Shown here piece after piece: positions 1 to 64,000 of a stretch of 64,000 nucleotides of DNA. The number at the start of each line of letters is the position of its first letter. Within the stretch, counting starts at the first letter, position 1. This stretch comes from Ureaplasma sp. Hg1. GTDB lineage: Bacteria; Bacillota_I; Bacilli_A; Mycoplasmatales; Mycoplasmoidaceae. The notes beneath the pieces were generated by a model. It was given only the letters and a program-made list of their open reading frames with translations. It was not told the origin of the DNA and did not search any database. Made by a program: the position numbers and the translations under genes. The stretch spans positions 27,876 through 91,875 of the forward strand of contig JAACJV010000002.1 in the NCBI GenBank assembly GCA_021378535.1, read 5' to 3'.

Positions 1-661
1 AAATGATGTCATGATTACTTATAGATTCAATAGTCACATCCATATATTGGTCAACATTATTTTTTGCTAAATTAGCAACACTAAGACCTGCAGCTCTAAA
101 TGTATCACGGCGATGGACAATAGCAACATTTTTAGCAAAACAATATTGAGCTACATGATTAGCAATATCAACCGCTGAATCACCACCACCAAAAATGACG
201 ACATTTTTATTTTTATAATGATCATTACTCTTTAGATTATATTCAATTTTTTTTTCGTCATAATCCTTAGCCTGTTTAGATATTTCTAATGGGCGATGAA
301 TAAATTGACCAATGCCAGTTGTGATAACAATAAATTTCGATTTTAATTCTTTCTTATTTTCTAACATTACGCTAAAACCATATTCAGTTTTTTCAAAGGA
401 TATAACCCGAACATTAAGAAAAATATCATATTTCTCCTTATATTGCTCCATTTGCTCTATGTATATTTTAGTTAGATCACTTGCAATAATATCTTTATAG
501 CCAGGTATGTCGTGTAAATGTTTTTCACTATAAAGCGACATTGGTTGACCGCCTAAATAATTGTCTGCTTCGACAATTGCAGTTTTGAAACCTCAATGAT
601 TAGCAATAAAATTACCCATTATCCCAGTTGGTCCGCCTCCTATAAAAATAATATCATACAT
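1..661 (-). CDS. FAD-dependent pyridine nucleotide-disulfide oxidoreductase (thioredoxin-reductase / ferredoxin-NADP reductase-like), N-terminal part; the gene continues past the window start
   Basis: Minus-strand translation from ATG (661-659) gives MYDIIFIGGGPTGIMG (GxGxxG FAD motif) and later VVIFGGGDSAVD (second Rossmann motif). GGGAGA RBS lies 6 nt upstream. One in-frame TGA is read as Trp. Confidence 0.75.
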
Positions 662-956
662 AATTTTTCTCCCTTTTAAATTAAATTATTATACACCATA
701 TTTTAAAAATTAGATTAATATAGAAACCGCATATAAAAATTATAAATAGTAGGAAATTTATGAATTTCATTTTAAAATCCTATGATATTAGCAAATTCAC
801 TATTATTTTTTAATAAAATGCAATTTTTTACTTTGTTTATAATACAATTTTCCCATTTCATTAGTATTTAATATATAATTTAAACGTATATAATACGCCA
901 CAAGTTAAATTGGAAATATTTATACGTGATTAAATTAAGTAATAAGGATAAAAAAA

Positions 957-1439
957 ATGGCAGAAAATAAATTATTAAAAGAGAACATTGTATACATTGA
1001 TGAAAACGATGCTAAAACAATTGGAATCGTTGAAGGTGAACAACAATCTGTTTTTATTGATGGTAAAAATGTAGATGTTGTTTTCGTCGATGAACATGAT
1101 ATTTTACCAACAACCAAAAAAGAAAAAGAAATAATTCAAGAGGCTAGCGAATTAGCTATTAATCGCAAGGAAGATGAACACTTAGAAGAACGTGCTTTAG
1201 CTGTACGATCAGGTAAGACATATAATCTTTGAGAAAATATCAAGGAATTCTTTGCTCACGCTACAACTAATATTATTAATTACTTTAAAAACTTATTTAA
1301 TGGAACAAAGAAATTCGATGGAACTGATGTTTTTACAGACGAAGAAATTAGAATTATTGAAGAAGTTATTTCTGAGGTTAAAGCAAACAAAGATGAACCA
1401 ACATCAAGTGGTGTCGACTTAGCTGTTAACACTTATTAA
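957..1439 (+). CDS. hypothetical acidic protein, 160 aa
   Basis: Track ORF 957..1232 continues in frame through TGA (Trp) to TAA at 1437-1439. An AAGGA-like RBS lies upstream and a hairpin terminator follows. Confidence 0.6.
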
Positions 1440-1449
1440 AAATCTTTTT

Positions 1450-1478
1450 AAAACATAGTTACGACTATGTTTTTTTTA
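1450..1478 (+). terminator. rho-independent terminator
   Basis: Stem AAACATAGT (1451-1459) / ACTATGTTT (1464-1472), loop TACG, followed by a T-run. Confidence 0.6.
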
Positions 1479-1578
1479 TTCGATTGACTCTGATGACAGA
1501 TTTTATTATTTAAATTAATGTATAATATAAATATCTTACTTTTATCGAGACTAAATATAATTATAGAGGGGTATTATA

Positions 1579-2334
1579 ATGAAATTTTTTAAACATCAAA
1601 ATAACACTAAAAGGAATTCAAATGTAAATAAATACGCTTTAGCTGAAGACAATACACCTACAATGCAATACGTGATGAATAAAATTAGTAATCGTAATCG
1701 TATCACGCAAACTATTAACTATAAACCATTTTATGATACATCACCTATGCAACCACCACAAATGCGTGGTATTGCGCCTAATAGAGCTTTAGCTGGACTT
1801 CATGTTGTTGAACCAATTGTAGAACCATTCCCTCGCGGCGGTAGACTAAACTATAATGACGTTAAAGTAGCACCATTACTTTATATGAACGGGCGAGGCA
1901 CTAGAGTTAATCTTAAAACCATAGATGCATCAATTCCTTATGAAACAATCCAATACGGGTTTAATGTTCATGATGTTCGTAAGCCATTAGTTTATGCTGG
2001 AAACATTGGATTGAATCATGAGTTTAGAACAATAAACACAAGCATTGATAATAGTGATTTAGAGCGTTCAAGTCAAATCAGAAGTTTAAGTTTAGTTAAT
2101 CCATTATTTTTAAATCACAGAGCCAATTATCATAACGAAGCACCAACATATCATTTAAATATTCCAGAACCTAAATTACCGCGATTAACACCGTATGATC
2201 TTTTTGAAGATTTAAAACACGCACAAGAATATAATGCTAATTTTCCTAAATTACACCGAGAAAATAATTTAATAAACCCCGATGATGATTATGATATTGT
2301 ACGTCATCGTGTACGTCAATATAACGAGTGATAA
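1579..2334 (+). CDS. hypothetical protein, 251 aa (Pro/Asn-rich, no recognised domain)
   Basis: The track ORF ends at TGA 2329-2331, which is immediately followed by TAA 2332-2334. GAGGGG RBS lies upstream of the ATG at 1579. Confidence 0.6.
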
Positions 2335-2381
2335 ACCATACAAATAAATGGTGTATTAATCATTAATATCAATTTTTTTAA

Positions 2382-2407
2382 AGAGCCTTTAGAGGCTCTA
2401 TTTTTTA
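2382..2407 (+). terminator. rho-independent terminator
   Basis: Stem AGAGCCT (2382-2388) / AGGCTCT (2393-2399), then ATTTTTT. Confidence 0.6.
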
Positions 2408-2755
2408 TTGCAAGACACTATATTTAAGACACAAATTATTTCATCATTACAATAAGATTTGGTATTTTAATTACAAAATTGAATTATTTTTAAAATTAAA
2501 ATACAATTTCATAATGAATTAATGGTTCAACAAATTCAACTATATTTAATATTTTTACTTAACTTTAGCATTGACTTTAAAAATATTTCATTATTTTTGA
2601 CATAAATTCTTTTGAGGTATTCCATCCTTTGTTATAATTATTATGTAATATATATTAAATTATTCATTCTATTAGAACGTAGTAAACTATTCTAGTTTGA
2701 TTGATTACATTTTAATTATAGTTACTCTTACATAGAATTAATTGAGGGCATAAAA

Positions 2756-5700
2756 ATGGCAAAATATAATGATATCCAAAATCGGGATTTTAGAAAAGCA
2801 GAAAAAGCTCCATCTGCAGTAGAATTAACTAGAAATATCGATAATTTTGGTGTTACATTAAAACTTAAAGAAGATGTACTTTTGAACTTAACAAAAACAC
2901 CAGAAGGGAAGATGTACGTTGATCAAGATAAAAGTAGTTTTTGAGGCGTTAATGCAATGTATAGTTTTGGGGAAACAGCACCGCAAAATGAAATTGATAA
3001 AATTAACATCGTTAAACATTATGATCCTAAAAATGATGTACATACTTTAAATTTATTGCGAGCAGAAGCAAATAAAATTATTACTGCGGCAAAAGCAGAA
3101 TATAAAAAAAAGTCGCTACATGCAAAACTTTTAAGTGATAAAAAAATTACTTTCGCAGAAATTAAAGCTAGCCATTTATTATCTAAAGCAAAGGGAATTG
3201 AAATTACTTATGTTGATCGTCAAAATGAAGAAGTACGCAAGCGTGAAGCTTTACTATTGATTGATGAGTGAAAAGAAAAAGCTGTTGAAAATAATTCTAC
3301 TCGTTTAGAATATTTGACACAAAGAGAAGAAAAATCACATGAAAAACTAAAAGGTCATGAAATGAGTGAAAGAGCTATTGCTGAAGAAAGACTTCTAGAA
3401 AGAGAAGTTTATGCTAAAGCACATTTAGAATGAGAAAAAGAAAAAGCTATCACATTGTCAAAAGGAATGTATTTTAATGTACCGCCTCCAATTCACAAGA
3501 AAATTTTAGGAACAAGAAATAATTACAAAGACGAATTAAAATATTCAACAATTAGTGAACTTAAAGGAGACCGAGTAATTAATTTATTAAATAATAAAGA
3601 AAGCATAAACGATGTTGATTATATTGATTCAACAAAACGCGGTAATGCTTTAAGTAAATTTAATAAATTTACAAAAAACCCTAAAACACATGCACTTGAA
3701 AGTAGAATGGATACCACAACTAGACGTAACCCACATGTCTACATCGTTGATGAAGATATATACGAAAGTCAATTACGCAAAAACAATTATATTGATGCAA
3801 AAAAAGAACGGTTTGAAATAATGGTTGATGCACGTATGTATGCCCCATTCAAAGAATACCTTCACGTTGAATGAAACGAAGAAGATTCAAATGATGAAAT
3901 TAAATACCAAAATCAGAAGAAATTGGCAAAAGTTCGAAGTGATTCAGAAGACGTTCAACGCTATTATTTAAATAAAGAAGCTAAAGAGGAAGCCTTACGT
4001 AAATATAACGAAAATGCCGGCGAAAGAGAACCTTCATATTACTCTGTTGAGGATTGATCAGATAATGAGTATATCAACGGAGCAAAACAAGATGGCATAT
4101 TTAAACGTTGATTTAAATCTAAAAAAGAACAAAATTATGAACAATCATTAAATTTTAGAGATACAGAAGAATTTGATGCAGAAACTTCTAATATGTATTT
4201 AAATGATAAAAATGAAATTAATGAATTAAAATTATATTTAGCTAAAAATCAAAATTATATTGATGTTTATGATGGTCAACTTTTAGACCGTACACGTTTA
4301 ATTGATGATAAGTTTTACGCTTCAATTGATCATATTATACCTTTAGAATTGAGCGGAGATGATTCAATTAGTAATAAGGTTCTAACTAAAACTGAACTTC
4401 ATTACAGTAAGGGTGACTTAACTCCTTTTGAATGGATGGATGATGAAAACTTTGATTTATTTTATGAAGAAGTTACAAAGTTATTGAAAGGCAAAGGACG
4501 TGAAAATAAAAAGCGTCTAAGAAATCTTATATTTATTAACAATGCTAAACATGAAGAATATTTAGATGAAGATAATCAAGATTTTAGTAGTTACGAACAA
4601 TATGACGATGAAGATTATCAAGGAAATTCACGTGACCAATATAAGATACAAAAAGCTAATGTTCTATTACGAAAACTTCCAATTCATCCCATTATTCATG
4701 ACGAACCATCAAAGCTATTGCAACACGGAATTAGAACGACAGATGCAATTAGAGCTTTTCAGCGTTTAAATGCTAATGACATTTACGCAGATAAAGAAAA
4801 GCAAAATATTTTAAATAAATTAAAATATGTTTGTGATGAAAATCGTAAGCAAGAAAATGCTTTTAGACATAATCAAGAAAAATCAAAACAATTGGATGAT
4901 TATGTTAAGGTAAAAGCAGATGAATTAAAGGCAAATTTTGTATCAAGTAAAACGAAATTATCTACAAAAAATTTCAATAAAGACCAAAAAATAGATGAAC
5001 GATATCGTAATATTTCTGAAACTTTATTTGAAAAATTTTCTATAGAACGACAAATGATAGATGAAAAAGAGGAAAATCTTCGCAACCGAGAGGAAGCACT
5101 TGAAATTCGTAACGAAGCTATCACTAAAGAAAAAATATTAAGTCATTTAGAAAAAGCTAATGTACGAGAAATTAAAACTTTACATCGCTTAAAAAATAAA
5201 TTGGATCAAAATAATAAAAAGTATAACTTTAATATTCCAACATTTGATTTTCCTTTCGCAAATAAATTGTCAGAAGTCGGCGGAGAAAAATATTTAAATT
5301 TGAAAAAAATTAATGATAAATTAGTTTTACAATGGATTTCAGAGGAAATTCGTGAAAATCAATTGGATGAAGACGAAGATATTAAAGTTGATGGTACTAC
5401 ATCTATTATAGAAAAAGCTTCAAAATTCATTGACGGCTTTAGAGTTGGTGATATTGATAATAAAGTCGAAATTATTAATGAATCATTACCAAATAATATT
5501 ACTAAAATTGTTGTTCTTGAAAAATATCGTCATAAAGATGAAATAGAACAAATTGAATTTTTAAGAGCTTTGGCTAAATCTATCGTTACTGATGCTGCAG
5601 ATGCCGCATTGTTGCAAGAAGCAAGAACTGTTGAGCAAGCTCACATCGAACTAGAAGAAAAGATAGAAGAAGCTAAAGTATATTTAAATAAATGTGAAGT

Positions 5701-6811
5701 TATTGAAGAAATGATTGATCGTCGTAAAAGTTTCTACGAAAAAAGTTTGAAGGAAGCATGGGTTGATAACAAAAATAAAGAACGTGAATGAAACCGTATT
5801 ATCAAATCTGAAAAACTTGAAAATGCAAAACAAGTTAATGTACTACGAAAACAAGCACAAGCTGATTTACGAGCTCAACTTCATAATTCCTTAAATGCAG
5901 ATGGTTCAATACAAAATATTCATTTAGATATACAAAATGAATTTAAACATTCTCCTGAGGCAATTAAAATTAACCAACGACGAATTCGTATGTTAGAACA
6001 AGATTTAAATATGCCTATTTTCCGTGAAGGTGATCAAGAGAAAAAGAGAAAAAGAATTCAAGGTTCAGAGACTCCATCAACTACTAGTCAAAAAGTTGGA
6101 AAATACTTTGGAATGATGAAGGAAAAGTTTATAGAGGCATCAGCTGATACTGAACCTAATATAGACGAACTAATTGGCACAAAAGAAAAGTTGCGACTTC
6201 CAACACAAGAAAAATTTAGGGGAGTGGATATTGATGCTGATGCTAAAATTATTGAATTTAATGACCCGCTATCTATATCTAGAAATCAATCTATCCCAAC
6301 AACAACCTTAGTTGGTAATAACAGTGAATATGAAAATATATTAAACACTAATAATGAGTATGAATTAGATGAATATCAGGATGAAATTAGTAATGATGCG
6401 TTTATACCAACTCCAATTATGGTAGGTGCAAATGGAAGTGATGCTCCTAATATGCAATTTAATGCACCAAATGAAATGTTTGAACCAAATCTTGACGCTT
6501 CAGCAAATCAAGATGAAATTGAAAATATTATTATTGATCCACTAACTATTCCTAGTGTAGGAGACTATAATGGTGGGATGGAAACCCCGATTGAGCAATT
6601 GCTTAGTAATTGGGAAAAGGAAACAAATGAAATTTCTAAGTCTTTAGATGATTTGAGTAATGATTGAAATAATGGAGTTGGACAAAAAAAAGTTGCTCAA
6701 CGTCAAAAAGAAGATCAAACACAAATAAATAATGGTGTGGATTTTAAAAGTAAAACAATGGATGAATTAGAGGAAGAAGAACTAATTGATAAAAGTATTT
6801 TAAATCATTAG
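2756..6811 (+). CDS. large (1351 aa) Lys/Glu-rich coiled-coil protein containing a Cas9-type HNH nuclease module
   Basis: Track ORFs 2756, 2957, 3455, 4193 and 5990 all share one frame. I read the gaps codon by codon and they contain only TGA, with no TAA or TAG. GAGGG RBS lies before the ATG at 2756 and the TAG stop is at 6809-6811. The HNH motif IDHIIP...DDSISNKVL...HYSKGDLTP lies at nt ~4256-4440. Confidence 0.8.
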
Positions 6812-6816
6812 TAATA

Positions 6817-6857
6817 CATCAAAAATAGCATCTTCAAAGAGGGTGTTATTTTTGATG
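6817..6857 (+). other. 11-bp stem-loop between the large HNH protein gene and the next gene (possible terminator or attenuator)
   Basis: CATCAAAAATA (6817-6827) is perfectly complementary to TATTTTTGATG (6847-6857), with a ~19-nt loop. The structure ends 4 nt before the GGAGGAG RBS of the next gene. Confidence 0.4.
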
Positions 6858-6870
6858 GTGTGGAGGAGAA

Positions 6871-7971
6871 ATGAAACTAAAGTTTGTAATGCCTGAAGAG
6901 ATAATGATTGGCAATAAAACCATTATGAATATGAAATCGCGGATCGAAGGATCTGGTTTTAATAATGTCTTATTTATAATTTCAACGAACTTTAAAAAAA
7001 ATAGTTACTTAAAACAATTACTTAAGAAATATAAAAATAAATTAGTTATTTGAATCGATCCTCTAACATTAGAAGAAGACATAATATTTAAAATAAATGA
7101 TGATTTAGATAAACAACATTTGGAATTTGCCTTTATTATTGGTAATAGTCATATAGTTAATGTTGCGAAGGCTTCGCTTTTAGCCTACATAAATAATATA
7201 AATAATATTTATGGCGATTGTAGCGACGAAATGTTTGATCGTACAATTCCATTTGCAGTTGTTGCTTCTGAACCATATGATGCAACGGGTGCTTCGAATT
7301 GTGTTAAATTGATGCACGATAATAACTCATTATCTTATTATAGTGATGCATTTATTCCACGTTATTTTATTGTAGATTTTAAAATAATGCAAATTCAAAA
7401 TCATGTATCTTTTAAAAACTATTTATTATCAAAAATTATTATCGGACTAGATTTATATTTTTTAGATAAAAAAAATATAATAGGCAGTAGTTTATCATTA
7501 GGGGCCGTTGAATTAATTTATCACGAGGCTCAAAATATTATTAACAACGAAATGAGTTATGAAACATTATATGTATTAGCACATGCCGATTATTCACTAG
7601 TTATGGCTGAAAATATGTTGCGCCAAAATAATCGAATTACAATTAGAGAATGTATTGAATATTTATATTGTAATTTAAATATTAAAAACGCACCTTTAGA
7701 TTTAGTTGTTGCATCTTTATGTTTTAACGTGCTAAATTATTACAATAATAAGAATGAAGATTTTAGTATTATTGCAAAAAAATTATTCATTAACTTTGAT
7801 GATAATAGTTACGAAGAGGTTTATCAAGCTATTCAAGTATGATGTCACAAACTTAATATTAAAACTGATGCAATGTGTTGACTTAGCGAACCGGATTGAC
7901 GCATTCTTTATGAGGCAATCGTTAGTCACAGGGACAAGAAAATAATTAAGGAACTAAGGAATATTTTATAG
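6871..7971 (+). CDS. iron-containing alcohol dehydrogenase-like protein, degenerate paralog (366 aa)
   Basis: ORFs 6871 and 7120 share a frame and continue through three TGA codons to TAG 7969-7971. The N-terminus FVMPEEIMIGNKTI...VLFIIS follows the Fe-ADH pattern. The GGGS nucleotide-binding loop is replaced by IGNSHIVNVAKA. GGAGGAG RBS is present. Confidence 0.6.
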
Positions 7972-7979
7972 GTAAATTT

Positions 7980-9221
7980 ATGAAACGCAATAGATATAAA
8001 AAATCAATTTTATATTACAATAGTAAAACTTCGTTTTTATTAAATTCGAAATCTGAATCTTCTATTATCCAAATGCCACCACTTACTCTGATGGGTAATT
8101 ACGTTTTAGAAGATCTTGGACAAGAATTAAGTCAATTGAACGCTAGTAAAGTTTTAGTTGTTACAGATAAAAATTTAGCTCTTTCTCCTATCTTTAAACG
8201 ACTTGTAGATTCGCTCAACAAATGGCATATTAGTTACGCCTTATTTGATGATGTTATTCCAAATCCAACAATAGGAATAGTTAATAAAATTAAATTAAAT
8301 TTTTTAGAATACAAATGTAATTATTTAATTTCATTAGGTGGGGGATCGACACATGATGCTGCTAAAGCGGCAGCAATTATTATTTCTAATAATAAAATAG
8401 CAAATTTAAACGGAATAAATAAACTTAAGTTTCCACCCGTCGGAGTTGTTTGTGTTAATACAACAACCGGAACTGGTTCTGAAGCAAATAGCATAAGTGT
8501 AATAACAAATGAAAAAAAATCAATTAAGATAACTTCTATAGATAAATTTAATATACCAATTTTAACAGTTTCAGACCCTAGTGTAACAGTTTCTCAGATG
8601 GCTAATGTAACCGCCAATGGAGGCATGAATATTTTAGCATTAGCAATAGAGGCCTACTTATCATTTAATCACCAGCCATTAACTGATGTGTTATCAATTA
8701 GATGCATCGAACTAGTTGGACAAAACCTAGTAAATTCTTATGAGACATTAAAAAACAACGACTATCGTTCAAATATGATGGCCGCTTCATATATGGTAGG
8801 TTTAGCTCATTCAGGATCAGGATCGGGATATATCAATTCCATTAGTAACGCTCTTAGTGGGTCATATAATACAGCACATGGTGTTGCGAGTGCAATTTTA
8901 TTACCTTACGTTATCAGTTTTTTAGCTCAAGAAAAAAAACTTGCAAAACGAATAAATCGGATAAATTATGCACTTAATAATCAATCTTATAATAAAAATA
9001 TTAAACAATCTACTAATGAGTGCATTCGTTCACTTTTTGAATTGAATTATAAATTGAAAATACCTAATACATTAAAAGGCATTAATGTTACGCGTGATAA
9101 TTTTAAACAATTAAGTAAAAAAATTATGAACGATAACACTTGTTTAAATAGTCCTAAGTATTTTTCTAGAAATGATATCATTAAAATATTAGAACACGCT
9201 TATAGTGGAAAATTATTTTAA
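7980..9221 (+). CDS. iron-containing (group III) alcohol dehydrogenase family protein
   Basis: Contains LGGGSTHDAAKAAAII and ...TAHGVASAILLPYV motifs typical of Fe-ADH. It is a single uninterrupted ORF. The start could instead be ATG 8073 (MPPLTLMGNY...). Confidence 0.85.
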   Translation: MKRNRYKKSILYYNSKTSFLLNSKSESSIIQMPPLTLMGNYVLEDLGQELSQLNASKVLVVTDKNLALSPIFKRLVDSLNKWHISYALFDDVIPNPTIGIVNKIKLNFLEYKCNYLISLGGGSTHDAAKAAAIIISNNKIANLNGINKLKFPPVGVVCVNTTTGTGSEANSISVITNEKKSIKITSIDKFNIPILTVSDPSVTVSQMANVTANGGMNILALAIEAYLSFNHQPLTDVLSIRCIELVGQNLVNSYETLKNNDYRSNMMAASYMVGLAHSGSGSGYINSISNALSGSYNTAHGVASAILLPYVISFLAQEKKLAKRINRINYALNNQSYNKNIKQSTNECIRSLFELNYKLKIPNTLKGINVTRDNFKQLSKKIMNDNTCLNSPKYFSRNDIIKILEHAYSGKLF

Positions 9222-9222
9222 A

Positions 9223-9257
9223 AATAAGAACTTTCACATTGCGTGAAAGTTCTTATT
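9223..9257. terminator. bidirectional terminator between convergent Fe-ADH gene and rpsT
   Basis: 15-bp perfect stem AATAAGAACTTTCAC / GTGAAAGTTCTTATT with loop ATTGC. It is flanked by A-run and T-run and overlaps the rpsT stop codon. Confidence 0.7.
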
Positions 9258-9498
9258 TATTAGCTTTATTGATTGCTATAGCAGTTCGTGATTTAAGACG
9301 ATTTGCTTTATTTTTATGAATTCGCCCTTTACTTGCTGTACGGTCAATCATTGAATATGTTTGATCAATTTTACTTGCATCATTAGAATTTCTAGTTTGC
9401 TTTACATTTTTTCTTAATGCTGACATATTTGCATGTGCTGCTTTATGTTTTTTAACATCTTGATTATGACTTCTTTCATTTGATTTAATATTTGCCAT
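9253..9498 (-). CDS. rpsT: 30S ribosomal protein S20
   Basis: MANIKSNERSHNQDVKKHKAAH...KGRIHKNKANRLKSR is typical S20. GGAGGAGG RBS lies 7 nt upstream of ATG 9498; the track ORF start at 9516 is probably too far upstream. Confidence 0.9.
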   Translation of the reverse strand: MANIKSNERSHNQDVKKHKAAHANMSALRKNVKQTRNSNDASKIDQTYSMIDRTASKGRIHKNKANRLKSRTAIAINKANK

Positions 9499-9774
9499 TA
9501 ATGTTCCTCCTCCCAATTAAATAATAATATAACATGTATAAACTATATACATTATATAAAATTATTATTAATTTGCAATGTTTTTTCTACAATAAAGTAA
9601 TATTTATAGTCTATTATCTACATCTAGATAAATTATTTTGATAAAAATATCTCTTACATAAAAATTTATGTAACTAAAATATTTCGATAAAACCATCATA
9701 TTTAATACCAAAATAATTATTTTGTATTGTAAAATAATTATAATTTATTGATATAATAAATTAATGAGGTTATT

Positions 9775-10074
9775 ATGAAGCAAAAAAATCAAATTAAAAC
9801 ACTAGAAGAAAGTAAGGAAACACTAGCTCATTCTTTTGATAATAAAGTTTCGGATATTAAATTACAAGTTCACATTAGTAATGTAAAAAACGACAATATT
9901 GATAATGCTAGAAAGCAATTAGAAAATAATGTGGAACACTTTAAAAAAACTAATAAATTAACTAAAAACCGCGTAGTTGAAATTGGACTAGAAAAAGAAA
10001 TTAAAAAAACAATGAAATCAATAAATGAAGTTGCTCAATTTTTTTTATTAGAACTATTAAAAAAAGATAAATAA
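9775..10074 (+). CDS. hypothetical Lys-rich protein, 99 aa
   Basis: Uninterrupted ORF with a TGAGGT RBS and a TATAAT box at 9752-9757. Confidence 0.5.
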   Translation: MKQKNQIKTLEESKETLAHSFDNKVSDIKLQVHISNVKNDNIDNARKQLENNVEHFKKTNKLTKNRVVEIGLEKEIKKTMKSINEVAQFFLLELLKKDK

Positions 10075-10139
10075 ATATCACCTTTTTATAGTATATTTAT
10101 ATAGACGAAATAATTGTTAATAAAATAAGGGGTGATTAA

Positions 10140-10991
10140 ATGCCTGGTGGTTCTTCGAGTATGTTAATGTTGCTAATTATTATTGTTCCAATTGGAGCGG
10201 TAATATATTTTGTTATGAAAAAGAAGAAAAGCCCTGCACTTAAAACCGAACGAACTGAAAATGAAGATGAAGTTTGAAAAACAATTAAAAAATACTTAAA
10301 AGATTCAGGGGAAAAAGGCAAAGAAATTATAGATTCATATGTTGTCAAAAGACCTGACCCATATAATAAATCACAGATGAGTAAGGCAAAGAAAAAAGAA
10401 ACTAAAATTGCTGAAAAAGAAAAAACTAAATTAAAAAAATCTGATCCTGAAAGTTATAAAGTATATAAGACCGAATTAAAAGCTGATAAAAAAAAGAAGT
10501 TTCCTGAACAATATGTTGTATTGTTTACGACACGAGATACCAAAACAAGAGTTCATGATGTTCCAAGAGCGATTGAATGTGAAGTTATTTATAAAAAAAT
10601 TTCAAAAAAAGATACACAAAGAAAAATTGTTATTAACGGTATATGTGATTTTGAGAATGAGATGTCATGAATCAAACCCATTAAAGCTAAGGATGACGAA
10701 GCGCTTGAAAAGCAACAAAAAAGTGATATGAAACGTGAAAACAGAATTGATAAACGAAACTCAAGAAAAGTTGAAAGATTAAAAGTTAAACCTAATTCTA
10801 CTGGAGTTATAGGATTTAAGGACGATACTATTGATCGTTTAAAAGAAATGAAAGATTCAGTAAAATCAGTTAATATGAAAGAAAAATTTAAAATTAAAAA
10901 GAACAAAAATAAAGAAGATGCATTTAACGAAAAGGATGCATCAAAGGATGAGTCAGCTGAAGAAAAAGTATCTAGCGATACAAGCGAATAA
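10140..10991 (+). CDS. membrane-anchored Lys/Glu-rich protein, 283 aa
   Basis: ATG 10140 follows an AAGGGGTGA RBS. It shares a frame with track ORFs 10377 and 10728, and the gaps contain only TGA. There is an N-terminal TM helix LMLLIIIVPIGAVIYFVM. The antisense track ORF 10136..10348 is rejected. Confidence 0.65.
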
Positions 10992-11016
10992 TAAATAAAG
11001 ATAGGAGGTGATTTTC

Positions 11017-11955
11017 ATGAATGTAGTTTTCATGGGGACACCTTTTATTGCTGCTGAATGCCTTAAAACATTGTTATCAATGGATGTCCATATTATCGCA
11101 GTTGTGAGTCAACCTGATAAAGCTAAAGATCGTAAACAAAATTTCATTTTTAGCCCTGTTAAACAATTAGCACTTGATAATAATTTGTTATTATTTCAAC
11201 CTAATTTAATTAAAGAAATAAAAAGTGATTTAGAAAAACTTAATGTTAATATGATTATCACATGTGCCTATGGACAATTTATTCCAGATAATATTTTGAG
11301 ATTACCCGATAAAGGTGCATACAACATTCATGCATCACTACTCCCTAAACTCAGAGGTGGAGCGCCCATTCATTGAGCAATCATTGAACAATCTAAATTG
11401 ACTGGAATAACTATCATGAAAATGGTTAAAAAAATGGATGCTGGGGATATTATTTTTCAAAGTTCGTTTAAAATAGATTGTAATGAAACTTATCAAACTC
11501 TATTATTGCGTTTAATAGATTTGGCTAAATTAATGCTACGTAATCACTATAAGGAATTAGCAACATCAAATTTTAAAACAACTATACAAAATAACGATGA
11601 GGTTACATTTGGATACAATATTAATAAGCCAACAATGATAATTGATTTTAATAAGCCATCAAACGAAATAGACGCTCTAATTCGAGGGTTGTATGATAAA
11701 CCGATAGCGCGTTGCTATTATAATGGTTTGTTAGTAAAAATTCATAGAGCAAGAATTAGTTCAGATTTATCTAAAGTAAAATCGGGTACAATTACTAAAA
11801 TTACTAAAAATGGAATCTGTATAGCTTCAAAGGATTATGATATCGAAATATTTGAGATACAGCTACCGAATAAAAAAGTTTTAGCGGTAAAAGAATTAAT
11901 TAATGGCTCACATCCTTTTAAGATAGGAGGCGTTTGATATAATGAAGAAATCTAA
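11017..11955 (+). CDS. fmt: methionyl-tRNA formyltransferase
   Basis: MNVVFMGTPFIAAECL...SQPDK...HASLLPKLRGGAPIHWAI motifs. GGAGG RBS lies 8 nt before ATG 11017. Two in-frame TGA codons occur and the TAA stop is at 11953-11955. Confidence 0.9.
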
Positions 11956-13888
11956 ATACATTGGTAAATATGATTATATTGGATATTACACAAAGCCTGA
12001 ATATATGTGATTTTTTAGTAATCACGAAATCCAAAAGGCTATTGAAACTAAGATAGCTCTGATAGATCGTGATAATGATAGTGAAGAAGATAAATCATCA
12101 GAAGAAGTAGATGCCTATAATTTATATCGTGAAGCATTGGAAAGCAAAGATATTGATGAAAACAACGCTCAAATTCTTGAGGGTAGAATTATTGACCAAA
12201 AATCCAAAAAATATATTATCAATCAATATGAAATTGATGTTATATATGATTTTGATGATTTAAAATATAGATATCAAAGCATGGAAGAATTAAGTATTTT
12301 AAGTATTCGTTTATTCAATGAAAACGAAAATATCATCATTTTTCAACCTGTTTTTATTAAGGATAAAATGATAACGAAACCTGATGCAGTTATAAAAAAA
12401 GATGGAATTATTAATTTGGTGGAAACAAAAGGTACTACAACTACAAAATCTCATCATTTTTTGGATATTTTCTTTCAACACAATGTATTGAAAGAACAGC
12501 CATGTTTCGAAAATTACGATATAGATTATTTTTTATGCATAGTACATTATTGTAAATTAGACAGGAATGATGTTTCTTTTGTCATAACACCATTTTTTAA
12601 TTATGTAAAATCCATTTCCTTCAATAAAAAAATAAAGGAATCAGTTAGTGAAAAAGATTGAATTGAATATAAATCAAAACAAAAGCTAGGGGAAGGTTAT
12701 TTGTTTAAATTAATGGAATCATTTCCATTTAGTCTAACAAACGCTGTACATAATGATGTTAGTGAATTACTAATAAAGCGCGATGTAGTAGGAAACACCC
12801 AAGCAAAACTCGCAATAGATCGATTCATTATTTTATTAAATAGTGTTGTTTTAGAGTTTAATCAAGTCATTAAAAAATTAGTTAATCATCGTAAACAAAT
12901 GGGTTCAGAAACATTAATTAATCTAACATTGTTCAAACCATCAAAAGGTGTTTTAGGTTCTTTTAAGGACTGTAATTTTTGACCTTTATTAAGAAAACTT
13001 TATCCGATGCTATCATATAATGTAATAGATTATTCAGGTAAAATAATAGATCTTAGAAAGTTCGGTCTTGAGAATATTAAAACATCAACAAATCTTAACC
13101 AATTGATAAAGCAACCTAAGAAGAATCCTGACTTTTATATTAATTTGTTTATTAATGATAAAAACCCGTTTGTAATTTCATCACAAGCACGTAGCTTATT
13201 AAACAAGTTAAAATCAAAAAAAGTGTATTTTGATTTTGAAACTATCAATTCATCCATCAGAGCTATAGATGATAGTTTACCTTTTATGCAAATTGTGACA
13301 CAATGTTCAATTTTAAAAGATCATGGACTAGGAATCGAAAAGGAAATATGTAATAATTTAGTAATTGATCCCGTAAATATTAACACTAAATGATTCATGC
13401 AAATTATTGATGATTTATATGAAGGTGAGGATTATAGTTATGTTGTGTATAATAAGAGCTTTGAAAGTTCAAGACTTATTGAAATGGCAGCTTTTATTAG
13501 AAGCCCCCTTTACGATGCTAAAGTGATTACGATTACTAATAATTTATATGATTTAGCAGATTTTTTTAACATTAGTTCAAATACTGGATATCGTATAGTC
13601 GTTAAAGAATTACACGGTTTTTATTCTATTAAAAAAGTTTTGCCTTTGGTTAAAAAATATAATCCAGAAATTTTCGAAAAAACAAAATGTTTAGAATATG
13701 ATACATTGGATGTCTATAATGGTTTAGTATGTCAACAAGCGACAATGCGACGCTTCTTTCAAAGCATGGGTGACGAAGAATGGAAGGAACTAGAGAAAAA
13801 TTTAAAAGTGTATTGTGAAAATGATGTTCGAGCTATGGTTGCGGTTGAATACTTTGTTAAGCTACTTTTAACTAAATATAATATTTAA
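11942..13888 (+). CDS. DUF2779-like protein: N-terminal PD-(D/E)xK (Cas4/RecB-like) nuclease fold plus C-terminal DEDDy 3'-5' exonuclease fold (648 aa)
   Basis: ORFs 12137, 12701, 13007 and 13397 share a frame with ATG 11942. Motifs are KPDAV...LVETKG (D...ExK), then VYFDFET (exo I) and YCENDVRAM (exo III, Y-x3-D). The start overlaps the fmt 3' end by 14 nt. Confidence 0.7.
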
Positions 13889-14104
13889 ACGAATAATTAT
13901 AAAATGCAGTAACTTAATAAGTTATAAGACCCCTAAAATATTGAATAAAACGCCTGTATATAAAAACACATTTACTATATTTCGCTAAATTGCCCCTTTT
14001 TCTATATCATTAACTCCTTTATAGTTTATAATAGAATGGATAACTACCCTAATATATATAATCTATATGGTGGTTAATATTTCAGATTTGCATCGGGGTA
14101 GATA

Positions 14105-17100
14105 ATGAGTAGAACTTTATTAGAATTACGAACAATTTATAAGACATATGAACTTGAGGGCAAGGAAATAAAGGTCTTAAACAACATTAATTTAGATCTT
14201 GAGGAACACGTTTCTCTAGCTATTTTAGGTAATATTGATAGTGGTAAAACATCACTTATTAAAATAATGGCGCATTATATTGAACCATCTTTTGGTGAAG
14301 TAGAATTATTTCCATTCGATAAAACTCAGCCAGCTTTAGTTAATAGTGTTTTTCATGAGACATCACCATTCGAAGTAGCTAGAAAAAAACTAGGACCATC
14401 AACTACTGTTGGAGAGATGATTGAACTTATTTATGATTCAAGAAGAAATTCAAGCGAAAAAGAAGAATTGGAAAAATTAATCGAGGCTAGTGGCTTAATA
14501 AAAGTAAATGAAGAAGAAACAATAGATAAATTAAGTCATTCAAATTACAATAAAGCTAAATTAATTTCAATTTTAGCTAATAAACCAGCACTTGCTTTTT
14601 TTGACGATGCAATTAGTGATTTAAAATACGGAAATAAAATGAAATTCACTAAATTAATGGGAGAATATATTAGAAAACACAAAATGACTGTTGTAATGAC
14701 AGCGAACGACCCAGAAGATGTTGTACATATTTGTGATGAGTATATTGTTTTAGCAAAAGGTAAAATTGCGACATTTGGTAATGTTGAAATTCCTGATGGT
14801 TTTGTTAATTTTTCTGAAAGTGTTAGTAAATGAGTTGAAGTTGGTAAGGTTGAAAATCACGAAAACGTTGTTACATGATTTAAAAACATATTCAGTTCTA
14901 ATAGAAAAATTCTTGAAGAACGAAGATTACGAGACGCTGCGAAAAATCAATTATTATTACCAGGCGGAGAACCCGTTGATGTACCTAATGCTAAAGTAAT
15001 TGAAGCTAGTGGAAAATTAAATGATGATGATATCGAAGATAACATTGATAACCCAAATGTTGCGCCATCAGGGCGGGGTTCTTTTTTGGATCGTATCCGA
15101 GTTAGAGAAGGTCGTAATGAAGAGGCAGAAGAACCGCAAAATGACGCTCCTAGCGGTATTGAAACAAATAATGACGAACGTCGTAGCCAAATGGATAGTA
15201 TGAAGACAATGCAATCATTCACTGTTAAAGAAGGCTCAACCGATGAACAAAAAGAGTATCGTAAAAAAATAAAAGAAATTGGTAATGACGATGAATCAAG
15301 TAAAAGAAGTGAACGTGCTGCACGATTAGCTAGAATTCAAGCAATTGAGGGTAAAAATAGTCCTAGTAGCAATAACCCTGAAACGGCTAATTTTGCCAAC
15401 GAAACTCCTGAACAAAGACTAGCAAAGCGTAAAGAGATGCTAGAAAGAATCAAGGCTAGAGAAGGCGGCGAAGCAACCCCAGATAATACAAATGATCATA
15501 AACCAGAATCAGCAGAAGAAAGACTAGCAAAGCGTAAAGCGATGCTAGAAAGAATCAAGGCTAGAGAAAATGGTGAAGCAACTCCAGACAATACAAATGA
15601 TCATGAAGCAGAAACTCCAGAACAAAGACTAGCAAAGCGTAAAGCGATGCTAGAAAGAATCAAAGCTAGAGAAAATGGTGAAGCAACTCCAGATGATACA
15701 AACGATCATGAAGCAGAAACTCCAGAACAAAGACTAGCAAAGCGTAAAGCGATGCTAGAAAGAATCAAGGCTAAAGAAAATGGCGAAGCAACTCCAGACG
15801 ATACAAATGATCACGAAGCAGAAACTCCTGAACAAAGAATAGCAAACCGTAAAGCGATGCTACAAAGAATTAAAGATAAAGAAGAAAACCCAGAATCATC
15901 AAATGAAGAGATAGTATCTAAAGAAGAAAATGAATCTGATGCTCATAAACATTTATCGCCTGCAGAACAAAGAGCTATTCAACGTAAACAAATGTTGGAA
16001 CGTATCAAAGAAAAACAAGCAAGTATTAAAGCGGGCCAAGTTGAAGTATCAAAAAAGAAGGAAGTTTTAAGTGCAGCTTCAATGGAACGTCGAAATAGAT
16101 TGGCCGCTATTAAAGCACAACAATCTAAAAAATCAACTATTCAATTAAAATTAGAAAAAGCAAAAGCAAAAAAAGAAGCTGAAGCATTAGCTCAAAATAA
16201 TGCAAATGTTAACGCTAATTCATTTGCTACTGAACAACATGTAAAAGAAGTGGATAATGTTGCACAAAAGCCGCAGCTTCCTAAATCACCTAGTGCTGAA
16301 CGTGCAGAAAGATTAGCGCGAATTAAAGCTAAGGAAAATAATTTATCTCCAGGAACAGCAATTACGGCTGAAAAACCGAAATTGGAAAAACCAGTTTCAC
16401 CATCACCAGTTGTTAAATCTGATGCTGCAATTGAACGTGCAGAAAGATTGGCACGTATTAAAGCAAAACAGCAATCAATTGCAAATAGTACCAAAATAGA
16501 ACACAAACCAACTACAAATACAATTGGAAATTCTACAGATCACAGTACTAAAACCCACGCTCCTACTGCTACCCACGCTCCCACTACCCACGTTCCTACT
16601 ACTCACGTTCCTACTACTCACGCTCCTACCACTACGAATGTTCATAAAGCTGCGAAACCAGTTATTGTTAGAAAAGAAAAATTAGTTGCAGAACAATCTC
16701 ATAATTTGGATGCAAAAGCAGCAGCACGTAAGGCAATGTTAGAAAGAATTAAAGAACGAGAAGTTACAACAACAAAATCTGACGTTAAAACTACAAATGC
16801 TAAAGCGATGATTGATCGTATAAAAGCAAGAGAAGGCAAACTTGTCATCGATGAAAATACTAAACCTAAAAAACCTCTTTCAATCGAAAGACAAAAGCAA
16901 AATATTGAACGTATTGCAGCAATGGGCAAAGGTAAAGATGATTTCAAGGAAATTGATCATATCAAAACAGAACGTAATCGGGCAAATCGCTTGGCACAAG
17001 CAGAGATTCAAAGAGATCAAACAATTAAATCATCAAGAATCCAAAAAGAAAATGCCGGACGAGCTCAAGTTCAACATGCCGAACAATTAAGAATTCAGAT

Positions 17101-18688
17101 GCAAGAATTAGAACAATTAAAAAAGAAACAACTTGAAATTGCTGAGCAAAAATCTGAAATACAAAGATTGGCACAAGAGGCTGAAATGGCGAAAATGCGT
17201 CAAATAAATAATAGTAACATTCGTAACGCAAGAATTAGCGATGAAAAATCACTTTTGAATCAACAAGCCTTAATGCAAAAAGTAAATTTCCGTGCACAGG
17301 AAATTGAAGATAGATCAAAACTTGAATTAAATAGAATTGAAAAAGAACATTCTATTAAAATAGGAATCTTACAAAATAGATTAGACGAAGAAGAAAAACT
17401 TCGTAAAATTAAAGAAAAAGAAGCTCAATTATCTTTAGAATCTGCAGTCAAACAAGCTGAACTTGTTTCCACAAGAATTGCGAATGAAAAATCTCTGGAA
17501 TTAAAAAGTACTCGAGAATCGCAATTAGCTAATCAATTATTAGAAATTGAAAAACTTGTTAAACAAATGGAAGCTTCTAGCGGATCTCGTAACGATGAAT
17601 TGATGAAAAACGCGATTGAGATGAAATATAAGGTTTTACATCAACAAGAATTAGCAAATAGAGCCGCTCGTGATGCAACGCTTGCGAATCAAAAATTAGC
17701 TAGACAAGAAAGAATAGCTAAAGACTTACGTATTCAAGCTGAACGAACTAGAAAATATAAAGTTGAGGCCGAACGTAAAAATTCAGAACATATGAATGAT
17801 ACCAATGTTGCTGGTCTTAATGAAATCAAGTTACAAAAGATGAGAATTGAAAAAATGTCAAATGATATTTCTGAAATCAAAGATTTAATTAAAGAAAGCA
17901 TTTCAAGTGGAGACATTAATGCAATGAATCGTATTAATTCATTAATTACGAATTCAAGCGTAAATAAAAATTTGAGTCCTTCCCAAATTATGGTGGGTCA
18001 CAATCCTGGAGGTAATTATAACTTAAAACCAGTATCTCAATACACACCGGGAGCTCAAGCCACTAAAGTAGTTGGGGCAAATGGAGTTGTGATGTCCAAT
18101 GTAGTAAGAACTGCGCCACATTATAAACCAATGAAGAATCCAATGATTGTAGCAAATAGAGCTAATAGTAAACAATATTTAACCGGTATTGATAAACAAA
18201 TTTGAGAATCAGAACAACGTTTGATGGATTTGCGCTTATTAAAACATAGAGAGGCAGAAAGTATTGTTCAACAACAAATGGAAGACGAACGTCAAAGAAT
18301 ACAAGCTGAGCGATTACGTCTAGAAGAAGATGAAATTATTAATGAACGAAAATATCTTCATCAACAACAAAATAGCTATTTACAAAACAAACACTTAACT
18401 CGATATCATGATTACGGTACATCTAACGCTTCGTACTATCCTCAAAGAAAACCAATGCAATATACTGCTGGCGATAGAGAAAAAATTCAATCAAATAAAT
18501 CTGGCGATATTAATGCATATGAATATGGCAGATTAATTAATCAGGCAACGCCGTATAAATCAACATCAAAATATCAAGGTTCTACTCAACGAGTAAGTCA
18601 ATCTGCGCAACGGTTAAGTGAAGCGTTCCGCGAAGCTAATAGACCTCTTAATTACGAAGATATGGAAAATTATAGAAAAAAAAAATAA
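14105..18688 (+). CDS. 1527-aa chimeric protein: N-terminal degenerate ABC-type ATPase domain fused to a repeat-rich coiled-coil region
   Basis: ORFs 14105, 15086 and 18221 are in one frame. I read 14834..15086 codon by codon and found only TGA. Walker A GNIDSGKT is intact. The signature is LSHSN, Walker B is FFDD and the H-loop is TAND. I saw no signal peptide or TM segment. Confidence 0.8.
15401..15880 (+). repeat. in-frame tandem repeat, 105-bp unit (35 aa, ETPEQRLAKRKAMLERIKARENGEATPDNTNDHEA), about 4.6 copies
   Basis: AGACTAGCAAAGCGTAAAG recurs at 15416, 15521, 15626 and 15731, with a diverged copy at 15836. The period is exactly 105 bp, and the internal copies are nearly identical at nucleotide level. 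Confidence 0.9.
16553..16636 (+). repeat. in-frame 15-bp repeat encoding TH(A/V)PT x5
   Basis: ACCCACGCTCCTACT-type units encode THAPTATHAPTTHVPTTHVPTTHAPTT. Confidence 0.8.
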
Positions 18689-18747
18689 GTAACGGCAATA
18701 ATAGAATTTATGGAGAAAAATATAATTCAATAATAAATTTAGAGGAA

Positions 18748-18969
18748 ATGGCTAACGAACAACGCAACAATGTTGAATGAGCGCAAGATAATGTTGAACA
18801 TTCTCAGTTTAACCCACCACAATTAATCATTGAGGATGATGTAAATTTTATCCCCAAGGAATTATCTTACAAAAATACATTTTTGCAACAGGATAAACCA
18901 ACTAACCCTAATGTTAAATTAGCACTAAAAAGTGCTGATCGCCTAGTGAAAGGTTATCTAAAAAAGTAA
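18748..18969 (+). CDS. hypothetical small protein, 73 aa
   Basis: ATG 18748 follows an AGAGGAA RBS. One in-frame TGA occurs and the TAA stop is at 18967-18969. It was too short or TGA-split to appear in the track. Confidence 0.45.
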
Positions 18970-19112
18970 AATTGTAAATTTAAAAAAATAATATTACAAA
19001 CATTTAATCTATAACAGTGGTGTTTCAAGGCTTTTAATAATATAATATATATAAGTGGTAATGCATCTAATTAATAATGCAAGTATAATAAAATAAACAC
19101 AACGGAGGAAAT

Positions 19113-20627
19113 ATGCAAAACACAGCTTATGATACGATTTCTAAATATAAAAATATAGTCGAACAAAATATTGTCGACGGATTATTTGATTACTTTGGTC
19201 GTATCTATTACAAAATTGATCCTAATAATAAAGCGGGGGAAGTTAAAAATGAATATTTGACAACCCGTTATATGGATGAAGCGTCGCGACGTGAGAAAAG
19301 TTGAAAGCGAAATTTAATTTGAAGTTTATTATTCTTAGTTTTATTCGCAGTGGCTTTTGCTTGTGTTTGGTTTTTAATTGGAAATTCAGGGAATGATTTT
19401 AAAAACTATGATAATTACATTTATATCCCTAGTTGATTATTAGTTGCTATACTATTGTTTATTGGTGTACTTTTAATGATATCTACAATAGTTAATTTTA
19501 GTAAATCGTTTATGATGATGCGTTATTCAAAAGATCAATTAAAAAATTGAAACAATTCTTTTTACTATTTTACAAAAAGAATTGAAAAACAAGGAATTAA
19601 AGATGCAATTGAATATGGTATATCAGATTTAATTTTAGATAAGCATACAGCAAGTTATGAAAGAACTATTTATGCATTGCACAATCGATTATATACTTAT
19701 GCAGATATTCCAAAAGATGCAAGAAGAACTAAATATCACAATTTAACTTCTGGTGTTTATAAAAATAATCCTTTTACAATTTCTTATAGTGAATGAGAAT
19801 GGTTTCGTGAAGGACGTGAAATAAATGAGGATGTTGATGCAGCTTATCATACAATTAATGTTAATTTAAAGAGACGTTTACATCGTTTTGAGGATTCAAT
19901 GATTATTTTATCTATGGATATTGACGCTAATCCTAATCTTAACTTTATTCTAAATAATTTTAATGGGAAGAATATAAAATTACAAAATAATGTTTTTAAC
20001 TCCCTATTCAATTTAGTTGTTAATGACCAAAATTTAGCTTACAAAGTTTTTACTCCTTACGTTCAACACACTTATTCGAGATTAAAAACTTGATCACCAG
20101 TTTCTAAAATGATAAGACAGGTCATCAAAGAAGGCAATAAATTATATGTTATTATAGACGGTTTTAGCGATTTCTTTAAATTCAATAAAATAACTGATCC
20201 GGAATTAAATATTATGTTTAATACTTCAGAACGTTTAAGTTTATCGGAAATTAAGGTTGGTACATTAGATGAAACAGCTTCGCTAATGACAGAATACATT
20301 TTAGAAGAAACCGATCTATTATATACGATTTTAGAATTAGGAGCTTCATTGCCAGTTGATCCAGAAGTTTTAGTTTTAAAAGAACAAATTAGATCTCAAT
20401 ACATGATGAATCACCGTCCTAGAAATAATTTATTTGATGTTATTGCAAATAGAAGAGCACGAGGCTTAGGCCCTGAAGCTGTCGATTTAATGAATAACGA
20501 TTTTCAAAGAAATCGAATGCCAAACAATGCGCCTTTATGAAATGCCCAACAAGCTCCACTATTTAGACCATTAACAGTTACATCGTCTAGAATTGATGAT
20601 TCCCCAATTGGTGGAATTAAATATTAA
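19113..20627 (+). CDS. membrane protein, 504 aa, two TM helices near the N-terminus
   Basis: GGAGG RBS is present. ORFs 19113, 19899 and 20109 share a frame, and the gap 19305..19898 read codon by codon has only TGA. TM segments are LIWSLLFLVLFAVAFACVWFLIG and WLLVAILLFIGVLLMISTIV. Confidence 0.75.
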
Positions 20628-20677
20628 ATTTAATTAAAAAACACTTTACTTCACAAAAAGAAGTTATTAAAAGTAAA

Positions 20678-20730
20678 AGAGCAAGTACAAGACTTATGTT
20701 GAAATAAGGTCAGTATTTGCTCTTTTTTTA
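20678..20730 (+). terminator. probable terminator (long-loop hairpin plus T-run)
   Basis: AGAGCAAGTAC pairs with GTATTTGCTCT with 1 mismatch, followed by TTTTTTT. Confidence 0.5.
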
Positions 20731-21250
20731 TTGTTTACAAACGGAAGACACCTACTCACTAATAAAAAAATAAGATTATCAGAAATTGAAGTAGGAAATA
20801 ATAATTATTTTGAAATAATCTAATTAACAATTTTGAAATGAATTCAATAGTTGTAAATGATTGATAGAGTTTCATTCATTACGTTTATTGCATAGAGAAT
20901 TTAATATTATTTTTATTAAATATATTGTTTGTGCTAATTTATCTCTAATAAAGTGAAGAGTATGTTGTTCTCAAAAAGCTGTCCAAAGAACAGGTCCTTT
21001 ATAAACTTAACTAAAATGATAAAAAATGGGATAATTTAAATGTCACATAAATTACTTAAATTCAGTTAAATTTAATTTACGAGAAGTTAAAACATTTATA
21101 TTATAAAAACTAATATTAAAAATTATTATAATGTTTGCTATAATGATTTCATAATATTTAATTAATTTTAAATGGTATTTAAATATAGTTAGTAAATTCA
21201 ATTTTTATCAAATCGAAAATTTAAGATATAATTAAGCAATGAGGAATAAA

Positions 21251-21772
21251 ATGATAAAAAAACTATTTAGCGAAAGTAAATTTAGTATTGGAATTATAGT
21301 GGTATCTGTGGTACTTGAATTTTGTTTTGCTATTGCAATTATTTTAAATCATGAAATTGCCCAATATTTAATTTATGGTGCAATGATCCCTTTGGGATTA
21401 ATTAATTTAATTTCAATTGGATGTTTTAGTTATATTATTTATATTGATCGAAAAAAATATGATATAGGTGAAATATTTATAGTACTCTTAGGTCATATCT
21501 TTTTAGCGTTATGTTTTGCTCAAATTATTATAAATTACATACAACCTTTTGAAGGCGAATACACATCCAATATTACTAGTTTAACATCCGCTGCATTATG
21601 AATGATGTTGTTAATAATTGGGATTATGGGCATCTATAGTTTTGTATGTTTTTATAAAAGTCTTAATATTGAAAAATCAAATATTAAGATTTCAGTTCTT
21701 ATTGACGACGACGATAAAAAAGATCGTTTAAAAAAACAAGCGTTACGTATGGATAAAAAAAGAGGGAAATAA
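21251..21772 (+). CDS. small multi-pass membrane protein (173 aa)
   Basis: GAGGA RBS lies 5 nt before ATG 21251; an upstream ATG at 21239 is also in frame. It continues through TGA 21599 to TAA 21770-21772. Several hydrophobic helices are present. Confidence 0.6.
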
Positions 21773-21776
21773 TTTA

Positions 21777-22850
21777 ATGACAACAAAAGACATAAAATTT
21801 GAATTTGATAAGAGAATTATGGATGGTTATTATAGTGCATCTTATTTTTTGAAAACACAAAAAATTATTAAACAATTTATGCCAAAACAAAACGTAGCTT
21901 TGCAATTTGTGCATTTTAACGACCGCCCTATTGTTATTTGTGGAATTGAAGAAGTAGTCCAACTACTAAATTTTGCTTTACCGGCTAAGGCACGAGACCA
22001 AATATCTATTTATGCAAAACAAGATGGCGACATGGCTAGCGCCGATGAAGCTGTTTTAATCATTAAAGGTCCTTATCAATTATTTGGGTATTTAGAAAAT
22101 TTAATTGATGGAATTCTAGCACGTCGTTCATCTGTTGCAACAAATACTCATTACACACTTATTGCTGCAGGTAAATGTAATGTAATTTTTATGGGAGAAC
22201 GTAGTGATGATTATTTAATGCAAAAATATGATGGTTATGCGGCTTGAGTTGGAGGCATCCGATCTTTTGTAACAAACGCGCATGTCGAACTAATAAAAGA
22301 TGATAAAAGTATTACCGTGGAAGGAACGATTCCTCATTCATTGATACAGCAACATCACGGAGATTTATTGGCATCATTAATGAATTATCAAAAATGTTTC
22401 CCAAATCAACCTTTAGTTGGTTTAATTGATTACCACAACGATGTTATATACGATTTAGAGAGAATTAAACCAATTTTCAATAAACTTAGTGCGGTGCGCG
22501 TTGACACTTCAATTAGAATGGTAGATAAATCATTACAAAAAATGGATCCAGATTGATTGAACAGTACAAAACTTTATGGTGTTAATACAACAATAATGAA
22601 ATTAGTTAGAGAATATTTAGATAAAAATAATGGTAAACATATTAAAATTATCGCTTCTTCAGGAATTGATGAAGTGAAAATTTTAAAATTCAAAAAACAC
22701 GGTGCACCCATAGATCTTTATGGTATTGGATCATCTTTAATTAAGCCTTCAGTACATTTTTCAGGTGATTTAGTCGCTATAGATGGACAGCGAGAAGCTA
22801 AAGAAGGGCGAAGTATTAAAAAGAATTATAATAAATTAAAAAAAATATAG
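21777..22850 (+). CDS. pncB: nicotinate phosphoribosyltransferase family protein
   Basis: ORFs 21777, 22317 and 22557 share one frame, joined by TGA. The call rests on MDGYYSASYFLKT..., GTIPHSLIQ and VRVDTS motifs that are typical of NAPRTase / type II PRTases. Confidence 0.75.
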
Positions 22851-22893
22851 TAGAATATTTATATTAGATTTCAATTAGATAGAGGGTGAATTA

Positions 22894-23064
22894 ATGGCAA
22901 GAGGAGTATCAGTAGATGGTGACTTAGAATATGCATTAAAAAAGTTTAAAAGAATTTCTAACGAAACTAAGAAAGACACTAAGCGTCATGAATATTATTT
23001 AAGACCAGGTCTTCGTAAAAAAGAAAAAATTAAAGAAGCTCGAAAAAAACACGCTAAATTTTAA
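22894..23064 (+). CDS. rpsU: 30S ribosomal protein S21
   Basis: MARGVSVDGDLEYALKKFKRISNETKKDTKRHEYYLRPGLRKKEKIKEARKKHAKF. AGAGGGTGA RBS is present. Confidence 0.9.
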   Translation: MARGVSVDGDLEYALKKFKRISNETKKDTKRHEYYLRPGLRKKEKIKEARKKHAKF

Positions 23065-23095
23065 AAAAAACCTTAATAAAATTAAGGTTTTTTTA
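23065..23095 (+). terminator. rho-independent terminator after rpsU
   Basis: AACCTTAAT (23069-23077) / ATTAAGGTT (23081-23089), loop AAA, then TTTTT. Confidence 0.7.
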
Positions 23096-23118
23096 TCGCC
23101 TTATTTGTAGTTATAGTT

Positions 23119-25122
23119 ATGAAAATAGTCGAACAAAACAGTTTAAGTGAATGTGGTGTATGTGTAATAAATATGCTTGCCAACGAATTCCATCGCAGCC
23201 ACATTAACAAAAATCAAATTCTTAAATATGTCTATTTACCTGAAAACGGTTTAAGTATTCTAGAACTTGAAGAATATGCTATGGTTTATGGTGTTGGAAT
23301 GGAATCATATGAGATGGATTTTAAGGAATTTGAATCATATGAAACAAAAAAATATTTTGTTCTATTACTAAAAAAAACTACTGGTTTGCATTATGTAATC
23401 GCTAGAAAAAAACATCAAAACTTAATTATTTATGATTCGGTTGAAGGAATTATAAACACGACAGTTGGTGAAATAAGTTCTGAATATTGCAATATTATTA
23501 TTCTTTGTAAAAAAACTAAACCTATCGAAATAAATTTTGACAATGATAATTCATGATGAAAATATATAAATTACAAATATTTTTTTATTAGTATTGTTCT
23601 TCAAATGATAATTATTGTTTTAACTTTATTTGGTGGGACATTTATGAAGAATATAATTGATATGGCTATTACTGATGAATCACTTAATAACTTAGTTATT
23701 TTAGCGATAACATATTTATTTGTTTTTATTTTAAGTCATTTAGCCGAATGAATTTTAAATTTATATGGAAATTATGAAACCAGAAGACTATATATGATAA
23801 TGTTTAACATGTTTATTAGAAGAATTGAAAATAAAGAATTTAATTTCTATGATAAAACACCTATAGCTCAAACAATGCAATTGAGTTCCTATATGCAAAA
23901 ATTGGCTCATTTTTTTGCAGTTGATATAACACAATTGGCTAGTAATGTATTCTTAATTATTGTTGCAGTAATCATATTGAGTATTAGTAGTGTTTGATTT
24001 ATATTGATTACTATTATAGCTACATTTGGTTATTTAGCAGTCGCTATTTATGCTTATAGTTTTAATAAAAGTCGTTTAAAAAAGATTCTTAATAATAATG
24101 AGCAAAGTTTTAGTCATTTAAATGACTTTTTGGATTTAACTAAAAAAAATCAAAATTATATTTTAAATAATAAAGCATTAACTTTAATAAAAGATGATAA
24201 TTATACTAATTATCATCTTTACAAAGAAAGTGTTAATATTGATCAAAACAATAGTTTTATAACTAATAGTATAGATTCCTTAGTTTATGTATTCATTGTA
24301 ATTATAGGAAGTTTTTTAATAATCAAAGGTGATGTTAATTATAATGTAGCTATATTAACATATGCAGTTGCATTAAACAATATGATTAATCAGTCTGTTG
24401 ATGGAATATTCAGTTTTGTTATTAATATTAATGGTATTAAACAAGCTAACGAAATTTATCATAAACATATAAGGGTAAATAATTGTAATTATTTACCTGG
24501 AGTTCATTTCGGTAGAACAAAGGGTATTAAAATATCAAAGTTAAGTTACGGTTATAATAAACAACAACAGATAATTAAAGCTTTAGATATGAATATTGTC
24601 TCAGATACAATTATTAAAGGACCTAGTGGCTCTGGTAAATCAACGTTAATGAAAATACTAACAAGGAGAATTAAAATCGCTAATAACATGGTTTATTTGG
24701 ACGATATAGACATTAACTATCTAGATAGTTATAATATTAAACAAAATATTATCTACCATAGTAGTGAAGCCAATATTATTAATTTTAATATTAGTGATTT
24801 AATTCAATCTCACGATAATAAATTACGAATTAAAATCATCTCTTTAATTAAATTAATGCAAGTTAATTTAAATGCAACTAATTTTGATAATTTAAGTAGT
24901 GGTCAAAAACAAATTATTTCATTTCTCCAATTATTACTTTACACAAATAAAATTATTCTTTTAGATGAGCCCTTGAGTCACGTTGATCATGAAATAAAAT
25001 TATGAATTATTAGAGAATTAAAGCCAGTTCTTCTAGAAAATAATTTTATAGTATGGGTTAGTCACGATGCTACGATAGAACCTTTTTTTAAAAATAAACA
25101 GGAGATTTTGCATGATAAATAA
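23119..25122 (+). CDS. peptidase C39-containing ABC transporter (PCAT; bacteriocin/competence-peptide type exporter), 667 aa
   Basis: ORFs 23119, 23794 and 24004 share a frame, and I read 23554..23794 codon by codon. The N-terminal C39 domain has Q6, SECGVC, GLHYVIA and IIYDS. A TM domain follows. The NBD has GPSGSGKST (Walker A), LSSGQKQ (signature), ILLDEP (Walker B) and VSHD (H-loop). Confidence 0.85.
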
Positions 25123-25462
25123 AATTAAATATTTGACTATAACATTTGGTATTATGTTGATAACATTAATTATATTATTGTTTGCATTTAAAAAAGAAGA
25201 ATTAGCAGCTGGCTATTTTCTAATTAATAAAGATAGTACTTACATTGTAGCTAACGATGAAGTCACCTCTTCATTACATCAACATAATTACCATAAAATC
25301 ATTTTTTATTATAAAGGAAAAAAATATCAAGAAAATTATACATTTGCAGATAACATTGCTACAAATACTTATTTAATTAATTTTCCAAATGATATTAATA
25401 ATATGGATGAAATACAAATATATCTAGAAACTATAAGTCTTTTTGACTACATGCTCAAATAA
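25112..25462 (+). CDS. small membrane-anchored protein co-transcribed with the PCAT (possible accessory or immunity protein), 116 aa
   Basis: AGGAGA RBS lies inside the PCAT 3' end and the start overlaps PCAT by 11 nt. It has an N-terminal TM helix ITFGIMLITLIILLFAF. Confidence 0.6.
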   Translation: MINKIKYLTITFGIMLITLIILLFAFKKEELAAGYFLINKDSTYIVANDEVTSSLHQHNYHKIIFYYKGKKYQENYTFADNIATNTYLINFPNDINNMDEIQIYLETISLFDYMLK

Positions 25463-25500
25463 AATCATCACGTAATAATATTTAATTACGTGATGATTTT
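25461..25500. terminator. bidirectional terminator between the PCAT operon and nfo
   Basis: 16-bp perfect stem AAAATCATCACGTAAT / ATTACGTGATGATTTT. Confidence 0.7.
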
Positions 25501-26407
25501 ATTTAATTAACTCTGGCTTAAAATCCTTAAATTTTCTATTTTTTATCATTTCAATTTCCTCGCCATAAGGAGCTATTGAAATCTTTTTTTCTATATCTTT
25601 AACAATTCACGGTGTTTCTAAAATTTTAACGATACCATCAAATTTAGGATGATATATCCACTTTATTAGAGCCTCATACCCAATATGTCCATAACCTATA
25701 TTTTCATGGCGGTCTTTATGGGCTCCAATTGGATTTTTAGAATCATTAATATGAAATAATTTGATTTGTTCTAGACCTATAATTCGATCAAACTTTTCTA
25801 TTACATCATCTATTTCATTCATATCATAACCAGCATCACTAGCGTGACAAGTATCAAAACAAACGCCTATATTATGTTTTTTATCCACACCATCTATAAT
25901 TATTTTTAATTCTTCAAACGTAACACCAACTTCCGAACCTTTTCCAGACATCGTTTCTAGGCAAATAACAACGTTTGTGTCCATTGAGTTAAGTACTTTA
26001 TTTAAACCGTATATAACTTGATCTAAACCTGTAGTTAGAGATTGATCTAAACGGCTTCCAGGATGAAGCACAATATATTTGGCACCCAAATCTTCTGCCC
26101 GTCTAATTTCTTTACCTAAAAATTCAATACCTAATTGACGAATGCTAGGCTTAGCTGAACACAGATTAATAATGTACGGTGCATGAATGATTACATTTGC
26201 AATTGGAATATTATGTTGTTTTAATAAATCATGAGCTTCATTTATTTTAAATATCTCAGTTGGTTTACGCATTGTATTTTGTGGCGCTCCGGTATAAACC
26301 ATTAAAGCGTTAGCGTTATAACTTAACGCCTCTTTAACACTTCCTAAAAAGTAATCTTTTGCTTTTAAACTAACATGACTACCTATATACAATTTATATT
26401 TATTCAT
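25499..26407 (-). CDS. nfo: endonuclease IV (deoxyribonuclease IV)
   Basis: Motifs include HAPYIINL, VLHPG, LETMSGKG, CFDTCH and HINDS. The track ORF end at 25607 is a TGA (ETPW...), and reading on gives ...APYGEEIEMIKNRKF...ELIK with TAA at 25501-25499. Confidence 0.9.
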
Positions 26408-26409
26408 AG

Positions 26410-27414
26410 TTATTTCTCCATTTTTTTAAGTTCTATTTGAATGTCTTTAAAAACATTAATAATTAATTTAGAGGGATCGCCCTCTTGATATAAAACATTA
26501 TACAAATTTACCAATAATGGTGCATTCAATTTATTTCTAACTATTATATCGTAAGCAATTTTAACATTCTTATAACCCTCGACTGTTTGTGTTTTCCCTT
26601 TTTCTAACGCTGTTTTAACTCCAAATTTTGAAACTTGTTGTCCAAAACTATAGTTTCTAGATTGGCTATCAGTGCAAGTTAAAAAAATATCGCCGATTCC
26701 ACAATATTGAAGTAGTGATGCTTGTTTTCCGCCCAAAATTGAAACTATATCAGAAATTTCTCGTGCGCCTTGTGCTAAGATTGCTGATAGTGTGTTGATT
26801 GATGGGTGGAATGTTTTCATCATACCTGTTGCAATAGCTAAACAATTTTTAAGTGCTGCGCTCAATTCAGCGCCAATTTCATCGTTAAGTGGTACAGCTA
26901 AAAAATAATCATTATTAAATATTAATGAAGTTAGATGTGCAATTTTTATATCGCTACTAACAACATTTACAATGGTTGCTTGCTTATGAAAAACTTCATA
27001 AGCAAAACTTGGCCCTATTAAAGTAACATATCCTCTTAATTTTAAATTACTTTTAAAGGTTTTGGATCAAACATTTTCACTCTCTGGATCTAGTCCTTTA
27101 GCAACATTAATTATAATTACATTCTCCGAAATTAAAGTCTTCATTTTATCAATCATTTGATTAATAAATTCTGTCGGGATAGCTATAATAATATATTCGC
27201 TACCGGTCATCGCGTCTTCAAGACTTGATGTTAGTTTTGTTATTGGATAGGAAAGTTTAACGTTACCGTAGCATTTTCTATTATACATTTGCTTTAAATC
27301 TGCAATTTGTTTATCATCAACACCGTACATAGTAACATTATGATGATTGGATAAAAGCACTTGAGATAGAGCTGTTCCTCAAGCGCCTGTACCAATAATT
27401 AGTATTTTTGCCAT
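26410..27414 (-). CDS. gpsA: NAD(P)H-dependent glycerol-3-phosphate dehydrogenase
   Basis: Starts [20 protein letters not shown]. ORFs 26410 and 27067 are in frame with ATG 27414-27412. NCLAIATGM and the C-terminal domain motifs are present. Confidence 0.9.
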
Positions 27415-28745
27415 TATTTATTGCCACCTCTTATACGAGAGTTTTTATCTTTTCAAAATAATGTTATGGGAACTTTATCTAAACCAAATACTTCCCTAAT
27501 TCTATTTTCAACATATCGACCATAACTAAAGTGTAAATATTTCGGGTTATTAACAAAAATAACAAACGTAGGTATTTGGCTTTTAACTTGTGTCGCATAC
27601 GAAATATTTAATCTCCCACCTTTAAATCCAGGAGGTTGTTGCATCATTTGAGCTTTTAAAATTGTCTCATTTAATAATGATGTTGAAATTTTTCTATTTA
27701 ATTGTTCTTCAATAGCATTCAATGTCTCAAAAATAGTGTGAACTCTTTTATTATCATAAGCGCTAATAAAAACAAGTGGTGCCCAAGCTAAATATTTAAA
27801 TTTGCTCCGTATCATTTTAGTAAATTGATTCATAGTACTATTATCTTTTTTCACTAAATCTCATTTATTGACTACAATAACGGTTGGAATGTTTGCACCA
27901 TAAGCTAAACCACCGATAATTTCGTCTTGTTCAGTAAAAGGCTGAGATCCATCAATCATTACAAGTATAACCTTGCTCCTACGAATAGCACCTTCAGCTC
28001 TAATTACTGAGTATTTCTCAACTTGCTCCTTAATTTTACCTTTTCTTCTAATACCCGCTGTATCAATTATTGTATATTGTCTATTTTGGTATTTAAAATC
28101 ACTGTCAATAGAATCTCGAGTAGTACCTGCAATTTCACTTACAATAACACGCTCCTCACGTAGGATTGTATTTGTTAATGAAGATTTACCTACATTAGGT
28201 TTACCAATTATACAAAATTTAAAAGTGTCATCTCTACTATGCTCAGGTTCGGGTGGCAATTTACCTACTATTTCATCTAATAAATCCCCTACACCAATAC
28301 CGTGTTCAGCTGACAATAAAAATGGTTTACCAAAACCTAGTTGATAAAATTGATTCATTTTTTCATTTGCTTTATTTGATTCAGCCTTATTAACAACTAG
28401 AATAATTTGTTTAGTTTTAGCGTGTTGCTTCAATATTTTTGCAACATATTCGTCATCAAGATTAATTCCATCTTTGTATGAAACTATAAATATTATTACT
28501 TGTGATTCATCGATTGCAAAGTCTACTTGCATTTCAATATTTGTCTTAAAAGTTTCCTCTTTTAATGTTAACCCACCTGTGTCGATTAATTCAAATCGTC
28601 GTGTTAATCACTCTGCATCGCCATAAATACGATCTCTAGTTACACCTGGTTGATCATCAACAATAGATTTTCTTTTTTTTATGATTCTATTGAATAGTGT
28701 AGATTTACCGACATTCGGTTTTCCAACGATTGCTATTGTTCTCAT
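27414..28745 (-). CDS. der: ribosome-associated GTPase Der (EngA), two tandem GTPase domains
   Basis: [19 protein letters not shown]...DTGG and a second [14 protein letters not shown]...DTAG. The track end at 27453 is TGA. The true TAA at 27416-27414 overlaps the gpsA ATG (TAATG). Confidence 0.9.
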
Positions 28746-28810
28746 AATATTGATTTCCTCACATAAATAAATTAGTGCCTATATTATAGAACAATTTTCT
28801 CATTAGAGTG

Positions 28811-29161
28811 TTACTTATTTCATAAATATGAAATGAATTCTTTAATCGCTTTATTTCTCTTCAAATAATAGTTTGAAACACTGCAATTCATTTCATCGAT
28901 AGTTTTCCTGTCAATAAAACAACCTTTTAAAAATTGTGAATTTATTTTATTCATACTTTTTAAAATGTCTTCTGTAAGTTTAATATATCCTTTCATTTCA
29001 TCAATTTTAGAAAATCAAGCTTTCGCTCCGCCTATTTCTGTTTCACCGTATGTTTCATAGTGTTTCACTCTAAAATCATATAAAGAATAAAGTCTAAAAT
29101 ATTCATTCACTCAAACTAGAATTTCTTTTTTGGTATTTGGCTTTATTGTAATTAAATCCAT
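28811..29161 (-). CDS. small (116 aa) protein with a C-terminal sigma-70 region-4 / ArpU-like helix-turn-helix
   Basis: Hand translation gives MDLITIKPNTKKEILVWVNEY...FLKGCFIDRKTIDEMNCSVSNYYLKRNKAIKEFISYLWNK. There are three in-frame TGA codons, so it is absent from the track. The RBS is weak. Confidence 0.4.
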
Positions 29162-29307
29162 TTTGTTTCTCTTTTCCAAGTGATGTACTAACAATTTCTA
29201 ATTTAACATAAATTAAAATAAAAAGCAAATATTTATATATACACGAAATCCCTTTTAATACTTAAAAGAAATTAATACTTTTTCAATTAAATAATTAAGT
29301 TATAGGT

Positions 29308-30420
29308 ATGAAGACAGAAAAAAGATCATCTGAGATAACTTTTTTACCTTGTATGATAATTTTGATAATTATTTTATATGTATTGAAATATAAAAATTAT
29401 TATCTACTAATTATCCTAATTGGTGGTTTTTGCTATTTAATTTTTAATCACACTTCATTGAAATATTATTTACTTTTAGTAACTCTTATCTTATTTTTCA
29501 CATTGATATATTATTTTTTACCACCTCTAATTAACGGTAATGAAATGGTTTCATTTTTAAATAATAAATTATTTAATATAAGATTAGCGACAATGGATTG
29601 AATAGATGATGGCTATAATGATTCTTTGACGTCAGGTACAATCGAGTTAATAGTGTTTAATTATCATACAGATGCTACTTACGATTTTTATCATAAAATA
29701 ATTGATTTATCCGTAGTTTATCTTTTTGTAGTTAGTGGGTTTCACATTAGTATGCTTAATAAATTAATGAAAAAAATAATTAAAAATAAAAAATTATTCA
29801 TTTTTATTAGCTTTACATTACTGTTGTTTTACTGTTACTTATTAAATTTTTCAGTTGGAGCTTTAAGAAGTTATTTTATGTTATTAATAGCATGAATTAG
29901 TAATTCAAACTGAAATTGAAAATCTAAATGAAAAAAACTTAATAATTACGATATTCTGGGTGGTAGCGCTCTACTAGTGATGTTATGATCCTTTCAAAGC
30001 ATTTATAGCGTAGGCTTTCAATTAAGCTTTTTATGTACTTTGTTTATTATTTTATTAAACGAATTAGAAATACATAATAAATTATTTAAAGGGATTTTAA
30101 TAAATCTTATTTGTTTAATCATAAGTTTTCCCATCGTTATAAGCATGAATAATAAAGTCAATGTTTTAGCCATTATCAACGGTTTTATATTTAGTTATGT
30201 TATTATTTTAATATTCATATGATTCATTCTCACATTCTGAATTATTTGAATTGCGCCAGTCCAAGTTTTTGTTACAGATTTTTTACATATTTTAATTAAT
30301 TTACAGTACAATATTCCTTCCTATATATACATTGATGAATTTAATATAGTCATCACTACATTATATTATGGTTTAGCATTTGGATGGGGTGCAACTATTT
30401 TACATAAAAAAGTTAATTAA
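29308..30420 (+). CDS. comEC: ComEC/Rec2-family competence-type membrane channel protein (short form, 370 aa)
   Basis: ORFs 29308, 29626 and 30040 are in one frame, joined by TGA. The motif DLSVVYLFVVSGFHISML matches the HLLAISGLH core of the Competence domain. It is a multi-pass membrane protein. Confidence 0.6.
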
Positions 30421-30454
30421 TTATGATATATTTAATTAATTAAAAGAGGTTAAA

Positions 30455-30730
30455 ATGAAGCAAAATAAAGACCAAATTATTCTACAAGAAGAAGTTAATC
30501 AAAATAGTTCTCAAAAAAATAATGAAAAAATAGCAGATTCAACCACAAAGAGATTTGGAATTATTCGAAAACAAGATATAGTTAACGATATTACTTCAGC
30601 TAATTTATTAGAAAAAAATAGTTCAACAATTAAACGCTACATCATAGCAAGCGTTCTAATTTTTATTGTTGTATTAGCCATTATCGGAACTGTATTTTTA
30701 ATTTTAATGGCTTTAAATAAAACTCAATAA
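30455..30730 (+). CDS. tail-anchored small membrane protein, 91 aa
   Basis: AAGAGGT RBS is present, with a C-terminal TM helix IIASVLIFIVVLAIIGTVFLILMAL. A hairpin terminator at 30766-30795 follows. Confidence 0.5.
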   Translation: MKQNKDQIILQEEVNQNSSQKNNEKIADSTTKRFGIIRKQDIVNDITSANLLEKNSSTIKRYIIASVLIFIVVLAIIGTVFLILMALNKTQ

Positions 30731-30845
30731 AAATATTAATTTAATATAATTCTTATAAATTTTTAAAGGTGCACTAAAAAATGTGTACCTTTTTTAACAC
30801 TTTCTCTTGTTAAATATTTATTATTTAAGTATTATTAAGTAGTGA

Positions 30846-30873
30846 CAAGTGTTAAAAAGTGGAGGAAAGTGGT
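30846..30873 (+). promoter_or_regulatory. putative MraZ operator: three direct AAGTG(T/G) repeats with 10-bp spacing
   Basis: AAGTGT at 30847, AAGTGG at 30857 and AAGTGG at 30867, plus an extra AGTG at 30841. They lie immediately upstream of the mraZ ATG. Confidence 0.5.
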
Positions 30874-30879
30874 GAACTT

Positions 30880-31311
30880 ATGTTTTTAGGAACTTATTCA
30901 AATAATCTAGATGTAAAAAATCGTTTAGCATTACCAAAAAAAATTGCAGTAATGTTAAGTGAAACCGTTGTAGTAAGCAAGGGTTTTGATGGATGTTTAG
31001 AATTAAGAACATATGACTCTTTCCAGACTTATTCAAACAAATTAATGAACTTATCACAGAATAAGAAAAACACTAGAATTATTCAACGACAATTATTAGC
31101 TAATGCAACAATGATTGATGTTGATGCTAACAATCGAATTCTTCTGCCATCCAATCTTTTAAAAGAAGCAAAAATTACAAAAAGTTTAGTTTTAATTGGG
31201 GTTGGTACAAAATTAGAAATTTGAGATAGTGAACAATATAGAGTTTTTAAAGATTCGACAGACTCGACTTTTGAAAAATTAGCAGAAGATCTTGAAGATG
31301 AAAATTTCTAA
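30880..31311 (+). CDS. mraZ: transcriptional regulator MraZ
   Basis: MFLGTYSNNLDVKNRLALPKK... and a second DANNRILLP motif, giving the duplicated SpoVT/AbrB-like DxxxR motifs. One TGA occurs and the TAA stop is at 31309-31311. Confidence 0.9.
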
Positions 31312-32227
31312 TAGTCATTACAGCGTGATGGCTAAGGAAATGATAACTAATTTAGATGTTAAGGGAAATGGTGTGTATATAGATTGCACAATGGGTCGCG
31401 GCGGACATACAAATTTGATTTTGGAAAAATTAAATTCTGAAGGAAAAATTGTAGCTATCGATCAGGATGAAGATGCGATTAATTATTGCACCAACAAATT
31501 CAAGGAGTTTTCTAATGTGAAAATAATTAGAGGAAATTTTAAGAATTTAAAATCAATTGTAAACGATTTGAACATAGAATGTGTAGATGGTATTATTTTT
31601 GATTTGGGTGTAAGTAGTCCGCAACTAGATAATGACGAAAGAGGGTTTAGTTATCGTCATAATGGTCCGTTGGACATGCGGATGGATCAATCTCAAAAAT
31701 TAGATGCTAAAACAATTATTAATAATTATAATAGTAAGGAATTGCATTATATTTTTAAACGCTATGGGGATATTAAAAATCCAAATTCAGTAATTAAAAA
31801 TATTATCGAGGCTCGAAATATTAATCCAATTAATAATACAATGGAACTAGTTGAAATTATTAAGAGATCTGTTCCAACTAGACTCCTTTACACAGCAAAG
31901 CATCCAGCTCGTGTTTATTTTCAAGCAATTCGAATTGCTGTTAATAATGAAATTGATATTTTAGAAAATGTAATCATTGATGCAAGCAAATTACTAAAAC
32001 AAAATGGGAAAATAATTATGATTAGCTTTCACTCGTTAGAAGATAAAGTAATAAAAAAAACATTTACTAAATTAGCTACCAACCACATTCCTAGAGAAGT
32101 TCCAACAATGGAACAAACAACTGCATTTTCAATCGTTACCAAACGACCTGTTCTTCCAAATTGTAATGAACTAAATGAAAATAATCGCAGTCGCTCTAGC
32201 AAATTAAGAATTTTAATTAAAAACTAG
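31298..32227 (+). CDS. rsmH: 16S rRNA (cytosine1402-N4)-methyltransferase
   Basis: HYSVMAKEM...YIDCTMGRGGHT...FDLGVSSPQLD...FHSLEDK motifs. It overlaps the mraZ 3' end by 14 nt. Confidence 0.9.
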   Translation: MKISNSHYSVMAKEMITNLDVKGNGVYIDCTMGRGGHTNLILEKLNSEGKIVAIDQDEDAINYCTNKFKEFSNVKIIRGNFKNLKSIVNDLNIECVDGIIFDLGVSSPQLDNDERGFSYRHNGPLDMRMDQSQKLDAKTIINNYNSKELHYIFKRYGDIKNPNSVIKNIIEARNINPINNTMELVEIIKRSVPTRLLYTAKHPARVYFQAIRIAVNNEIDILENVIIDASKLLKQNGKIIMISFHSLEDKVIKKTFTKLATNHIPREVPTMEQTTAFSIVTKRPVLPNCNELNENNRSRSSKLRILIKN

Positions 32228-32241
32228 ATAAGAGGTATAAT

Positions 32242-33504
32242 ATGATTCAACAAAACAATAGACATTTTGCAGTTTTAAATATTAATGATAAGTCTACTCA
32301 ATTATATATGGGTAAATTTAATTCTGACCAAAAGGTTATTCCTCTTTTTATGAGTAGTTATAATAACAATGGAGCTGTTACAAATTCTGTGATAACAGAT
32401 AAAATAAAGCTGATAGGAAATATTAAAAAATTATTTTTAGAAGCAGAAGAATTTATCGGAAAACCTATTAAATCTATTATTTTATCTATTGATTTTAAAA
32501 AATTCACAATTAAGGATTTTGAAATCAAGAATTACAATATAGAAGATTTGGAATTAGATTTACCTAAATGAAATAAATTAATTGATAGTATAGATTTTAA
32601 ATACGATCATAAACAATATGTTCAATTAGGTTCTGAAATATATAGATTTTTTGTAGACGGTGAAGAACAAACTATTTTTAATAAATCAATTCGTGGAAAA
32701 AAATTAGATTTAAATGGGAAAATATATCTAGTAAATAGTGTATTAGCAAAACCATTTATAGAGTTAATAGAAGCAGAAGGAATAAATATTTTAGACGTTA
32801 ATATTAGTCAAGTTGAATTTTTGAAACAATTTGAAATTAAATTACAAGATCAACATAAAATATTGATTCATGTAAAAAAAGATGGAATGCAATTAGGTTG
32901 ATATTTTAATAATGTATTATTACATAACGATATTTCGAATCGAATGTCAATTAATGATTTTATTGATAAGTTATCTAAGTTACTACAAATTGAAAATAAA
33001 AAATTATGACAATATTTTAATAATAGTCATTTCTTGTATAAGGGTAAATACAATGAAACTGTTGTTAATATATTTGATAAAAAATATCTATCAATTAAAC
33101 GGATTAAGCAAAGTGAGCTTGATAAGGCAATAGATAAATATTTGCTAGAGTTGCAAGATGAAGTGGAAACCTTTGTCAAATATATAGAAAAAGAAACAAA
33201 TGCTGAAATTAGTGAAGTGAAAATTATAAGTGATTATGAAGTAATTTTAAAAGCATTCATATACCTTCCAATTATGAGGGACTGAAAGGTCGATATAGTG
33301 GCAGGTAATGAACAATGTTTGAATATAGCTAAATATATGGATGCTGTGTCTTCCATTCACAATGCGAATTTAAAACTTAAGGGTATTTCAGATATTAGTG
33401 CAACTAGATTGTTGCCGATTTATACTGAGAATGAAAAGAATAAAATTCAATCAAAAATAAACAAATTTAGTAAAAAACATTCACAATTAGTAGCTAATAA
33501 TTAA
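32242..33504 (+). CDS. ftsA: divergent FtsA-like cell-division protein (420 aa)
   Basis: ORFs 32242, 33034 and 33298 are in one frame, and I read the gap codon by codon. The assignment rests mainly on conserved mraZ-rsmH-X-ftsZ synteny in Mollicutes, because the sequence itself is very diverged. Confidence 0.5.
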
Positions 33505-33535
33505 CATTTCCAATTTTAGGGTATAGGTAAAAACA

Positions 33536-35284
33536 ATGGGTAAAAATAATATTAAAAATCTTATCAACACTTTCAATTTTGAAACAGATATTGATATTTC
33601 GCCTATACATAAGGTTAAAGAGAACATAGAAGGTCAAAAAGTTTGCGCACTTAGTAAACCAACACATACAGTTACCAGAGAACTGAAAACAATTAAAACA
33701 GGTAATAATGGTGATGATATAAAAATTGTAACGATACCTTTATCTGTTGATAATAATGCTAAAAAATTCTCTAAAATAAATAAAGAGTGAGATAAAGAGA
33801 GTTTTGAGGAAGACAATGTCAATGCCGATGTTGACTCACAAAGAACAATATTCCAACAATATCAGCATGAAATGTATAAAGATAGAGGGAACAATATGGC
33901 ATTTGTAACCAAGGATGAGGAATCTAAGATCGAAGAAAAATGAAATAGTTTATGGGACAATGATTGAGATAGAACGGTTAATATTAAAGTATTGGGCGTT
34001 GGCGGTGCAGGCAATAATATGGTGCACCATATGGCAAAAACAAATGCCTTACCAAAAGGTGTTGAATTATATGCTATAAATACTGATATTCAAGCTCTTA
34101 AAATTTTAGAAAAAATTGATAATAAAGTACTAATTGGTAAGAAATTAACCAAAGGTTTTGGGTCAGGAAGTGATCCTGAAGTTGGAAAAAATGCGGCTCT
34201 TGAAGATATTGCTGCAATAAAAAATAAAATTTTAAAAGGAACTGACTTATTATTTATTACTGCCGGTATGGGCAAAGGTACAGGTACAGGAGCTTCGCCA
34301 GAAATTGCTAAAATAGCTCGTGAAATGGGAATTCTTACAATTGCCATTGTTAATTTACCATCAATTAAAACTGAAGGTGAAAAAATGTATAAGAAGGCTT
34401 TAGGCGGCTTAGAAAATTTGACAGAAAACGTTGATGCTATTACTACGATTAGCAATGATAAAATTATAGCTCAAACTCTACAAAATGAAAATCTAAGTTG
34501 TATGGAAGCATACACTAAAGCCGATCAATTAATTTTTGAATCTGTTGGAGAAATTTCTAATATGGTTTTAGTGCCATCAAAAATAAATGTAGATTTTGCT
34601 GATGTTAAAACATTTTTTAAAACTCCGGGTCATTTCCAAACAGGTTATATTAATTTGATGGATATGGATAATTTAAAGCCTGCTATTGAAAAATGTTTTG
34701 CTGAAACTTTGTACGAAGAAAGTATGTATGGAGCAACTAAGGCTATTATTAATTATCGTTTAAATGAAACAATTCCAATATCAATATTATCAGCTACTAA
34801 AGATGTTTTTAAAGAAATGACTCAAAATGATGATATCGAAATAATTCATAGTTTAGATTATAAAAAGGATATTAAATGTGCGGAATTAAGTTTTGTCATT
34901 GCAACAAATAATCATTCAGATATTGAAACACTGAACATGGATAACAAGATTATCATGGGATCAAAAAAATCTCATTATGTTAGCTCAAAAAAAGATGAAA
35001 AAAATATTTCAATTAAATCACAAAATGTTAATTTGTCAGGGATTGAAACAAACAATTTCTTGAATGTAGAACCTAACATTAGTGCATACCGTAACAATAC
35101 AAGTGCTATGGATGATGAAGATGTATCTCTAGACATCAATCTAAAAGATAACACCATTGGAAACTCAACACAATTAAATGATTGTATTAGCAAAACACTT
35201 AAGCAAGCTACGCAACAATCAAGTCATAATAACCTTGAAATTTCTAAACGACGGTTTAAGGGAATAATGAAGAAAAATAATTAG
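33536..35284 (+). CDS. ftsZ: cell-division GTPase FtsZ with long N- and C-terminal extensions (582 aa)
   Basis: Core motifs are IKVLGVGGAGNNMV, TAGMGKGTGTGASP and NVDFADV. ORFs 33536 and 33992 are in one frame and I verified the 120 upstream codons as open. An alternative start at ATG 33896 has an AGAGGG RBS. Confidence 0.85.
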
Positions 35285-35360
35285 TAAAATTTAAATATTT
35301 TTTTATCAACAATATACTATTATTTAATTTATTTAGTACATATAAAATTATCACTGAGCA

Positions 35361-35408
35361 TCATTGCAAATGTAAACTATTTTTAAAAATAGTTTACATT
35401 TGCAATGA
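35361..35408. terminator. 48-bp perfect palindrome, probable ftsZ terminator
   Basis: TCATTGCAAATGTAAACTATTTTT / AAAAATAGTTTACATTTGCAATGA, followed by TTTT. Confidence 0.65.
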
Positions 35409-35677
35409 TTTTATTAATTTAGTGATATATCTTCAACTAAATTAATTTACAGTTATCCTCTAATGATTGTTATTCTGTTTTAAGGTAAAATGATAATATT
35501 AATTTTCTAAATATATTCATAAAATTATCATCAACAAGCAAGTAATGAACACATCTTAAAAATATTAAATAATAAATATTTTTAATTTAATATAATAACA
35601 AAAGTAATGCTTTCTACACATATATAAAAGTTAAAGGTTTATAATTAATATACTTAGATAAAACGGGAGAATAGTTT

Positions 35678-35887
35678 ATGCCAAAAAATATTTATTATGT
35701 TTCGCCACACGGTGAAAAAGGATGAAAAATAATGAAACAAAATGCTACTAAAGCATCATATGTTTTTGCCACAAAGGCAGAAGCTATGGAAAAAGCTCGA
35801 GAATTTTGCAAGACTCAAGAAGCGACTGTTATCGTAAAAGACCGTAACGGTAAACACCAAGAAACAATTAGATATAATAGTAAATAA
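35678..35887 (+). CDS. DUF2188-like small protein, 69 aa
   Basis: MPKNIYYVSPHGEKGWKIMKQNATKASYVFATKAEAMEKAREFCKTQEATVIVKDRNGKHQETI. GGGAGA RBS is present, with one TGA. Confidence 0.55.
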
Positions 35888-36196
35888 ATTATTATATTTA
35901 TAGAACTCCTAAGCTAATGTATTAAATTACAACGCTTGGGATTTTATTATTGATTTATAGCACTATTATTAATATTGATTCTAGTTAATAATACTATGGT
36001 TTACAAAAACCTTATACGTTTGAAAATAACAACTTTAATGGGTTTTCATTTTGCTCTTTTCAAACGTAATATATTTGTGTTAATATTTAGTTAGATATTT
36101 TATGAAATTATTTCATACTTAAATTTTTTAAGATTATCATGAAATTGATTTTTAACTAAGATATACGTTTATAACGAAAAAGATTTGGAGTGAGAT

Positions 36197-38609
<2,413 letters not shown>

Positions 38610-38618
38610 AGGTTAAAT

Positions 38619-39416
38619 ATGTCAAACGATACTACTAAATTCAATGCCAGACAAGATATTTTGGCGAATGATTGATATAATATTTTAAATGTCGAAACTA
38701 CCAGTTCTGGAATGCAGATAACTGAATCTTATAGACATTTAGCAAAAATGTATCACCCAGATTTAAATAAGGAGTCGGATGCAATATATAAATTTCATTT
38801 AATTAATGAAGCATATCAAATTTTAGGTAACGAAGAGAATCGAGCAATGTACGATTGAGAAATGGGCATTTCTTCTAAATTAGATGCATTTAGATTTAAC
38901 ATTACATCAGACATAGAGGAAATTTTTGAAATTTCCAATGAGCTTTTAGAAAACCAAATTACTGATCCTACCGTTATCTATCGGGAAATTTGAATAAATA
39001 TAAAATCTATAGCTGAAAGAAATCATGTTTACACTCAACTTAAACGCAAATTAGATATAATAGCATCATTAGATTTAAAACTACAAGAATTTAATGAAGG
39101 CACAAGAATATCGGTCCCAATCGATCGTTATCGTATTTGTTCTGTTTGTAGGGGTAGTAGTCACATTGGTGTTGAAAGATTGCAAAAATGTTACCATTGC
39201 CAAGGTTTTGGATTAGAACACGAAAGAATTTTTGCAAATATTAAAGTTCTACCAAATACTCCAACCGATAAAACAATAAAAATACCTGGTAGGGGAAATA
39301 AAACACCAATTGGAACTGGAGATTTAATTATAAAGTTACACTTAACATCTAAAATTAGCATGTGGCCAAGAGCTACAACAAGAATGATGAGAGCTAAATC
39401 CAAGAATAAAAAATAG
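38619..39416 (+). CDS. J-domain protein (DnaJ paralog with reduced zinc-finger region), 265 aa
   Basis: The J-domain has WYNILNV...YRHLAKMYHPDLNK...NEAYQILGNEENRAMYD (HPD motif). Only CSVCRGS and CYHCQGFG cysteine pairs remain. I verified the frame codon by codon from 38619 to 39180. Confidence 0.75.
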
Positions 39417-39432
39417 ATATAATTCATAAATA

Positions 39433-39459
39433 TTAGCACTCAAATGTTGACATTGCTAA
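39433..39459 (+). promoter_or_regulatory. CIRCE-like HrcA operator upstream of dnaJ
   Basis: TTAGCACTC-N9-CATTGCTAA compared with consensus TTAGCACTC-N9-GAGTGCTAA. The left arm is perfect and the right arm matches 7/9. Confidence 0.6.
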
Positions 39460-39528
39460 AATAAAATAGTAATATAAAATATATAAATTTGAAGATTTAT
39501 TTTTTTAATTAAGTAAAGGATGATAATT

Positions 39529-40704
39529 ATGCCACAAAAAAGAGATTATTATGAAGTCTTAGGGATATCAAAAAGTGCAAGTGCTGCTGAAATTAAACGT
39601 GCCTTTCGTAATTTAGCAATGCAATTTCATCCTGATCGTAATAAAAAAGAAGGCGCTGAGGAAAAATTTAAAGAAGTAAATGAGGCTTATGAAATACTAA
39701 GTGACCAAGAAAAAAAATCTATTTATGATAAATATGGACATGCGGGTTTAGAAGGACAAGGAATAAACTTTGATGGGTTTAATCCATTTGATATTTTTAA
39801 TCAATTCTTTGGAGGCAATAATAGTAATACGCAAAGTTCATCATTCGGCGGATTTGAGGATATTTTTGGTAGTTTTTTTAGTAACGGGCCACAACAATCA
39901 AATTTTGACAATAGAGCACATAAGGAATCATTAGATATTCATATTCCAATATCAATATCTTTTATTGAAGCTCTTAACGGGACGGAAAAAAAAGTATCTT
40001 TTGATAGACGAGTTGTTTGCGATAATTGCGAAGGATCAGGAGCCGAATCGAAGGACGATATAATTCAATGTAGCGGATGTCAAGGCCATGGTGTTGTTAT
40101 TACTCAAAAACGCACAATATTAGGAATGATGCAAAGTCAATCTATTTGTCCTAATTGTTCAGGTACAGGTAAATCTATTAAAAACAAATGCAAAAGTTGT
40201 TCAGGTAAAGGCTATAATATTAGTGAAGTAACTATTAAAGCGACCATACCAGCAGGTGTTGAACATCGAGAAAATTTAATCGTGAGCAATAAAGGGCACA
40301 AGAATAAAAGCGATAATGGAAATTTATATTTAATTATAAATGTTAATCCAAGTAAATTCTTTGAACGACACGGGTTAGATATTTATACATACTTATATGT
40401 TGACCCTTTAAAAGCATTAGTTGGCGGCGAAGTAGAAATTGTAACACCATATGGCGTTGAAAAATACGAACTTATGCCGGGAACAAAACATGATCAAAAA
40501 ATAATCATTCATGGGCGTGGTGTCAAAACAGATAAGAAACGTGTGTTAGGTGGTAATTTATCAGGTAATTTAGTTTGTGTAGTTAGATATTCTGAATCTA
40601 ACAAGTACACAAAATCAGAAATTTCAATAATAAAAAAATTGGCTGAAAAATCTAATAAATATACAGAAAAACATAATGCTGAAGTTTTAAAAGAGGTGAG
40701 ATAA
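39529..40704 (+). CDS. dnaJ: molecular chaperone DnaJ
   Basis: [33 protein letters not shown] is followed by a G/F-rich region and four CxxCxGxG zinc-finger repeats. AAAGGA RBS lies 8 nt before ATG 39529. Confidence 0.9.
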
Positions 40705-41735
40705 TGAATTCAGGTAGAATAGATTTAAAAAAATTACATGGTAATGTAGTAACGTCATCCGATTCTAAGGGTACAACTAAATTAGAAGAAATTGAACCAG
40801 GAAGTGGAATTTATAAAAAAGTAGGAAAACGTAAAAATATTCCAACTAGAGCCTTTCGTGCGGATGAATTAGATGAAACAAGCGATAAGCAGAAGAGCCA
40901 TCTTAGTGGAGGCACTAGTAAGTTAAATACAAAAACGAAAAAACTTACAACTAAAATAGATCCAATAAACGAAAAAACTAACATAATAGAAAATTTTGAT
41001 GATAAAACAAAACAGATTATTGGATTGGACGATGAAGTTATTGTACAAAAATCAACACACAATAGAAGAAGAGCATCCACTAGTTCAAGTATAGCTGTTG
41101 CTAAAAATTCAAGCAACAAAAAATCTGCAAATAGAAAAAAAGGTGTGAAAAATCCAGATGATGATATTACATCACAAGATTATGAAATCGCATACGACAT
41201 TCTTCAAAAGAAATATGATACATTAGATTTAAAACTGCAAAATACAATTAATGAAAATATTAAATTAAATGCTGAAGTAAATAAAATAAGAGGACAATTA
41301 ATTAATAAAATTCAAGAGAAAACTAAAGAAGCTAAACTTATTATTGATGCTAAATTAAAAGAAAATGAAGCAAAATTTCAATCAGAAATAAAGCAAGCAA
41401 AAGAAGCTGCCTTAGAAACTGACATAATTAACTTCATTGATATAATTTTACATTTGGAAACAGCGATAGTTAAGTCTCCTGATAATATAGCAGTAAAAAA
41501 TTATGTCACGGGTTTTAATATGATATTAAATATGTTCTACAATCAATTAGGAACCATGGGGATTAGCCAAATAGATGTGAATGTTGGAGATGAATTTAAT
41601 GCAAATTATATGGAAGCTTTTGACACTGAAGAAAATCCTAAATTTAAAACAAATAAAATAATAGAAATTTATAAAAAAGGTTTTGTACTTAATGACAAGG
41701 TAATAAGACACACGTTAGTAAAGGTCGCAAAATAA
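40704..41735 (+). CDS. grpE: nucleotide exchange factor GrpE with ~190-aa Lys/Ser/Thr-rich N-terminal extension
   Basis: The ATG overlaps the dnaJ TAA (TAATG). The C-terminal part has a coiled coil plus ...GISQIDVNVGDEFNANYMEAF...VLNDKVIRHTLVKVAK, typical of GrpE. Confidence 0.8.
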   Translation: MNSGRIDLKKLHGNVVTSSDSKGTTKLEEIEPGSGIYKKVGKRKNIPTRAFRADELDETSDKQKSHLSGGTSKLNTKTKKLTTKIDPINEKTNIIENFDDKTKQIIGLDDEVIVQKSTHNRRRASTSSSIAVAKNSSNKKSANRKKGVKNPDDDITSQDYEIAYDILQKKYDTLDLKLQNTINENIKLNAEVNKIRGQLINKIQEKTKEAKLIIDAKLKENEAKFQSEIKQAKEAALETDIINFIDIILHLETAIVKSPDNIAVKNYVTGFNMILNMFYNQLGTMGISQIDVNVGDEFNANYMEAFDTEENPKFKTNKIIEIYKKGFVLNDKVIRHTLVKVAK

Positions 41736-41765
41736 TTAATTTTCAAATTATTTGGGTATTAATAT

Positions 41766-42575
41766 ATGGATAATAAAGTAACGGCAATTAGCTTATTTGT
41801 AAATCATACTAATTACATTGCAGAAGATATTTTAGATATAAATCAAATTCATAATGGATTTACAAATATTTCCTTTTTGATTATTACGAAAAATAAGCAA
41901 AAATTCCAAATAAGAATTGGCGGTAGTAATCATGTGGTTAATAGAAAAAATGAGGAAAGAGTTTTAAAAGCCATTCACAACGATACATTCATTTACTATG
42001 ATAATAAAAATGGTAATGCAATTAAGAAATGAATTGATGGAGTAAATCCCAAATTTGAAGAATTAGATGATGTATTTTTAGAGTCATTAGCTTTGGCCAT
42101 TCGTAATCTTCATAATACAAATATTAAAGACACAAACATAATCATGCACGATCCCTTTTGCTTTATTAATAAAGCTGTGATGGGAAATAATCATGTGACT
42201 ACTTATAGAAAATTATTAGATAAATATAGTTACCTACCATTAGTACTAAGTCATAATGATATCAACACTAGAAATTTAATTTATAATAATAATAAAGTTT
42301 TTTTAATAGATTTTGAATGGTCGAGAATAAATAATGAATATTGAGATTTAGCTAATTTTATAAGAGAAGAAAAACTTCCGATGGATAAAATTATTAAACT
42401 TTATAAATATTATGGAGGAATAGAATTGCCAATTTTAAAAGATTTTATTTATTTGACTACAAATTTCGCAGTTCAATGAACATATTGTATGACAGAAACT
42501 CCTAAAATATTGGACTACCGACAGAAACAATTAAAATTATTGGATTACTATTATGATTTACTTATTAACATATAA
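41766..42575 (+). CDS. choline/ethanolamine kinase-like phosphotransferase (APH/ChoK fold)
   Basis: GFTNISFLI, LVLSHNDINTRNLI (Brenner motif HxDxxxxN) and FLIDFEWS (DFE). ORFs 41766 and 42093 are in one frame, joined by TGA. Confidence 0.7.
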
Positions 42576-42678
42576 ATCAATCTTGTCTAATTTATTATAA
42601 ATATTTATTAAATACATTCCCATGGAAAAAGGAAATGTATTTAATTTTTATATATAGAAAACTAAAGTTTTTAACATT

Positions 42679-42906
42679 TTATTTTGTTTTAAAAGCTTTA
42701 GTTGAAATTACTGAGTTACTATCTTGTGGTATAAAATTATTAGTTTTCTTAGCTTGCTTCTTACTATTGCTAATATTTAATGAAGCAGTCACCGCACCAG
42801 AAATAAGACTAATTAAAACAGTAGCGCACGTAACTATCCCCCATATGATCCCTGGAGCCATCCCACCAACTATATTTTGTTTGCTATTTTGATCAAGTTG
42901 TTTCAT
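42679..42906 (-). CDS. double-glycine-leader peptide B (75 aa; predicted 15-aa leader plus 60-aa hydrophobic/cationic peptide)
   Basis: MKQLDQNSKQNIVGG | MAPGIIWGIVTCATVLISLISGAVTASLNISNSKKQAKK... The ATG overlaps the TAA of peptide A (TAATG). The stop is a true TAA, followed by a hairpin at ~42611-42650. Confidence 0.6.
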   Translation of the reverse strand: MKQLDQNSKQNIVGGMAPGIIWGIVTCATVLISLISGAVTASLNISNSKKQAKKTNNFIPQDSNSVISTKAFKTK

Positions 42907-43175
42907 TATGCAAAGGGAATTCCAAAATTTATTTTAGTATTATATCCATTAGGAGCGGCACGAATATATGTTTTGGGAGAAGTGTTTCTATACATATTAG
43001 GGCTAGAGAAAGCAGGGTTTGGGTTATTATAGTAAATGTTTTGGTTAACCAAATTTAAGACACCAATCATACTTCCTGAAATCATAGATAACCCAGCGGC
43101 TTTATTTCAAAAGAAATTTGATTTCATCGCCCCACCTGTGATATCTAGTTTAGATTCAATTTCTAATTTTTTCAT
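42906..43175 (-). CDS. double-glycine-leader peptide A (89 aa; predicted 15-aa leader plus 74-aa peptide)
   Basis: Hand translation gives MKKLEIESKLDITGG | AMKSNFFWNKAAGLSMISGSMIGVLNLVNQNIYYNNPNPAFSS...FGIPFA. A strong GGAGG RBS lies ~9 nt upstream. One TGA (Trp) explains its absence from the track. Confidence 0.6.
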
Positions 43176-43224
43176 TTTATTTACCTCCACTTATTACTAC
43201 TAAGATTTGTTTTATAAATCTTAA

Positions 43225-43701
43225 TTATTTTAAGTATTTAATTTCAATATTACTTATTTTATTTTTATCTATTCATAATATAATATATGTTTTAGTTAAA
43301 AAATTATTCCGGGGATAAGCAATTGATCCGGGATTTATTATTGTTACATCATTTATTTTATCAATAATTTCAATATGACTATGGCCATAAACAACTAGAT
43401 TAGCGTTATAATTTTCCGCATCATTATAAAGATTTTGATGTCATTTCTTTTTATTTCATGACACGTGGTTGTGACCATGTACCATGAAAACGATTACATC
43501 TTCAATTTTAAATATTTTTTCAGACTCACCGATATAATCATTATTTCCTGCAACATAAAAATCACAAACTTCATCCATATATTTTTTAGACGTTGTGTGA
43601 TCACCGGCATGAATGATTAAGTCTGGTTGTTCCAACATAATAATTTCTTCCAATATCTTATTTTTCCCATGCGAATCTGAAACCACAAGTACTTTTGTCA
43701 T
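43225..43701 (-). CDS. YfcE/MJ0936-family metallophosphoesterase, 158 aa
   Basis: MTKVLVVSDSHG...IHAGDH...GNND...VHGH...YGHSH motifs. GGGGAGA RBS is present. I read the tail codon by codon through four TGA codons to TAA 43227-43225. Confidence 0.8.
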
Positions 43702-43748
43702 TTGAATTTCTCCCCTTTTCTTATTATGTTTCTATCTAATTTATTTTT

Positions 43749-45518
43749 TTAAGTTATTTTATTTTTTAATGAAATTGCTGTATTGAGTGGAATAATTTGT
43801 GAAATTTCTTCAATGGTCGCTTCCTTTAAATCTAAAATTGTTGGATATCGTTCTAATAAAAGTTTTTTTCGTTTTGGTCCTAATCCTGGAATTCCATCAT
43901 AAACTGATGCTAGCTGACTTTTAATTCTCTTTGCGCGAAAAAATGAAATAGCAAAGCGATGGACTTCTTCTTGCATATTAAAGAGAAAGAAGAACAAGTC
44001 GCTTGATTTATCCAATTGAATTTCATTCCCATCGAACAAAACAATCGCATCAGTACGATGACGGGCATCTTTTTTTAACCCAATTAAGGGAACAATACTA
44101 TCAATATTTAATTCATGAAGTGCCTTCATTCCTGCATTAACCTGCGGCTTGCCACCATCAACAATAATAAGGTGCGGTAGATTTGAATTATTTTTAATTA
44201 GAGCACTATATCGACGTAAAATTATTTCATACATATAATGATAATCAGAAGCATTCTTGGTTGTCTTTAAATTAAACTTTCGATAATTTTTTTTGTTTGG
44301 AACACCGTTTTTATAAACAACCATTCCAGCTACAGGTGTATCTAGATTAATATTACTATTGTCAAAAATTTCAATTTCATCAACACTATCTAAATCTAAA
44401 AGTTTGGCTAATTGTTCGCACGCTCCAATAGTTCTATTATATTTTCTTTCGTACTTAGATTGATCGGTCATTAGTTGCTTTTGAGCGTTTTTGTGAGCCA
44501 CTTTAATAATATCTTTGTATTGCCCCTTATATGGATTAATAAATTGCGTAGTTAAGCTATCGCTTAAAATATTAATGTCTTCTAATTCCAAAGTTATATA
44601 AATCTTACTAGGTAATTTACTATGACTATAAAATTGCATAACATAATCAACAATTGTTTCATTAACATCATTATAATAATGATCTAGCATTACATGCTTG
44701 GACAGTAGTTTCCCATTAATATAGCTAAATATGATAATACATATATAATTGTTATTTATTGCGAAACCAATAACATCAGTATCATTTTTATTTATTAATT
44801 GAACAACTTGATGGTTTATCAAATGACTAATTCCATTTTGCAAATCTAAATATTTTTGAGCTCCTTCATAATCCATTTGGGCAACTGCATTTTCTTCTTG
44901 AATTATTAAATTGTCTATAATTGATTTAGTTTTATGATTAAAAATATTATTAATTTCATCTTTATATTTTTTATAATCCGCTAAGTTAATATTATTAATA
45001 CACGGCCCTAAACATTGTCCCATATCGTAGTAGATACATTTGTGATCGGGAATTATACGGCATTTGCGAAAGGGAATTAAGCGTAAAAGGAGATTGTAAA
45101 TTTCATATCGATTACTATCATTATTAGCTAAAGGGCCATAATATTTACCTTTAGTGGGTTGATAATTATGTGTATAAATAATTCTAGGATGTTTTTCATT
45201 TGTTACTAAAATATATGGATATCCGCTACCGCTTTTTAATAAAACATTATATTTGGGTTGGTATTTTTTAATTAAATTATTTTCTAAAATTAATGATTCA
45301 TTTTCATTGTCAACTACGATATAATCAATATCATAAATATTATCTACTAACATTTGTATCCTAGTATTATGGGTTTTAAGAAAGTATTGATGGGTTCGAC
45401 TAAAAAGATTTTTTGCCTTACCAACGTAAATAACATGTCCCGAAGCGTCCTTCCACAAATAACAACCTGGTTGTTTAGGTAATGTCTTTAATTTTAGCAA
45501 TAATTCATTACGGTTCAT
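43749..45518 (-). CDS. uvrC: excinuclease ABC subunit C
   Basis: Uninterrupted 589-aa ORF with a GIY-YIG N-terminus (GCYLWKDASGHVIYVGKAKNL...R), a UvrBC domain, and C-terminal RNase H-like and HhH regions. Confidence 0.92.
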   Translation of the reverse strand: MNRNELLLKLKTLPKQPGCYLWKDASGHVIYVGKAKNLFSRTHQYFLKTHNTRIQMLVDNIYDIDYIVVDNENESLILENNLIKKYQPKYNVLLKSGSGYPYILVTNEKHPRIIYTHNYQPTKGKYYGPLANNDSNRYEIYNLLLRLIPFRKCRIIPDHKCIYYDMGQCLGPCINNINLADYKKYKDEINNIFNHKTKSIIDNLIIQEENAVAQMDYEGAQKYLDLQNGISHLINHQVVQLINKNDTDVIGFAINNNYICIIIFSYINGKLLSKHVMLDHYYNDVNETIVDYVMQFYSHSKLPSKIYITLELEDINILSDSLTTQFINPYKGQYKDIIKVAHKNAQKQLMTDQSKYERKYNRTIGACEQLAKLLDLDSVDEIEIFDNSNINLDTPVAGMVVYKNGVPNKKNYRKFNLKTTKNASDYHYMYEIILRRYSALIKNNSNLPHLIIVDGGKPQVNAGMKALHELNIDSIVPLIGLKKDARHRTDAIVLFDGNEIQLDKSSDLFFFLFNMQEEVHRFAISFFRAKRIKSQLASVYDGIPGLGPKRKKLLLERYPTILDLKEATIEEISQIIPLNTAISLKNKIT

Positions 45519-46181
45519 TTATATTCTGTATCCTTTGAATTTTAAAATTCTTTCCAAAGAAACATAATGAATGTAAGGATCTTCGCACCGAATCAAATAT
45601 TTTTGTTTTTTAGTACTAATAATTAACCCCAAATGGCTTAATTTATAGTCAACTAAATCACTAAATAAAAGGCTAAAAATTTCAAAATTTTCACTAAAAA
45701 TTAGACGTTCAGTACTTATGTAAAAATCAATATCACCAAGAAATAATTCCTCTTTACCGTTTATTATATGATAAATATTGGTATGTTCATAATGGTAGAA
45801 AACAGTTTCATTTTCACTTTTTTGAAAATCTATAATTAATGATTTTAAATTTCTTGTCTTAGCAAAAACAACACCTTCATAGTGATGTAGATAATTTAAT
45901 TCGCTATTATTTAAATAGTTTTTAATTTCTAATGATTCAATAATTTTATTTAAATTTTCAATATATGTTTTACTATAAAGTTCATTATTGTTTATTCATT
46001 GCAAAACTAGCTCAAACCGGTATCTCAAAAAATGCTTTTCATTATTAATTGAATGCAATTTATTAGTATTATATTTAGTTCATAATGCAAGTTTACTAAT
46101 ATTTAAAATTTTTGAAATATTATTTTTATAAATTTTATAAGCAAACTCATCACTAGATCTTGTAAATAATTTACGAACCAT
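45519..46181 (-). CDS. hypothetical protein, 220 aa
   Basis: AAAGGAG RBS is present. I checked every in-frame triplet from 46181 to 45519 and found only TGA codons before TAA 45521-45519, which abuts the uvrC ATG. Confidence 0.6.
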
Positions 46182-46269
46182 CTCAAACTCCTTTACATCC
46201 ATTATTAATCTTATTATATAGTAAAATTATTGAAAAAAATAAAAGCAAAATATAACTCATTACATTTTT

Positions 46270-46296
46270 TTAGCACTCTCTCTTGTTATTTGCTAA
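46270..46296 (+). promoter_or_regulatory. CIRCE-like HrcA operator upstream of dnaK
   Basis: TTAGCACTC-N9-ATTTGCTAA. The left arm is perfect and the right arm matches 6/9. Confidence 0.55.
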
Positions 46297-46300
46297 TTTT

Positions 46301-46310
46301 TGTGTATAAT
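46301..46310 (+). promoter_or_regulatory. extended -10 promoter element for dnaK
   Basis: TGTGTATAAT (TGn + TATAAT) lies ~46 nt upstream of the dnaK ATG, directly after the CIRCE-like element. Confidence 0.5.
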
Positions 46311-46322
46311 TATTATAATTGA

Positions 46323-48218
<1,896 letters not shown>

Positions 48219-48366
48219 TGAATAATTAGGAAATGGATATTTAAATAAAAATAACTTAGTTTTTAAACTAGGTCAATAAAAAAGACACCCTTGAAAGAGA
48301 GTGTTTTTTTAGCGAACTTATTAAATTAAAAATTTAGTACATTATATTATGAAATATTCTAATAGT

Positions 48367-49230
48367 TTATTCTTTTGCTTCAATGGCAATGGTAAAGGTT
48401 TGATCGCCACCGTGCGCAATGACACTATTTGGTAACTTACTGATCTTAATGTCATCTTTGCTATTTACAAATGCTTTAATATTTTCGATGCACAAAGCCT
48501 CTTGAGTTTTATCTTTTAAATCTGACATGACTTCAATACGTTTGATTCCTTTTGTCTGAAATGAATTTATTTTATTAATGCAAGTAAGAGATTTATTAAC
48601 AGTATTTTCGTAGGAATCGGACTTATCAAAATATTGTCATTTGCCGTCTTCTAATTTAATAATTAATTTTATTTTAAAAATTCTAATAAACAATGCTTTA
48701 ACACCACTAACACGCCCACTCTTAACCAATTGTTTAATATTTCTTATGATAATAGTGGCAGACACTCGTTTTTGATAATTCGCTGTATATTTATCTAGTT
48801 CCTGAAAGCTCTTCCCCTCGTCCAACATTTTACGTAAATCAATTAATAGTCATGTTAACGGAGCACCAATCTGTAGAGTGTTAATAATATGAATTTTATT
48901 ATATCCAAATTCTTCCTGAACTATTTTTAAAATATTATAAAAACCAGACATATTTTTACTAATAACAGCAAAAACTATTGCTTCGTAGCGCTGCAATAGT
49001 TTTTCTGTTTTGATAATAACATCATTAATAGATGGTTGTGCTGTTGAAACTTCATACCCATTATTCAGATACGTAAATATTTGATCACGAGTAATATTAA
49101 CTCCATCATCAAATGTTAAAATTTCATCATTTTTAGTTGCAATGATTTTAATTGGAGTTACAAAAATATCATTTATTTTGTAACCATTAAATATTCCCGA
49201 GGTATCGGTCATAATTGCTATTTTTTTCAT
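48367..49230 (-). CDS. DegV-family fatty-acid-binding protein
   Basis: MKKIAIMTDTSG...STAQPS... pattern. ORFs 48637 and 48850 are in frame with ATG 49230. I checked the in-frame triplets down to TAA 48369-48367. Confidence 0.8.
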
Positions 49231-49376
49231 TTTACACCTATTGTTTTATTCACTATAATACATATTATATACATTATATTTATAAAAGGGAATTAATGTT
49301 AAATTATTTTCATTATAAGCAAATACAATTATTTGTTATATTAGTCACGAGTTTATTGGCATAATTAGTAATAAAA

Positions 49377-50411
49377 CTATTTTTTAATTTTAATCGCATT
49401 TTCATTTAATAAAATAATATGTCTATATCATTTTCTAAAAAAATATTTAGGTGGATTATGATAACTATAAGAATCTCTATAAAATAAATAACGGAAATTA
49501 TTTCATAATTTATTAATTTGATTATGACTCGGCGTGCTTATAGTGCTGGCTTGACCAAAAGTTTTACGTAAATAATTTTTATGCATGCAGTGATAAATAT
49601 AATTATTTTTATATCAAGGTTCATAATTAATGGACAACAATTCTTCATCATTAGTGAAATGCGTTTTGATATACATTAAAAACATAACGCAAGTATAAAC
49701 AATTAAATAACAAACAACAGGAATCCACGGGAAGGGAATATTAAGGATGTTTGCCAAATCTGCATATTGAGCATAGTCGCCATACCAGTCCCCTTCAACA
49801 ATACCTGTGGCATTATTAGTGACTCCAAAGGAAATGACTATTATATAAACATAAGCAAAGAAGGCAATTGTTACAATATGAATTCCCATTCAACTTCATC
49901 GTGTATAAGTTCGAGAATTCAAAATAACAATAACGCTCATAATAATCATCCAATAATGCATAATAAAATATAGTTTATTTATCCCTTGTCCAAGGAAAAT
50001 AAAGTTGTATCAAGTAACTCCAGGATCTAATGTTGCACTTGCCATTCCGCCAAAAATAGTTACAAGTCCTCCAACTAACCCTAAGGGGGCTAGTACTTTA
50101 GCGATGTTTCTAGATTTATCAAAGATTAAACTGACTGGTATAAAAAAAGCCATAAAAGGACACATGTCAAGAAGGAAAGCCTTGCTTACGTGAACACTAT
50201 GCATGTAAGTTGTATCATGTGGATCCATATGGTTGTAATCATAAATATTACCTGATCAACGTCCAACAACAAAGTAAATTACTAACCCGATTGAGACAAT
50301 TAAATAAAAGTAGTAACTAGTGGTTACGACTTTTATATATTTATTAATCAAGCAAATAAAAATAATTGATAATGCAGTAAAAACCAACAAGATAATTCCT
50401 AATATAGTCAT
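49377..50411 (-). CDS. multi-pass integral membrane protein, 344 aa
   Basis: ATG is at 50411-50409. ORFs 50010 and 49614 share its frame. I checked all in-frame triplets to TAG 49379-49377 and found only TGA. Several hydrophobic helices precede a basic C-terminal tail. Confidence 0.7.
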
Positions 50412-50583
50412 AAAGTAATTATACTTGTTATTTTATAATATCTAATATAATTTCAGTTTGTTACCATTAAAAAATAAGGTTATGTGAATAATGTTTACAT
50501 AGTAGATATTTTTAAGGTAAAATTTAATGTTTGAAAAGTGATTATATTTATATACAATAAGAATATAACATTAAGGAGTATTT

Positions 50584-51429
50584 ATGCCATTTACAAAAAA
50601 ACCAGAAATAGATTTTAAAATTAGTGAAGGTAAAATCGTTTTATCAAAAGAATATATTTATGCAAATAGTAAGCGTTTTAAAAAAATAACTGGAAGTCGT
50701 TTTGCTTCAGTTTTAAATTTTAATAGTTTTAGCAGTCCTGTGAAAACTTGAGCTATGATGGTTGGTATTTATAAAGAAGACATGGATCCAATGTTAGCAA
50801 ATGCAGGTAATATTATTGAACCAAAAGTAAGAGAATATGTTGAATTGAAAACAAAAACAAAATATTTACAATATGATGTTTTTAAAATTAAATGAGATGT
50901 TTTTAAGGAAAATAAAATTTTTGGTGGAATTCCTGATGGCGAACCAATAAATGAAAATAAAGAGTTTTTGTATCCTGAAAAACCAATGTTGGAAATAAAA
51001 ACATCTTCAGTCGATAAATTCGTATATAAAAAAATAAGAAATCAATTTATTTTACAAAAAGATGGCAAAGGATATCCATTAGTAAAAACAAAGAATTTAA
51101 AGCATGACAGTTGATTTGATGTAGATAAAAATGTTAAAATACCTCCTGAATACGCATTTCAATTAGGTTTATATTGTTATTTGCGGGGAATTAATATTGG
51201 TATTTTTGCAATCGCTTTTCTTGAACGCGATGATTATGTTAAACCAATGAATTTTATTGCAGCAGAAAGGGAAATTCAAATCGTGGATTTTAATGTTGAT
51301 TTAAAGGAAATGCAAAAATGAATTGATTATGCAACAAATTGATACAATGAATACATTAAAAAGGGAATTAGTCCCAAAATGACAGATAGTGATTTAACAT
51401 GATATCAGACAGAATTAGAGAGTGAATAA
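50584..51429 (+). CDS. YqaJ/lambda-exonuclease-like PD-(D/E)xK nuclease, 281 aa
   Basis: AAGGAG RBS is present. I read the frame line by line and it contains seven TGA codons (six counted in an earlier pass), so it is absent from the track. Motifs are ITGSRFASVL..., GGIPDG and MLEIKTSS (D...ExK). Confidence 0.65.
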
Positions 51430-51430
51430 T

Positions 51431-52591
51431 ATGAAGCCAATTATTTATATTAAATATGGTGAATTAACATTAAAAGGGAAAAATCGTAATGAATTTTCCA
51501 AATGTCTATTAAGTAATATCAAATTAGCTTTTAATGGAATAGATATCAAAATCATTAAACAATATGATTCTATGCAACTTTGTGATTTTCTAAACGAAGA
51601 CTTAGACAAGATTATCAAAATTCTTACTAGAATTCCTGGAATCGCTAATTTTAGTGTGGCGTATGAAACTGATTTAGAATTAAGTAATATTATTGAGTGT
51701 GCCCATCAATTTGTTTCTAATGATTATCGTACTTTTAAGATAGAGGCCAGAAGAAGTAATAAAAATTATGAACTTAATTCATTAGAAATAAAACAAAAAA
51801 TTGCAGGTCATATTCTTCAAAATAACCAAGATATAAAGGTTGATGTTCACAAACCTGAATTAACGATATACATTGAAATAAAGCATAAAAATGCAATCGT
51901 TCATGGAAATAAAATTACTGGTTTTGGAGGCCTACCAATTGGTTCAAGTGGCAAGGTGTTACTACTTTTAAGTGGTGGCATTGATTCACCCGTTGCAGCT
52001 AGTTTATTAATGAAACGAGGTATCGAAATAGAATTTATTACATTTGTTTCGCCCCCTCACACTTCTCCAGAAGCATTGCAGAAAGTAAGAGATCTTGTTA
52101 AATTAATAACTCTAGACGGTAAATTGCAAAAACCCGTTTTATACGTTTGCAATTTTACCAAATTGCAGCATGAAATAACACATATTCAAAAAGAAAGTTA
52201 TCGTATCACAATTATGCGCCGCTATTTTTTTAGGATTGCTAAAGAAATAGCGATACAAAATAATTGTCTTGCAATTGCTACGGGCGAAGCTATTGGACAA
52301 GTAGCAAGTCAAACCTTGCAAAGTATGGATACTATAAGTAATGTATTAGATAATTTTCTAATTTTACGACCTTTAGTTGCTTTGGATAAAAGCGAAATTA
52401 TTAATTTAGCTAAAAAAATTGATACTTATGAAACTTCAATTTTGCCATATGATGATTCATGTGCATTATTTGCGCCTAAAGCACCTGCTACAAAGCCAAA
52501 GATTGAGACCGCTAAATGAATAGAAAAACAATTAGAACTTATTGAAGATATCTATAATTCAACATTAAATAATAGTATAATAAAAGAGTAA
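51431..52591 (+). CDS. thiI: tRNA 4-thiouridine(8) synthase ThiI
   Basis: IKYGELTLKGKNR (ferredoxin-like/THUMP N-terminus) and the LLLLSGGIDSPVA PP-loop. TGA occurs at 52517, then TAA at 52589-52591. Confidence 0.9.
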
Positions 52592-52613
52592 CAAATATAT
52601 AGGATAAATTATC

Positions 52614-53585
52614 ATGACTGAAATTAAAGAAATGAACCGCGAAATTTTAAATAAAATAAAACAACATGATAAAGTGAGCCTATTTGTACACGAACGTCCT
52701 GATTTTGACGCTCTAGGTTCAGCATATGCTATGCAAGAATTTATTAAATATAATTGACCAAATAAACAAGTGCATATTATTGGCACTAATCTTTTACATC
52801 CAGATCAAGGAGCAATATTTTTTAAATTTGATATTGACCCTACCCCCGATAGTTATATTGCAGATTCCTTAGGGATTATATTAGACACTGCAAATGCAGC
52901 AAGAATTATGACAGGGAAACATAAATTATGTCGCCAATTAATGCGGATTGATCATCATCCTAAAACCGAAGCAATTTGTAATTTCGAATGAGTCGATGAT
53001 CGTTATCCTGCAACAGCAGAAATGGTTGCTACAATTTTCTTAGAAAATGATTATACTATTACACCGATGGTTGCTAAATATATTTATGCAGGCATATTAA
53101 CTGATACGGATCGTTTTTTAACTACTAATGTATTACCATCAACAATGCGATTAGTTGCTATTTTGTATGAAAGTGGGTTCGATCGCAAAGAAGTACATGA
53201 TGCTATTTATGTACGAAGCATTAAAGAGGCCTATCTAGATGGTTATGTTTTAAAAAATACAGAGGTTACAAAAAATGGTGTGGCCTATGCTATGATCCCA
53301 AAAGGATTAAACGAAAAGTTTGACATTTGTGTACCTCATGTTAAAGTTCACTTGTTAAGTAATATTGAAAATGTTGATATTTGAACTACAGCTTATTACG
53401 ACGGAATAAGTAAGGAGTGAAAGGGTTCAGTTAGAAGTAATAAATACCCAATAAACAAAATTATCGAAATGTTTAATGGTGGAGGACACCGTTTATCAGC
53501 CGGCTTTACATTACAACATCCTAAGGAATTTAAGAAGATAGTTCAAACTTTAGATAAATATTTAGAGGAATGTAAAAAATTATAG
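52614..53585 (+). CDS. nrnA: DHH/DHHA1-family phosphoesterase (NrnA-like oligoribonuclease / pAp phosphatase)
   Basis: HERPDFDALGS, LDTAN, IDHHP, GILTDTDRF and GGGHRLSAGF motifs. ORFs 52770 and 53022 are in frame with ATG 52614. Confidence 0.85.
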
Positions 53586-53673
53586 TGGCAAAATATGCAA
53601 AAAATCGCAATAATTATTTTAAAGTAGGATAAAATATAATATAGATTAAATTTAACAAAAGGGTGTATAAAAT

Positions 53674-53904
53674 ATGAATAAATCAAAAACATTAAAGTTT
53701 TCACTAGACGAAGACCACAAAAGTTTTGAAAAAACAAAAGTAGAACAAACAAAAGTTATCGATTTAGAATCATTAAATATTGATAATAAAGAAAATTTAG
53801 ATTTACTAACAACCGAACAATTAGAATATCGTTTAGAGTTTGAAGAAAAAGATTCTAAAATTATAGCAGAAATTAAAAAAATTCTTATTAGTCGTAATAA
53901 ATAA
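53674..53904 (+). CDS. hypothetical acidic protein, 76 aa
   Basis: Uninterrupted ORF with an AAGGG RBS-like sequence, directly upstream of dnaE. Confidence 0.45.
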   Translation: MNKSKTLKFSLDEDHKSFEKTKVEQTKVIDLESLNIDNKENLDLLTTEQLEYRLEFEEKDSKIIAEIKKILISRNK

Positions 53905-53911
53905 TAACGCG

Positions 53912-56842
53912 ATGTATATTAACCTTAATGTCCACTCTTATTATTCTTTGCAAAAATCTACCTTAAGTATTGATGACATTATTAAGTATGCAAGTGATCA
54001 TAAACAACAATATGTTTGTCTAACGGATGAAAAAAATTTGTATGGAGCAATTGAGTTTTACAACAAAGCAATTAAGGCAAACCTTAAACCTATTATTGGT
54101 TTAGAGATTAATTATCAAGATAATGTACTAGTTTTAATTGCTAAAAACCACAAAGGTTTTCAAAATTTACTTAAAATATCAACCCATATAATGAAACAAG
54201 AAAAATTTGTTATTCAAGATTTAATGAACGACATTTTTACTATTAGAAAAAGTGGAACAATTATCTTTGAAAAAAATTTTTTCACAACTGAGCTTGGTGA
54301 AAAAAATACAATAGCAATGCCGTCAGTTAGATATTATGTACCATCTGATTATAAATATTACAGAGCTTTGCAAGCTATTAAAAATGATAAAAAATTATCT
54401 TTTGAAACCAATAATAAAACGGCTGACACTACTGAATATTTCATGACCGCCGATGAAATTTCAAAGAAGTATAATGAGAATGATATTACTAATGTAAATA
54501 ATATTATTAATTCATGTGAATGAAAAATGCCTGAATTTAAAAATGATATTTTACACTTCCCGACGCCTAAAAATTTAGCTAGTCGTCCGTATTTAGAAAG
54601 TCTATGCAAAGCAGGTGTTAAATACCGCTTTACAGGAAAAACTAATATTTACGATAATGATTCTAATTCACTTGATTTAGAATATGCTGAAAGACTAAAA
54701 TTTGAACTAAATACAATTAATAATATGGGATATAATGATTATTTTCTAATTGTCCACGAATTTATTGATTATGGTAAAAAGCAAGGTATTATGTTTGGAC
54801 CAGGGCGTGGTTCTGCAGCCGGTTCACTTGTTGCTTACCTTCTAGGCATAACAGATATCGACCCAATCAGATACAATTTATTCTTTGAACGTTTTCTAAA
54901 TCCAGAAAGAACGAGTTTACCAGATATTGATACAGATATTTTAGATACTAGACGTGATGAAATTATCAATCATTTGTTTGAAAAATATGGGAACGATCAT
55001 GTTGCACATATTATTACTTTTCAAAGAATGAAAGCAAAAATGGCGTTGCGTGATGTTGCTCGCATTCTTGATATTAAATTACCAATAATTGATCGTATTG
55101 CAAAATCAATAAAATCAGAATATGACAAAGACATTATGGAAGCTATTAAACAATCAAAAAGTTTACAAAATGATTATAAAAGTTATCCAGATTTATTTGA
55201 TATAGCTCAAAAATTAATTAATAGTCCACGACAAGTGGGAACACATGCAGCGGGTATTGTTTTAAGTCAAGATAATTTAATTAATGTAGTCCCATTGCAA
55301 AACGGTCTTAATGGTTGATCTATGACACAATTTTCGATGGAATATCTTGAACCATTAGGTTTAATTAAAATGGACTTATTGGGTTTAAGAAACCTTTCGA
55401 CGATTGATAATGTTATTAAAATGGTGAAAAAAACTCGTAATGAAATTATTGATATTTATAATATAGATTTAGAAGAAAAAGCAATTTTTAATAATTTAAC
55501 AGCGGGCCAAACAGCTGGAATTTTTCAACTTGAATCACCAGGTATGAAAAACCTAATAATGCGTATGAAGCCTAAAAATATTGAAGATATTTCTATTACT
55601 TCATCTTTATTTAGACCCGGTCCACAACAAAATATTCCTACTTTCTTGGCGCGAAGAAATGGCGAAGAAAAAATTTCGTATGTTCATCCTGATCTTAAAC
55701 CTATACTGCAATCGACTAATGGAATTATAGTTTATCAAGAACAAGTTCTACAAATTGTTCAGACTGTAGCAAATTTTAGTTTAGCAAAAGCAGATATTTT
55801 TCGTAGAGCAATTTCAAAAAAAAATGAAGCAATGATGGCATCACTTAAAGATGAATTTATTAACGGTGCCACTAAAAATAAATATTCTTTAGATGTTGCA
55901 CAACAAATTTATAAATATATTTATGAATTTGCTAATTATGGATTTAATCATTCGCACTCAATTGCTTATTCCTATATTAGTTATTGGATGGCTTATTTAA
56001 AATCGCATTACCCAATTGAATTTATTACAACATTATTGTCTACAGATAACAGTCGGGTTAAATTATTAATGTATATGAGTGAAGCGAAAAAATTCAATGT
56101 TGCAATTATTGGCCCATCAATTAATGATTCCTACGGAGGCTTCAGTATTAAAAAGGGAAAAATTGTTTTCGGATTTGCTGCTATTAAGGGAATAGGTAAT
56201 GAAGCAATAAAAAAATTGTTATTAATTCGAAATAGTATTGAAAATAAAAAATTCAAGGATTATTTGGAAGCTATTGCATATTTGTATCGAGGTGGTGTGA
56301 CTAAAGCATATCTTGAAAAACTTATAAAGGTTGGTAGTTTTGATTGTTTTAATGAAAAACGTGAATTTTTATTACATAATTTAGATGAAATTATTAGCAA
56401 GGGAGGTATTATGGATATATCTGGAAGCCCTATTTTTGATATGAAATTAGATAATCATTATGAAAAAGAAGATGAACAATATTGGTACGACCAAGAAATT
56501 CAACTAATGGGAGTAAGTTTTCAAAGTAATAATTTTGAAAAATATATCGTTCAAGTTAAGAATGACTTTAAGATAAGAGCACTTATAGATATCAACGGTG
56601 AAACTGAGGGGAAAGTTTTAGTTTTAATTAAACAAATTAAAAAAATGAAGACAAAGCAAGATAAGGATATGGCCATTATTAATGTAGAAGATATTAGTGG
56701 AATCCACAAACTAATGGTTTTTTATAAATCTTTTGATAATATTATAAATAATTTGAAAGAAAATAAATACTACATTTTAAGTGTTAAGCTTGGTTGAGAT
56801 AAAAAATCTTTTGTGATTAATAAAATAGATAGGGAGATCTAA
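53912..56842 (+). CDS. dnaE: DNA polymerase III alpha subunit (DnaE-type), 976 aa
   Basis: The PHP N-terminus is INLNVHSYYSL. Other motifs are GPGRGSAAGSLVAYLLGIT, LPDIDTD and HAAGIV. ORFs 53912, 54527 and 55322 are in one frame. TAA stop is at 56840-56842. Confidence 0.92.
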
Positions 56843-57745
56843 ATGAAAAAAGCAGTAGTAATCGATGGTAACTCATTAACATATCGAGCTTTTTATGCAA
56901 CGTATAAGCAGGCTGAATATGCAATTGAGCATGACATAATACCCAATAACGCAATTAGGTTAATGGCTTTAATGTGTTTTAAAATAATTGAAAATAAGAA
57001 TTATGATTATGCACTAGTGGCTTTTGATAGCGTTGAAAAAACATTTCGTGCCAAACAATATGCACAATACAAAGCAGGCCGTAAAAAAATGCCAGATGCT
57101 TTAGTCCAACAATTACCAGTAATTAAAAAAGTTCTAGGTTATATGGGATTTCACATTATAGCAATCCCTGAAATTGAAGCTGATGATATTATTGGTTCAT
57201 TTTGTAAAGTTATGTTTAATGAGAACATCTTTACAGATGTTTTTTCTTCTGATCAGGATATGCTTCAATTGGTGAATAAGATAACAAATGTAAATATTTT
57301 AAAAACAGGAGTATCAGATATTAAAGTTTATACAGATGATAACTTTCTTGAATTATATGATGGCTTACGTCCTAACCAAGTAATTGATTATAAGGGAATT
57401 GTCGGTGATAGTTCAGATAATTTACCCGGTGTAAAAGGCATAGGTAAAAAAACAGGTTTAAAATTAATTTTAAAATATGATAATTTAGAAAATATTATTA
57501 AACATAAAAGTGACTTATCAGATAATTTGAGAAATAAAATTGAACTAGCTAATGATGAACCATATTTATGTAAGGAATTAGCTACAATTAAAATTAATGT
57601 CTTGGATAATTCTAGTAGCAAAGACTATCTTTTTATACGGCCAAACTATAGTGCTTTAAGAGAAATTTTTATGGAATACAATATAAATAATTTGGGGAAA
57701 TATTTAGAACCTGAGCAACCAACACTTTTTGATGGTGAAAATTAA
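56843..57745 (+). CDS. 5'-3' exonuclease (stand-alone Pol I N-terminal / FEN domain)
   Basis: VIDGNSLTYRAF, AFDS...FR...YKAGR, EADD and GDSSDNLPGVKGIGKKT (H3TH) motifs. The start abuts the dnaE stop. Confidence 0.9.
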   Translation: MKKAVVIDGNSLTYRAFYATYKQAEYAIEHDIIPNNAIRLMALMCFKIIENKNYDYALVAFDSVEKTFRAKQYAQYKAGRKKMPDALVQQLPVIKKVLGYMGFHIIAIPEIEADDIIGSFCKVMFNENIFTDVFSSDQDMLQLVNKITNVNILKTGVSDIKVYTDDNFLELYDGLRPNQVIDYKGIVGDSSDNLPGVKGIGKKTGLKLILKYDNLENIIKHKSDLSDNLRNKIELANDEPYLCKELATIKINVLDNSSSKDYLFIRPNYSALREIFMEYNINNLGKYLEPEQPTLFDGEN

Positions 57746-58578
57746 TGCCAGAACTACCAGAAGTACAAACTGTTATAAACTACTTAAACACTAAAGTTTT
57801 AAATAAAAAAATCACTCGTGTCAAAGTTTTTAAATCAAAAATGATTAAAAATTGTAGTGTTAATGATTTTGTCTTTTTTTTAGAAGGTGAAATCTTTGAA
57901 AGGATTGAAAGAGTAGGTAAGTATTTGATCTTTCATTTAACCCATCATAAAATTCTATGCGCCCATTTAAGAATGGAGGGTAAATTTCATTATCAGAAAA
58001 ATGATGAATCATATGATAAAAAGCATGTTCACATGATAATTGATTTCGGGGATTATCAATTACGTTATCACGATACACGTCAATTTGGAACTTTTCATAT
58101 TTTTAATGAAGAAAATTATATGGAATCAAAAATTCTACAAAAGCTTGCATTTGACCCTTTAAATTCAAAGTGTGATGGTAAATACATCAAAAGTCAAATC
58201 GGAAGTGTTAATCGAGCTATAAAGACAGCTATTCTAGATCAAACAAAAATATCCGGTATAGGTAATATTTATGCTGATGAAATTCTTTTTGCATGTAAAT
58301 TATATCCGATGGCAATTGCTGCAAATTGTAAGCCTAGAGATTTCGATTGCATTGCAATTGAAGCGGAGCGTATTTTACGAGCTTCCATTGCAAAAAACGG
58401 TACCACTATTAATTCATTTCATTTTAGTAAATGACAAATTGGGTCGTTTCAGGAGTTTTTAGAAGTCCATAAAAGAGTAAATTTACCTTGTAAAGTTTGT
58501 GGCACAGAAATCGTTAAAACAAAAGTAAATGGGCGCGGCACATATTATTGTCCTAAATGTCAGAAACGGGGGAAATAA
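57745..58578 (+). CDS. mutM: formamidopyrimidine-DNA glycosylase
   Basis: It has the MPELPEV N-terminus and a C-terminal zinc finger CKVCGTEI...YYCPKCQ. TAATG overlaps the upstream gene. One TGA occurs at 58432. Confidence 0.9.
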
Positions 58579-58580
58579 CA

Positions 58581-59165
58581 ATGATAATTTGTGTTACAGG
58601 TGTATCTGGCGCAGGGAAGTCAACTGCTTTAAAGATTATTAAGGATGAAGGTTTAGAAACATTTGAAATGGATAGATATATTCATGATATTTATAATTTC
58701 AATGAAATTGGCTACAATCTTATTAAAAAAACATTTGGAGTGCAATATGTTAATGAAATAAGCGTAGATCGTAAAAAATTAGGTAGGTTAGTCTTTAATA
58801 ATGAGAAAGATTTATTATTATTAAACAATGTAATCCAACCCTTAATAATTAGTAAAATAGAAAAATTAGCAAAAAACAAGCTAATTTTTGTCGAATTAGC
58901 AATCTATTTGAACTATTTGGATGTTTTTAAACCATATTTTGATGAAGTCATACTAATTTGTGCTGAGCAATCTTTAATAACTAAAAATAATAAGAAAAAA
59001 TTTGGACATGTTGGAAAGTTTCCCACAATCAATGTGGAAAACAGCATTAATCCTATAAAAACCCCATATATTGATACAAAACTAATTGTGAATAACACAG
59101 GAACATTGGAACAATTTAAGATTAATCTAAAAAAGATATTAGAAAATATTAATAAATCCATTTAA
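58581..59165 (+). CDS. coaE: dephospho-CoA kinase
   Basis: MIICVTGVSGAGKST P-loop at the N-terminus. GGGGGAA RBS precedes ATG 58581; the track start at 58557 overlaps mutM and is probably too early. Confidence 0.8.
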   Translation: MIICVTGVSGAGKSTALKIIKDEGLETFEMDRYIHDIYNFNEIGYNLIKKTFGVQYVNEISVDRKKLGRLVFNNEKDLLLLNNVIQPLIISKIEKLAKNKLIFVELAIYLNYLDVFKPYFDEVILICAEQSLITKNNKKKFGHVGKFPTINVENSINPIKTPYIDTKLIVNNTGTLEQFKINLKKILENINKSI

Positions 59166-59236
59166 ACTATATTTGTAACAAGCGAGTAATTATTGAATTA
59201 ATTGCGCTTGAATTAAATTGCGTAAGGAGTGTTAAA

Positions 59237-60439
59237 ATGTCTTATTATAAAAATCAGAAATATACTATTTCAACTAACTATGATTTTAATCCTAACATGG
59301 CAAGTTTGACGATGCTTTACACACCAATTATTGGTGCTAATGCTATTACGCTATATTCTTTTTTTGTGAGTGAAGCTAGACTTCAAAGCGAGCTACGCGG
59401 CATTTCATCAAATCATAGTAGAATTTTTGTGCAACTTCAAACTGGGCATAAAGAATTTAATGAAGTTAAAAAGAAACTTGAAGCGATAGGTTTAATGGAA
59501 ACTTATATGGAAGAAACAAATAATGAAGTTAAATATATTTATGTTTTAAAGGAGCCTCAAAATTGAATTAATTTTACAACTAATGCAAAATTAAAACACT
59601 TGTTATCTGAGCGCATTGGGCAGAAGGAGTTCGATCGTCTAACATACACTTTTATGGATAAACGAATTCCAAAAACAGCCTTAAATATTACAATGCCATT
59701 TGATAAATTTTTTAATGATGATTCTATTAATGAAATAAATGTATTTGATTTTGATCGATTATATAATGATTTAATTAAACATACTAAATCAATTGTTTCT
59801 ATTAAAGACGATGTTAAAGCCCTAATTGAAACTTACTTTAAAACATATCAATTAACATTTAATGAAATTCTTAATTGTTGTTTCCAATCAGTTGAACAAA
59901 ATAAGTCTGGCTATATGGTTAACATTTTTTTATTGAACAATAAACTGAAGTTACTTATTGACTCTTCTAGCGTTATCGGGATTAAAGATACTATTAAAAT
60001 TAATCGTAATGCAATGATCTTTTTTAGTAATTCTAAAATTGATAACATTCATTACATTATAAGTGATTACAAAAATATTAATAGTGAGCAATATCTTAGC
60101 TTGATACAAAAACTTTCACTTTCAGAAGAGGATCGTAAATTTATAGCTCAACTTAAGAAATCATATAAATTACCTGATTGTTTAATTAATGTTTTAATTG
60201 ACTATAGTATTATGAAGAACAAAGGGCGTTTGGAATTAAATTATATTAAACGAATTGCTTTAAGTGTTAATCGTTTGGGAATTGACAATGTGGAATCAAT
60301 AATTAATTACTTACGTGCCGCTAACAATAAGCAAAATTTAAAATTAGTTTCTGAACCTATAAAACCAATTCAAAAACCAATTCAAATAAATAGCAAAGCA
60401 AAAAACATTAATGCTAGCAATACAATTGAATGAGATTAG
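59237..60439 (+). CDS. replication initiation / helicase-loading protein of the Firmicute DnaB/DnaD type
   Basis: The N-terminus LTMLYTPIIGANAITLYSFF resembles the B. subtilis DnaB N-terminal region. It lies immediately upstream of dnaI. ORFs 59237 and 59600 are in one frame. TAG stop is at 60437-60439. Confidence 0.65.
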
Positions 60440-60450
60440 CGAGGTACAAA

Positions 60451-61440
60451 ATGACCAAGCAAACACAAAATTTAAAAAACATAGCAGAGAAATCAAAGTT
60501 AAAACAACCTAAAAGTAAGGTTGTTAACTTTGCCGTTATTAAAGAAAATTTAACGAAGAAATATATAAAGCACCCTTATGTTAAGAAGTTAGGGATGACT
60601 GAAAAGGATGTGCGGAATCACATTGTAGACTTAAACCGCGTTATTATTTCTAATCAAAAATGTAATATTAACGATAATCAACCGTGTCCATTAAATGGTT
60701 ACCACTATGAATTAGAAAAAAAAGATGATGATTATGTGATTGTTAATGTTCCATGTAAAAAAACTGTAGAACGTAATTTTATTAAAAACTACTATTTTCG
60801 AGATTTTGATAATGCATTATTAAAAAACCGAATGAATGCTGATTATATCGACAATTATGATTCGAGCAATAGGGGTGATTTAGCACTTTTAATGAAGCAA
60901 ATTAAGAAAAATGAAAATAATAGAGGTTTCTATTTGCACGGTAGTTTTGGTATTGGTAAAACATATTTGATGGTTTGTCTAGCTAATGAATTGGCACACC
61001 TTAATCGATCAGTAGCTTTTATTATGATGGGTAGTTTTGTTTTGAAAATAAAACAATCGTTTGATCGAAGTGGCGAATTAAGTCAAATCGACTATATTGA
61101 AAAATTGAAAACAGTTAATGTTCTTTTTATAGATGAAATGGGTACCGAAACAGTCGGTCAATGGGTTCATAATGAATTTCTTTTCTCGATTTTGAACTAT
61201 CGGTTGCAACATGATCTTTTAACAATTTTTATAAGTAATTTATCAATTACTGAATTGACTAAATATTATCAAACAGCACGTAGTAACAATAACTCTAAAA
61301 AATTATCTGCCACAACTGTTGCGCGTCTTATGAATCGGATCCAATCACTTAGTTATTATAATTACATAGAATTAAAAGGACCTGATGTTCGCCAACGTAA
61401 TATTAAACGTCAAATAGCTAAGAAAGTAAAACCCAAATAG
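60451..61440 (+). CDS. dnaI: primosomal helicase loader DnaI (AAA+)
   Basis: Walker A is GSFGIGKTYLM, Walker B is LFIDEMG, and a Cys-rich zinc-binding region sits at the N-terminus. GAGGT RBS precedes ATG 60451. Confidence 0.8.
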   Translation: MTKQTQNLKNIAEKSKLKQPKSKVVNFAVIKENLTKKYIKHPYVKKLGMTEKDVRNHIVDLNRVIISNQKCNINDNQPCPLNGYHYELEKKDDDYVIVNVPCKKTVERNFIKNYYFRDFDNALLKNRMNADYIDNYDSSNRGDLALLMKQIKKNENNRGFYLHGSFGIGKTYLMVCLANELAHLNRSVAFIMMGSFVLKIKQSFDRSGELSQIDYIEKLKTVNVLFIDEMGTETVGQWVHNEFLFSILNYRLQHDLLTIFISNLSITELTKYYQTARSNNNSKKLSATTVARLMNRIQSLSYYNYIELKGPDVRQRNIKRQIAKKVKPK

Positions 61441-61467
61441 TGTAATGCTTACTAAAGTAGAACCACT

Positions 61468-61500
61468 AAAAATAGTGTCAATAAATTAGACACTATTTTT
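61468..61500 (+). terminator. rho-independent terminator after dnaI
   Basis: AAAATAGTGTC / GACACTATTTT stem followed by a T-run. Confidence 0.65.
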
Positions 61501-61590
61501 ATTTAGCGATAGAACTTTAAATAATTATTATTAATTTTAAATATGTAATATAATTAATAATAATACAAGGTAACAATACGAGGTAATAGT

Positions 61591-63237
61591 ATGATAATAA
61601 ATGACATTAAAAAAAACTTGAAGGATGCTTTAAAAGCGCTTGGAATTAGCGTTGATATAAATTTTAATGTGGAAAAATCTAAAACATTAAAGCAAGGTGA
61701 TTTTTCAAGTAATATAGCTTTGACATTAGCAAAACAAGAAAAACAAAATCCAATGACTTTAGCAGCCAACATTATTAAAAATTTAAATCAAAAAGATTAT
61801 GCTAAAGTTGAAATTTCAAAACCTGGATTCATTAATTTTTTCCTAAACTCAAAAGTTAATAATCAATTAATTAATACGATTTTAAAAGAAGGCGATAAAT
61901 TTGGCCAATTCCCGAAGAAAAAAACAAAATATAATGTGGAATATGTTTCTGCTAATCCAACAGGATATTTACATATCGGGCATGCTCGTAACGCTGTTTT
62001 AGGAGACACAATTACGGCATTATTAAAAACATATGGATATTCAGTTGTTACTGAATATGTTGTTAATGACTCAGGTAATCAAATGAATAAAATTGCAATG
62101 AGCACTTTATTACGTTACCAAGAATTATTTGGTAAAAAAATTGAAATGCCTGAAGATTCTTACCACGGGATTGAAGTAATAAGTATTGCCAAAGATTTAA
62201 AGCAAGAATTTGGAGATAAATATATTGATTTAAAATTAGATGAAAAAATGAATATTATTGATCAAAAAGCTAATTATGATATTCGTTGATTTGCTCGTGA
62301 TAAAATGTTAGATATTATAAAAGACCATCTACATCAATTGGGAACTGATATTGAATTATATTTTTCAGAAACTGAGATTCATAAGAGCGGAGCTATTGAT
62401 GAAGTTATTAAACGATTGGGTGATAATGCCTATGTTAAAGATGGTGCAACTTGATTACGATCAACTAAATTTGGGGATGATAAAGACCGTGTCATCATTA
62501 AATCAGATGGAGTACCCACTTATTTTGCTCCCGATATTGCATACCATGAAATAAAATTAAGACGTAATAAAGGTGTTGATAAGTTAATCAATATTTGAGG
62601 CGCTGACCACTTTAGTTACATCACGAGAATGACCAATGCTATGCTAGCGTTAGGATATCCAGAAGGAGTTTTAACCGTCGTTTGTATGCAAATGGTTAAA
62701 TTAATTAAAGATGGAAAGGAATTTAAATTATCAAAACGAACAGGTAACTCATTACGATTAATTGATTTAGTTGATACAATAGGAAAAGACGCAGCACGTT
62801 GATTCTTAATTAGTCAAAGTCCTAATACTCATATTGAGCTAGACATTGATGTAGCAACTAAAAAAGATAATAACAACCCGATTTATTATGTGCAATATGC
62901 ACATGCTCGAGCTAATCAAATTCTGTCTAAGGCTAAATATGATTCAACTTCTAAATTTGATTTATTAACTAACGATGGTGAACGTGAATTAATTGACTTG
63001 TTACACTATTATAAACATACAATAGAAGTAGCAACAAATAATTTAGAGCCAAATAAATTACCATTATATTTAACAACACTAGCTAAACAATTCCATAGTT
63101 ATTATAGTTCTAACAAAATTATTAATCCTGAAAACAAAGTTTTATCACAACAAAGATACTACTTGGTTAAAGCTTGTAAACAAGTTATTGCTAACGGTCT
63201 TAAAATACTTGGAATTGAACCGATGGATAAAATGTAA
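61591..63237 (+). CDS. argS: arginyl-tRNA synthetase
   Basis: [15 protein letters not shown] (HIGH) and KLSKRTGN (KMSKS-like) motifs, plus a DALR-type C-terminus. ORFs 61591 and 62890 are in one frame, and I read the 62290..62889 gap codon by codon and found only TGA. Confidence 0.92.
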
Positions 63238-63325
63238 CTATCTACAAATTATTATATATACATCTTAAAGTATTCTTTTAAAGACATTATACTTTCTTGA
63301 TTTTAAAGTGATAAAGTATGTATAA

Positions 63326-64000
<675 letters not shown>

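Follow-up and report, generated by a model that had tools for sequence, protein, structure and literature searches.

We report a Cas9-type HNH nuclease module located in the flexible middle part of a 1351-aa protein that is a member of a mollicute-specific family of large, cytoplasmic, mostly alpha-helical proteins. Sequence comparisons indicate that the Cas9 HNH was probably captured by this otherwise unrelated scaffold protein, and we reject a remodelled Cas9 as its origin. What is new is the domain architecture; the HNH domain itself is already known. In the following, the window denotes the whole 64-kb stretch of DNA that was analysed, and all features given are encoded on its plus strand.

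The protein is encoded by a CDS at 2756..6811 that is read with genetic code 4, with eight TGA codons for Trp and a TAG stop. All eight in-frame stops in this region are TGA, and the NCBI-translated ortholog P0002 has a Trp at each of the eight aligned positions, thus 2756..6811 is a single 1351-aa ORF under code 4. A database protein, P0001, is identical to this translation. Code 11 interrupts the frame at eight points, and read with code 4 the 64-kb window is gene-dense throughout. Large mollicute proteins of this kind are obscured by code-11 gene calling. No transmembrane segment, secretion signal, membrane anchor or Walker A motif was found in the 1351-aa protein.

The Cas9-derived module covers residues 453-609 (4112..4582) and, judged from Cas9 profiles and PDB matches, is made up of the HNH core with an L1-like helix before it and L2-like helices after it. 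The core, residues 503-558 (4262..4429), matches the entire model of the Pfam family HNH_4 (PF13395, positions 1-54) with an E value of 4e-9 and 36.8 bits, the cut-off being 22. The generic HNH family PF01844 gave an E value of 0.058, under its cut-off, and HNH_5 was likewise under the cut-off. The NCBIfam Cas9 model TIGR01865 matched at positions 527-670 of 1070, with an E value of 1.3e-21 when the whole protein was searched and of 3e-23 when the module was searched by itself; the whole-protein score of 76.7 bits is below the equivalog cut-off of 100. A Cas9d model matched with an E value of 5e-15. All 22 sequence matches in the PDB are Cas9 or Cas9 HNH domains (best E 4e-11), and the solved structures among them include 8hnt, 7enh, 5vgb and 6jdq. 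Using hhalign against a 20-sequence Cas9 alignment, a probability of 99.2% was obtained for residues 483-595 only.

In Cas9 profile coordinates the module corresponds to positions 513-660, a stretch that falls between RuvC-II and RuvC-III and contains neither of them. The Cas9 model match reaches approximately 50 residues beyond the HNH core on each side, into the Cas9-specific linker helices, and within the core Y505, G507, P529, K552 and P557 agree with the Cas9 consensus. Of the 150 matches listed from a search of all proteins, most are proteins of about 1000-1150 aa that align at about residues 520-720, or pieces of such proteins, and the named or profiled ones that we sampled are Cas9. 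By these profile and sequence matches, the module is a Cas9-type HNH, with a similarity far beyond chance. A first-pass annotation of the window had proposed this identity from a peptide that is present as it was quoted (nt 4250-4520, residues 499-589), and the comparison of Cas9-type with generic HNH profiles, which it recommended, was won by the Cas9 models. We infer a beta-beta-alpha metal fold from an identity of 35-50% with Cas9 HNH domains of solved structure. An AlphaFold prediction for residues 1-623, which include the HNH, had a mean pLDDT of 36 from an alignment of four rows only and left the domain unresolved.

Our searches gave nothing else that is Cas9-like in the protein or in the 64-kb window. 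Regular expressions for RuvC-I and RuvC-III found no match in the protein. When the window was translated in six frames with code 4 and searched with a full-length Cas9 profile, filters off, the HNH module was the only match, and the earlier statement that the protein carries neither RuvC motif is borne out by both searches. Outside the HNH module, no profile similarity to a bridge helix, a REC lobe or a PAM-interacting domain was seen, and hhalign of the HNH-deleted backbone against Cas9 gave a probability of 0.15%. Lacking RuvC, a bridge helix, REC and any PAM-interacting part, the protein cannot be RNA-guided. The window had also been described as free of cas1, cas2 and CRISPR arrays, and we agree: phmmer with one sequence each of Cas1 and Cas2 gave nothing below an E value of 0.5 in the 64-kb window, and neither interspaced direct repeats nor CRISPR-like tandem repeats were detected in it. 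Rfam gave no structured-RNA match in the window. The HNH module is thus an orphan within the 64-kb window, in a neighbourhood of housekeeping genes that is syntenic with Ureaplasma sp. Hg2.

On either side of the module the protein consists of scaffold sequence. The N-terminal scaffold half, residues 1-365 (2756..3850), is common to the HNH-less protein P0006 and the HNH-less ORF of locus L003, and the C-terminal scaffold half, residues 631-1150 (4646..6205), is likewise common to the HNH-less homologs. The alignment places an acidic variable linker, residues 366-452 (3851..4111), directly before the module. The protein ends in an acidic, Asn-rich tail, residues 1151-1351 (6206..6808), which is less conserved and is not present in the distant homologs. 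The C-terminal half contains an LPxxP block (641-645), a conserved block IINESLP..TKIVVLEKY, and two predicted helices, each of about 110 residues (680-791 and 929-1044), that are separated by a non-helical middle segment. The predicted structure of the C part, based on a four-row alignment, has a pLDDT of 50, with values of 70-85 only in the two long helices, and a Foldseek search of this model against the PDB gave nothing at E <= 0.001 (best E 2.6). Profile searches of the backbone against Pfam, NCBIfam, PADLOC and PDB gave only weak, unrelated matches, with a best PDB E value of 0.21.

The HNH-less homologs come from a search of representatives of 1.8 billion proteins. P0006 (941 aa) matched with an E value of 3.5e-10 in three stretches whose starts lie within residues 19-243, and P0009 with an E value of 2.6e-9 over residues 633-1079. 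The latter is a code-11 truncation of a 1159-aa code-4 ORF in L003. P0006 and the L003 ORF are collinear with the scaffold over both halves at 23-27% identity, and the blocks DK(S/T)S..GV, Y(V/I)(V/I)DED.Y, LP..P and IIN(E/K)S(L/I)P...(T/S)K(I/V).VL(E/D)K(Y/F) are conserved. Neither of the two has an HNH or Cas9 signal. They differ from the HNH-bearing proteins in that a Pro/Ala/Lys-rich or a short unrelated linker occupies the HNH site and the acidic C-terminal tail is lacking. Measured between ..MYA and LLxxLP, the linker is 116 and 191 aa long in P0006 and the L003 ORF, compared with 273 and 276 aa in the two proteins that carry the HNH. Collinear homologs without HNH, and with an unrelated linker at its site, support capture and lead to rejection of a remodelled Cas9. 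Only two HNH-bearing and two HNH-less members of the family are known, and gain here versus loss elsewhere can therefore not be rooted. Further homolog searches, with the full protein and with an HNH-deleted four-sequence profile, found only self and near-identical matches among the 8000 candidates considered, a set apparently taken up by Lys/Glu-rich words. We also considered a decayed HNH remnant in the linker of P0006 (NQSYTIYYDE... and KSRLNYL), suggested by coinciding columns in a MAFFT alignment. This candidate was rejected, with Smith-Waterman z values of 0.3-0.7 against shuffles and an HNH HMM E value of 0.14.

Two genes lie upstream of the scaffold gene. The outer one encodes a 160-aa protein (957..1439) and is conserved in Hg2 and at the distant locus L004. 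At L004 its counterpart (88..636), located upstream of the gene for P0006, is 41% identical with an E value of 8e-27. L003 is truncated by the beginning of its contig; the comparison of upstream genes is made with L004 and Hg2. Between the 160-aa gene and the scaffold gene is a gene encoding 251 aa (1579..2334). There is a gene at the matching position in both Hg2 and L004; the one in L004 is a candidate homolog only (E 0.03). Pfam, NCBIfam, PADLOC and PDB profiles assigned no family to either upstream gene, with one sub-threshold Pfam match for the 160-aa protein, and a homolog search with this protein found only self and near-identical matches.

The sole close ortholog of the scaffold gene is found in the metagenome-assembled genome (MAG) of Ureaplasma sp. 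Hg2. It encodes 1348 aa with 77% identity, in matching gene order. A scan of genome contigs returned the Hg2 MAG only, and two scans of metagenome contigs gave no match. Between the two orthologs dN/dS amounts to 0.085 over the whole gene, with 0.044 in the HNH core and 0.18 in the C-terminal tail; dS is saturated (about 1.6-2.3), making these values rough. The low ratios for the core and for the whole gene indicate that the module is maintained, and we estimate from them that it is kept under purifying selection between the two orthologs.

The D-H pair that the first-pass annotation had placed at residues 525-526 is encoded at 4328..4333 (GAT CAT). D525 would be a metal ligand and H526 the general base. 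N540 (4373..4375), the structural Asn of the motif, is invariant in 156 of 156 Cas9-type domains. H549 (4400..4402) is located at the site of the Cas9 metal-ligand Asn and is His in both orthologs; across the Cas9-type domains this site is Asn in 153 of 156 and His in none. In Hg2 the residue corresponding to H526 is Tyr (TAT, L001 nt 11582-11584); as the Hg2 sequence is a metagenome assembly, this Tyr could stem from an error in the consensus. In the two orthologs the module carries net charges of -6 and -8, compared with a mean of +2 in Cas9, and is more acidic than 97% of Cas9 HNH modules. The active site had been described as intact in appearance, and this holds for the presence of D525, H526, N540 and H549. 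The description nevertheless has to be qualified. Because of the Tyr at the base position in Hg2, the His in place of the metal-ligand Asn and the unusual acidity, nuclease activity of the module appears doubtful.

Three explanations other than capture have to be weighed. A chimeric assembly, or a string of pseudogenes joined by TGA readthrough, would account for the eight frame breaks seen under code 11. It is at odds with breaks that are all TGA and all aligned to Trp in the ortholog, with the gene density of the window under code 4, and with an independent assembly, Hg2, that has a 1348-aa gene in matching context at a dN/dS of 0.085. An artefact can be dismissed for practical purposes. The module could also be a generic HNH of the McrA, homing-endonuclease or IscB type that merely shares a common motif with Cas9. 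Pfam HNH_4 does extend beyond Cas9, and no donor is identifiable, the best matches being 35-48% identical and of very different amino-acid compositions, which points to a variety of source organisms. We nevertheless regard a generic HNH as very unlikely: HNH and HNH_5 remain below their cut-offs while the Cas9 models reach E values of 1e-21 to 3e-23, the similarity covers the Cas9-specific linker helices on either side of the core, and the listed all-protein matches are mostly Cas9-sized, with the sampled named ones being Cas9. NCBIfam gave no IscB family match at E <= 1, a result whose weight depends on the library including an IscB model.

In the first-pass annotation, an HNH cassette captured by a structural protein and a heavily remodelled Cas9 descendant were put forward as equally likely. 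According to the latter the entire 1351-aa protein descends from Cas9, its RuvC, REC and PI parts have diverged past recognition and the HNH is the sole remnant. Such a protein would be expected to have a Cas9-like size and an HNH at a similar relative position, as is the case here (503-558 of 1351, compared with about 550-650 of about 1070 in Cas9). Homologs that are collinear over the backbone, lack the HNH and in one case also have the upstream gene are not in line with this, nor are the hhalign probability of 0.15% for the backbone, the restriction of the filters-off Cas9 match to positions 513-660, and the absence of RuvC motifs. Moreover, the flanks are conserved between the orthologs equally to the HNH or better, unlike decaying remnants. 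Descent of the whole protein from Cas9 is therefore extremely unlikely, and its Cas9-like length is a coincidence. The same homologs, together with the conserved upstream gene and the hhalign result, argue for the captured cassette.

With respect to function, HNH activation in Cas9 depends on how the domain contacts the remainder of the enzyme as well as the guide-target duplex. In classical HNH enzymes such as colicin E9 and McrA, the metal is canonically bound by a His in the last position. On balance we lean slightly towards a module that serves as a tethered, guide-independent His-Me finger binding nucleic acid or protein, with cleavage weak or dispensable. A working guide-independent, metal-dependent nickase or nuclease, placed on DNA by the coiled-coil scaffold, seems possible and is the less probable of the two. 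It would use H526 as base and D525 and H549 as metal ligands, and might act in nucleoid maintenance, repair, defence or nucleotide scavenging. The window protein does have the full H-N-H set, the fit of Y505, G507, P529, K552 and P557 to the Cas9 consensus, strong purifying selection on the core and a last-position His as in the classical enzymes. Weighing against activity are the Tyr at the general base in the Hg2 ortholog, the acidity that exceeds 97% of Cas9 HNH modules, and the absence of the Cas9 partners that activate HNH; scavenging in particular is difficult to reconcile with a protein in which no secretion signal or membrane anchor was found. A domesticated Cas9 HNH outside CRISPR, acting as a scaffold-delivered guide-independent DNA nickase, a high-affinity DNA clamp or an anti-CRISPR decoy in a bacterium with a reduced genome, is a speculative and rather unlikely outcome.

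For the capture that we favour, we propose the following scenario. In brief, scaffold family members consist of N-terminal and C-terminal halves with long helices, and a hypervariable linker connects the two. In the source genome and Hg2, which form one lineage here, this linker carries a piece of type II Cas9 of about 157 residues, corresponding exactly to the HNH nuclease domain plus its two flanking linker helices. The module was presumably copied from a cas9 gene through illegitimate recombination and is presumably retained through some benefit to the scaffold protein. The GC3 of the module is 11.5%, not above the 15% of the gene; the donor was probably AT-rich, or the transfer old enough for the base composition to match that of the host. 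Malacoplasma Cas9 is among the best module matches. The best matches, at 35-48% identity, mix AT-rich-like and GC-rich-like compositions and point to no particular donor.

The module is most similar to the HNH of small type II Cas9 proteins. The likeness extends over the whole insert, including both linker helices, at 35-50% identity, and the motifs Y-x-G, D-H, DDS-x-x-NKVL, K-G-x-x-TP-(F/Y)-E-W and a trailing KK-R-x-L are common to both. In contrast to Cas9, the module is located outside any RuvC domain, and the scaffold sequence on both of its sides recurs in HNH-less proteins. A bridge helix, a REC lobe and a PI domain are all missing, and no nearby CRISPR or cas genes were found in the 64-kb window. 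The last metal ligand is His rather than Asn, the module is net acidic, and the base is Tyr in the Hg2 ortholog. In IscB and IsrB, the transposon-encoded ancestors of Cas9, the HNH is a movable insert that is found within RuvC in IscB and is missing in IsrB (PMC8730458). The host protein described here differs in having no RuvC fold signal, no sign of a guide RNA (no Rfam match) and no IscB match in NCBIfam. Through H549 the module resembles the colicin E9/E7 DNase and McrA of the His-Me finger superfamily, with His as base, Asn, and His as metal ligand (PMC5714182), whereas its sequence is far nearer to Cas9 and PF01844 is under threshold.

It is rare for an unrelated protein of the cell to reuse a piece of Cas9. 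A review of CRISPR-component reuse covers whole effectors, arrays and RNAs, and no Cas9 HNH insert kept by an unrelated protein (PMC8730458). We found no relevant description of a Cas9-like HNH protein from Ureaplasma or Mycoplasma in the literature. If domestication is true, a cellular protein of the housekeeping type would for the first time be seen to have exapted part of Cas9 functionally, and the module would be a natural stand-alone Cas9 HNH able to fold and act in the absence of the remaining enzyme. An active module would be a naturally occurring, minimal Cas9 HNH that stands alone and has an H-N-H metal site where H-N-N is usual, relevant to the engineering of compact nickases and to the dependence of HNH on the rest of Cas9. 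An inactive one would be a clean example of a nuclease fold converted to a binding module. The finding also flags a conserved three-gene cluster in mollicutes, whose 'hypothetical' large charged proteins remain little studied.

It should be mentioned that a promoter scan gave promoter-like sites at a frequency not above chance. Terminator-like hairpins are present at 2382-2399 and 9222-9258, and only hint at a transcription unit spanning 2756-9221.

The large gene at 2756..6811 (+) is interrupted in frame 1 by eight in-frame breaks, each of them TGA, and ends with TAG. Translated with genetic code 4, under which the whole window is gene-dense, it encodes a 1351-aa protein that is identical to the database entry P0001. 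The G+C content is 24-34% along the window and about 28% in most 2-kb windows. An ortholog, P0002 (1348 aa, 77% identity), is encoded on contig JAACJW010000001, 'MAG: Ureaplasma sp. Hg2', and at each of the eight TGA codons the pairwise alignment has an invariant Trp. Hg2 and the window share the order 160-aa gene, ~250-aa gene, large gene, 366-aa gene and Fe-ADH, continuing with rpsT, a 99-aa gene, DUF5385, fmt, DUF2779 and an ABC protein. The TGA positions and the matching gene order indicate that the CDS is a genuine chromosomal gene, conserved within a small clade of Ureaplasma-like bacteria. An antisense code-4 ORF of 248 aa inside the large gene (4900-5646, -) is probably a by-product of composition, with no sign of being a gene.

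The peptide that the first-pass annotation had likened to the Cas9 HNH domain was found as written; nucleotides 4250-4520 encode residues 499-589, and the D525-H526 codons are located at 4328-4333. The full Pfam HNH_4 model aligns with residues 503-558 (E 4e-9, above cut-off), and by the Pfam threshold the protein qualifies as an HNH_4 domain protein. The proposed comparison of profiles came out on the Cas9 side, with Cas9 models at E 1.3e-21 to 3e-23 and the generic HNH and HNH_5 models scoring under their own cut-offs. In brief, the NCBIfam Cas9 equivalog TIGR01865 (E 1.3e-21 with the whole protein, 3e-23 with the excised module) aligns residues 455-609 with model positions 527-670 of 1070, the Cas9d model likewise matches the module, and the 22 sequence matches in PDB are without exception Cas9 proteins or Cas9 HNH domains on their own.

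An exhaustive phmmer search over 1.84 billion representative proteins gave 188 hits. Among the 150 listed, all but three are restricted to residues ~430-640, and most of these Cas9-region matches are proteins of 1000-1150 aa, matched near their own residues 520-720, or fragments thereof. A Malacoplasma sp. protein named Cas9 is among the best hits, and P0005, the closest full-length match among those listed, adjoins cas1 and cas2. A profile built from 20 such Cas9 proteins matched the window protein solely at profile positions 513-660, which lie between the RuvC-II 'IELAR' and RuvC-III 'RNLxDTRY' strands of the alignment, and hhalign against Cas9 aligned residues 483-595 at 99.2% probability and no other stretch. 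These limits indicate that the piece is exactly the Cas9 HNH insert with its two linker helices and nothing more. Judged from these sequence comparisons, the module is predicted to descend from, and to work like, the HNH domain of Cas9.

HNH aside, the protein fails every other defining Cas9 feature that is testable, and it fails the features of IscB as well. A motif search of the protein gave no RuvC-I, RuvC-III or Walker A motif, in line with the earlier reading for the two RuvC motifs. With every filter switched off, the Cas9 profile found the module and no second match in a six-frame code-4 translation of the 64 kb. The absence of cas1, cas2 and a CRISPR array from the window was likewise borne out: one Cas1 and one Cas2 sequence from the P0005 locus gave nothing under E 0.5, and the 64 kb contain no interspaced direct repeats, no CRISPR-like tandem arrays and no Rfam family at the gathering threshold. 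Since RuvC, bridge helix, REC and PI are lacking and there is no guide RNA candidate in the window, the protein cannot be RNA-guided.

Three of the 150 listed hits are not Cas9: P0002, and two distant proteins encoded in SRA assemblies. P0006 (941 aa, E 3.5e-10) matches in three stretches, of which the best covers residues 19-243, and P0009 (947 aa, E 2.6e-9) matches residues 633-1079. Re-translation with code 4 extended P0009 to an ORF of 1159 aa in its locus, L003, of which it forms the tail; in L004, P0006 is complete as an ORF. The G+C content of the two loci is 27-30%. The scaffold-family genes in these public assemblies were called with code 11 (L003 21-3500, L004 88-3882), and in L003 this cut the gene at TGA codons, leaving fragments of 125, 62 and 947 aa. 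Such collections systematically break up mollicute proteins like these, so that protein searches miss members of the family.

All four proteins align collinearly in two parts. The N-terminal half (window residues 1-365) includes the blocks DK(S/T)S..GV, Y(V/I)(V/I)DED.Y and F.I.V.A.MYA, and the C-terminal half (residues 631 to ~1100) includes LLxxLP..P, IIN.S.P and (T/S)K(I/V).VL(E/D)K(Y/F). The window protein has 273 aa from ..MYA to LLxxLP and Hg2 has 276 aa; L003 has 191 aa, as a Pro/Ala/Lys-rich low-complexity linker, and P0006 has 116 aa. P0006 and the L003 ORF, which lack the HNH, gave negative scores with both the HNH and the full Cas9 profiles. A multiple alignment hinted at an HNH remnant in the P0006 linker that scored no higher than shuffled sequence (z 0.3-0.7).

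Upstream of P0006 lies a gene clearly homologous to the window gene 957..1439 (41% identity, E 8e-27), which makes P0006 a positional ortholog; the middle genes are weakly similar (E 0.03). Two small genes precede the scaffold gene in the window (957-1439 and 1579-2334), in L004 (88-636 and 659-1045), where all three are tightly packed, and in Hg2. This looks like a conserved three-gene cluster in mollicutes. Neither small gene obtained a family assignment. The backbone had no hit in Pfam, NCBIfam or PADLOC, a PDB profile search gave weak matches to unrelated proteins alone (best E 0.21), and the window protein has no membrane-spanning hydrophobic segment. AlphaFold models from four-row alignments were poor (pLDDT 36 for the N part, 50 for the C part). 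Their sole confident feature is two predicted helices of ~110 residues (680-791 and 929-1044, pLDDT 70-85), with a non-helical segment between them that holds the most conserved C-terminal block. The helices fit the earlier description of the protein as coiled-coil-like but do not identify its fold, and Foldseek against PDB found nothing.

Two origins had been considered, a remodelled Cas9 and an HNH cassette captured by another protein. With the HNH region removed, the backbone does not resemble Cas9 (hhalign probability 0.15%). This and the collinear relatives without HNH support capture by an unrelated mollicute scaffold protein, and we reject the former origin. On this evidence a type II Cas9 HNH insert now lies within the hypervariable linker of this conserved protein. 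With three known lineages of the family and no root, gain of the module may have occurred on the branch shared by the two HNH-bearing genomes, or earlier and with loss in other lineages; whichever the timing, the protein is not a Cas9 descendant. The module (G+C 24.8%, GC3 11.5%) is at least as AT-rich as the remaining gene, which points to an old acquisition or to a donor just as rich in AT. No donor can be named, as the best-scoring Cas9 proteins share just 35-48% identity with the module and differ widely in composition.

The module was aligned to 156 Cas9-type HNH domains from the phmmer hits. The window protein keeps Y505 (present in 155/156), D525 (147/156), H526 (155/156), N540 and K552 (both 156/156), and further G507, P529, D535, D536, K541, T556, P557 and E559. 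The last metal ligand, Asn in 153 of the Cas9-type domains and His in none, is His549 in both orthologs, which turns the motif into a classical H-N-H. This arrangement, foreign to Cas9, is compatible with metal binding in colicin-type and McrA-type enzymes. The general base is His (CAT) in the window protein and Tyr (TAT; L001, the Hg2 locus, nt 11582-11584, residue 528 of P0002) in the ortholog, a single C-to-T change in a metagenome-assembled genome, where a consensus error is possible; one of the 156 domains has Tyr here. The active site described as intact is thus formally complete in the window protein, but with a ligand foreign to Cas9 and with Tyr in Hg2.

The module is acidic, with net charges of -6 (window) and -8 (Hg2) across its 115-122 aligned residues; the Cas9-type set averages +2 (sd 3.3), with only 2.7% as acidic as the window module. 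The orthologs are 78-90% identical over residues 501-600, and the module is no less conserved than the gene around it. The core has a dN/dS of 0.044, compared with 0.085 over the gene and 0.18 in the C-terminal tail; these values are approximate as dS is saturated. Maintenance of the module by selection in at least two species is supported. The formally complete catalytic set of the window protein would suit a working tethered nickase, a reading we regard as possible but less likely than not. Weighing the loss of the general base in one ortholog, the strong conservation of the remaining domain, the acidic shift and the unusual last ligand, we consider it somewhat likelier that the module binds or has a structural role and that its cleavage is weak or dispensable; artefact and other readings together take up the remainder.

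In the lineage of IscB, IsrB and Cas9 the HNH insert is a known module, and CRISPR parts are well known to have been exapted (PMC8730458). The literature searched describes no case of a Cas9 HNH insert in a non-RuvC cellular protein, an absence that is no proof of novelty. The protein is a new architecture of a known domain on a scaffold, so far from two genomes. Its interest is moderate, and would be greater if the module were an autonomous nuclease or the scaffold family proved common and important among mollicutes.

The 366-aa protein encoded immediately downstream of the large gene (6871-7971, +) has a sub-threshold Fe-ADH match (E 0.0016). It adjoins a 413-aa gene (7980-9221, +) whose Hg2 counterpart has a clear Fe-ADH match, and the 366-aa gene appears to be a degenerate tandem paralog. 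Terminator-like hairpins at 2382-2399 and 9222-9258 would put the large gene and these two in one transcription unit. A 648-aa protein (11942-13888, +), directly downstream of fmt and in the same position in Hg2, contains a DUF2779 domain (E 1e-23).

In a 1527-aa protein (14105-18688, +) a very long charged tail follows an N-terminal ABC-ATPase domain; PF00005 is found in the Hg2 ortholog. Within the tail, a 105-bp (35-aa) tandem repeat (ETPEQRLAKRKAMLERIKARENGEATPD.TNDHEA) occurs approximately five times and a 15-bp repeat (THAPT) five times, in the repeat regions 15401-15929 and 16553-16629, and the size of the protein may vary among strains. An antisense 1123-aa ORF inside this gene (14545-17916) is probably a by-product of biased composition.

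Follow-up and report, generated by a model that had tools for sequence, protein, structure and literature searches.

What can a protein do that begins as the ATPase of an ABC transporter and continues with a very long tail of different character? The question is raised by a gene of Ureaplasma sp. Hg1 located in the 64,000-nucleotide stretch of DNA analyzed here (the window). An earlier interpretation, henceforth termed the sequence-only reading, had fused three open reading frames (ORFs) in one frame to obtain a giant protein, and our analysis arrives at the same frame:

14105..18688, plus strand: principal reading frame, encoding the giant protein of 1,527 aa in code 4; TAA stop at 18686-18688.

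When TGA is translated as Trp (table 4), this region is a single 1,527-codon ORF in which three in-frame TGA codons correspond to W243 (14831-14833), W258 (14876-14878) and W1367 (18203-18205). Under the wrong genetic code, its first 242 codons would be annotated as an ordinary "ABC transporter ATP-binding protein". The sequence is conserved on either side of all three TGA codons and therefore supports a single ORF under code 4; the ortholog, also one ORF, carries TGA at all three equivalent aligned, conserved positions. A TAG stop and one further codon precede the first ATG, and since the GC3 of the gene (0.176) resembles that of its neighbors (0.15-0.21), the gene is native. It is real and single, and its predicted product of ~1,530 residues (~1,620 if a frame behind an A-tract is joined, see below) is a soluble cytoplasmic protein. 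As previously proposed, a TM segment is missing (peak 19-residue hydropathy 1.06), and neither a signal peptide nor a lipobox was found. The earlier claim that no partner permease is adjacent also holds for the flanking genes: the upstream neighbor is a nuclease-like DUF2779 gene, the downstream neighbors encode a 2-TM and a 4-TM protein, neither from permease families, and fmt is likewise among the neighboring genes.

Public data contain one full-length ortholog, a colinear protein with 64% identity in the MAG "Ureaplasma sp. Hg2" (P0002). An exhaustive HMMER search with residues 1-300 against 1.84 billion representatives yielded no hit below E 1e-30 other than the query protein, and two word-index protein searches, a scan of a genome collection and a metagenome scan retrieved this one ortholog only. 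An architecture that the sequence-only reading did not recognize thus has no described relative in any of these searches. Between the two species, in which the 4.6-kb frame is intact at dS above 1, dN/dS is 0.22 for the whole protein, 0.23 for the N-terminal domain (head) and 0.18 for the C-terminal parts. Most neighboring genes show values of 0.04-0.12, so the giant gene is the faster evolving.

The head comprises the following features:

14105..14788, plus strand: degenerate ABC nucleotide-binding domain (NBD), residues 1-228, from Pfam PF00005, PDB EcfA2, AlphaFold and Foldseek.
14228..14251, plus strand: Walker A GNIDSGKT, residues 42-49, from alignment; identical in the ortholog.
14531..14545, plus strand: signature site LSHSN in place of LSGGQ, residues 143-147; LEGSD in the ortholog.
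14594..14608, plus strand: Walker B AFFDD, residues 164-168, with Asp167 kept and Asp168 in place of the catalytic Glu; AFLDD in the ortholog.
14699..14710, plus strand: H-loop site TAND, residues 199-202, with Asn201 in place of His.

Its assignment as a transporter-type ABC domain is borne out by several methods. Residues 25-170 match Pfam ABC_tran (PF00005) with 36.7 bits (cut-off 25), the closest solved structure is EcfA2 (4mki, E 1.5e-11), and AlphaFold, using a 13-sequence alignment, predicts a confident NBD over residues 1-228 (pLDDT mostly >85) that by Foldseek resembles many NBD structures (E about 1e-16). All head motifs lie within residues 42-202, in a single PF00005 stretch, and the A-loop Tyr15 is present. 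We conclude that the head descends from an ABC-transporter ATPase. The subfamily is less clear: the nearest structure is EcfA2, but none of the ABC subfamily models came near its own cut-off (best 58 bits versus 292), and membership in the ECF ATPase subfamily was rejected (TIGR04520, 55.4 bits versus 330; TIGR04521, 46.1 versus 315). With 43 bits the head is among the lowest-scoring NBDs of its own genome, most others reaching 62-122; two further domains with similarly low scores are probably second NBDs.

The motif states were read against 11 other aligned NBDs. Walker A, previously described as intact, is atypical: Lys48 and Thr49 are kept and GNIDSGKT conforms to GxxxxGK[ST], the P-loop consensus in its general form, but Asp45 stands where 11/11 of the other NBDs have the second Gly of the ABC pattern GxxGxGK[ST]. 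The reported loss of the Q-loop Gln stands, as no Gln occurs within residues 78-100 of either ortholog; its replacement by His does not, since the equivalent residue varies with the alignment (H84, E90 or A92). The changes at the signature, Walker B and H-loop sites, from which a loss of hydrolysis had been deduced, were confirmed, and Asn201 is shared by both orthologs and by 9/9 aligned proteins from a sister genus. Judged from these alignments, none of the residues that serve in hydrolysis or in the ATP-sandwich dimer is left in the head, which is nevertheless under purifying selection. Nucleotide binding by the head is about evenly balanced between likely and unlikely. The P-loop Lys and Thr are kept in both species of the genus, and nucleotide binding could still matter. 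The idea of a nucleotide-sensing head appears doubtful, because the sister-genus proteins that are probably its relatives by position no longer have any Walker A; the fold seems to be retained for a non-nucleotide role.

Could the protein nevertheless serve a true ABC transporter as an accessory or regulatory subunit, its dead NBD sitting on a distant permease or paired with a live NBD and its tail tethering or regulating the complex? The retained transporter-type fold under selection would fit such a role, ABC heterodimers in which one of the sites is degenerate are well documented, and the genome offers about 25 other NBDs as possible partners (31 PF00005 matches in all). We nonetheless regard this as unlikely. 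With Walker B, H-loop and signature all spoiled, neither site of a dimer containing this head would be unimpaired; the signature even differs between the orthologs, and the sister-genus counterparts are devoid of Walker A. The genome also encodes a separate, complete ecfA1-ecfA2-ecfT operon, and because this module is complete elsewhere and no permease adjoins the giant gene, the head is not needed for the resident transporter.

The segment following the head, together with a second gene downstream, may point to a different role:

14789..15004, plus strand: conserved junction, residues 229-300, with W243 and W258; 79% identity, dN/dS 0.03.
19113..20627, plus strand: p504, 504 aa, candidate partner or anchor; two-helix membrane hairpin with a weak DUF3137 match.

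The 72-residue junction is the most constrained segment of the giant protein. Since it spans two of the TGA codons, its conservation backs the fusion of head and tail. A helix is predicted at 252-282 in a low-confidence part of the AlphaFold model. Of 135 genomes searched with the junction profile, just two gave a match, both from this genus, and no match was found in the PDB. The p504 protein, whose counterpart in the genome of the ortholog is 90% identical (dN/dS 0.047), has predicted membrane helices at residues 72-90 and 109-127, and the positive-inside rule places both of its ends in the cytoplasm.

A comparable gene pair occurs in the sister genus. Its genomes encode proteins of 600-810 aa (loci L048, L049 and L052-L058) that combine a degenerate head without Walker A and a disordered tail, and that occupy a matching slot upstream of a p504 homolog and QRPT, with fmt and DUF5385 nearby. 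The H-loop Asn is common to 11/11 sequences, i.e., both orthologs and the nine sister-genus proteins. Comparison of the heads with hhalign gave a probability of 95.7% (E 9e-9); a sister-genus profile scored ordinary NBDs (45-68 bits) above the giant protein's head (30 bits), and no specific sequence affinity of the sister-genus proteins beyond NBDs in general was found. Their tails, which do not align with that of the giant protein, are acidic, Ser/Thr/Asn-rich, half as long and without a membrane segment; they carry a single conserved C-terminal KKN(L/I)IE(R/K)LY motif, as against 14 RKAMLERIKA copies in the giant protein. Based on position, architecture and the one shared residue, these proteins are probable counterparts of the giant protein. 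Both p504 and the dead-NBD gene are present in the two genomes of this genus (G000, G001) and in 9 sister-genus genomes, and both are absent from 3 further genomes of the sister genus; searches of the 10 other genera detected neither (all 135 genomes for the dead-head family, a sample of 61 for p504). As a rule p504 lies just downstream, and 6 genomes have the two genes side by side. In several sister-genus drafts they lie on separate contigs, and p504 of G067 is preceded by another gene. Co-occurrence among such close kin may reflect just one or two evolutionary events.

The explanation that we favor, tentatively and at somewhat less than an even chance, is that the giant protein acts as a non-transport, membrane-tethered scaffold of a wall-less cell. 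The NBD fold and the 72-residue junction would have been retained for docking or as a structural element and no longer for catalysis. The likeliest docking target would be the hairpin-anchored p504 encoded just downstream, because p504 occurs only in genomes with the giant protein or its probable sister-genus counterpart; on this genomic evidence p504 is probably its partner. A scaffold or cytoskeletal element had already been suggested in the sequence-only reading. The idea is plausible, and the putative link to p504 makes it concrete.

The tail that such a scaffold would use starts with a region of low complexity:

15005..16876, plus strand: low-complexity region, residues 301-924, with 13 of 14 basic helix motifs; dN/dS 0.29.
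15401..15929, plus strand: 105-bp (35-aa) tandem array of 4.5-5 copies detected by TRF, unit ETPEQRLAKRKAMLERIKARENGEATPDNTNDHEA.
16553..16629, plus strand: 15-bp x 4.9 array encoding TH(A/V)PT, from TRF and comparison with the ortholog.

The 14-fold motif noticed earlier was recovered in full with the pattern [LIM]-x-[RA]-I-[KQRA]-[AVEDK], which occurs at residues 328, 408, 446, 481, 516, 551, 586, 631, 666, 737, 782, 879, 903 and 934. The ortholog has 13 copies despite turnover of the spacers, which are acidic or Pro/Thr-rich. Elsewhere in the genome, only two other ORFs contain the motif, in one copy each. The five-fold TH(A/V)PT block of the sequence-only reading is the 15-bp array, at whose site the ortholog has a Pro-rich spacer of KP(V/I)AP type. 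In the favored scaffold, the 14 copies, each a short basic amphipathic helix, would allow multivalent binding to a partner or an anionic surface. Each helix carries a net charge of +2 to +4; hydrophobic moments are only modest, which leaves membrane binding by these helices a guess. The same charges would suit a nucleic-acid- or ribosome-associated protein whose Arg/Lys-rich helices bind RNA or DNA and whose head recalls ABC-F/ABCE1, a possibility to which the near-exclusive occurrence of the motif in the giant protein and the nearby fmt and nuclease-like DUF2779 genes would also lend themselves. We consider it very unlikely: the acidic spacers neutralise the charge (-3 to -6 net per 35-aa repeat), a profile search detected no nucleic-acid-binding domain in the giant protein, the single NBD contrasts with the tandem pair of ABC-F/ABCE1, and the gene is instead linked to that of the membrane protein p504.

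Returning to the scaffold, the motif region would be followed by a salt-bridge-rich helical spacer of ~370 residues and then by a conserved C-terminal region:

16877..17977, plus strand: Pro-free, charged, Gln-rich helical region, residues 925-1291 (367 residues), not heptad-periodic.
17978..18685, plus strand: C-terminal part, residues 1292-1527, with W1367; 69% identity to the ortholog.

The helical region is the longest Pro-free stretch in the giant protein and consists of 35% D/E/K/R plus 9% Gln. It contains 36 i/i+4 pairs of opposite charge, compared to 20.2+-3.8 in shuffled sequences (z 4.2). The heptad-like coiled coil that had been described here could not be confirmed: at period 3.5, residues 950-1285 yield z values of -0.5 to 1.3, whereas SMC arms, analyzed as a coiled-coil control, yield 3.7-7.5, and a canonical coiled coil was rejected. 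In residues 1292-1527, conserved segments rich in Gly, Pro, Asn, Tyr and Gln flank another charged helix, about 70 aa in length. The corresponding profile matches this genus alone among the 135 genomes searched, and no match to this part was found in the PDB.

The annotated stop may not mark the end of the protein:

18676..18685, plus strand: A10 run directly 5' of the stop, the only A/T homopolymer of >=10 in the 1.155-Mb assembly.
18685..18969, plus strand: frame entered with one additional A, 94 open codons ending in GYLKK, with a TAA stop at 18967-18969; matches the ortholog C-terminus.

The plus-one-A frame and the C-terminal ~93 residues of the ortholog are colinear, with 40% identity across 45 aa by tblastn. 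Its local alignment score against the ortholog C-terminus is 76, as opposed to 33.9+-5.9 for shuffled sequences (0/2000 as high) and to 24 and 20 for the other two frames, and base composition gives a chance of about 0.001 for 95 open codons. Because this 94-codon frame after an extra A matches the C-terminus of the ortholog, the true end of the giant protein is probably at 18969, as judged by this comparison. The A10 tract may act as a switch for the final ~95 residues. Such poly-A frameshift switches are known from mycoplasma surface-protein genes such as M. hominis Vaa and M. fermentans P78. The poly-A tract at the frame break and near-identical in-frame tandem repeats would also be expected of a size- or phase-variable surface or released antigen like many repeat-bearing mycoplasma proteins. 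Units of the 35-aa array are indeed 86-96% identical within the species and 68-79% identical to those of the ortholog, the higher identity within species indicating array homogenisation. For the giant protein an antigen is highly improbable, as it has a cytoplasmic-type NBD at its N-terminus and none of the export or membrane signals sought above, and its motif peptide is conserved between species, not diversified. It is scarcely credible that the gene is a relic without function, in which a decaying ABC ATPase has become joined to low-complexity sequence that is expanding: lost catalytic motifs, an elevated dN/dS and a possible truncation at the A10 run would fit, but the frame is intact in two diverged species, the junction and the C-terminal parts are constrained and the 94-codon extension is still open.

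The scaffold reading can be extended to a more general proposal that we hold to be unlikely as a whole. The giant protein and the sister-genus proteins would form one lineage-specific family of ABC-derived pseudo-ATPases, which a Mycoplasmoidaceae clade would have recruited, along with the hairpin-anchored, DUF3137-like p504, for a membrane skeleton or tether of a kind not known before. Dead NBD and junction would dock to p504, the amplified basic motif, which may derive from the single C-terminal KKNLIERLY of the sister genus, would provide multivalent attachment, and the A10 tract would switch the C-terminal module on or off. Pseudo-enzymes that keep their fold for binding are well documented among kinases and phosphatases; a literature search found no paper on a soluble ABC domain in which every catalytic motif is lost. 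The dead head and its probable sister-genus counterpart without a P-loop offer a natural series for studying roles of the ABC fold without ATP. Internal scaffolds of wall-less bacteria are known from few model species only, and a conserved pair, in which a giant tether is joined by a small protein anchored in the membrane, could indicate an unrecognised structural system. New in this analysis are the constraint on the junction, the sister-genus proteins in the same slot and the co-occurrence with p504.

How does the giant protein compare to known systems? It shares fold and motif order with transporter-type NBDs (EcfA2 4mki, MJ0796 1l2t, MacB 5lj9 and OppF/DppF-type), but differs from them by the absence of the Q-loop Gln, LSGGQ, Walker B Glu and H-loop His, by 1,300 extra residues and by the lack of a partner permease found nearby. 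In heterodimeric ABC transporters, such as TM287/288, CFTR NBD1 and TAP1, only one of the composite sites has degenerated, and a working site comes from the partner. As in the giant head, the degenerate sites have the Walker B Glu and H-loop His replaced and the P-loop kept; in the giant head, however, its own signature is also lost and the gene lies outside a transporter operon. SMC, Rad50, RecN and ABC-F/ABCE1 likewise use an ABC-type head with long helices or in a non-transport role. SMC and Rad50 heads are split around an antiparallel heptad coiled coil, whereas the giant head is contiguous and its helix is without a heptad signal; an SMC/Rad50-type protein was rejected on the closely spaced Walker A and B motifs and the period-3.5 values, and an ABC-F/ABCE1-type protein, for which two tandem NBDs are expected, on the single PF00005 stretch. 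The general layout resembles that of the terminal-organelle proteins HMW1, HMW2, P200 and P65 of the M. pneumoniae group, large cytoplasmic proteins with acidic Pro-rich regions and long helices, in the absence of sequence similarity. HMW2 forms a true coiled coil, and none of the four is known to have an ABC head. The EAGR box (PF16713) had no match in the genome, and control genomes gave none either. Finally, the helical region recalls the ER/K single alpha-helix (SAH) domains of myosin VI/X and caldesmon in being Pro-free, in its surplus of oppositely charged i/i+4 pairs and in the lack of a heptad core, at a charge density lower than that of classical SAH domains.

The ABC-derived head (residues 1-228) and the repeat-bearing tail of the giant protein lie in a single reading frame, as the sequence-only reading had proposed. 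Translation table 11 divides the region into three ORFs of 242, 1,039 and 155 codons, and table 4 yields one frame of 1,527 codons. Because in-frame TGA occurs in nearly all long frames of the window, at a G+C content of about 28%, we assign the DNA to a Mollicute using code 4. The three in-frame TGA codons of the giant gene encode W243, W258 and W1367; the aligned positions are also TGA in the ortholog (P0002, from the MAG Ureaplasma sp. Hg2), within the conserved peptides KWVEVGK, TWFKN and QIWESEQ. Since the 72-residue junction (residues 229-300) spanning the first two is the best conserved part of the protein, translation passes through them. The start is unambiguous, with a TAG followed by one codon and then the ATG. 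Annotation under the wrong code would conceal the head-tail fusion.

Frames and genes at the giant-protein locus (window coordinates)
14105-18688, + strand: giant gene, one frame under table 4
14105-14833, + strand: first ORF under the standard code, 242 codons, comparable in length to a typical free-standing ABC ATPase
14545-18003, - strand: antisense frame of 1,152 codons, open under code 4, with 30 TGA
18749-18969, + strand: small ORF (MANEQRNN...GYLKK) of 73 codons with an ATG start, in the gap that follows the giant gene
19113-20627, + strand: p504, a two-helix transmembrane hairpin with 90% identity in the sister species and a dN/dS of 0.047
21239-21772, + strand: p177, a conserved membrane protein with four transmembrane helices, after the giant gene

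The giant gene is native and under selection. Its GC3 of 0.176 is the same as that of neighbouring genes, which rules out a foreign origin, and the raised G+C of the region is attributable to amino-acid composition. The junction shows a dN/dS of 0.03 and 79% identity between the two species, whereas dN/dS is 0.23 in the head and lies at 0.04-0.12 in most of the genes nearby. The antisense frame was discarded as a gene; we read it as a by-product of the purine-rich strand that codes opposite it. The assembly containing the window (42 contigs, 1.155 Mb, 85% complete; the window is contig 12) gave no match to the urease alpha subunit (PF00449), although the sister MAG carries the label 'Ureaplasma sp.'; the genus may differ from typical urea-splitting Ureaplasma.

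P0002 (1,697 aa, identical synteny) is the one full-length ortholog, with an identity of 54% by BLASTP and 64% over the aligned columns of a pairwise MAFFT alignment. A word-index search of 5.8 billion proteins returned only this ortholog or generic nucleotide-binding domains (NBDs), and an exhaustive HMMER search of 1.84 billion representatives, with the head and junction as query, gave no further relative, the next-best matches being ordinary ABC ATPases at 27-28% identity. Genome and metagenome contigs likewise held nothing beyond the ortholog, and in six other genera the genes that follow DUF2779 included no syntenic counterpart. A literature search found no description of the protein; the 'HG2' paper (PMC7301438) treats other lineages.

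The head derives from an ABC NBD and lacks the catalytic set. Pfam ABC_tran covers residues 25-170 (36.7 bits; cut-off 25), and at 43 bits the head ranks among the weakest of the genome's 31 PF00005 matches. Two further matches score as low, at about 43 bits (G000:C40:6875-7354 and G000:C29:6018-6590); these are probably degenerate second NBDs of sugar-type twin-NBD ATPases, since strong NBD matches adjoin them in long frames. AlphaFold reached a pLDDT of 35 from the two-ortholog alignment; when 11 more NBDs, drawn from this genome and two loci, were added (A6), residues 1-228 folded confidently and the junction remained poor. The proposed HMM and structure prediction thus recovered the NBD fold and no single best subfamily. 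The nearest solved relative is EcfA2 (4mki, E 1.5e-11), Foldseek matched ECF, MacB, Bce, MetN and HlyB NBDs about equally (E about 1e-16), and NCBIfam subfamily models gave many weak matches far under their cut-offs (best 58 vs 292 bits), so that neither method assigns the head among the roughly equal ECF, MacB/LolD, DrrA, Opp/Nik and FetA types.

Nucleotide-binding and catalytic motifs of the head
A-loop: Tyr15 retained
Walker A: GNIDSGKT, Lys and Thr retained, Asp45 in place of the Gly seen in each of the 11 other aligned NBDs
Q-loop: Gln absent throughout residues 78-100
Signature: LSHSN in the giant protein, LEGSD in the ortholog, differing between the two
Walker B: FFDD
H-loop: Asn201

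Alignment with other NBDs and the ortholog bears out the degenerate signature, Walker B and H-loop noted earlier. The Walker A, previously called intact, keeps its Lys and Thr and is altered at Asp45; the Q-loop Gln is indeed lost, and the His said to replace it is one of three alignment-dependent candidates. In ABC enzymes hydrolysis depends on a catalytic base, a sensor of the gamma-phosphate and a signature that closes the dimer. Because all three are absent, ATP hydrolysis by the head is not expected from its sequence.

The tail is non-membrane and largely non-globular, and no transmembrane segment or signal peptide was found in the giant protein, in agreement with the initial inspection. 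A profile search of 135 family genomes found no relatives of the junction beyond this genus, and there were none in the PDB. Residues 301-924 and just beyond carry 14 basic helix motifs, the number first counted, with the consensus (E)QRLAKRKAMLERIKA(R/K)E, a net charge of +2 to +4 per copy and acidic or Pro/Thr-rich spacers between copies. The ortholog has 13 copies; elsewhere in this genome single copies occur in only two ORFs, and the repeats have no PDB match. The underlying 105-bp units are 86-96% identical within the species and 68-79% identical to the ortholog's units, with the peptide conserved, a pattern that indicates homogenisation together with selection on the peptide. When 596 Gb of DNA were scanned with a pattern for MLERIKA[RK]E, the ortholog and three other matches came back, a number near the two or so that chance would give from the information content of the pattern.

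The helical region (residues 925-1291), at 367 residues the protein's longest Pro-free stretch, had been described as a heptad-like coiled coil. This description fails a periodicity test: hydrophobic periodicity at 3.5 residues gave z scores of -0.5 to 1.3, versus 3.7-7.5 for SMC arms from a related genome used as positive control. Opposite-charge pairs at i/i+4 are in excess (36 vs 20.2+-3.8). On these grounds we read the region as a putative long salt-bridge-stabilised helix or irregular helical rod rather than as a canonical coiled coil. The C-terminal region (1292-1527) is 69% identical to the ortholog and otherwise an orphan, with family-wide profile hits only in this genus and no PDB match, and the genome contains no tail paralog. 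A separate protein, P0014 (1,241 aa, Mollicute-like in composition), carries two canonical NBDs and, after them, a tail of about 600 residues, first acidic and then Lys/Glu/Ala-rich, in which '...KKSIERIKNKRL...' occurs; ABC ATPases that are otherwise normal can thus also bear a long charged tail.

Immediately before the stop (18686-18688) lies an A10 run (18676-18685); the whole assembly has no other A/T homopolymer of at least 10 (378 of length 8, 26 of 9, 1 of 10). With one additional A, the frame stays open for 94 codons to a TAA at 18967-18969 (chance from base composition about 0.001), and this extension is colinear with the ortholog's last ~93 residues, GYL(G)KK ending both. Its local alignment score of 76 compares with 33.9+-5.9 for shuffles (0/2000) and 24 and 20 for the other two frames. 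Because the extension is open and colinear, the true C-terminus very probably lies at 18969. Candidate causes of the frame break are an error in the homopolymer, recent truncation, and slippage or phase variation at this site. Across the 21 kb in common with the ortholog locus, no other gene is broken. The 73-codon ORF is the distal portion of this out-of-frame extension and might be listed by a gene caller as a separate small protein.

The giant gene is linked to p504, a 504-aa protein whose two ends are predicted to face the cytoplasm and which matches DUF3137 weakly. Among 61 family genomes, p504 homologs occur only in this genus and one other. Both p504 and a dead-NBD gene are present in two genomes of this genus and nine of the sister genus, adjacent in six, and both are absent from three other sister-genus genomes; neither p504 (61-genome sample) nor the dead-head family (all 135) was found in ten other genera. 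Co-occurrence is perfect among the genomes examined, which are close kin, so that it does not amount to statistical proof.

A probable counterpart emerged only by searching from p504. In the sister genus, a gene for a 692-773-aa protein lies directly upstream of p504 (gaps of 72 and 88 bp); as in the window, QRPT follows downstream and both fmt and DUF5385 are close by. The first ~230 residues of this protein are an NBD with all motifs degraded, including Walker A, matching Pfam only below threshold. Aligning the profile of these heads with that of the heads in this genus gave a probability of 95.7% (E 9e-9, 186 columns), and all nine sister-genus sequences share the H-loop Asn with the giant protein. 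The sister-genus tails are acidic, Ser/Thr/Asn-rich and free of membrane segments, and they terminate in a conserved ...KKN(L/I)IE(R/K)LY... that loosely resembles the RKAMLERIKA motif. Because the tails do not align with that of the giant protein and ordinary NBDs outscore its head against the sister-genus profile, homology beyond both being NBDs rests on position, architecture and one residue; tblastn with the sister-genus proteins found nothing in this genome. A further gene abuts or overlaps the dead-NBD gene, suggesting translational coupling, and its product has no tblastn counterpart in this genome.

Gene directly upstream of the sister-genus dead-NBD gene (conserved protein of ~440-465 aa, no family match)
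L048, 10447-11763, + strand
L049, 7937-9346, - strand

Our preferred reading, held tentatively and a little short of even confidence, is that the giant protein is a non-transport, membrane-tethered scaffold. Head and junction would have been kept as a docking module, p504 would be the membrane anchor, the 14 basic helices could provide multivalent binding, and the 367-residue helix might act as a spacer of ~55 nm if it were a continuous alpha-helix at 0.15 nm per residue. The sister genus has lost the P-loop, which speaks against a need for nucleotide handling in the core role of the lineage. That this ABC-derived head, with its catalytic residues gone, belongs to an accessory subunit of a real transporter seems unlikely, and binding of nucleic acids or ribosomes by a protein with basic repeats and a gene linked to that of a membrane protein is more doubtful still. 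A variable surface antigen (a possible phase-variation run; no signal peptide) and a functionless relic (a possibly truncated 3' end; a strongly constrained junction) are both highly improbable. Explanations outside all these readings take the remaining probability.

The giant protein does not form a new category, given that its head is a member of a known superfamily and that Mollicutes commonly encode orphan giant proteins. What makes it moderately interesting, and open to direct test, is its conserved pairing with p504 together with the gradation from a head that has its P-loop to one without it.

Follow-up and report, generated by a model that had tools for sequence, protein, structure and literature searches.

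The window analysed here, a 64,000-nucleotide stretch of the Ureaplasma sp. Hg1 contig JAACJV010000002.1, carries on its forward strand an open reading frame of 667 amino acids (23119..25122, genetic code 4, stop TAA) with the make-up of a peptidase-containing ABC transporter (PCAT). The frame includes five in-frame TGA codons (positions 146, 147, 211, 293, and 629) and a single TGG (position 646); translated with table 11 it splits into at least five pieces, while table 4 gives one ORF, and long ORFs throughout the window were obtained under code 4 only. The original prediction of an intact exporter of the type that processes double-glycine (GG) leaders was borne out by profile matches to all three domains it had named, i.e., an N-terminal C39 peptidase domain (residues 1-134, 23119..23520; Peptidase_C39, PF03412, at residues 2-134, E = 1.3e-21), an ABC exporter membrane domain with hydrophobic segments in the hydropathy profile (residues 155-419, 23581..24375; ABC_membrane, PF00664, over the same residues, E = 1.4e-17), and a nucleotide-binding domain (NBD; 24526..25071; ABC_tran, PF00005, at residues 497-619, E = 8e-16). 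Every motif listed in that prediction is present, including Gln6, Cys12 in SECGVC, His91 in GLHYVIA, and Asp106 in IIYDS of the C39 domain, and GPSGSGKST (Walker A), LSSGQ (signature), ILLDEP (Walker B), and VSHD (H-loop, SHD) of the NBD. The sister genome (assembly GCA_021378525.1) also preserves an ORF of 667 aa, with a dN/dS of 0.051 between the two. Judged from its sequence, the gene is predicted to encode a functional exporter.

A degenerate C39 domain, one of the concerns attached to the prediction, was not what the family revealed. All 60 Mollicute homologues (19-34% identity) and two sister-lineage sequences (85%) keep Gln6, Cys12, and His91 without exception, Asp106 is present in 50 of the 60, and within the family conservation reaches 90% or more at G501, G504, G506, K507, S593, G595, Q598, D616, E617, and H649. 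A family profile aligned end to end with PCAT1 of Clostridium thermocellum (E = 3e-86 against 4RY2; other structures 6V9Z and 7T54) and over its full length with ComA of Streptococcus pneumoniae (8HF4, E = 3e-78), both of which share the architecture of N-terminal C39 domain, membrane domain, and NBD. The Gln, Cys, His, and Asp columns and every ATPase motif coincide, although identity is ~20-25% and the window's candidate substrates, described below, are not adjacent to the exporter. The C39 domain alone, as a single-sequence query, matched no PDB entry. HlyB-type type I ABC transporters share the overall fold, but their C39-like domain lacks the catalytic Cys and is not known to cleave; because Cys12 is present and, like His91, invariant, the window protein is not an exporter of that kind, and neither a large repeat-toxin substrate nor an outer-membrane partner was found in the window's ORF list. 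Protein homologue searches supplied the PCAT homologues that could be placed on contigs (P0004, P0005, P0018, P0026, and P0195 only), and further PCAT loci were sought with a nucleotide pattern, assembled by hand, that encodes Q-x4-[ED]CG-x-CV. Other Mollicutes include a PCAT subgroup with degenerate ATPase motifs, unlike the window gene.

Among curated families, NF045998 (Mbov_0121 family) scores best, at 303 bits against a cut-off of 500, with residues 6-651 aligned to model positions 2-661 of 673. TIGR01193 (bacteriocin_ABC) gives 89.6 bits, below its cut-off of 523.85, and, towards the HlyB type, TIGR01846 and TIGR03375 match more weakly. By these scores, the protein is a divergent relative of NF045998, not an equivalog, in a lineage strongly diverged from the TIGR01193 type.

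Overlapping the 3′ end of the PCAT gene by 11 nt is a 116-aa ORF (25112..25462, forward strand) with its own AGGAGA ribosome-binding site inside the PCAT 3′ end (25100..25105) and a hydrophobic N-terminal segment (residues 8-26 by hydropathy), just as first described. A single-sequence AF2 model places a confident helix at residues 2-25, the rest being not confident (mean pLDDT 61). This protein is a probable, divergent member of the MAG1140 family (NF045999; 16.3 bits, E = 0.008, cut-off 35 bits), for which homologues at the same position score 83.6 bits in M. iners, 35.5 in L003, and 23.3 in L007, and its dN/dS against the sister genome is 0.12. Its coupling to the exporter, also part of the original prediction, recurs widely, with an overlapping N-terminally anchored ORF of 112-138 aa found 3′ of PCAT in at least 10 other lineages (L003, L006, L007, L009, L017, L027, L039, L049, L050, L052, and L057); NF045999 was the best match for 8 of the 10 relatives' small ORFs scanned, and the L003 ORF matched as well in a separate scan. 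The small ORF was found only beside PCATs with intact ATPase motifs. The 116-aa protein, translationally coupled to PCAT, is the exporter's partner, and differs from accessory proteins of the ComB/LcnD type, which are ~450 aa, in being ~116 aa with a single membrane anchor.

To our knowledge, no Mollicute C39 ABC transporter has been characterised biochemically. Neither the exporter nor its small partner is new, however, as both are NCBI-curated Mollicute families (NF045998 and NF045999), and the novelty claimed in the original prediction was overstated. Transporters with a C39 domain are retained in very small genomes, and have been treated in Mycoplasma genitalium, where MG_390 is co-transcribed with MG_389 and its substrate is not named (PMC4446450, PMC6105099), and in the synthetic minimal cell JCVI-syn3A, where 0401 is discussed without a known substrate (PMC6609329). 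We place MG_390 and 0401 in the NF045998-type family by their published annotation (sunT-like, C39), not by sequence comparison.

Upstream of the exporter, as originally noted, lies rpsU (ribosomal protein S21; 22894..23064, forward strand), a table-4 ORF whose L001 orthologue carries PF01165, and the exporter pair as a whole sits in a conserved rpsU...ybeY-era-recO neighbourhood. An inverted-repeat search recovered a perfect 14-bp hairpin with a 3-nt loop and a T-run (23064..23094, forward strand, 100% complementary), which we read as a predicted rpsU terminator whose end and the start codon of PCAT are separated by 24 nt, and a perfect 20-bp hairpin (25457..25504) between the partner ORF and the convergent nfo, read as a predicted two-way terminator. 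The terminator scan had returned neither hairpin, and the sigma-70 promoter and terminator scans gave counts no higher than shuffled sequence in this AT-rich DNA.

At a distance of 18 kb from the exporter, on the reverse strand, are two tandem small ORFs (42679..43175) that had been put forward as a GG-leader pair. Peptide 1 (89 aa, 43175..42906) begins with the leader MKKLEIESKLDITGG (43131..43175), has a GGAGG at 43184..43188, and would yield a 74-aa mature part (8.2 kDa, pI 10.1) with a GxxxG motif. Peptide 2 (75 aa, 42906..42679) begins with the leader MKQLDQNSKQNIVGG (42862..42906) and would yield a 60-aa mature part (6.3 kDa, pI 10.1) with one transmembrane-like helix. The two are translationally coupled, the stop of the first and the ATG of the second overlapping as TAATG. 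Of the window's 345 ATG-started ORFs between 35 and 150 aa, no others fit a GG-leader pattern, for which 0.2 matches per shuffled window are expected by chance. Both have orthologues in L002 (P0031, 82% identical to peptide 1, and 10270-10500 for peptide 2), and the pair is syntenic in the sister genome, against which dN/dS is 0.080 for the whole of peptide 1, 0.033 for its mature part, and 0.097 for peptide 2, with dS above 1.3 for both. Between window and sister the 15-aa leader frame of both peptides is preserved, and L-12, K-7, I-4, and GG stay constant while the remaining leader positions drift. This pattern of constraint argues that the two ORFs are real genes.

The leaders are atypical in carrying Lys at -7, where classical leaders have Leu, and neither reached a match to classical bacteriocin-leader models. 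The pair sits between genes for a metallophosphoesterase and, in convergent orientation, a choline kinase; neither an immunity gene nor a small membrane-protein ORF adjoins the peptides. A search of the 4-10 kb around ~20 other Mollicute PCAT genes found no GG-leader ORFs. A back-translated leader pattern was also run against metagenomes and the result discarded, nearly all of its 73 loci being spurious (internal 'DIEGG' in PilC/GspF-like proteins and N-terminal 'GDIFGG' in SulP-like transporters); it returned one unrelated 39-aa GG peptide and no Mollicute locus.

Linkage was found instead in walled low-GC relatives. In L007 and L008 the order is PCAT, a 126-aa partner, GG peptides of 47 and 59 aa, and then rpsU; L057 has the same order with rpsU at the end, its second peptide gene having been missed by annotation, while L058 has two GG peptides directly 3′ of PCAT, the small ORF and an adjoining rpsU being absent. 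As read from these sequences, the exporter, its small partner, and two GG-leader peptides form one operon beside rpsU in the walled relatives, a conserved setting that the window shares. In seven lineages or more, the module has either rpsU or ybeY-dgkA-era-recO next to it. Peptide 2 aligned with the A-type peptides of the walled relatives across leader and hydrophobic core (hhalign probability 82%, E = 1e-5). A corresponding link between peptide 1 and the B-type peptides was unsupported (probability 1%), its mature part having no detectable similarity to them. The suggestion that the distant GG ORFs are the exporter's substrates has therefore gained from purifying selection and from the homology of peptide 2 to peptides that follow PCAT in relatives, while the pairing itself we infer.

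The explanation we favour, and hold to be probably correct, is that of a functional two-peptide processing and export module, inherited vertically, whose peptide genes have been displaced from the exporter. The C39 domain, with Gln6, Cys12, His91, and Asp106, would recognise the 15-residue double-glycine leader and cleave after Gly-Gly, and the ATP-driven membrane domain would export the mature peptide from the cytoplasm. As substrates, the likeliest candidates are the products of the tandem genes at 42679..43175 on the reverse strand, both of them small, cationic, and hydrophobic. The module has a long history of vertical inheritance; in the Mollicute, the exporter pair would have remained beside rpsU while the peptide genes relocated by 18 kb. 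The two conserved genes encode plausible substrates absent from published mycoplasma surveys, which, as relayed in the minimal-cell metabolic model paper, did not report GG peptides in mycoplasma genomes with C39 transporters (PMC6609329, citing Dirix 2004), a point against the favoured explanation. What is added here is a conserved candidate substrate pair, an ancestral operon in walled relatives, and a sequence-level lead to RrlA; should the peptides prove to be the substrates, an orphan Mollicute gene family would gain a function. The mature peptides could be a bacteriocin-like two-peptide agent, RrlA-like regulators, or membrane components.

A two-peptide bacteriocin of class IIb type aimed at competitors, with the 116-aa protein as an export accessory or immunity protein, is possible, though on balance we think it unlikely. 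Class IIb systems (lactococcin G, plantaricins, TIGR03949) likewise have an adjacent GG-leader gene pair encoding cationic, hydrophobic GxxxG peptides and are PCAT-exported, as proposed for the window peptides, in which tandem and translationally coupled genes encode cationic mature parts (pI ~10.1) that have one hydrophobic helix as well as GxxxG motifs. TIGR03949 (class IIb lactobin A/cerein 7B) is matched weakly by the L002 orthologue of peptide 2 (E = 0.023) and at E = 2e-4 by the related L007 A-type peptide, the A-type peptides of walled relatives fall just under its cut-off (20.9 vs 21.5 bits), and the operons of these relatives resemble ordinary bacteriocin loci. However, where bacteriocin loci tend to be accessory and to vary, this module is core, syntenic, and vertically inherited among Mollicute housekeeping genes, with very strong purifying selection on the mature sequences (dN/dS 0.03-0.09). 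The mature parts, at 60 and 74 aa, also exceed those of class IIb in length and end in polar tails that are conserved; their leaders carry the Lys at -7; the peptides have no adjacent immunity gene; and the small protein is absent from L058.

The second possibility, which we consider rather doubtful, is that the peptides are RrlA-like regulators and that PCAT matures proteins of the MPN313/RrlA type for an alternative-sigma programme of recombination and gene transfer, as a Mollicute counterpart of the way ComAB processes the competence peptide. NF045747 (MPN313 family) is the best or only family for all four peptides from window and sister, at 17-24 bits (E 4e-5 to 6e-3), far below its cut-off of 100 bits. 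The match depends on the leader, since changing GG to AA in the query costs 7 bits or removes the match, and no match survives a scramble of the leader or of the hydrophobic core. The family model rewards the L-12, I-4, and GG spacing followed by a hydrophobic segment, as in the window peptides; a GG leader in RrlA is deduced from probing the NF045747 model with mutated queries, not from the RrlA sequence. At the level of sequence, then, the match is a lead and not evidence of family membership. MPN313 corresponds to MG_220, i.e., rrlA, which encodes a small sigma-20 accessory protein of M. genitalium and is co-regulated with MG_390, the C39 ABC transporter, and with MG_389 in the sigma-20 regulon; deletion of MG_390 cuts recombination-dependent transformation about tenfold (PMC4446450, PMC6105099). 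In the window and in L006, comEC lies near the module. Against this, the fraction of RecA-expressing cells is unchanged without MG_390 but abolished without rrlA, so that RrlA functions independently of MG_390 in that assay, and its authors propose that it acts on sigma-20 in the cytoplasm (PMC4446450, PMC6105099). A scan of the window for the sigma-20 promoter pattern of M. genitalium found none ahead of PCAT, the peptides, or comEC, although the consensus of this lineage may differ. A broader version, which we would put forward only tentatively and expect to fail, is that Mollicute C39 ABC transporters in general have cognate GG peptides, of which RrlA/MPN313 would be one branch, forming a circuit of the ComAB kind in near-minimal cells devoid of two-component sensors; earlier surveys would then have overlooked these peptides on account of their atypical leaders and unlinked genes. 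A true RrlA link would have implications for the control of recombination and antigenic variation in mycoplasmas.

Less probable still, and in our judgement improbable, is an orphan exporter with another job, such as general peptide export or the import and transamidation of lipoyl peptides tentatively suggested for JCVI-syn3A 0401, beside GG ORFs that would be unrelated small membrane proteins. The minimal-cell metabolic model paper proposes a speculative lipoyl-transfer role because GG peptides had not been found in mycoplasmas (PMC6609329). The distance between peptides and exporter in the window, and the lack of GG ORFs near the other Mollicute PCATs searched, are consistent with an orphan, but the lipoyl idea is a gap-filling assumption of a model and not a result, and the invariant Gln, Cys, and His, the conserved exporter fold, and the GG-peptide operons of relatives fit ordinary PCAT function. 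Moreover, no ABC exporter whose membrane domain is of this type is known to act as an importer. The vertically inherited export module remains our preferred reading. Gene decay, whether to a pseudogene interrupted by stops, as the table 11 pieces might suggest, or to a non-processing C39-like exporter, is scarcely credible, being contradicted by the need for code 4 throughout the window, the 667-aa sister ORF under purifying selection, catalytic Cys and His residues that are family-invariant, unlike the HlyB type, and the difference from the truly degenerate Mollicute subgroup. Among homologues from named organisms, the nearest is the PCAT of 'Candidatus Mycoplasma liparidae', at ~34% identity.

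Judged from its sequence, the exporter gene of Ureaplasma sp. Hg1 encodes a peptidase-containing ABC transporter (PCAT) that most likely acts in the ordinary PCAT manner on two unlinked peptides with double-glycine (GG) leaders, its candidate substrates. The window (28% G+C) has long ORFs under genetic code 4 only, and the PCAT gene (23119..25122, plus strand) is fragmented with table 11 and a single 667-aa ORF ending in TAA with table 4, its five in-frame TGA codons lying at positions 146, 147, 211, 293, and 629. Pfam HMMs recovered all three expected domains, Peptidase_C39 (residues 2-134, E = 1.3e-21), ABC_membrane (155-419, E = 1.4e-17), and ABC_tran (497-619, E = 8e-16), and every motif that the original prediction had listed for an intact PCAT was found. 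The best NCBIfam match was NF045998 (303 bits, below the 500-bit cut-off). Two perfect hairpins bracket the PCAT and the 116-aa ORF behind it, one with a 14-bp stem directly 3' of rpsU (23064..23094), the other with a 20-bp stem (25457..25504) common to the small ORF side and the convergent nfo gene. The rpsU terminator hairpin lies 24 nt from the PCAT ATG (23095..23118), with no recognisable ribosome-binding site or promoter in these 24 nt; expression may depend on read-through from rpsU or on an unusual promoter.

A full-database HMMER search returned 58 representatives at E < 1e-30, mostly of 600-690 aa and including Malacoplasma and [Mycoplasma] testudinis by name. Further homologues, from Malacoplasma muris, Mycoplasmopsis iners, a Ureaplasma species, and 'Candidatus Mycoplasma liparidae', came out of a scan by DNA pattern. 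Across an alignment of 60 homologues (most 19-34% identical to the window PCAT, two sister-lineage sequences 85%), only Q6, C12, G44, and H91 were invariant, which includes the Cys and His whose conservation the original prediction had proposed checking; Asp106 was present in 50 of the 60 and replaced by Cys in nine, while Walker A, signature motif, Walker B, and H-loop were each at least 90% conserved. The 60-sequence profile matched PCAT1 (4RY2) over its full length (E = 3e-86) and ComA (8HF4) at E = 3e-78, and the Gln, Cys, His, and Asp residues of PCAT1 aligned with the corresponding columns. Given these catalytic columns and profile matches, together with a dN/dS of 0.051 against the sister genome, we rejected both a degenerate C39-like domain (invariant Q6, C12, and H91; PCAT1 column match) and a pseudogene (one code-4 ORF, conservation, low dN/dS).

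The coupled small membrane protein was likewise borne out. Its ORF (25112..25462, plus strand) overlaps the PCAT 3' end by 11 nt, has AGGAGA seven bases 5' of its ATG, and begins with a hydrophobic helix, the membrane helix being the only confident part of a single-sequence AF2 model (mean pLDDT 61). Such an overlapping small ORF is characteristic of the family: it also lies behind the 25%-identical PCAT of a 22%-GC Mollicute (L003-L005), again with an 11-nt overlap, behind the PCAT P0005 (L006), and behind the PCATs of three MAGs and of M. muris, M. iners, Ureaplasma sp., and Ca. M. liparidae. Two walled Firmicutes (L007/L008, L057) have it in the same position. NF045999 (MAG1140 family) was the top NCBIfam match for 8 of 10 relatives' partner proteins scanned, with 83.6 bits in M. 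iners and a score narrowly above the cut-off in L003; the window partner reached only E = 0.008. In a shorter Mollicute subgroup of 608-625 aa (L010, L013, L015, L019, L020, L024, L031, L032, and L042; e.g., at about 2397-4240 on the minus strand of locus L019), the N-terminal Q..ECG.CV peptidase motif is retained, Walker A, signature motif, and H-loop are gone, and a Walker-B-like string occurs in L019 and L032 only. No overlapping partner ORF was found in the inspected loci of this subgroup, so partner and functional ATPase are present or absent together, an association that suggests a part for the partner in transport. In four inspected loci (L020, L031, L032, and L042), valS directly follows the short homologue.

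As originally predicted, two ORFs with GG leaders lie at a distance from the exporter. Among the 345 ORFs of 35-150 aa that start with ATG in the window, no others fit the GG-leader pattern (0.2 matches expected by chance per shuffled window). Peptide 1 (89 aa; 43175..42906, minus strand) consists of the leader MKKLEIESKLDITGG (43131..43175, minus) followed by AMKSNFFW..., and peptide 2 (75 aa; 42906..42679, minus) of MKQLDQNSKQNIVGG (42862..42906, minus) followed by MAPGIIWG.... GGAGG stands 8 nt before the peptide 1 ATG, and TAATG joins the peptide 1 stop to the peptide 2 start. Both genes occupy the same place in the sister assembly, between metallophosphoesterase and choline-kinase genes, with dN/dS of 0.080 (peptide 1; mature part 0.033, leader 0.82) and 0.097 (peptide 2) at a dS of 1.4-1.7, where synonymous sites are near saturation. 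L-12, K-7, I-4, and GG are identical in window and sister leaders, and outside these residues the peptide 1 leader evolves near-neutrally between the two genomes. The mature peptides (8.2 and 6.3 kDa, pI ~10.1) each contain one hydrophobic helix with GxxxG motifs.

Related PCATs also occur on three contigs from code-11 organisms (24-27% G+C), of which at least two are supported as walled, L007 by its yqfD and germination protease genes, and L057 by a gene for a teichoic-acid-type glycerophosphotransferase. L007/L008 carries PCAT, a 126-aa partner, 47-aa and 59-aa GG peptides, rpsU, yqeY, ... ybeY, cdd, era, and recO; L057 carries PCAT, a 138-aa partner, a 48-aa GG peptide, a second GG peptide, rpsU, and yqeY; and in L058, where the partner is absent, two GG peptides come immediately after PCAT. 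The second L057 peptide (3305-3460; 51 aa, MKKEELYNVRGG followed by FSFSASGLNAIVRG...) is missing from the contig gene calls. On NF045998 the L007 PCAT scored 270 bits, the 126-aa protein encoded next to it gave E = 5.5e-5 on NF045999, and the L007 peptides (MKKLTDEQLTQIKGG followed by SSGWIALAIV..., and MTKIDEKQLKEIKGG followed by ASTISGSII...) have 15-residue leaders, as in the window. Surroundings of 8-20 kb each were inspected for the other Mollicute PCAT genes. The module lies beside rpsU in the window, its sister genomes, L007, and L057, is followed by ybeY-(dgkA)-era-recO in L003, L012, L016, L017, L027, and L038, and is near comEC-holA and rpsU in L006. The simplest history would be a vertically inherited four-gene module whose peptide genes were later relocated or lost in Mollicutes.

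Within our preferred reading of PCAT action on the two peptides, the mature products might form a bacteriocin-like two-peptide agent, a tentative sub-case. The L007 peptides matched classical families, one reaching the bacteriocin_sig cut-off and coming near that of class IIb lactobin A/cerein 7B. In an hhalign comparison, peptide 2 aligned with the A-type peptides of the walled relatives in both leader and hydrophobic core (82% probability, E = 1e-5), and peptide 1 resembled the walled-relative peptides in the leader alone. In these relatives (L007 12440-12755; L057 3157-3460; L058 5098-5406) A-type peptides end in G(Y/I)xxPxxC and B-type in GSA(L/I)(R/I)R...C, and this single conserved terminal Cys in each hints at a disulfide between them; the Mollicute peptides, in contrast, lack Cys tails and have longer polar tails instead.

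That the mature peptides are RrlA-like regulators, a second sub-case, seems unlikely. In M. genitalium, MG_390 (annotated sunT, peptide secretion) is co-transcribed with MG_389, and both are grouped with rrlA (MG_220, homologue of MPN313), rrlB, recA, and ruvAB as sigma-20 regulon genes; without MG_390, recombination-dependent transformation drops roughly tenfold and the RecA-positive cell fraction stays the same, and sigma-20 activity is abolished when either rrlA or rrlB is deleted (PMC4446450, PMC6105099). All four window and sister GG peptides matched NF045747 (MPN313 family; E 4e-5 to 6e-3), but with scores far under the 100-bit family cut-off, which weighs against this reading; the classical L007 peptides gave no match to this model. 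When NF045747 was probed with edited queries, the match was lost on removing the leader or scrambling the leader or hydrophobic core, fell by 7 bits or was lost with GG changed to AA, and fell by ~3 bits each with L-12 or I-4 changed to Ala. This leader dependence suggests that RrlA-family proteins may themselves start with a GG-type leader.

An exporter with an unrelated function appears improbable beside PCAT action on the two peptides, even though JCVI-syn3A 0401, dispensable by transposon data, has been tentatively modelled as a lipoyl-peptide importer and transamidase (PMC6609329). The passage of that paper treating 0401, citing Dirix 2004, describes it as a C39 transporter without a known GG peptide, 'consistent with' other mycoplasmas. 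The original interpretation (PCAT, partner, GG ORFs) is supported, but it overstated the novelty, since the exporter and partner families are already catalogued as NF045998 and NF045999; what is new is a pair of candidate substrates, an ancestral operon that unites them with the exporter, and a lead towards RrlA, which make an old orphan-function problem testable.

Elsewhere in the window, a 91-aa tail-anchored protein (30455..30730, plus) is encoded immediately 5' of mraZ, the place that rrlA (MG_220) takes in M. genitalium; it has no GG leader or MPN313 match and a weak EssA-like match alone (E = 9e-4). Divergent from comEC, a 127-aa protein (28811..29194, minus) scores above the cut-off for the MG284/MPN403 family C-terminal domain (NF045770, 40.1 bits against 37.3); MG_285 and MG_286, neighbours of MG284 in M. 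genitalium, are sigma-20-induced (PMC6105099, Table 1). A 1152-aa antisense ORF over 14105..18688 is probably an artefact of a low-stop reverse frame; the plus-strand ORF there (1527 aa) has an ABC ATPase-like N-terminus, and its 1697-aa orthologue in the sister genome (L001) carries PF00005.

What the first reader, a model, noticed from the sequence alone, without database searches (positions are those of the whole stretch)
42679..43175. Translationally coupled pair of double-glycine-leader peptides with GxxxG helices: candidate two-peptide bacteriocin in a Mollicute
Two small minus-strand ORFs sit back to back, and the TAA of the first overlaps the ATG of the second (TAATG). The first has a strong GGAGG RBS ~9 nt upstream. 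It contains one TGA (Trp), which explains why it is missing from the ORF track.

Their first 15 residues align with 8/15 identities:
- A: MKKLEIESKLDITGG
- B: MKQLDQNSKQNIVGG

Both fit the double-glycine leader consensus of class II bacteriocins and competence pheromones, with Leu at -12, Ile at -4 and Gly-Gly at -2/-1.

Immediately after the GG each peptide has a single hydrophobic helix rich in small-xxx-small motifs, followed by a polar tail:
- A: AAGLSMISGSMIGVL, including GSMIG, then an Asn/Pro/Tyr-rich tail.
- B: APGIIWGIVTCATVLISLISGAV, including GIIWG, then a Lys-rich cationic tail.

GxxxG helix-helix motifs, equimolar coupled expression and a shared leader are the defining features of class IIb two-peptide bacteriocins. 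The predicted mature sizes (74 and 60 aa) are larger than usual. A C39-peptidase ABC exporter able to process such leaders is encoded at 23119..25122. No dedicated immunity gene is evident next to the pair. The pair lies downstream of uvrC and a metallophosphoesterase on the same strand, preceded by an 8-bp stem hairpin at ~43201-43223. I know of no described GG-leader peptide system in mycoplasmas.
Basis: partly seen in the sequence, partly recalled or inferred. Interest (0 to 1): 0.85.

Follow-up and report, generated by a model that had tools for sequence, protein, structure and literature searches.

The report
Cleavable-leader small-protein pair in Ureaplasma
Two overlapping small genes in a Ureaplasma-type genome encode related peptides with a double-glycine-type leader. 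In sister genomes they sit in one operon with a leader-cutting C39 peptidase/ABC protein, so they are very likely its substrates, but they evolve like housekeeping genes and faintly resemble a mycoplasma recombination regulator (RrlA) rather than a typical bacteriocin.

Summary
With genetic code 4, window 43175..42906 (-) encodes an 89-aa peptide A and 42906..42679 (-) a 75-aa peptide B. They share a TAATG stop/start overlap, a GGAGG ribosome-binding site and 15-residue leaders ending in Gly-Gly.

A and B are paralogs. Tandem A-type/B-type pairs occur in all 10 related loci fetched (Ureaplasma and uncultured Mycoplasmataceae). Gly at -1 is invariant in 23 sequences; -2 is G, A, S or Q.

In seven sister-clade loci the order is C39-peptidase protein, small membrane protein, A, B, on one strand and almost without gaps. 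In the window the same two upstream genes lie 18 kb away (23119..25462), separated by a rearrangement. This strongly supports "substrates of the C39 peptidase".

The two-peptide-bacteriocin reading is not established:
- the mature parts are under strong purifying selection (omega 0.03-0.09);
- the locus is core-genome;
- GxxxG is not conserved;
- no immunity gene is evident.

Both paralogs weakly but specifically match the NCBIfam MPN313 (RrlA) model; the matches depend on the GG. In M. genitalium, RrlA and the C39 transporter MG_390 belong to the same sigma-20 recombination regulon.

Verdict: a new, conserved mollicute family of C39-peptidase cargo. Its end function is unknown.

The parts
42906..43175 (-). 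Peptide A precursor gene (89 aa, code 4, one TGA = Trp23). The leader is residues 1-15 (43175..43131), MKKLEIESKLDITGG. The predicted mature protein is 74 aa: an amphipathic helix followed by a conserved Asn/Pro/aromatic tail ending in FGxPF.
   Evidence: Translation. The ortholog in Ureaplasma sp. Hg2 is 82% identical. The family of 85-92 aa proteins was found by an exhaustive profile search and aligned. dN/dS is 0.03 for the mature part and 0.8 for the leader. AlphaFold2 gives helices at 4-13 and 21-50 at low confidence.
42679..42906 (-). Peptide B precursor gene (75 aa). The leader is residues 1-15 (42906..42862), MKQLDQNSKQNIVGG. The predicted mature protein is 60 aa: one strongly hydrophobic helix followed by a Lys-rich tail (net charge +6).
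   Evidence: ORF listing and translation. Hydropathy maximum 2.3. B-type partners directly follow A-type genes in all 10 related loci. Alignment. 7 of 9 B-type members match NF045747.
43184..43188 (-). GGAGG ribosome-binding site, 8 nt upstream of the ATG of A. B has no site of its own and starts on the stop codon of A (TAATG), which suggests translational coupling.
   Evidence: Sequence. The same GGAGG and TAATG occur in L001/L002. The 1-nt stop/start overlap is also seen in L002, L004, L006, L007, L008 and L009-L011; the gap is 6 nt or less in L003 and L005.
43199..43225 (-). Weak A/T hairpin (10-bp stem) between the metallophosphoesterase stop codon and A. It could be an attenuator or processing site. 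No independent conserved promoter was found.
   Evidence: Fold energy -6.4 kcal/mol, z -2.2. The -35-like TTGAAA lies in coding sequence and is not conserved in L001.
42610..42642 (-). 12-bp hairpin after B, between the convergent B and choline-kinase genes. It is the likely end of the transcription unit.
   Evidence: Fold energy -14.8 kcal/mol for the 71-nt stretch, z -3.4, 0 of 200 shuffles as stable. A G+C-rich hairpin sits at the same place in L001.
23119..25122 (+). Peptidase-containing ABC transporter (667 aa): C39 peptidase, transmembrane domain and an intact ATPase domain. It is the proposed processing and export enzyme for A and B.
   Evidence: Pfam Peptidase_C39 1.3e-21, ABC_membrane 1.4e-17, ABC_tran 8e-16. 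NCBIfam NF045998 'Mbov_0121 family peptidase domain-containing ABC transporter', 303 bits, below the 500-bit cutoff. Full-length match to S. pneumoniae ComA structures. Motifs. Positional orthologs sit directly upstream of the pair in sister genomes.
25112..25462 (+). Small partner protein (116 aa, one N-terminal membrane helix) whose start overlaps the transporter stop by 11 nt. Its role is unknown: accessory factor or immunity-like protein.
   Evidence: Translation. Weak match to NF045999 MAG1140 family (E 0.008). The L005 counterpart matches the same family at E 3.5e-5 over its full length. A protein of 120-141 aa with the same architecture lies between the C39 protein and A in L004-L006 and L008-L011. 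Direct homology by hhalign is inconclusive (probability 18%).

Best explanation
A and B are a conserved, co-translated pair of paralogous precursor proteins.

Proposed mechanism:
1. The roughly 15-residue N-terminal leader of each is recognised and cut after an invariant Gly by the cytoplasmic C39 peptidase domain of the mycoplasma-type transporter at 23119..25122. The consensus is M-x-K-[LI]-x4-K-x2-hydrophobic-x-[GAS]-G.
2. That transporter works together with its small membrane partner at 25112..25462.
3. In this genome the transporter has an intact ATPase, so the products are then moved out of the cytoplasm. The products are a 74-aa cationic amphipathic protein and a 60-aa hydrophobic-helix protein with a Lys-rich tail, made in about 1:1 ratio by translational coupling. 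They end up in or at the membrane, or outside the cell, and act together there.

Status of each step:
- Shown by sequence: the genes, the coupling, the paralogy, the conserved leader, the operon linkage in sister genomes, and purifying selection.
- Inferred: cleavage, export and joint action.

End function: I judge a conserved self-directed role more likely than antagonism. This means signalling, regulatory or membrane-associated, distantly related to RrlA of the M. genitalium sigma-20 circuit. Given processing, my estimates are about 45% for a self-directed role, about 30% for a bacteriocin-like role and about 25% for something else.
For: - Genes and motifs confirmed.
- Paralogy.
- An exhaustive HMM search of 1.84 billion proteins finds a small family of 72-92 aa proteins, including U. 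urealyticum and U. diversum proteins. A read-through fusion protein, P0033, shows the A-B tandem in U. urealyticum as well.
- All 7 loci from the genome scan carry A-type followed by B-type.
- In L004, L005, L006 and L008 the pair directly follows a C39-domain protein plus a 120-141 aa single-helix protein on the same strand (tblastn; ORFs).
- Independent gene calls with precomputed Pfam give alaS, ruvX, Peptidase_C39 protein, 141 aa, 85 aa, 77 aa in L009-L011.
- The window's C39 protein and partner occupy the same position relative to the gpsA-der-MG284fam-ComEC-mraZ block, so they are positional orthologs. The pair plus choline kinase has been moved and inverted.
- Gly at -1 is invariant in 23 of 23 sequences. 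Position -2 is G, A, S or Q. Position 4 is L, I or M in most. Position -4 is hydrophobic in 9 of 9 B-types.
- Between the window and Ureaplasma sp. Hg2, the leader of A evolves almost neutrally except at anchor residues (omega 0.8; 7/15 identical), while its mature part is 66/74 identical (omega 0.03). This is what is expected of a removable targeting tag.
- The C39 catalytic motifs are present in the window protein and in all sister-clade copies.
Against: - No experimental evidence of cleavage or export exists for any family member.
- The leader departs from the canonical double-glycine consensus. Position -7 is usually Lys (14 of 23) instead of hydrophobic, and -2, normally the most conserved Gly, is Ala, Ser or Gln in 11 of 23 sequences.
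- No generic GG-leader model is matched.
- In the window, in Hg2 and in U. diversum the pair is not next to the transporter.
- In the sister clade the operon-linked C39 protein has lost every ATPase motif. ATP-driven export by that protein alone cannot be general, so only cleavage is a safe inference there.
- In M. genitalium, deleting MG_390 barely changes sigma-20 activation (PMC6105099). This weakens the regulatory version.
Confidence: 0.7

Rival explanations
1. Class IIb-like two-peptide bacteriocin. After leader removal and export, the two cationic peptides insert together into the membranes of competing mycoplasmas and kill them. The small membrane protein next to the transporter would be the immunity or accessory factor.
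For: - Two adjacent, translationally coupled genes with GG-type leaders.
- A cognate C39 transporter in the same operon in sister genomes.
- Both mature peptides are cationic (+6 each), one amphipathic and one hydrophobic.
- A small membrane protein is always encoded beside the transporter.
- One B-type member gives a sub-threshold hit to TIGR03949, the lactobin A/cerein 7B family (E 0.023).
Against: - The TIGR03949-type hit is compositional. A chimera with a shuffled helix scores better (16.3 bits).
- GxxxG is not conserved in register.
- Mature peptides of 52-77 aa are about twice the class IIb size.
- Omega of 0.03-0.09, as low as a neighbouring housekeeping gene.
- The same chromosomal neighbourhood is kept across genus-level divergence, and within U. 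urealyticum all copies fall in one 90%-identity cluster. There is no sign of the strain-variable, diversifying, island-like behaviour usual for bacteriocin loci.
- In the sister clade the linked C39 protein has no ATPase.
- No multi-pass immunity protein is present.
Confidence: 0.22
2. Ureaplasma counterparts of RrlA (and perhaps RrlB). These would be small proteins, matured by the C39 protein, that switch on or stabilise an ECF-like alternative sigma factor controlling recombination and DNA exchange. The circuit would resemble ComC/ComAB/ComX.
For: - Both window peptides have the NCBIfam MPN313 (= MG_220 = RrlA) model as their best hit. It is the only hit for B (E 1e-3 and 4e-4).
- 7 of 9 B-type and 5 of 13 A-type members hit it, against 0 of 27 architecture-preserving shuffles.
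- All alignments start at position 1 of both protein and model.
- Changing GG to KK costs 7.6 bits in the Hg2 A ortholog (P0003) and abolishes the hits of window A and B. Deleting the leader abolishes all hits.
- Leader-only and body-only chimeras both fail, so the similarity is spread along the protein.
- In M. genitalium, rrlA is the most strongly sigma-20-induced gene. The C39 transporter MG_390 and its neighbour MG_389 are in the same regulon. RrlA and RrlB are two small proteins that act together (PMC4446450, PMC6105099).
- A ComEC-like gene lies in the conserved neighbourhood.
Against: - Scores of 16-24 bits are far below the family cutoff of 100.
- I could not obtain real RrlA sequences, so there is no direct alignment.
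- No sigma-20-type promoter (TTGKCA-N18/19-ATTWAT) lies upstream of the pair or of the transporter.
- Deleting MG_390 leaves the fraction of RecA-expressing cells unchanged and lowers recombination only about 10-fold.
- RrlA is thought to act inside the cell.
- No sigma-20 ortholog was identified in the window.
Confidence: 0.2
3. Uncleaved small membrane proteins. The N-terminal 15 residues would form a permanent cytoplasmic amphipathic segment and the Gly-Gly a hinge before the membrane helix. Adjacency to the C39 protein would reflect some other functional tie, for example subunits or regulators of the transporter.
For: - B is a textbook single-pass helix flanked by Lys on both sides.
- The leader deviates from the canonical consensus at -7 and -2.
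- The mature parts are conserved like structural proteins.
- The sister-clade C39 protein is not an active ATPase.
Against: - The C39 peptidase domain is the best-conserved part of the neighbouring protein even where the ATPase has decayed (65-87 bits). This argues that proteolysis is the selected activity.
- The leader of A evolves near-neutrally apart from its anchor residues, as a disposable tag would.
- A-type proteins have no convincing membrane helix.
Confidence: 0.1

Closest known systems
Class IIb two-peptide bacteriocins with their peptidase-containing ABC transporter (e.g. lactococcin G lagA/lagB/lagC/lagD; plantaricin EF and JK)
   Same: Two adjacent, co-expressed small genes. N-terminal leaders ending in Gly-Gly. 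A dedicated C39 peptidase ABC transporter and a small membrane protein in the same operon (in sister genomes). Cationic mature peptides with one helix each.
   Different: The mature peptides are 52-77 aa rather than about 25-45. GxxxG is not conserved. There is strong purifying selection and core-genome synteny instead of variable islands. No recognisable immunity gene is present. Leader position -7 is usually Lys. No class IIb model is matched beyond composition. The linked transporter is ATPase-dead in one clade.
RrlA (MG_220/MPN313) and RrlB with MG_390/MG_389 in the sigma-20 regulon of Mycoplasma genitalium (PMC4446450, PMC6105099)
   Same: Mollicute small proteins of about 90-100 aa that act as a pair. 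They are co-regulated with a C39 peptidase ABC transporter and its small neighbour. The A/B family gives weak, specific, GG-dependent matches to the MPN313 model, starting at residue 1.
   Different: Scores are far below family membership. rrlA and rrlB are at separate loci, not in tandem. No sigma-20-type promoter is present here. RrlA/B are described as intracellular sigma-stabilising proteins, and nobody has reported a leader or processing.
ComC/ComAB competence pheromone export in streptococci
   Same: A GG-leader precursor cut and exported by a C39 ABC transporter. The window transporter aligns full-length with ComA structures. This gives a possible link to a recombination or DNA-uptake programme.
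   Different: ComC is a single short peptide (17-aa product) with allelic pherotypes. Here there are two long, highly conserved products with no sign of pherotype diversification. No two-component sensor was identified.
Colicin V (CvaC/CvaAB) and PCAT1-CtA, which are large cargos of peptidase-containing ABC transporters
   Same: A 15-residue leader beginning with Met at -15 and Leu at -12 and ending in Gly-Gly (as I recall the ColV leader). The mature cargos are 70-90 aa, which shows such sizes are transportable.
   Different: Those cargos are single and unrelated in sequence. The mollicute transporter belongs to its own NCBIfam family (NF045998) and works in a wall-less cell.

Membership tests
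Double-glycine-leader precursors (substrates of C39 peptidase ABC transporters) | Short N-terminal leader (about 15-30 aa) ending in Gly-Gly (or GA/GS), conserved among homologs | tested here: met
   Leaders are 13-16 aa. Gly at -1 is invariant in 23 of 23 family members. Position -2 is G (12), A (8), S (2) or Q (1) (two sites corrected by eye).
Double-glycine-leader precursors (substrates of C39 peptidase ABC transporters) | Hydrophobic residues at -4, -7, -12 and -15 forming the face that binds the peptidase | tested here: inconclusive
   Met at -15 and L/I/M at -12 in most. Position -4 is hydrophobic in 9 of 9 B-types and about 9 of 14 A-types. Position -7 is Lys or Arg in most sequences instead of hydrophobic.
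Double-glycine-leader precursors (substrates of C39 peptidase ABC transporters) | Cognate C39 peptidase with catalytic Cys/His encoded with the precursor genes | tested here: met
   The window transporter at 23119..25122 has Gln6/Cys12/His91/Asp106. C39 proteins lie directly upstream, on the same strand, in L004, L005, L006, L008 and L009-L011.
Double-glycine-leader precursors (substrates of C39 peptidase ABC transporters) | Demonstrated cleavage after the Gly-Gly, and export | not testable with these tools
   Needs mass spectrometry or an in vitro peptidase assay.
Class IIb two-peptide bacteriocins | Two adjacent co-transcribed precursor genes with GG leaders | tested here: met
   TAATG overlap, a single ribosome-binding site, and a tandem arrangement conserved in all loci.
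Class IIb two-peptide bacteriocins | Short (about 25-45 aa) mature peptides with conserved GxxxG helix-helix motifs, or a match to a known class IIb family model | tested here: not met
   Mature sizes are 52-77 aa. GxxxG is not in conserved columns. There are no Pfam or NCBIfam class II hits for A or B. The only TIGR03949 hits are sub-threshold, and a shuffled chimera reproduces them.
Class IIb two-peptide bacteriocins | Dedicated immunity gene in the locus | tested here: inconclusive
   There is no multi-pass or Abi-type gene next to the pair. The MAG1140-like single-helix protein beside the transporter is the only candidate.
Class IIb two-peptide bacteriocins | Antimicrobial activity that requires both peptides | not testable with these tools
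   Needs synthetic or purified peptides and indicator strains.
NCBIfam NF045747, MPN313 (RrlA) family | Score at or above the curated cutoff (100 bits) | tested here: not met
   A scores 19.4 bits, B 20.6 and the Hg2 A ortholog (P0003) 23.8.
NCBIfam NF045747, MPN313 (RrlA) family | Sequence-specific similarity (distant relationship) beyond composition | tested here: met
   7 of 9 B-type and 5 of 13 A-type members hit at E of 0.1 or less, against 0 of 27 segment-preserving shuffles. The hits depend on the GG and need both the leader and the following helix.
NCBIfam NF045747, MPN313 (RrlA) family | Sigma-20-type promoter (TTGKCA-N18/19-ATTWAT) upstream, as for rrlA and MG_390 | tested here: not met
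   There is no match upstream of the pair or of the transporter. The single match in the window is at 59173..59202.
Peptidase-containing ABC transporters (for the gene at 23119..25122) | N-terminal C39 peptidase with catalytic residues, a six-helix ABC exporter domain, and an ATPase domain with Walker A, signature and Walker B motifs | tested here: met
   Three Pfam domains. GPSGSGKS at 501, LSSGQ at 592, IILLDE at 612. Best NCBIfam hit is NF045998 at 303 bits, below its 500-bit equivalog cutoff.

The most novel reading that the evidence does not exclude
The A/B pair and M. genitalium RrlA would belong to one mollicute-wide class of small proteins matured by a C39 peptidase, which gate an ECF-like alternative sigma factor (sigma-20) that drives recombination and horizontal DNA transfer. 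Mollicutes would then have a peptide-based, ComC/ComAB/ComX-like circuit. RrlA would be a substrate of MG_390. The unknown trigger of sigma-20 would be leader cleavage and/or export of these proteins.
Probability: 0.2. Interest if true: 0.85.

Novelty: new variant of a known kind. Interest (0 to 1): 0.62.

Why it matters
Peptidase-containing ABC transporters are retained even in near-minimal mycoplasma genomes, yet I found no report of their substrates. This locus provides the first concrete candidate cargo: a conserved pair that is in the same operon as the peptidase in several genomes.

It also makes three questions directly testable:
- What these transporters are for in wall-less bacteria.
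- Whether mycoplasmas make peptide weapons or signals.
- Whether RrlA, the small protein required to activate the sigma-20 recombination and antigenic-variation programme of M. genitalium, is a processed GG-leader protein.

The ATPase-dead but peptidase-intact transporter homologs in the sister clade are an unusual natural variant. They separate cleavage from ATP-driven export.

Tried and rejected
- Word-indexed homology searches with A, B and a 14-sequence profile found only self, the Hg2 orthologs and three relatives. The exhaustive profile search was needed to find the family. Its high-scoring long hits (P0004, P0012 and others) are unrelated repeat proteins carrying 'KLDLSGG'-type repeats.
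- Real RrlA/MG_220/MPN313 sequences could not be fetched. The RrlA link therefore rests on indirect probing of the NCBIfam model.
- The sigma-20 promoter search found nothing at the pair or at the transporter. The generic promoter scan was no better than shuffles, and the terminator scan missed the A/T-rich hairpins.
- AlphaFold2 of A gave pLDDT 51. I ran no fold search because matches would be meaningless.
- The C39 domain alone gave no PDB hit by phmmer. The full-length protein did.
- Homology between the window's small partner protein and the sister-clade ones is not shown directly (hhalign probability 18%). It is only suggested through NF045999.
- Considered and rejected: type IV prepilin-like signals (no Glu at +5, and the linked peptidase is C39 rather than a prepilin peptidase); Sec or lipoprotein signal peptides (a 15-residue polar n-region, a 25-residue helix, and an 'IVTC' that is not a lipobox and is not conserved); chance ORFs (purifying selection).
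- Look-ups of the window's own contig failed. The organism is therefore inferred only as a Ureaplasma species related to 'Ureaplasma sp. Hg2'.
Full report
**1. What is in the sequence**

The window has 28% G+C and uses TGA as Trp. On the minus strand, 43175..42906 encodes an 89-aa protein A: MKKLEIESKLDITGG-AMKSNFFWNKAAGLSMISGSMIGVLNLVNQNIYYNNPNPAFSSPNMYRNTSPKTYIRAAPNGYNTKINFGIPFA. Next, 42906..42679 encodes a 75-aa protein B: MKQLDQNSKQNIVGG-MAPGIIWGIVTCATVLISLISGAVTASLNISNSKKQAKKTNNFIPQDSNSVISTKAFKTK.

The TAA of A and the ATG of B share one base. A GGAGG lies 8 nt before the ATG of A, and A contains one TGA codon (Trp23). These are the only ORFs in the window that fit M-x2-[LIVMF]-x7-[LIVM]-x-GG; shuffled sequence gives 0.03 such ORFs per window.

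**2. The two peptides are paralogs and real genes**

BLASTP of A against B gives 35% identity over 48 residues (E 2e-5). Profiles of the two types align with 96% probability (E 4e-9) over the leader and the following helix.

I compared the window with the ortholog pair in 'Ureaplasma sp. Hg2' (L001/L002, with the same gene order from uvrC to grpE). The results are:
- Mature A is 66/74 identical (omega about 0.03), the same as the neighbouring metallophosphoesterase.
- Mature B has omega of about 0.09.
- The leader of A is only 7/15 identical (omega about 0.8) but keeps M1, K3, L4, K9, I12, G14 and G15.
- dS is saturated, so these ratios are rough.

**3. The family**

Pfam has nothing. Word-indexed searches found almost nothing. 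An exhaustive profile search of 1.84 billion representative proteins found a small family of 72-92 aa proteins. It includes hypothetical proteins of Ureaplasma urealyticum and U. diversum.

A 181-aa read-through product in U. urealyticum is A-type fused to B-type, so the tandem exists there too. A scan of one genome per species returned seven loci: Ureaplasma sp. Hg2, U. diversum, three uncultured Ureaplasma and two uncultured Mycoplasmataceae. Every one has an A-type gene followed at once by a B-type gene, usually with the same one-base stop/start overlap.

Across 23 sequences, Gly at -1 is invariant. Position -2 is G (12), A (8), S (2) or Q (1). Position 4 is L, I or M in most sequences. Position -7 is Lys in 14 of 23 (Lys or Arg in 15). 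Position -4 is hydrophobic in all B-types and most A-types.

The mature A-type part carries strongly conserved motifs: W-N, G-Q-S, L-x-L-x-N-Q-x-x-Y-x-N-N-P-N-P, and F-G-S-P-[YF] at the C-terminus.

**4. The link to the C39 peptidase transporter**

The ORF at 23119..25122 is a complete peptidase-containing ABC transporter. The evidence:
- Pfam Peptidase_C39, ABC_membrane and ABC_tran domains.
- Gln6/Cys12/His91/Asp106.
- GPSGSGKS, LSSGQ and IILLDE motifs.
- A full-length match to ComA structures.
- A best NCBIfam match to the mycoplasma-specific NF045998 'Mbov_0121 family' (303 bits, below its 500-bit cutoff).

A 116-aa single-helix protein overlaps its end (25112..25462) and weakly matches the neighbouring NCBIfam family NF045999.

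The decisive result is comparative. In L004, L005, L006 and L008 a homolog of this protein and a 120-141 aa single-helix protein lie directly upstream of A and B, on the same strand, with overlaps or gaps of about 10 nt. Independent gene calls on three more contigs give alaS, ruvX, Peptidase_C39 protein, 141 aa, 85 aa and 77 aa, then a convergent choline kinase.

In those genomes the block is followed by gpsA, der, an MG284-family gene, a ComEC-like gene, mraZ and mraW. In the window the transporter and its partner sit just before nfo followed by that same gpsA-to-mraW block. Choline kinase, B and A lie 18 kb away in inverted orientation next to uvrC. The window therefore shows a rearranged version of a four-gene unit. 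This is strong association evidence that A and B are the substrates of the C39 peptidase.

**5. An unexpected twist**

The operon-linked homologs in the sister clade (629-640 aa) keep an excellent C39 domain (65-87 bits) with the QxxxNECG, HYV and YDP motifs. They still align end to end with NF045998 (about 142 bits). However, they have no Walker A (a 5-residue deletion), no signature motif, no Walker B and no H-loop. Pfam detects neither ABC domain in them.

Leader cleavage is therefore the activity that selection has preserved everywhere. ATP-driven export by this protein is plausible in the window genome but cannot be general, unless a partner supplies the ATPase.

**6. The link to RrlA**

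The best NCBIfam hit of both window peptides, and the only hit of B, is NF045747, 'MPN313 family' (E 1e-3 and 4e-4, 19-21 bits, cutoff 100). MPN313 is the M. pneumoniae homolog of M. genitalium MG_220, later named rrlA.

Published findings on this system (PMC4446450 and PMC6105099):
- rrlA is the gene most strongly induced by the ECF-like sigma factor sigma-20 (MG428).
- rrlA and a second small protein, RrlB, are both needed to stabilise sigma-20 and to activate recombination.
- The C39 transporter MG_390 ('sunT, peptide secretion') and its neighbour MG_389 are in the same regulon.
- Deleting MG_390 lowers recombination about 10-fold but does not change the fraction of RecA-expressing cells.

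I tested whether the weak HMM match is meaningful:
- 7 of 9 B-type and 5 of 13 A-type proteins hit the model.
- None of 27 shuffles that preserve leader, helix and tail composition hits it.
- Every alignment starts at residue 1 of both protein and model.
- Changing GG to KK costs 7.6 bits in the Hg2 A ortholog (P0003) and removes the hits of window A and B. Deleting the leader removes all hits.
- Chimeras with only the leader native, or only the body native, fail. Truncating or shuffling the tail of B costs 4-6 bits.

The similarity is therefore sequence-specific, spread over the leader and helix, and implies that the MPN313 model favours Gly at the aligned positions. This is indirect. I could not retrieve RrlA sequences, the scores are far below membership, and no sigma-20-type promoter is present here.

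**7. Interpretation**

The best-supported explanation (confidence about 0.7) is that A and B are co-translated precursor proteins. Their leaders are removed by the C39 domain of the mollicute-type transporter. In this genome they are then exported or delivered to the membrane, where the two cationic products act together.

What they do afterwards is open. The bacteriocin reading (about 0.22 overall) fits the architecture. It does not fit the strong conservation, the core-genome synteny, the size, the lack of conserved GxxxG, the lack of an immunity gene or the ATPase-dead transporters. The only class IIb model hits are compositional.

The regulatory or signalling reading tied to RrlA and sigma-20 (about 0.2) fits the HMM evidence and the M. 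genitalium co-regulation. It is weakened by the mild MG_390 deletion phenotype. An uncleaved membrane-protein reading (about 0.1) is hard to reconcile with the preserved peptidase domain and the fast-evolving leader of A.

**8. Novelty**

GG-leader cargo and peptidase-containing ABC transporters are well known. The mollicute transporter and its partner already have NCBIfam models. I found no paper describing their cargo or any GG-leader peptide in Mollicutes.

The A/B family has no Pfam or NCBIfam model. Its distinctive features are:
- a leader usually carrying Lys at -7, with a variable -2;
- long, conserved mature domains;
- a conserved tandem of paralogs;
- ATPase-less transporter homologs in one clade.

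I class it as a new variant of a known kind, of moderate to high interest, because it gives a concrete experimental handle on mollicute C39 transporters and possibly on the sigma-20 recombination switch.

Noticed in passing
L004:7659-9581, L005:7709-9598, L006:7741-9633, L008:3982-5874, L009:5661-7580: The transporter homologs directly upstream of the peptide pair in the sister clade keep a strong C39 peptidase domain and align end to end with NF045998. They have lost Walker A, the signature motif, Walker B and the H-loop, and Pfam detects no ABC domains. They are natural peptidase-intact, ATPase-dead variants.
   Followed up: partly
window 23119..43175 compared with L006:7741-17557 and L009:5661-15472: A rearrangement separates the pair from its transporter. 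Sister genomes have C39 protein, partner, A, B, then convergent choline kinase, then gpsA, der, an MG284-family gene, ComEC-like and mraZ. The window has C39 protein, partner, nfo, then the gpsA-to-mraZ block and further genes up to grpE, and then choline kinase (+), B (-) and A (-) next to the metallophosphoesterase and uvrC.
   Followed up: partly
window 28811..29161 (-) and 29308..30420 (+): An MG284/MPN403-family small protein (NF045770, E 2e-10) and a ComEC/Rec2-like membrane protein (NF045979/TIGR00360) lie in the conserved neighbourhood of the transporter locus. In M. genitalium the neighbours MG_285/MG_286 are sigma-20-regulated, and ComEC (MG_316) carries a candidate sigma-20 promoter.
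   Followed up: no
window 59173..59202 (+): The only match in the window to the M. genitalium sigma-20 promoter consensus (TTGTAA-N18-ATTAAT) lies 35 nt upstream of the 400-aa ORF at 59237..60439. It may be chance.
   Followed up: no
proteins P0021, P0022, P0025, P0028, P0033 (Ureaplasma urealyticum): The B-type gene of U. urealyticum is annotated with three different starts (88, 74 and 61 aa). The shorter ones cut off the leader. One assembly has a 181-aa A-B read-through fusion. Public annotation of this family is therefore inconsistent.
   Followed up: partly
protein P0004 (2640 aa) and P0012, P0014, P0016, P0017: Long repeat proteins score well against the A/B profile only because of repeated 'KLDLSGG(V/I)MTG'-type units (20 stretches in P0004). 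They are unrelated false positives, worth knowing about when mining for GG leaders.
   Followed up: yes
window 14545..17916 (-) inside 14105..18688 (+): A 1123-aa stop-free antisense ORF lies inside the 1527-aa plus-strand gene, which begins like an ABC ATPase. Shorter antisense ORFs occur within other long genes. They are probably a by-product of code 4 and composition.
   Followed up: no
window 42635..42937 (+): A 100-aa ORF runs antisense across peptide B and the 3' end of A. Given the purifying selection on the minus-strand frames and the homologs found, it is most likely spurious.
   Followed up: no
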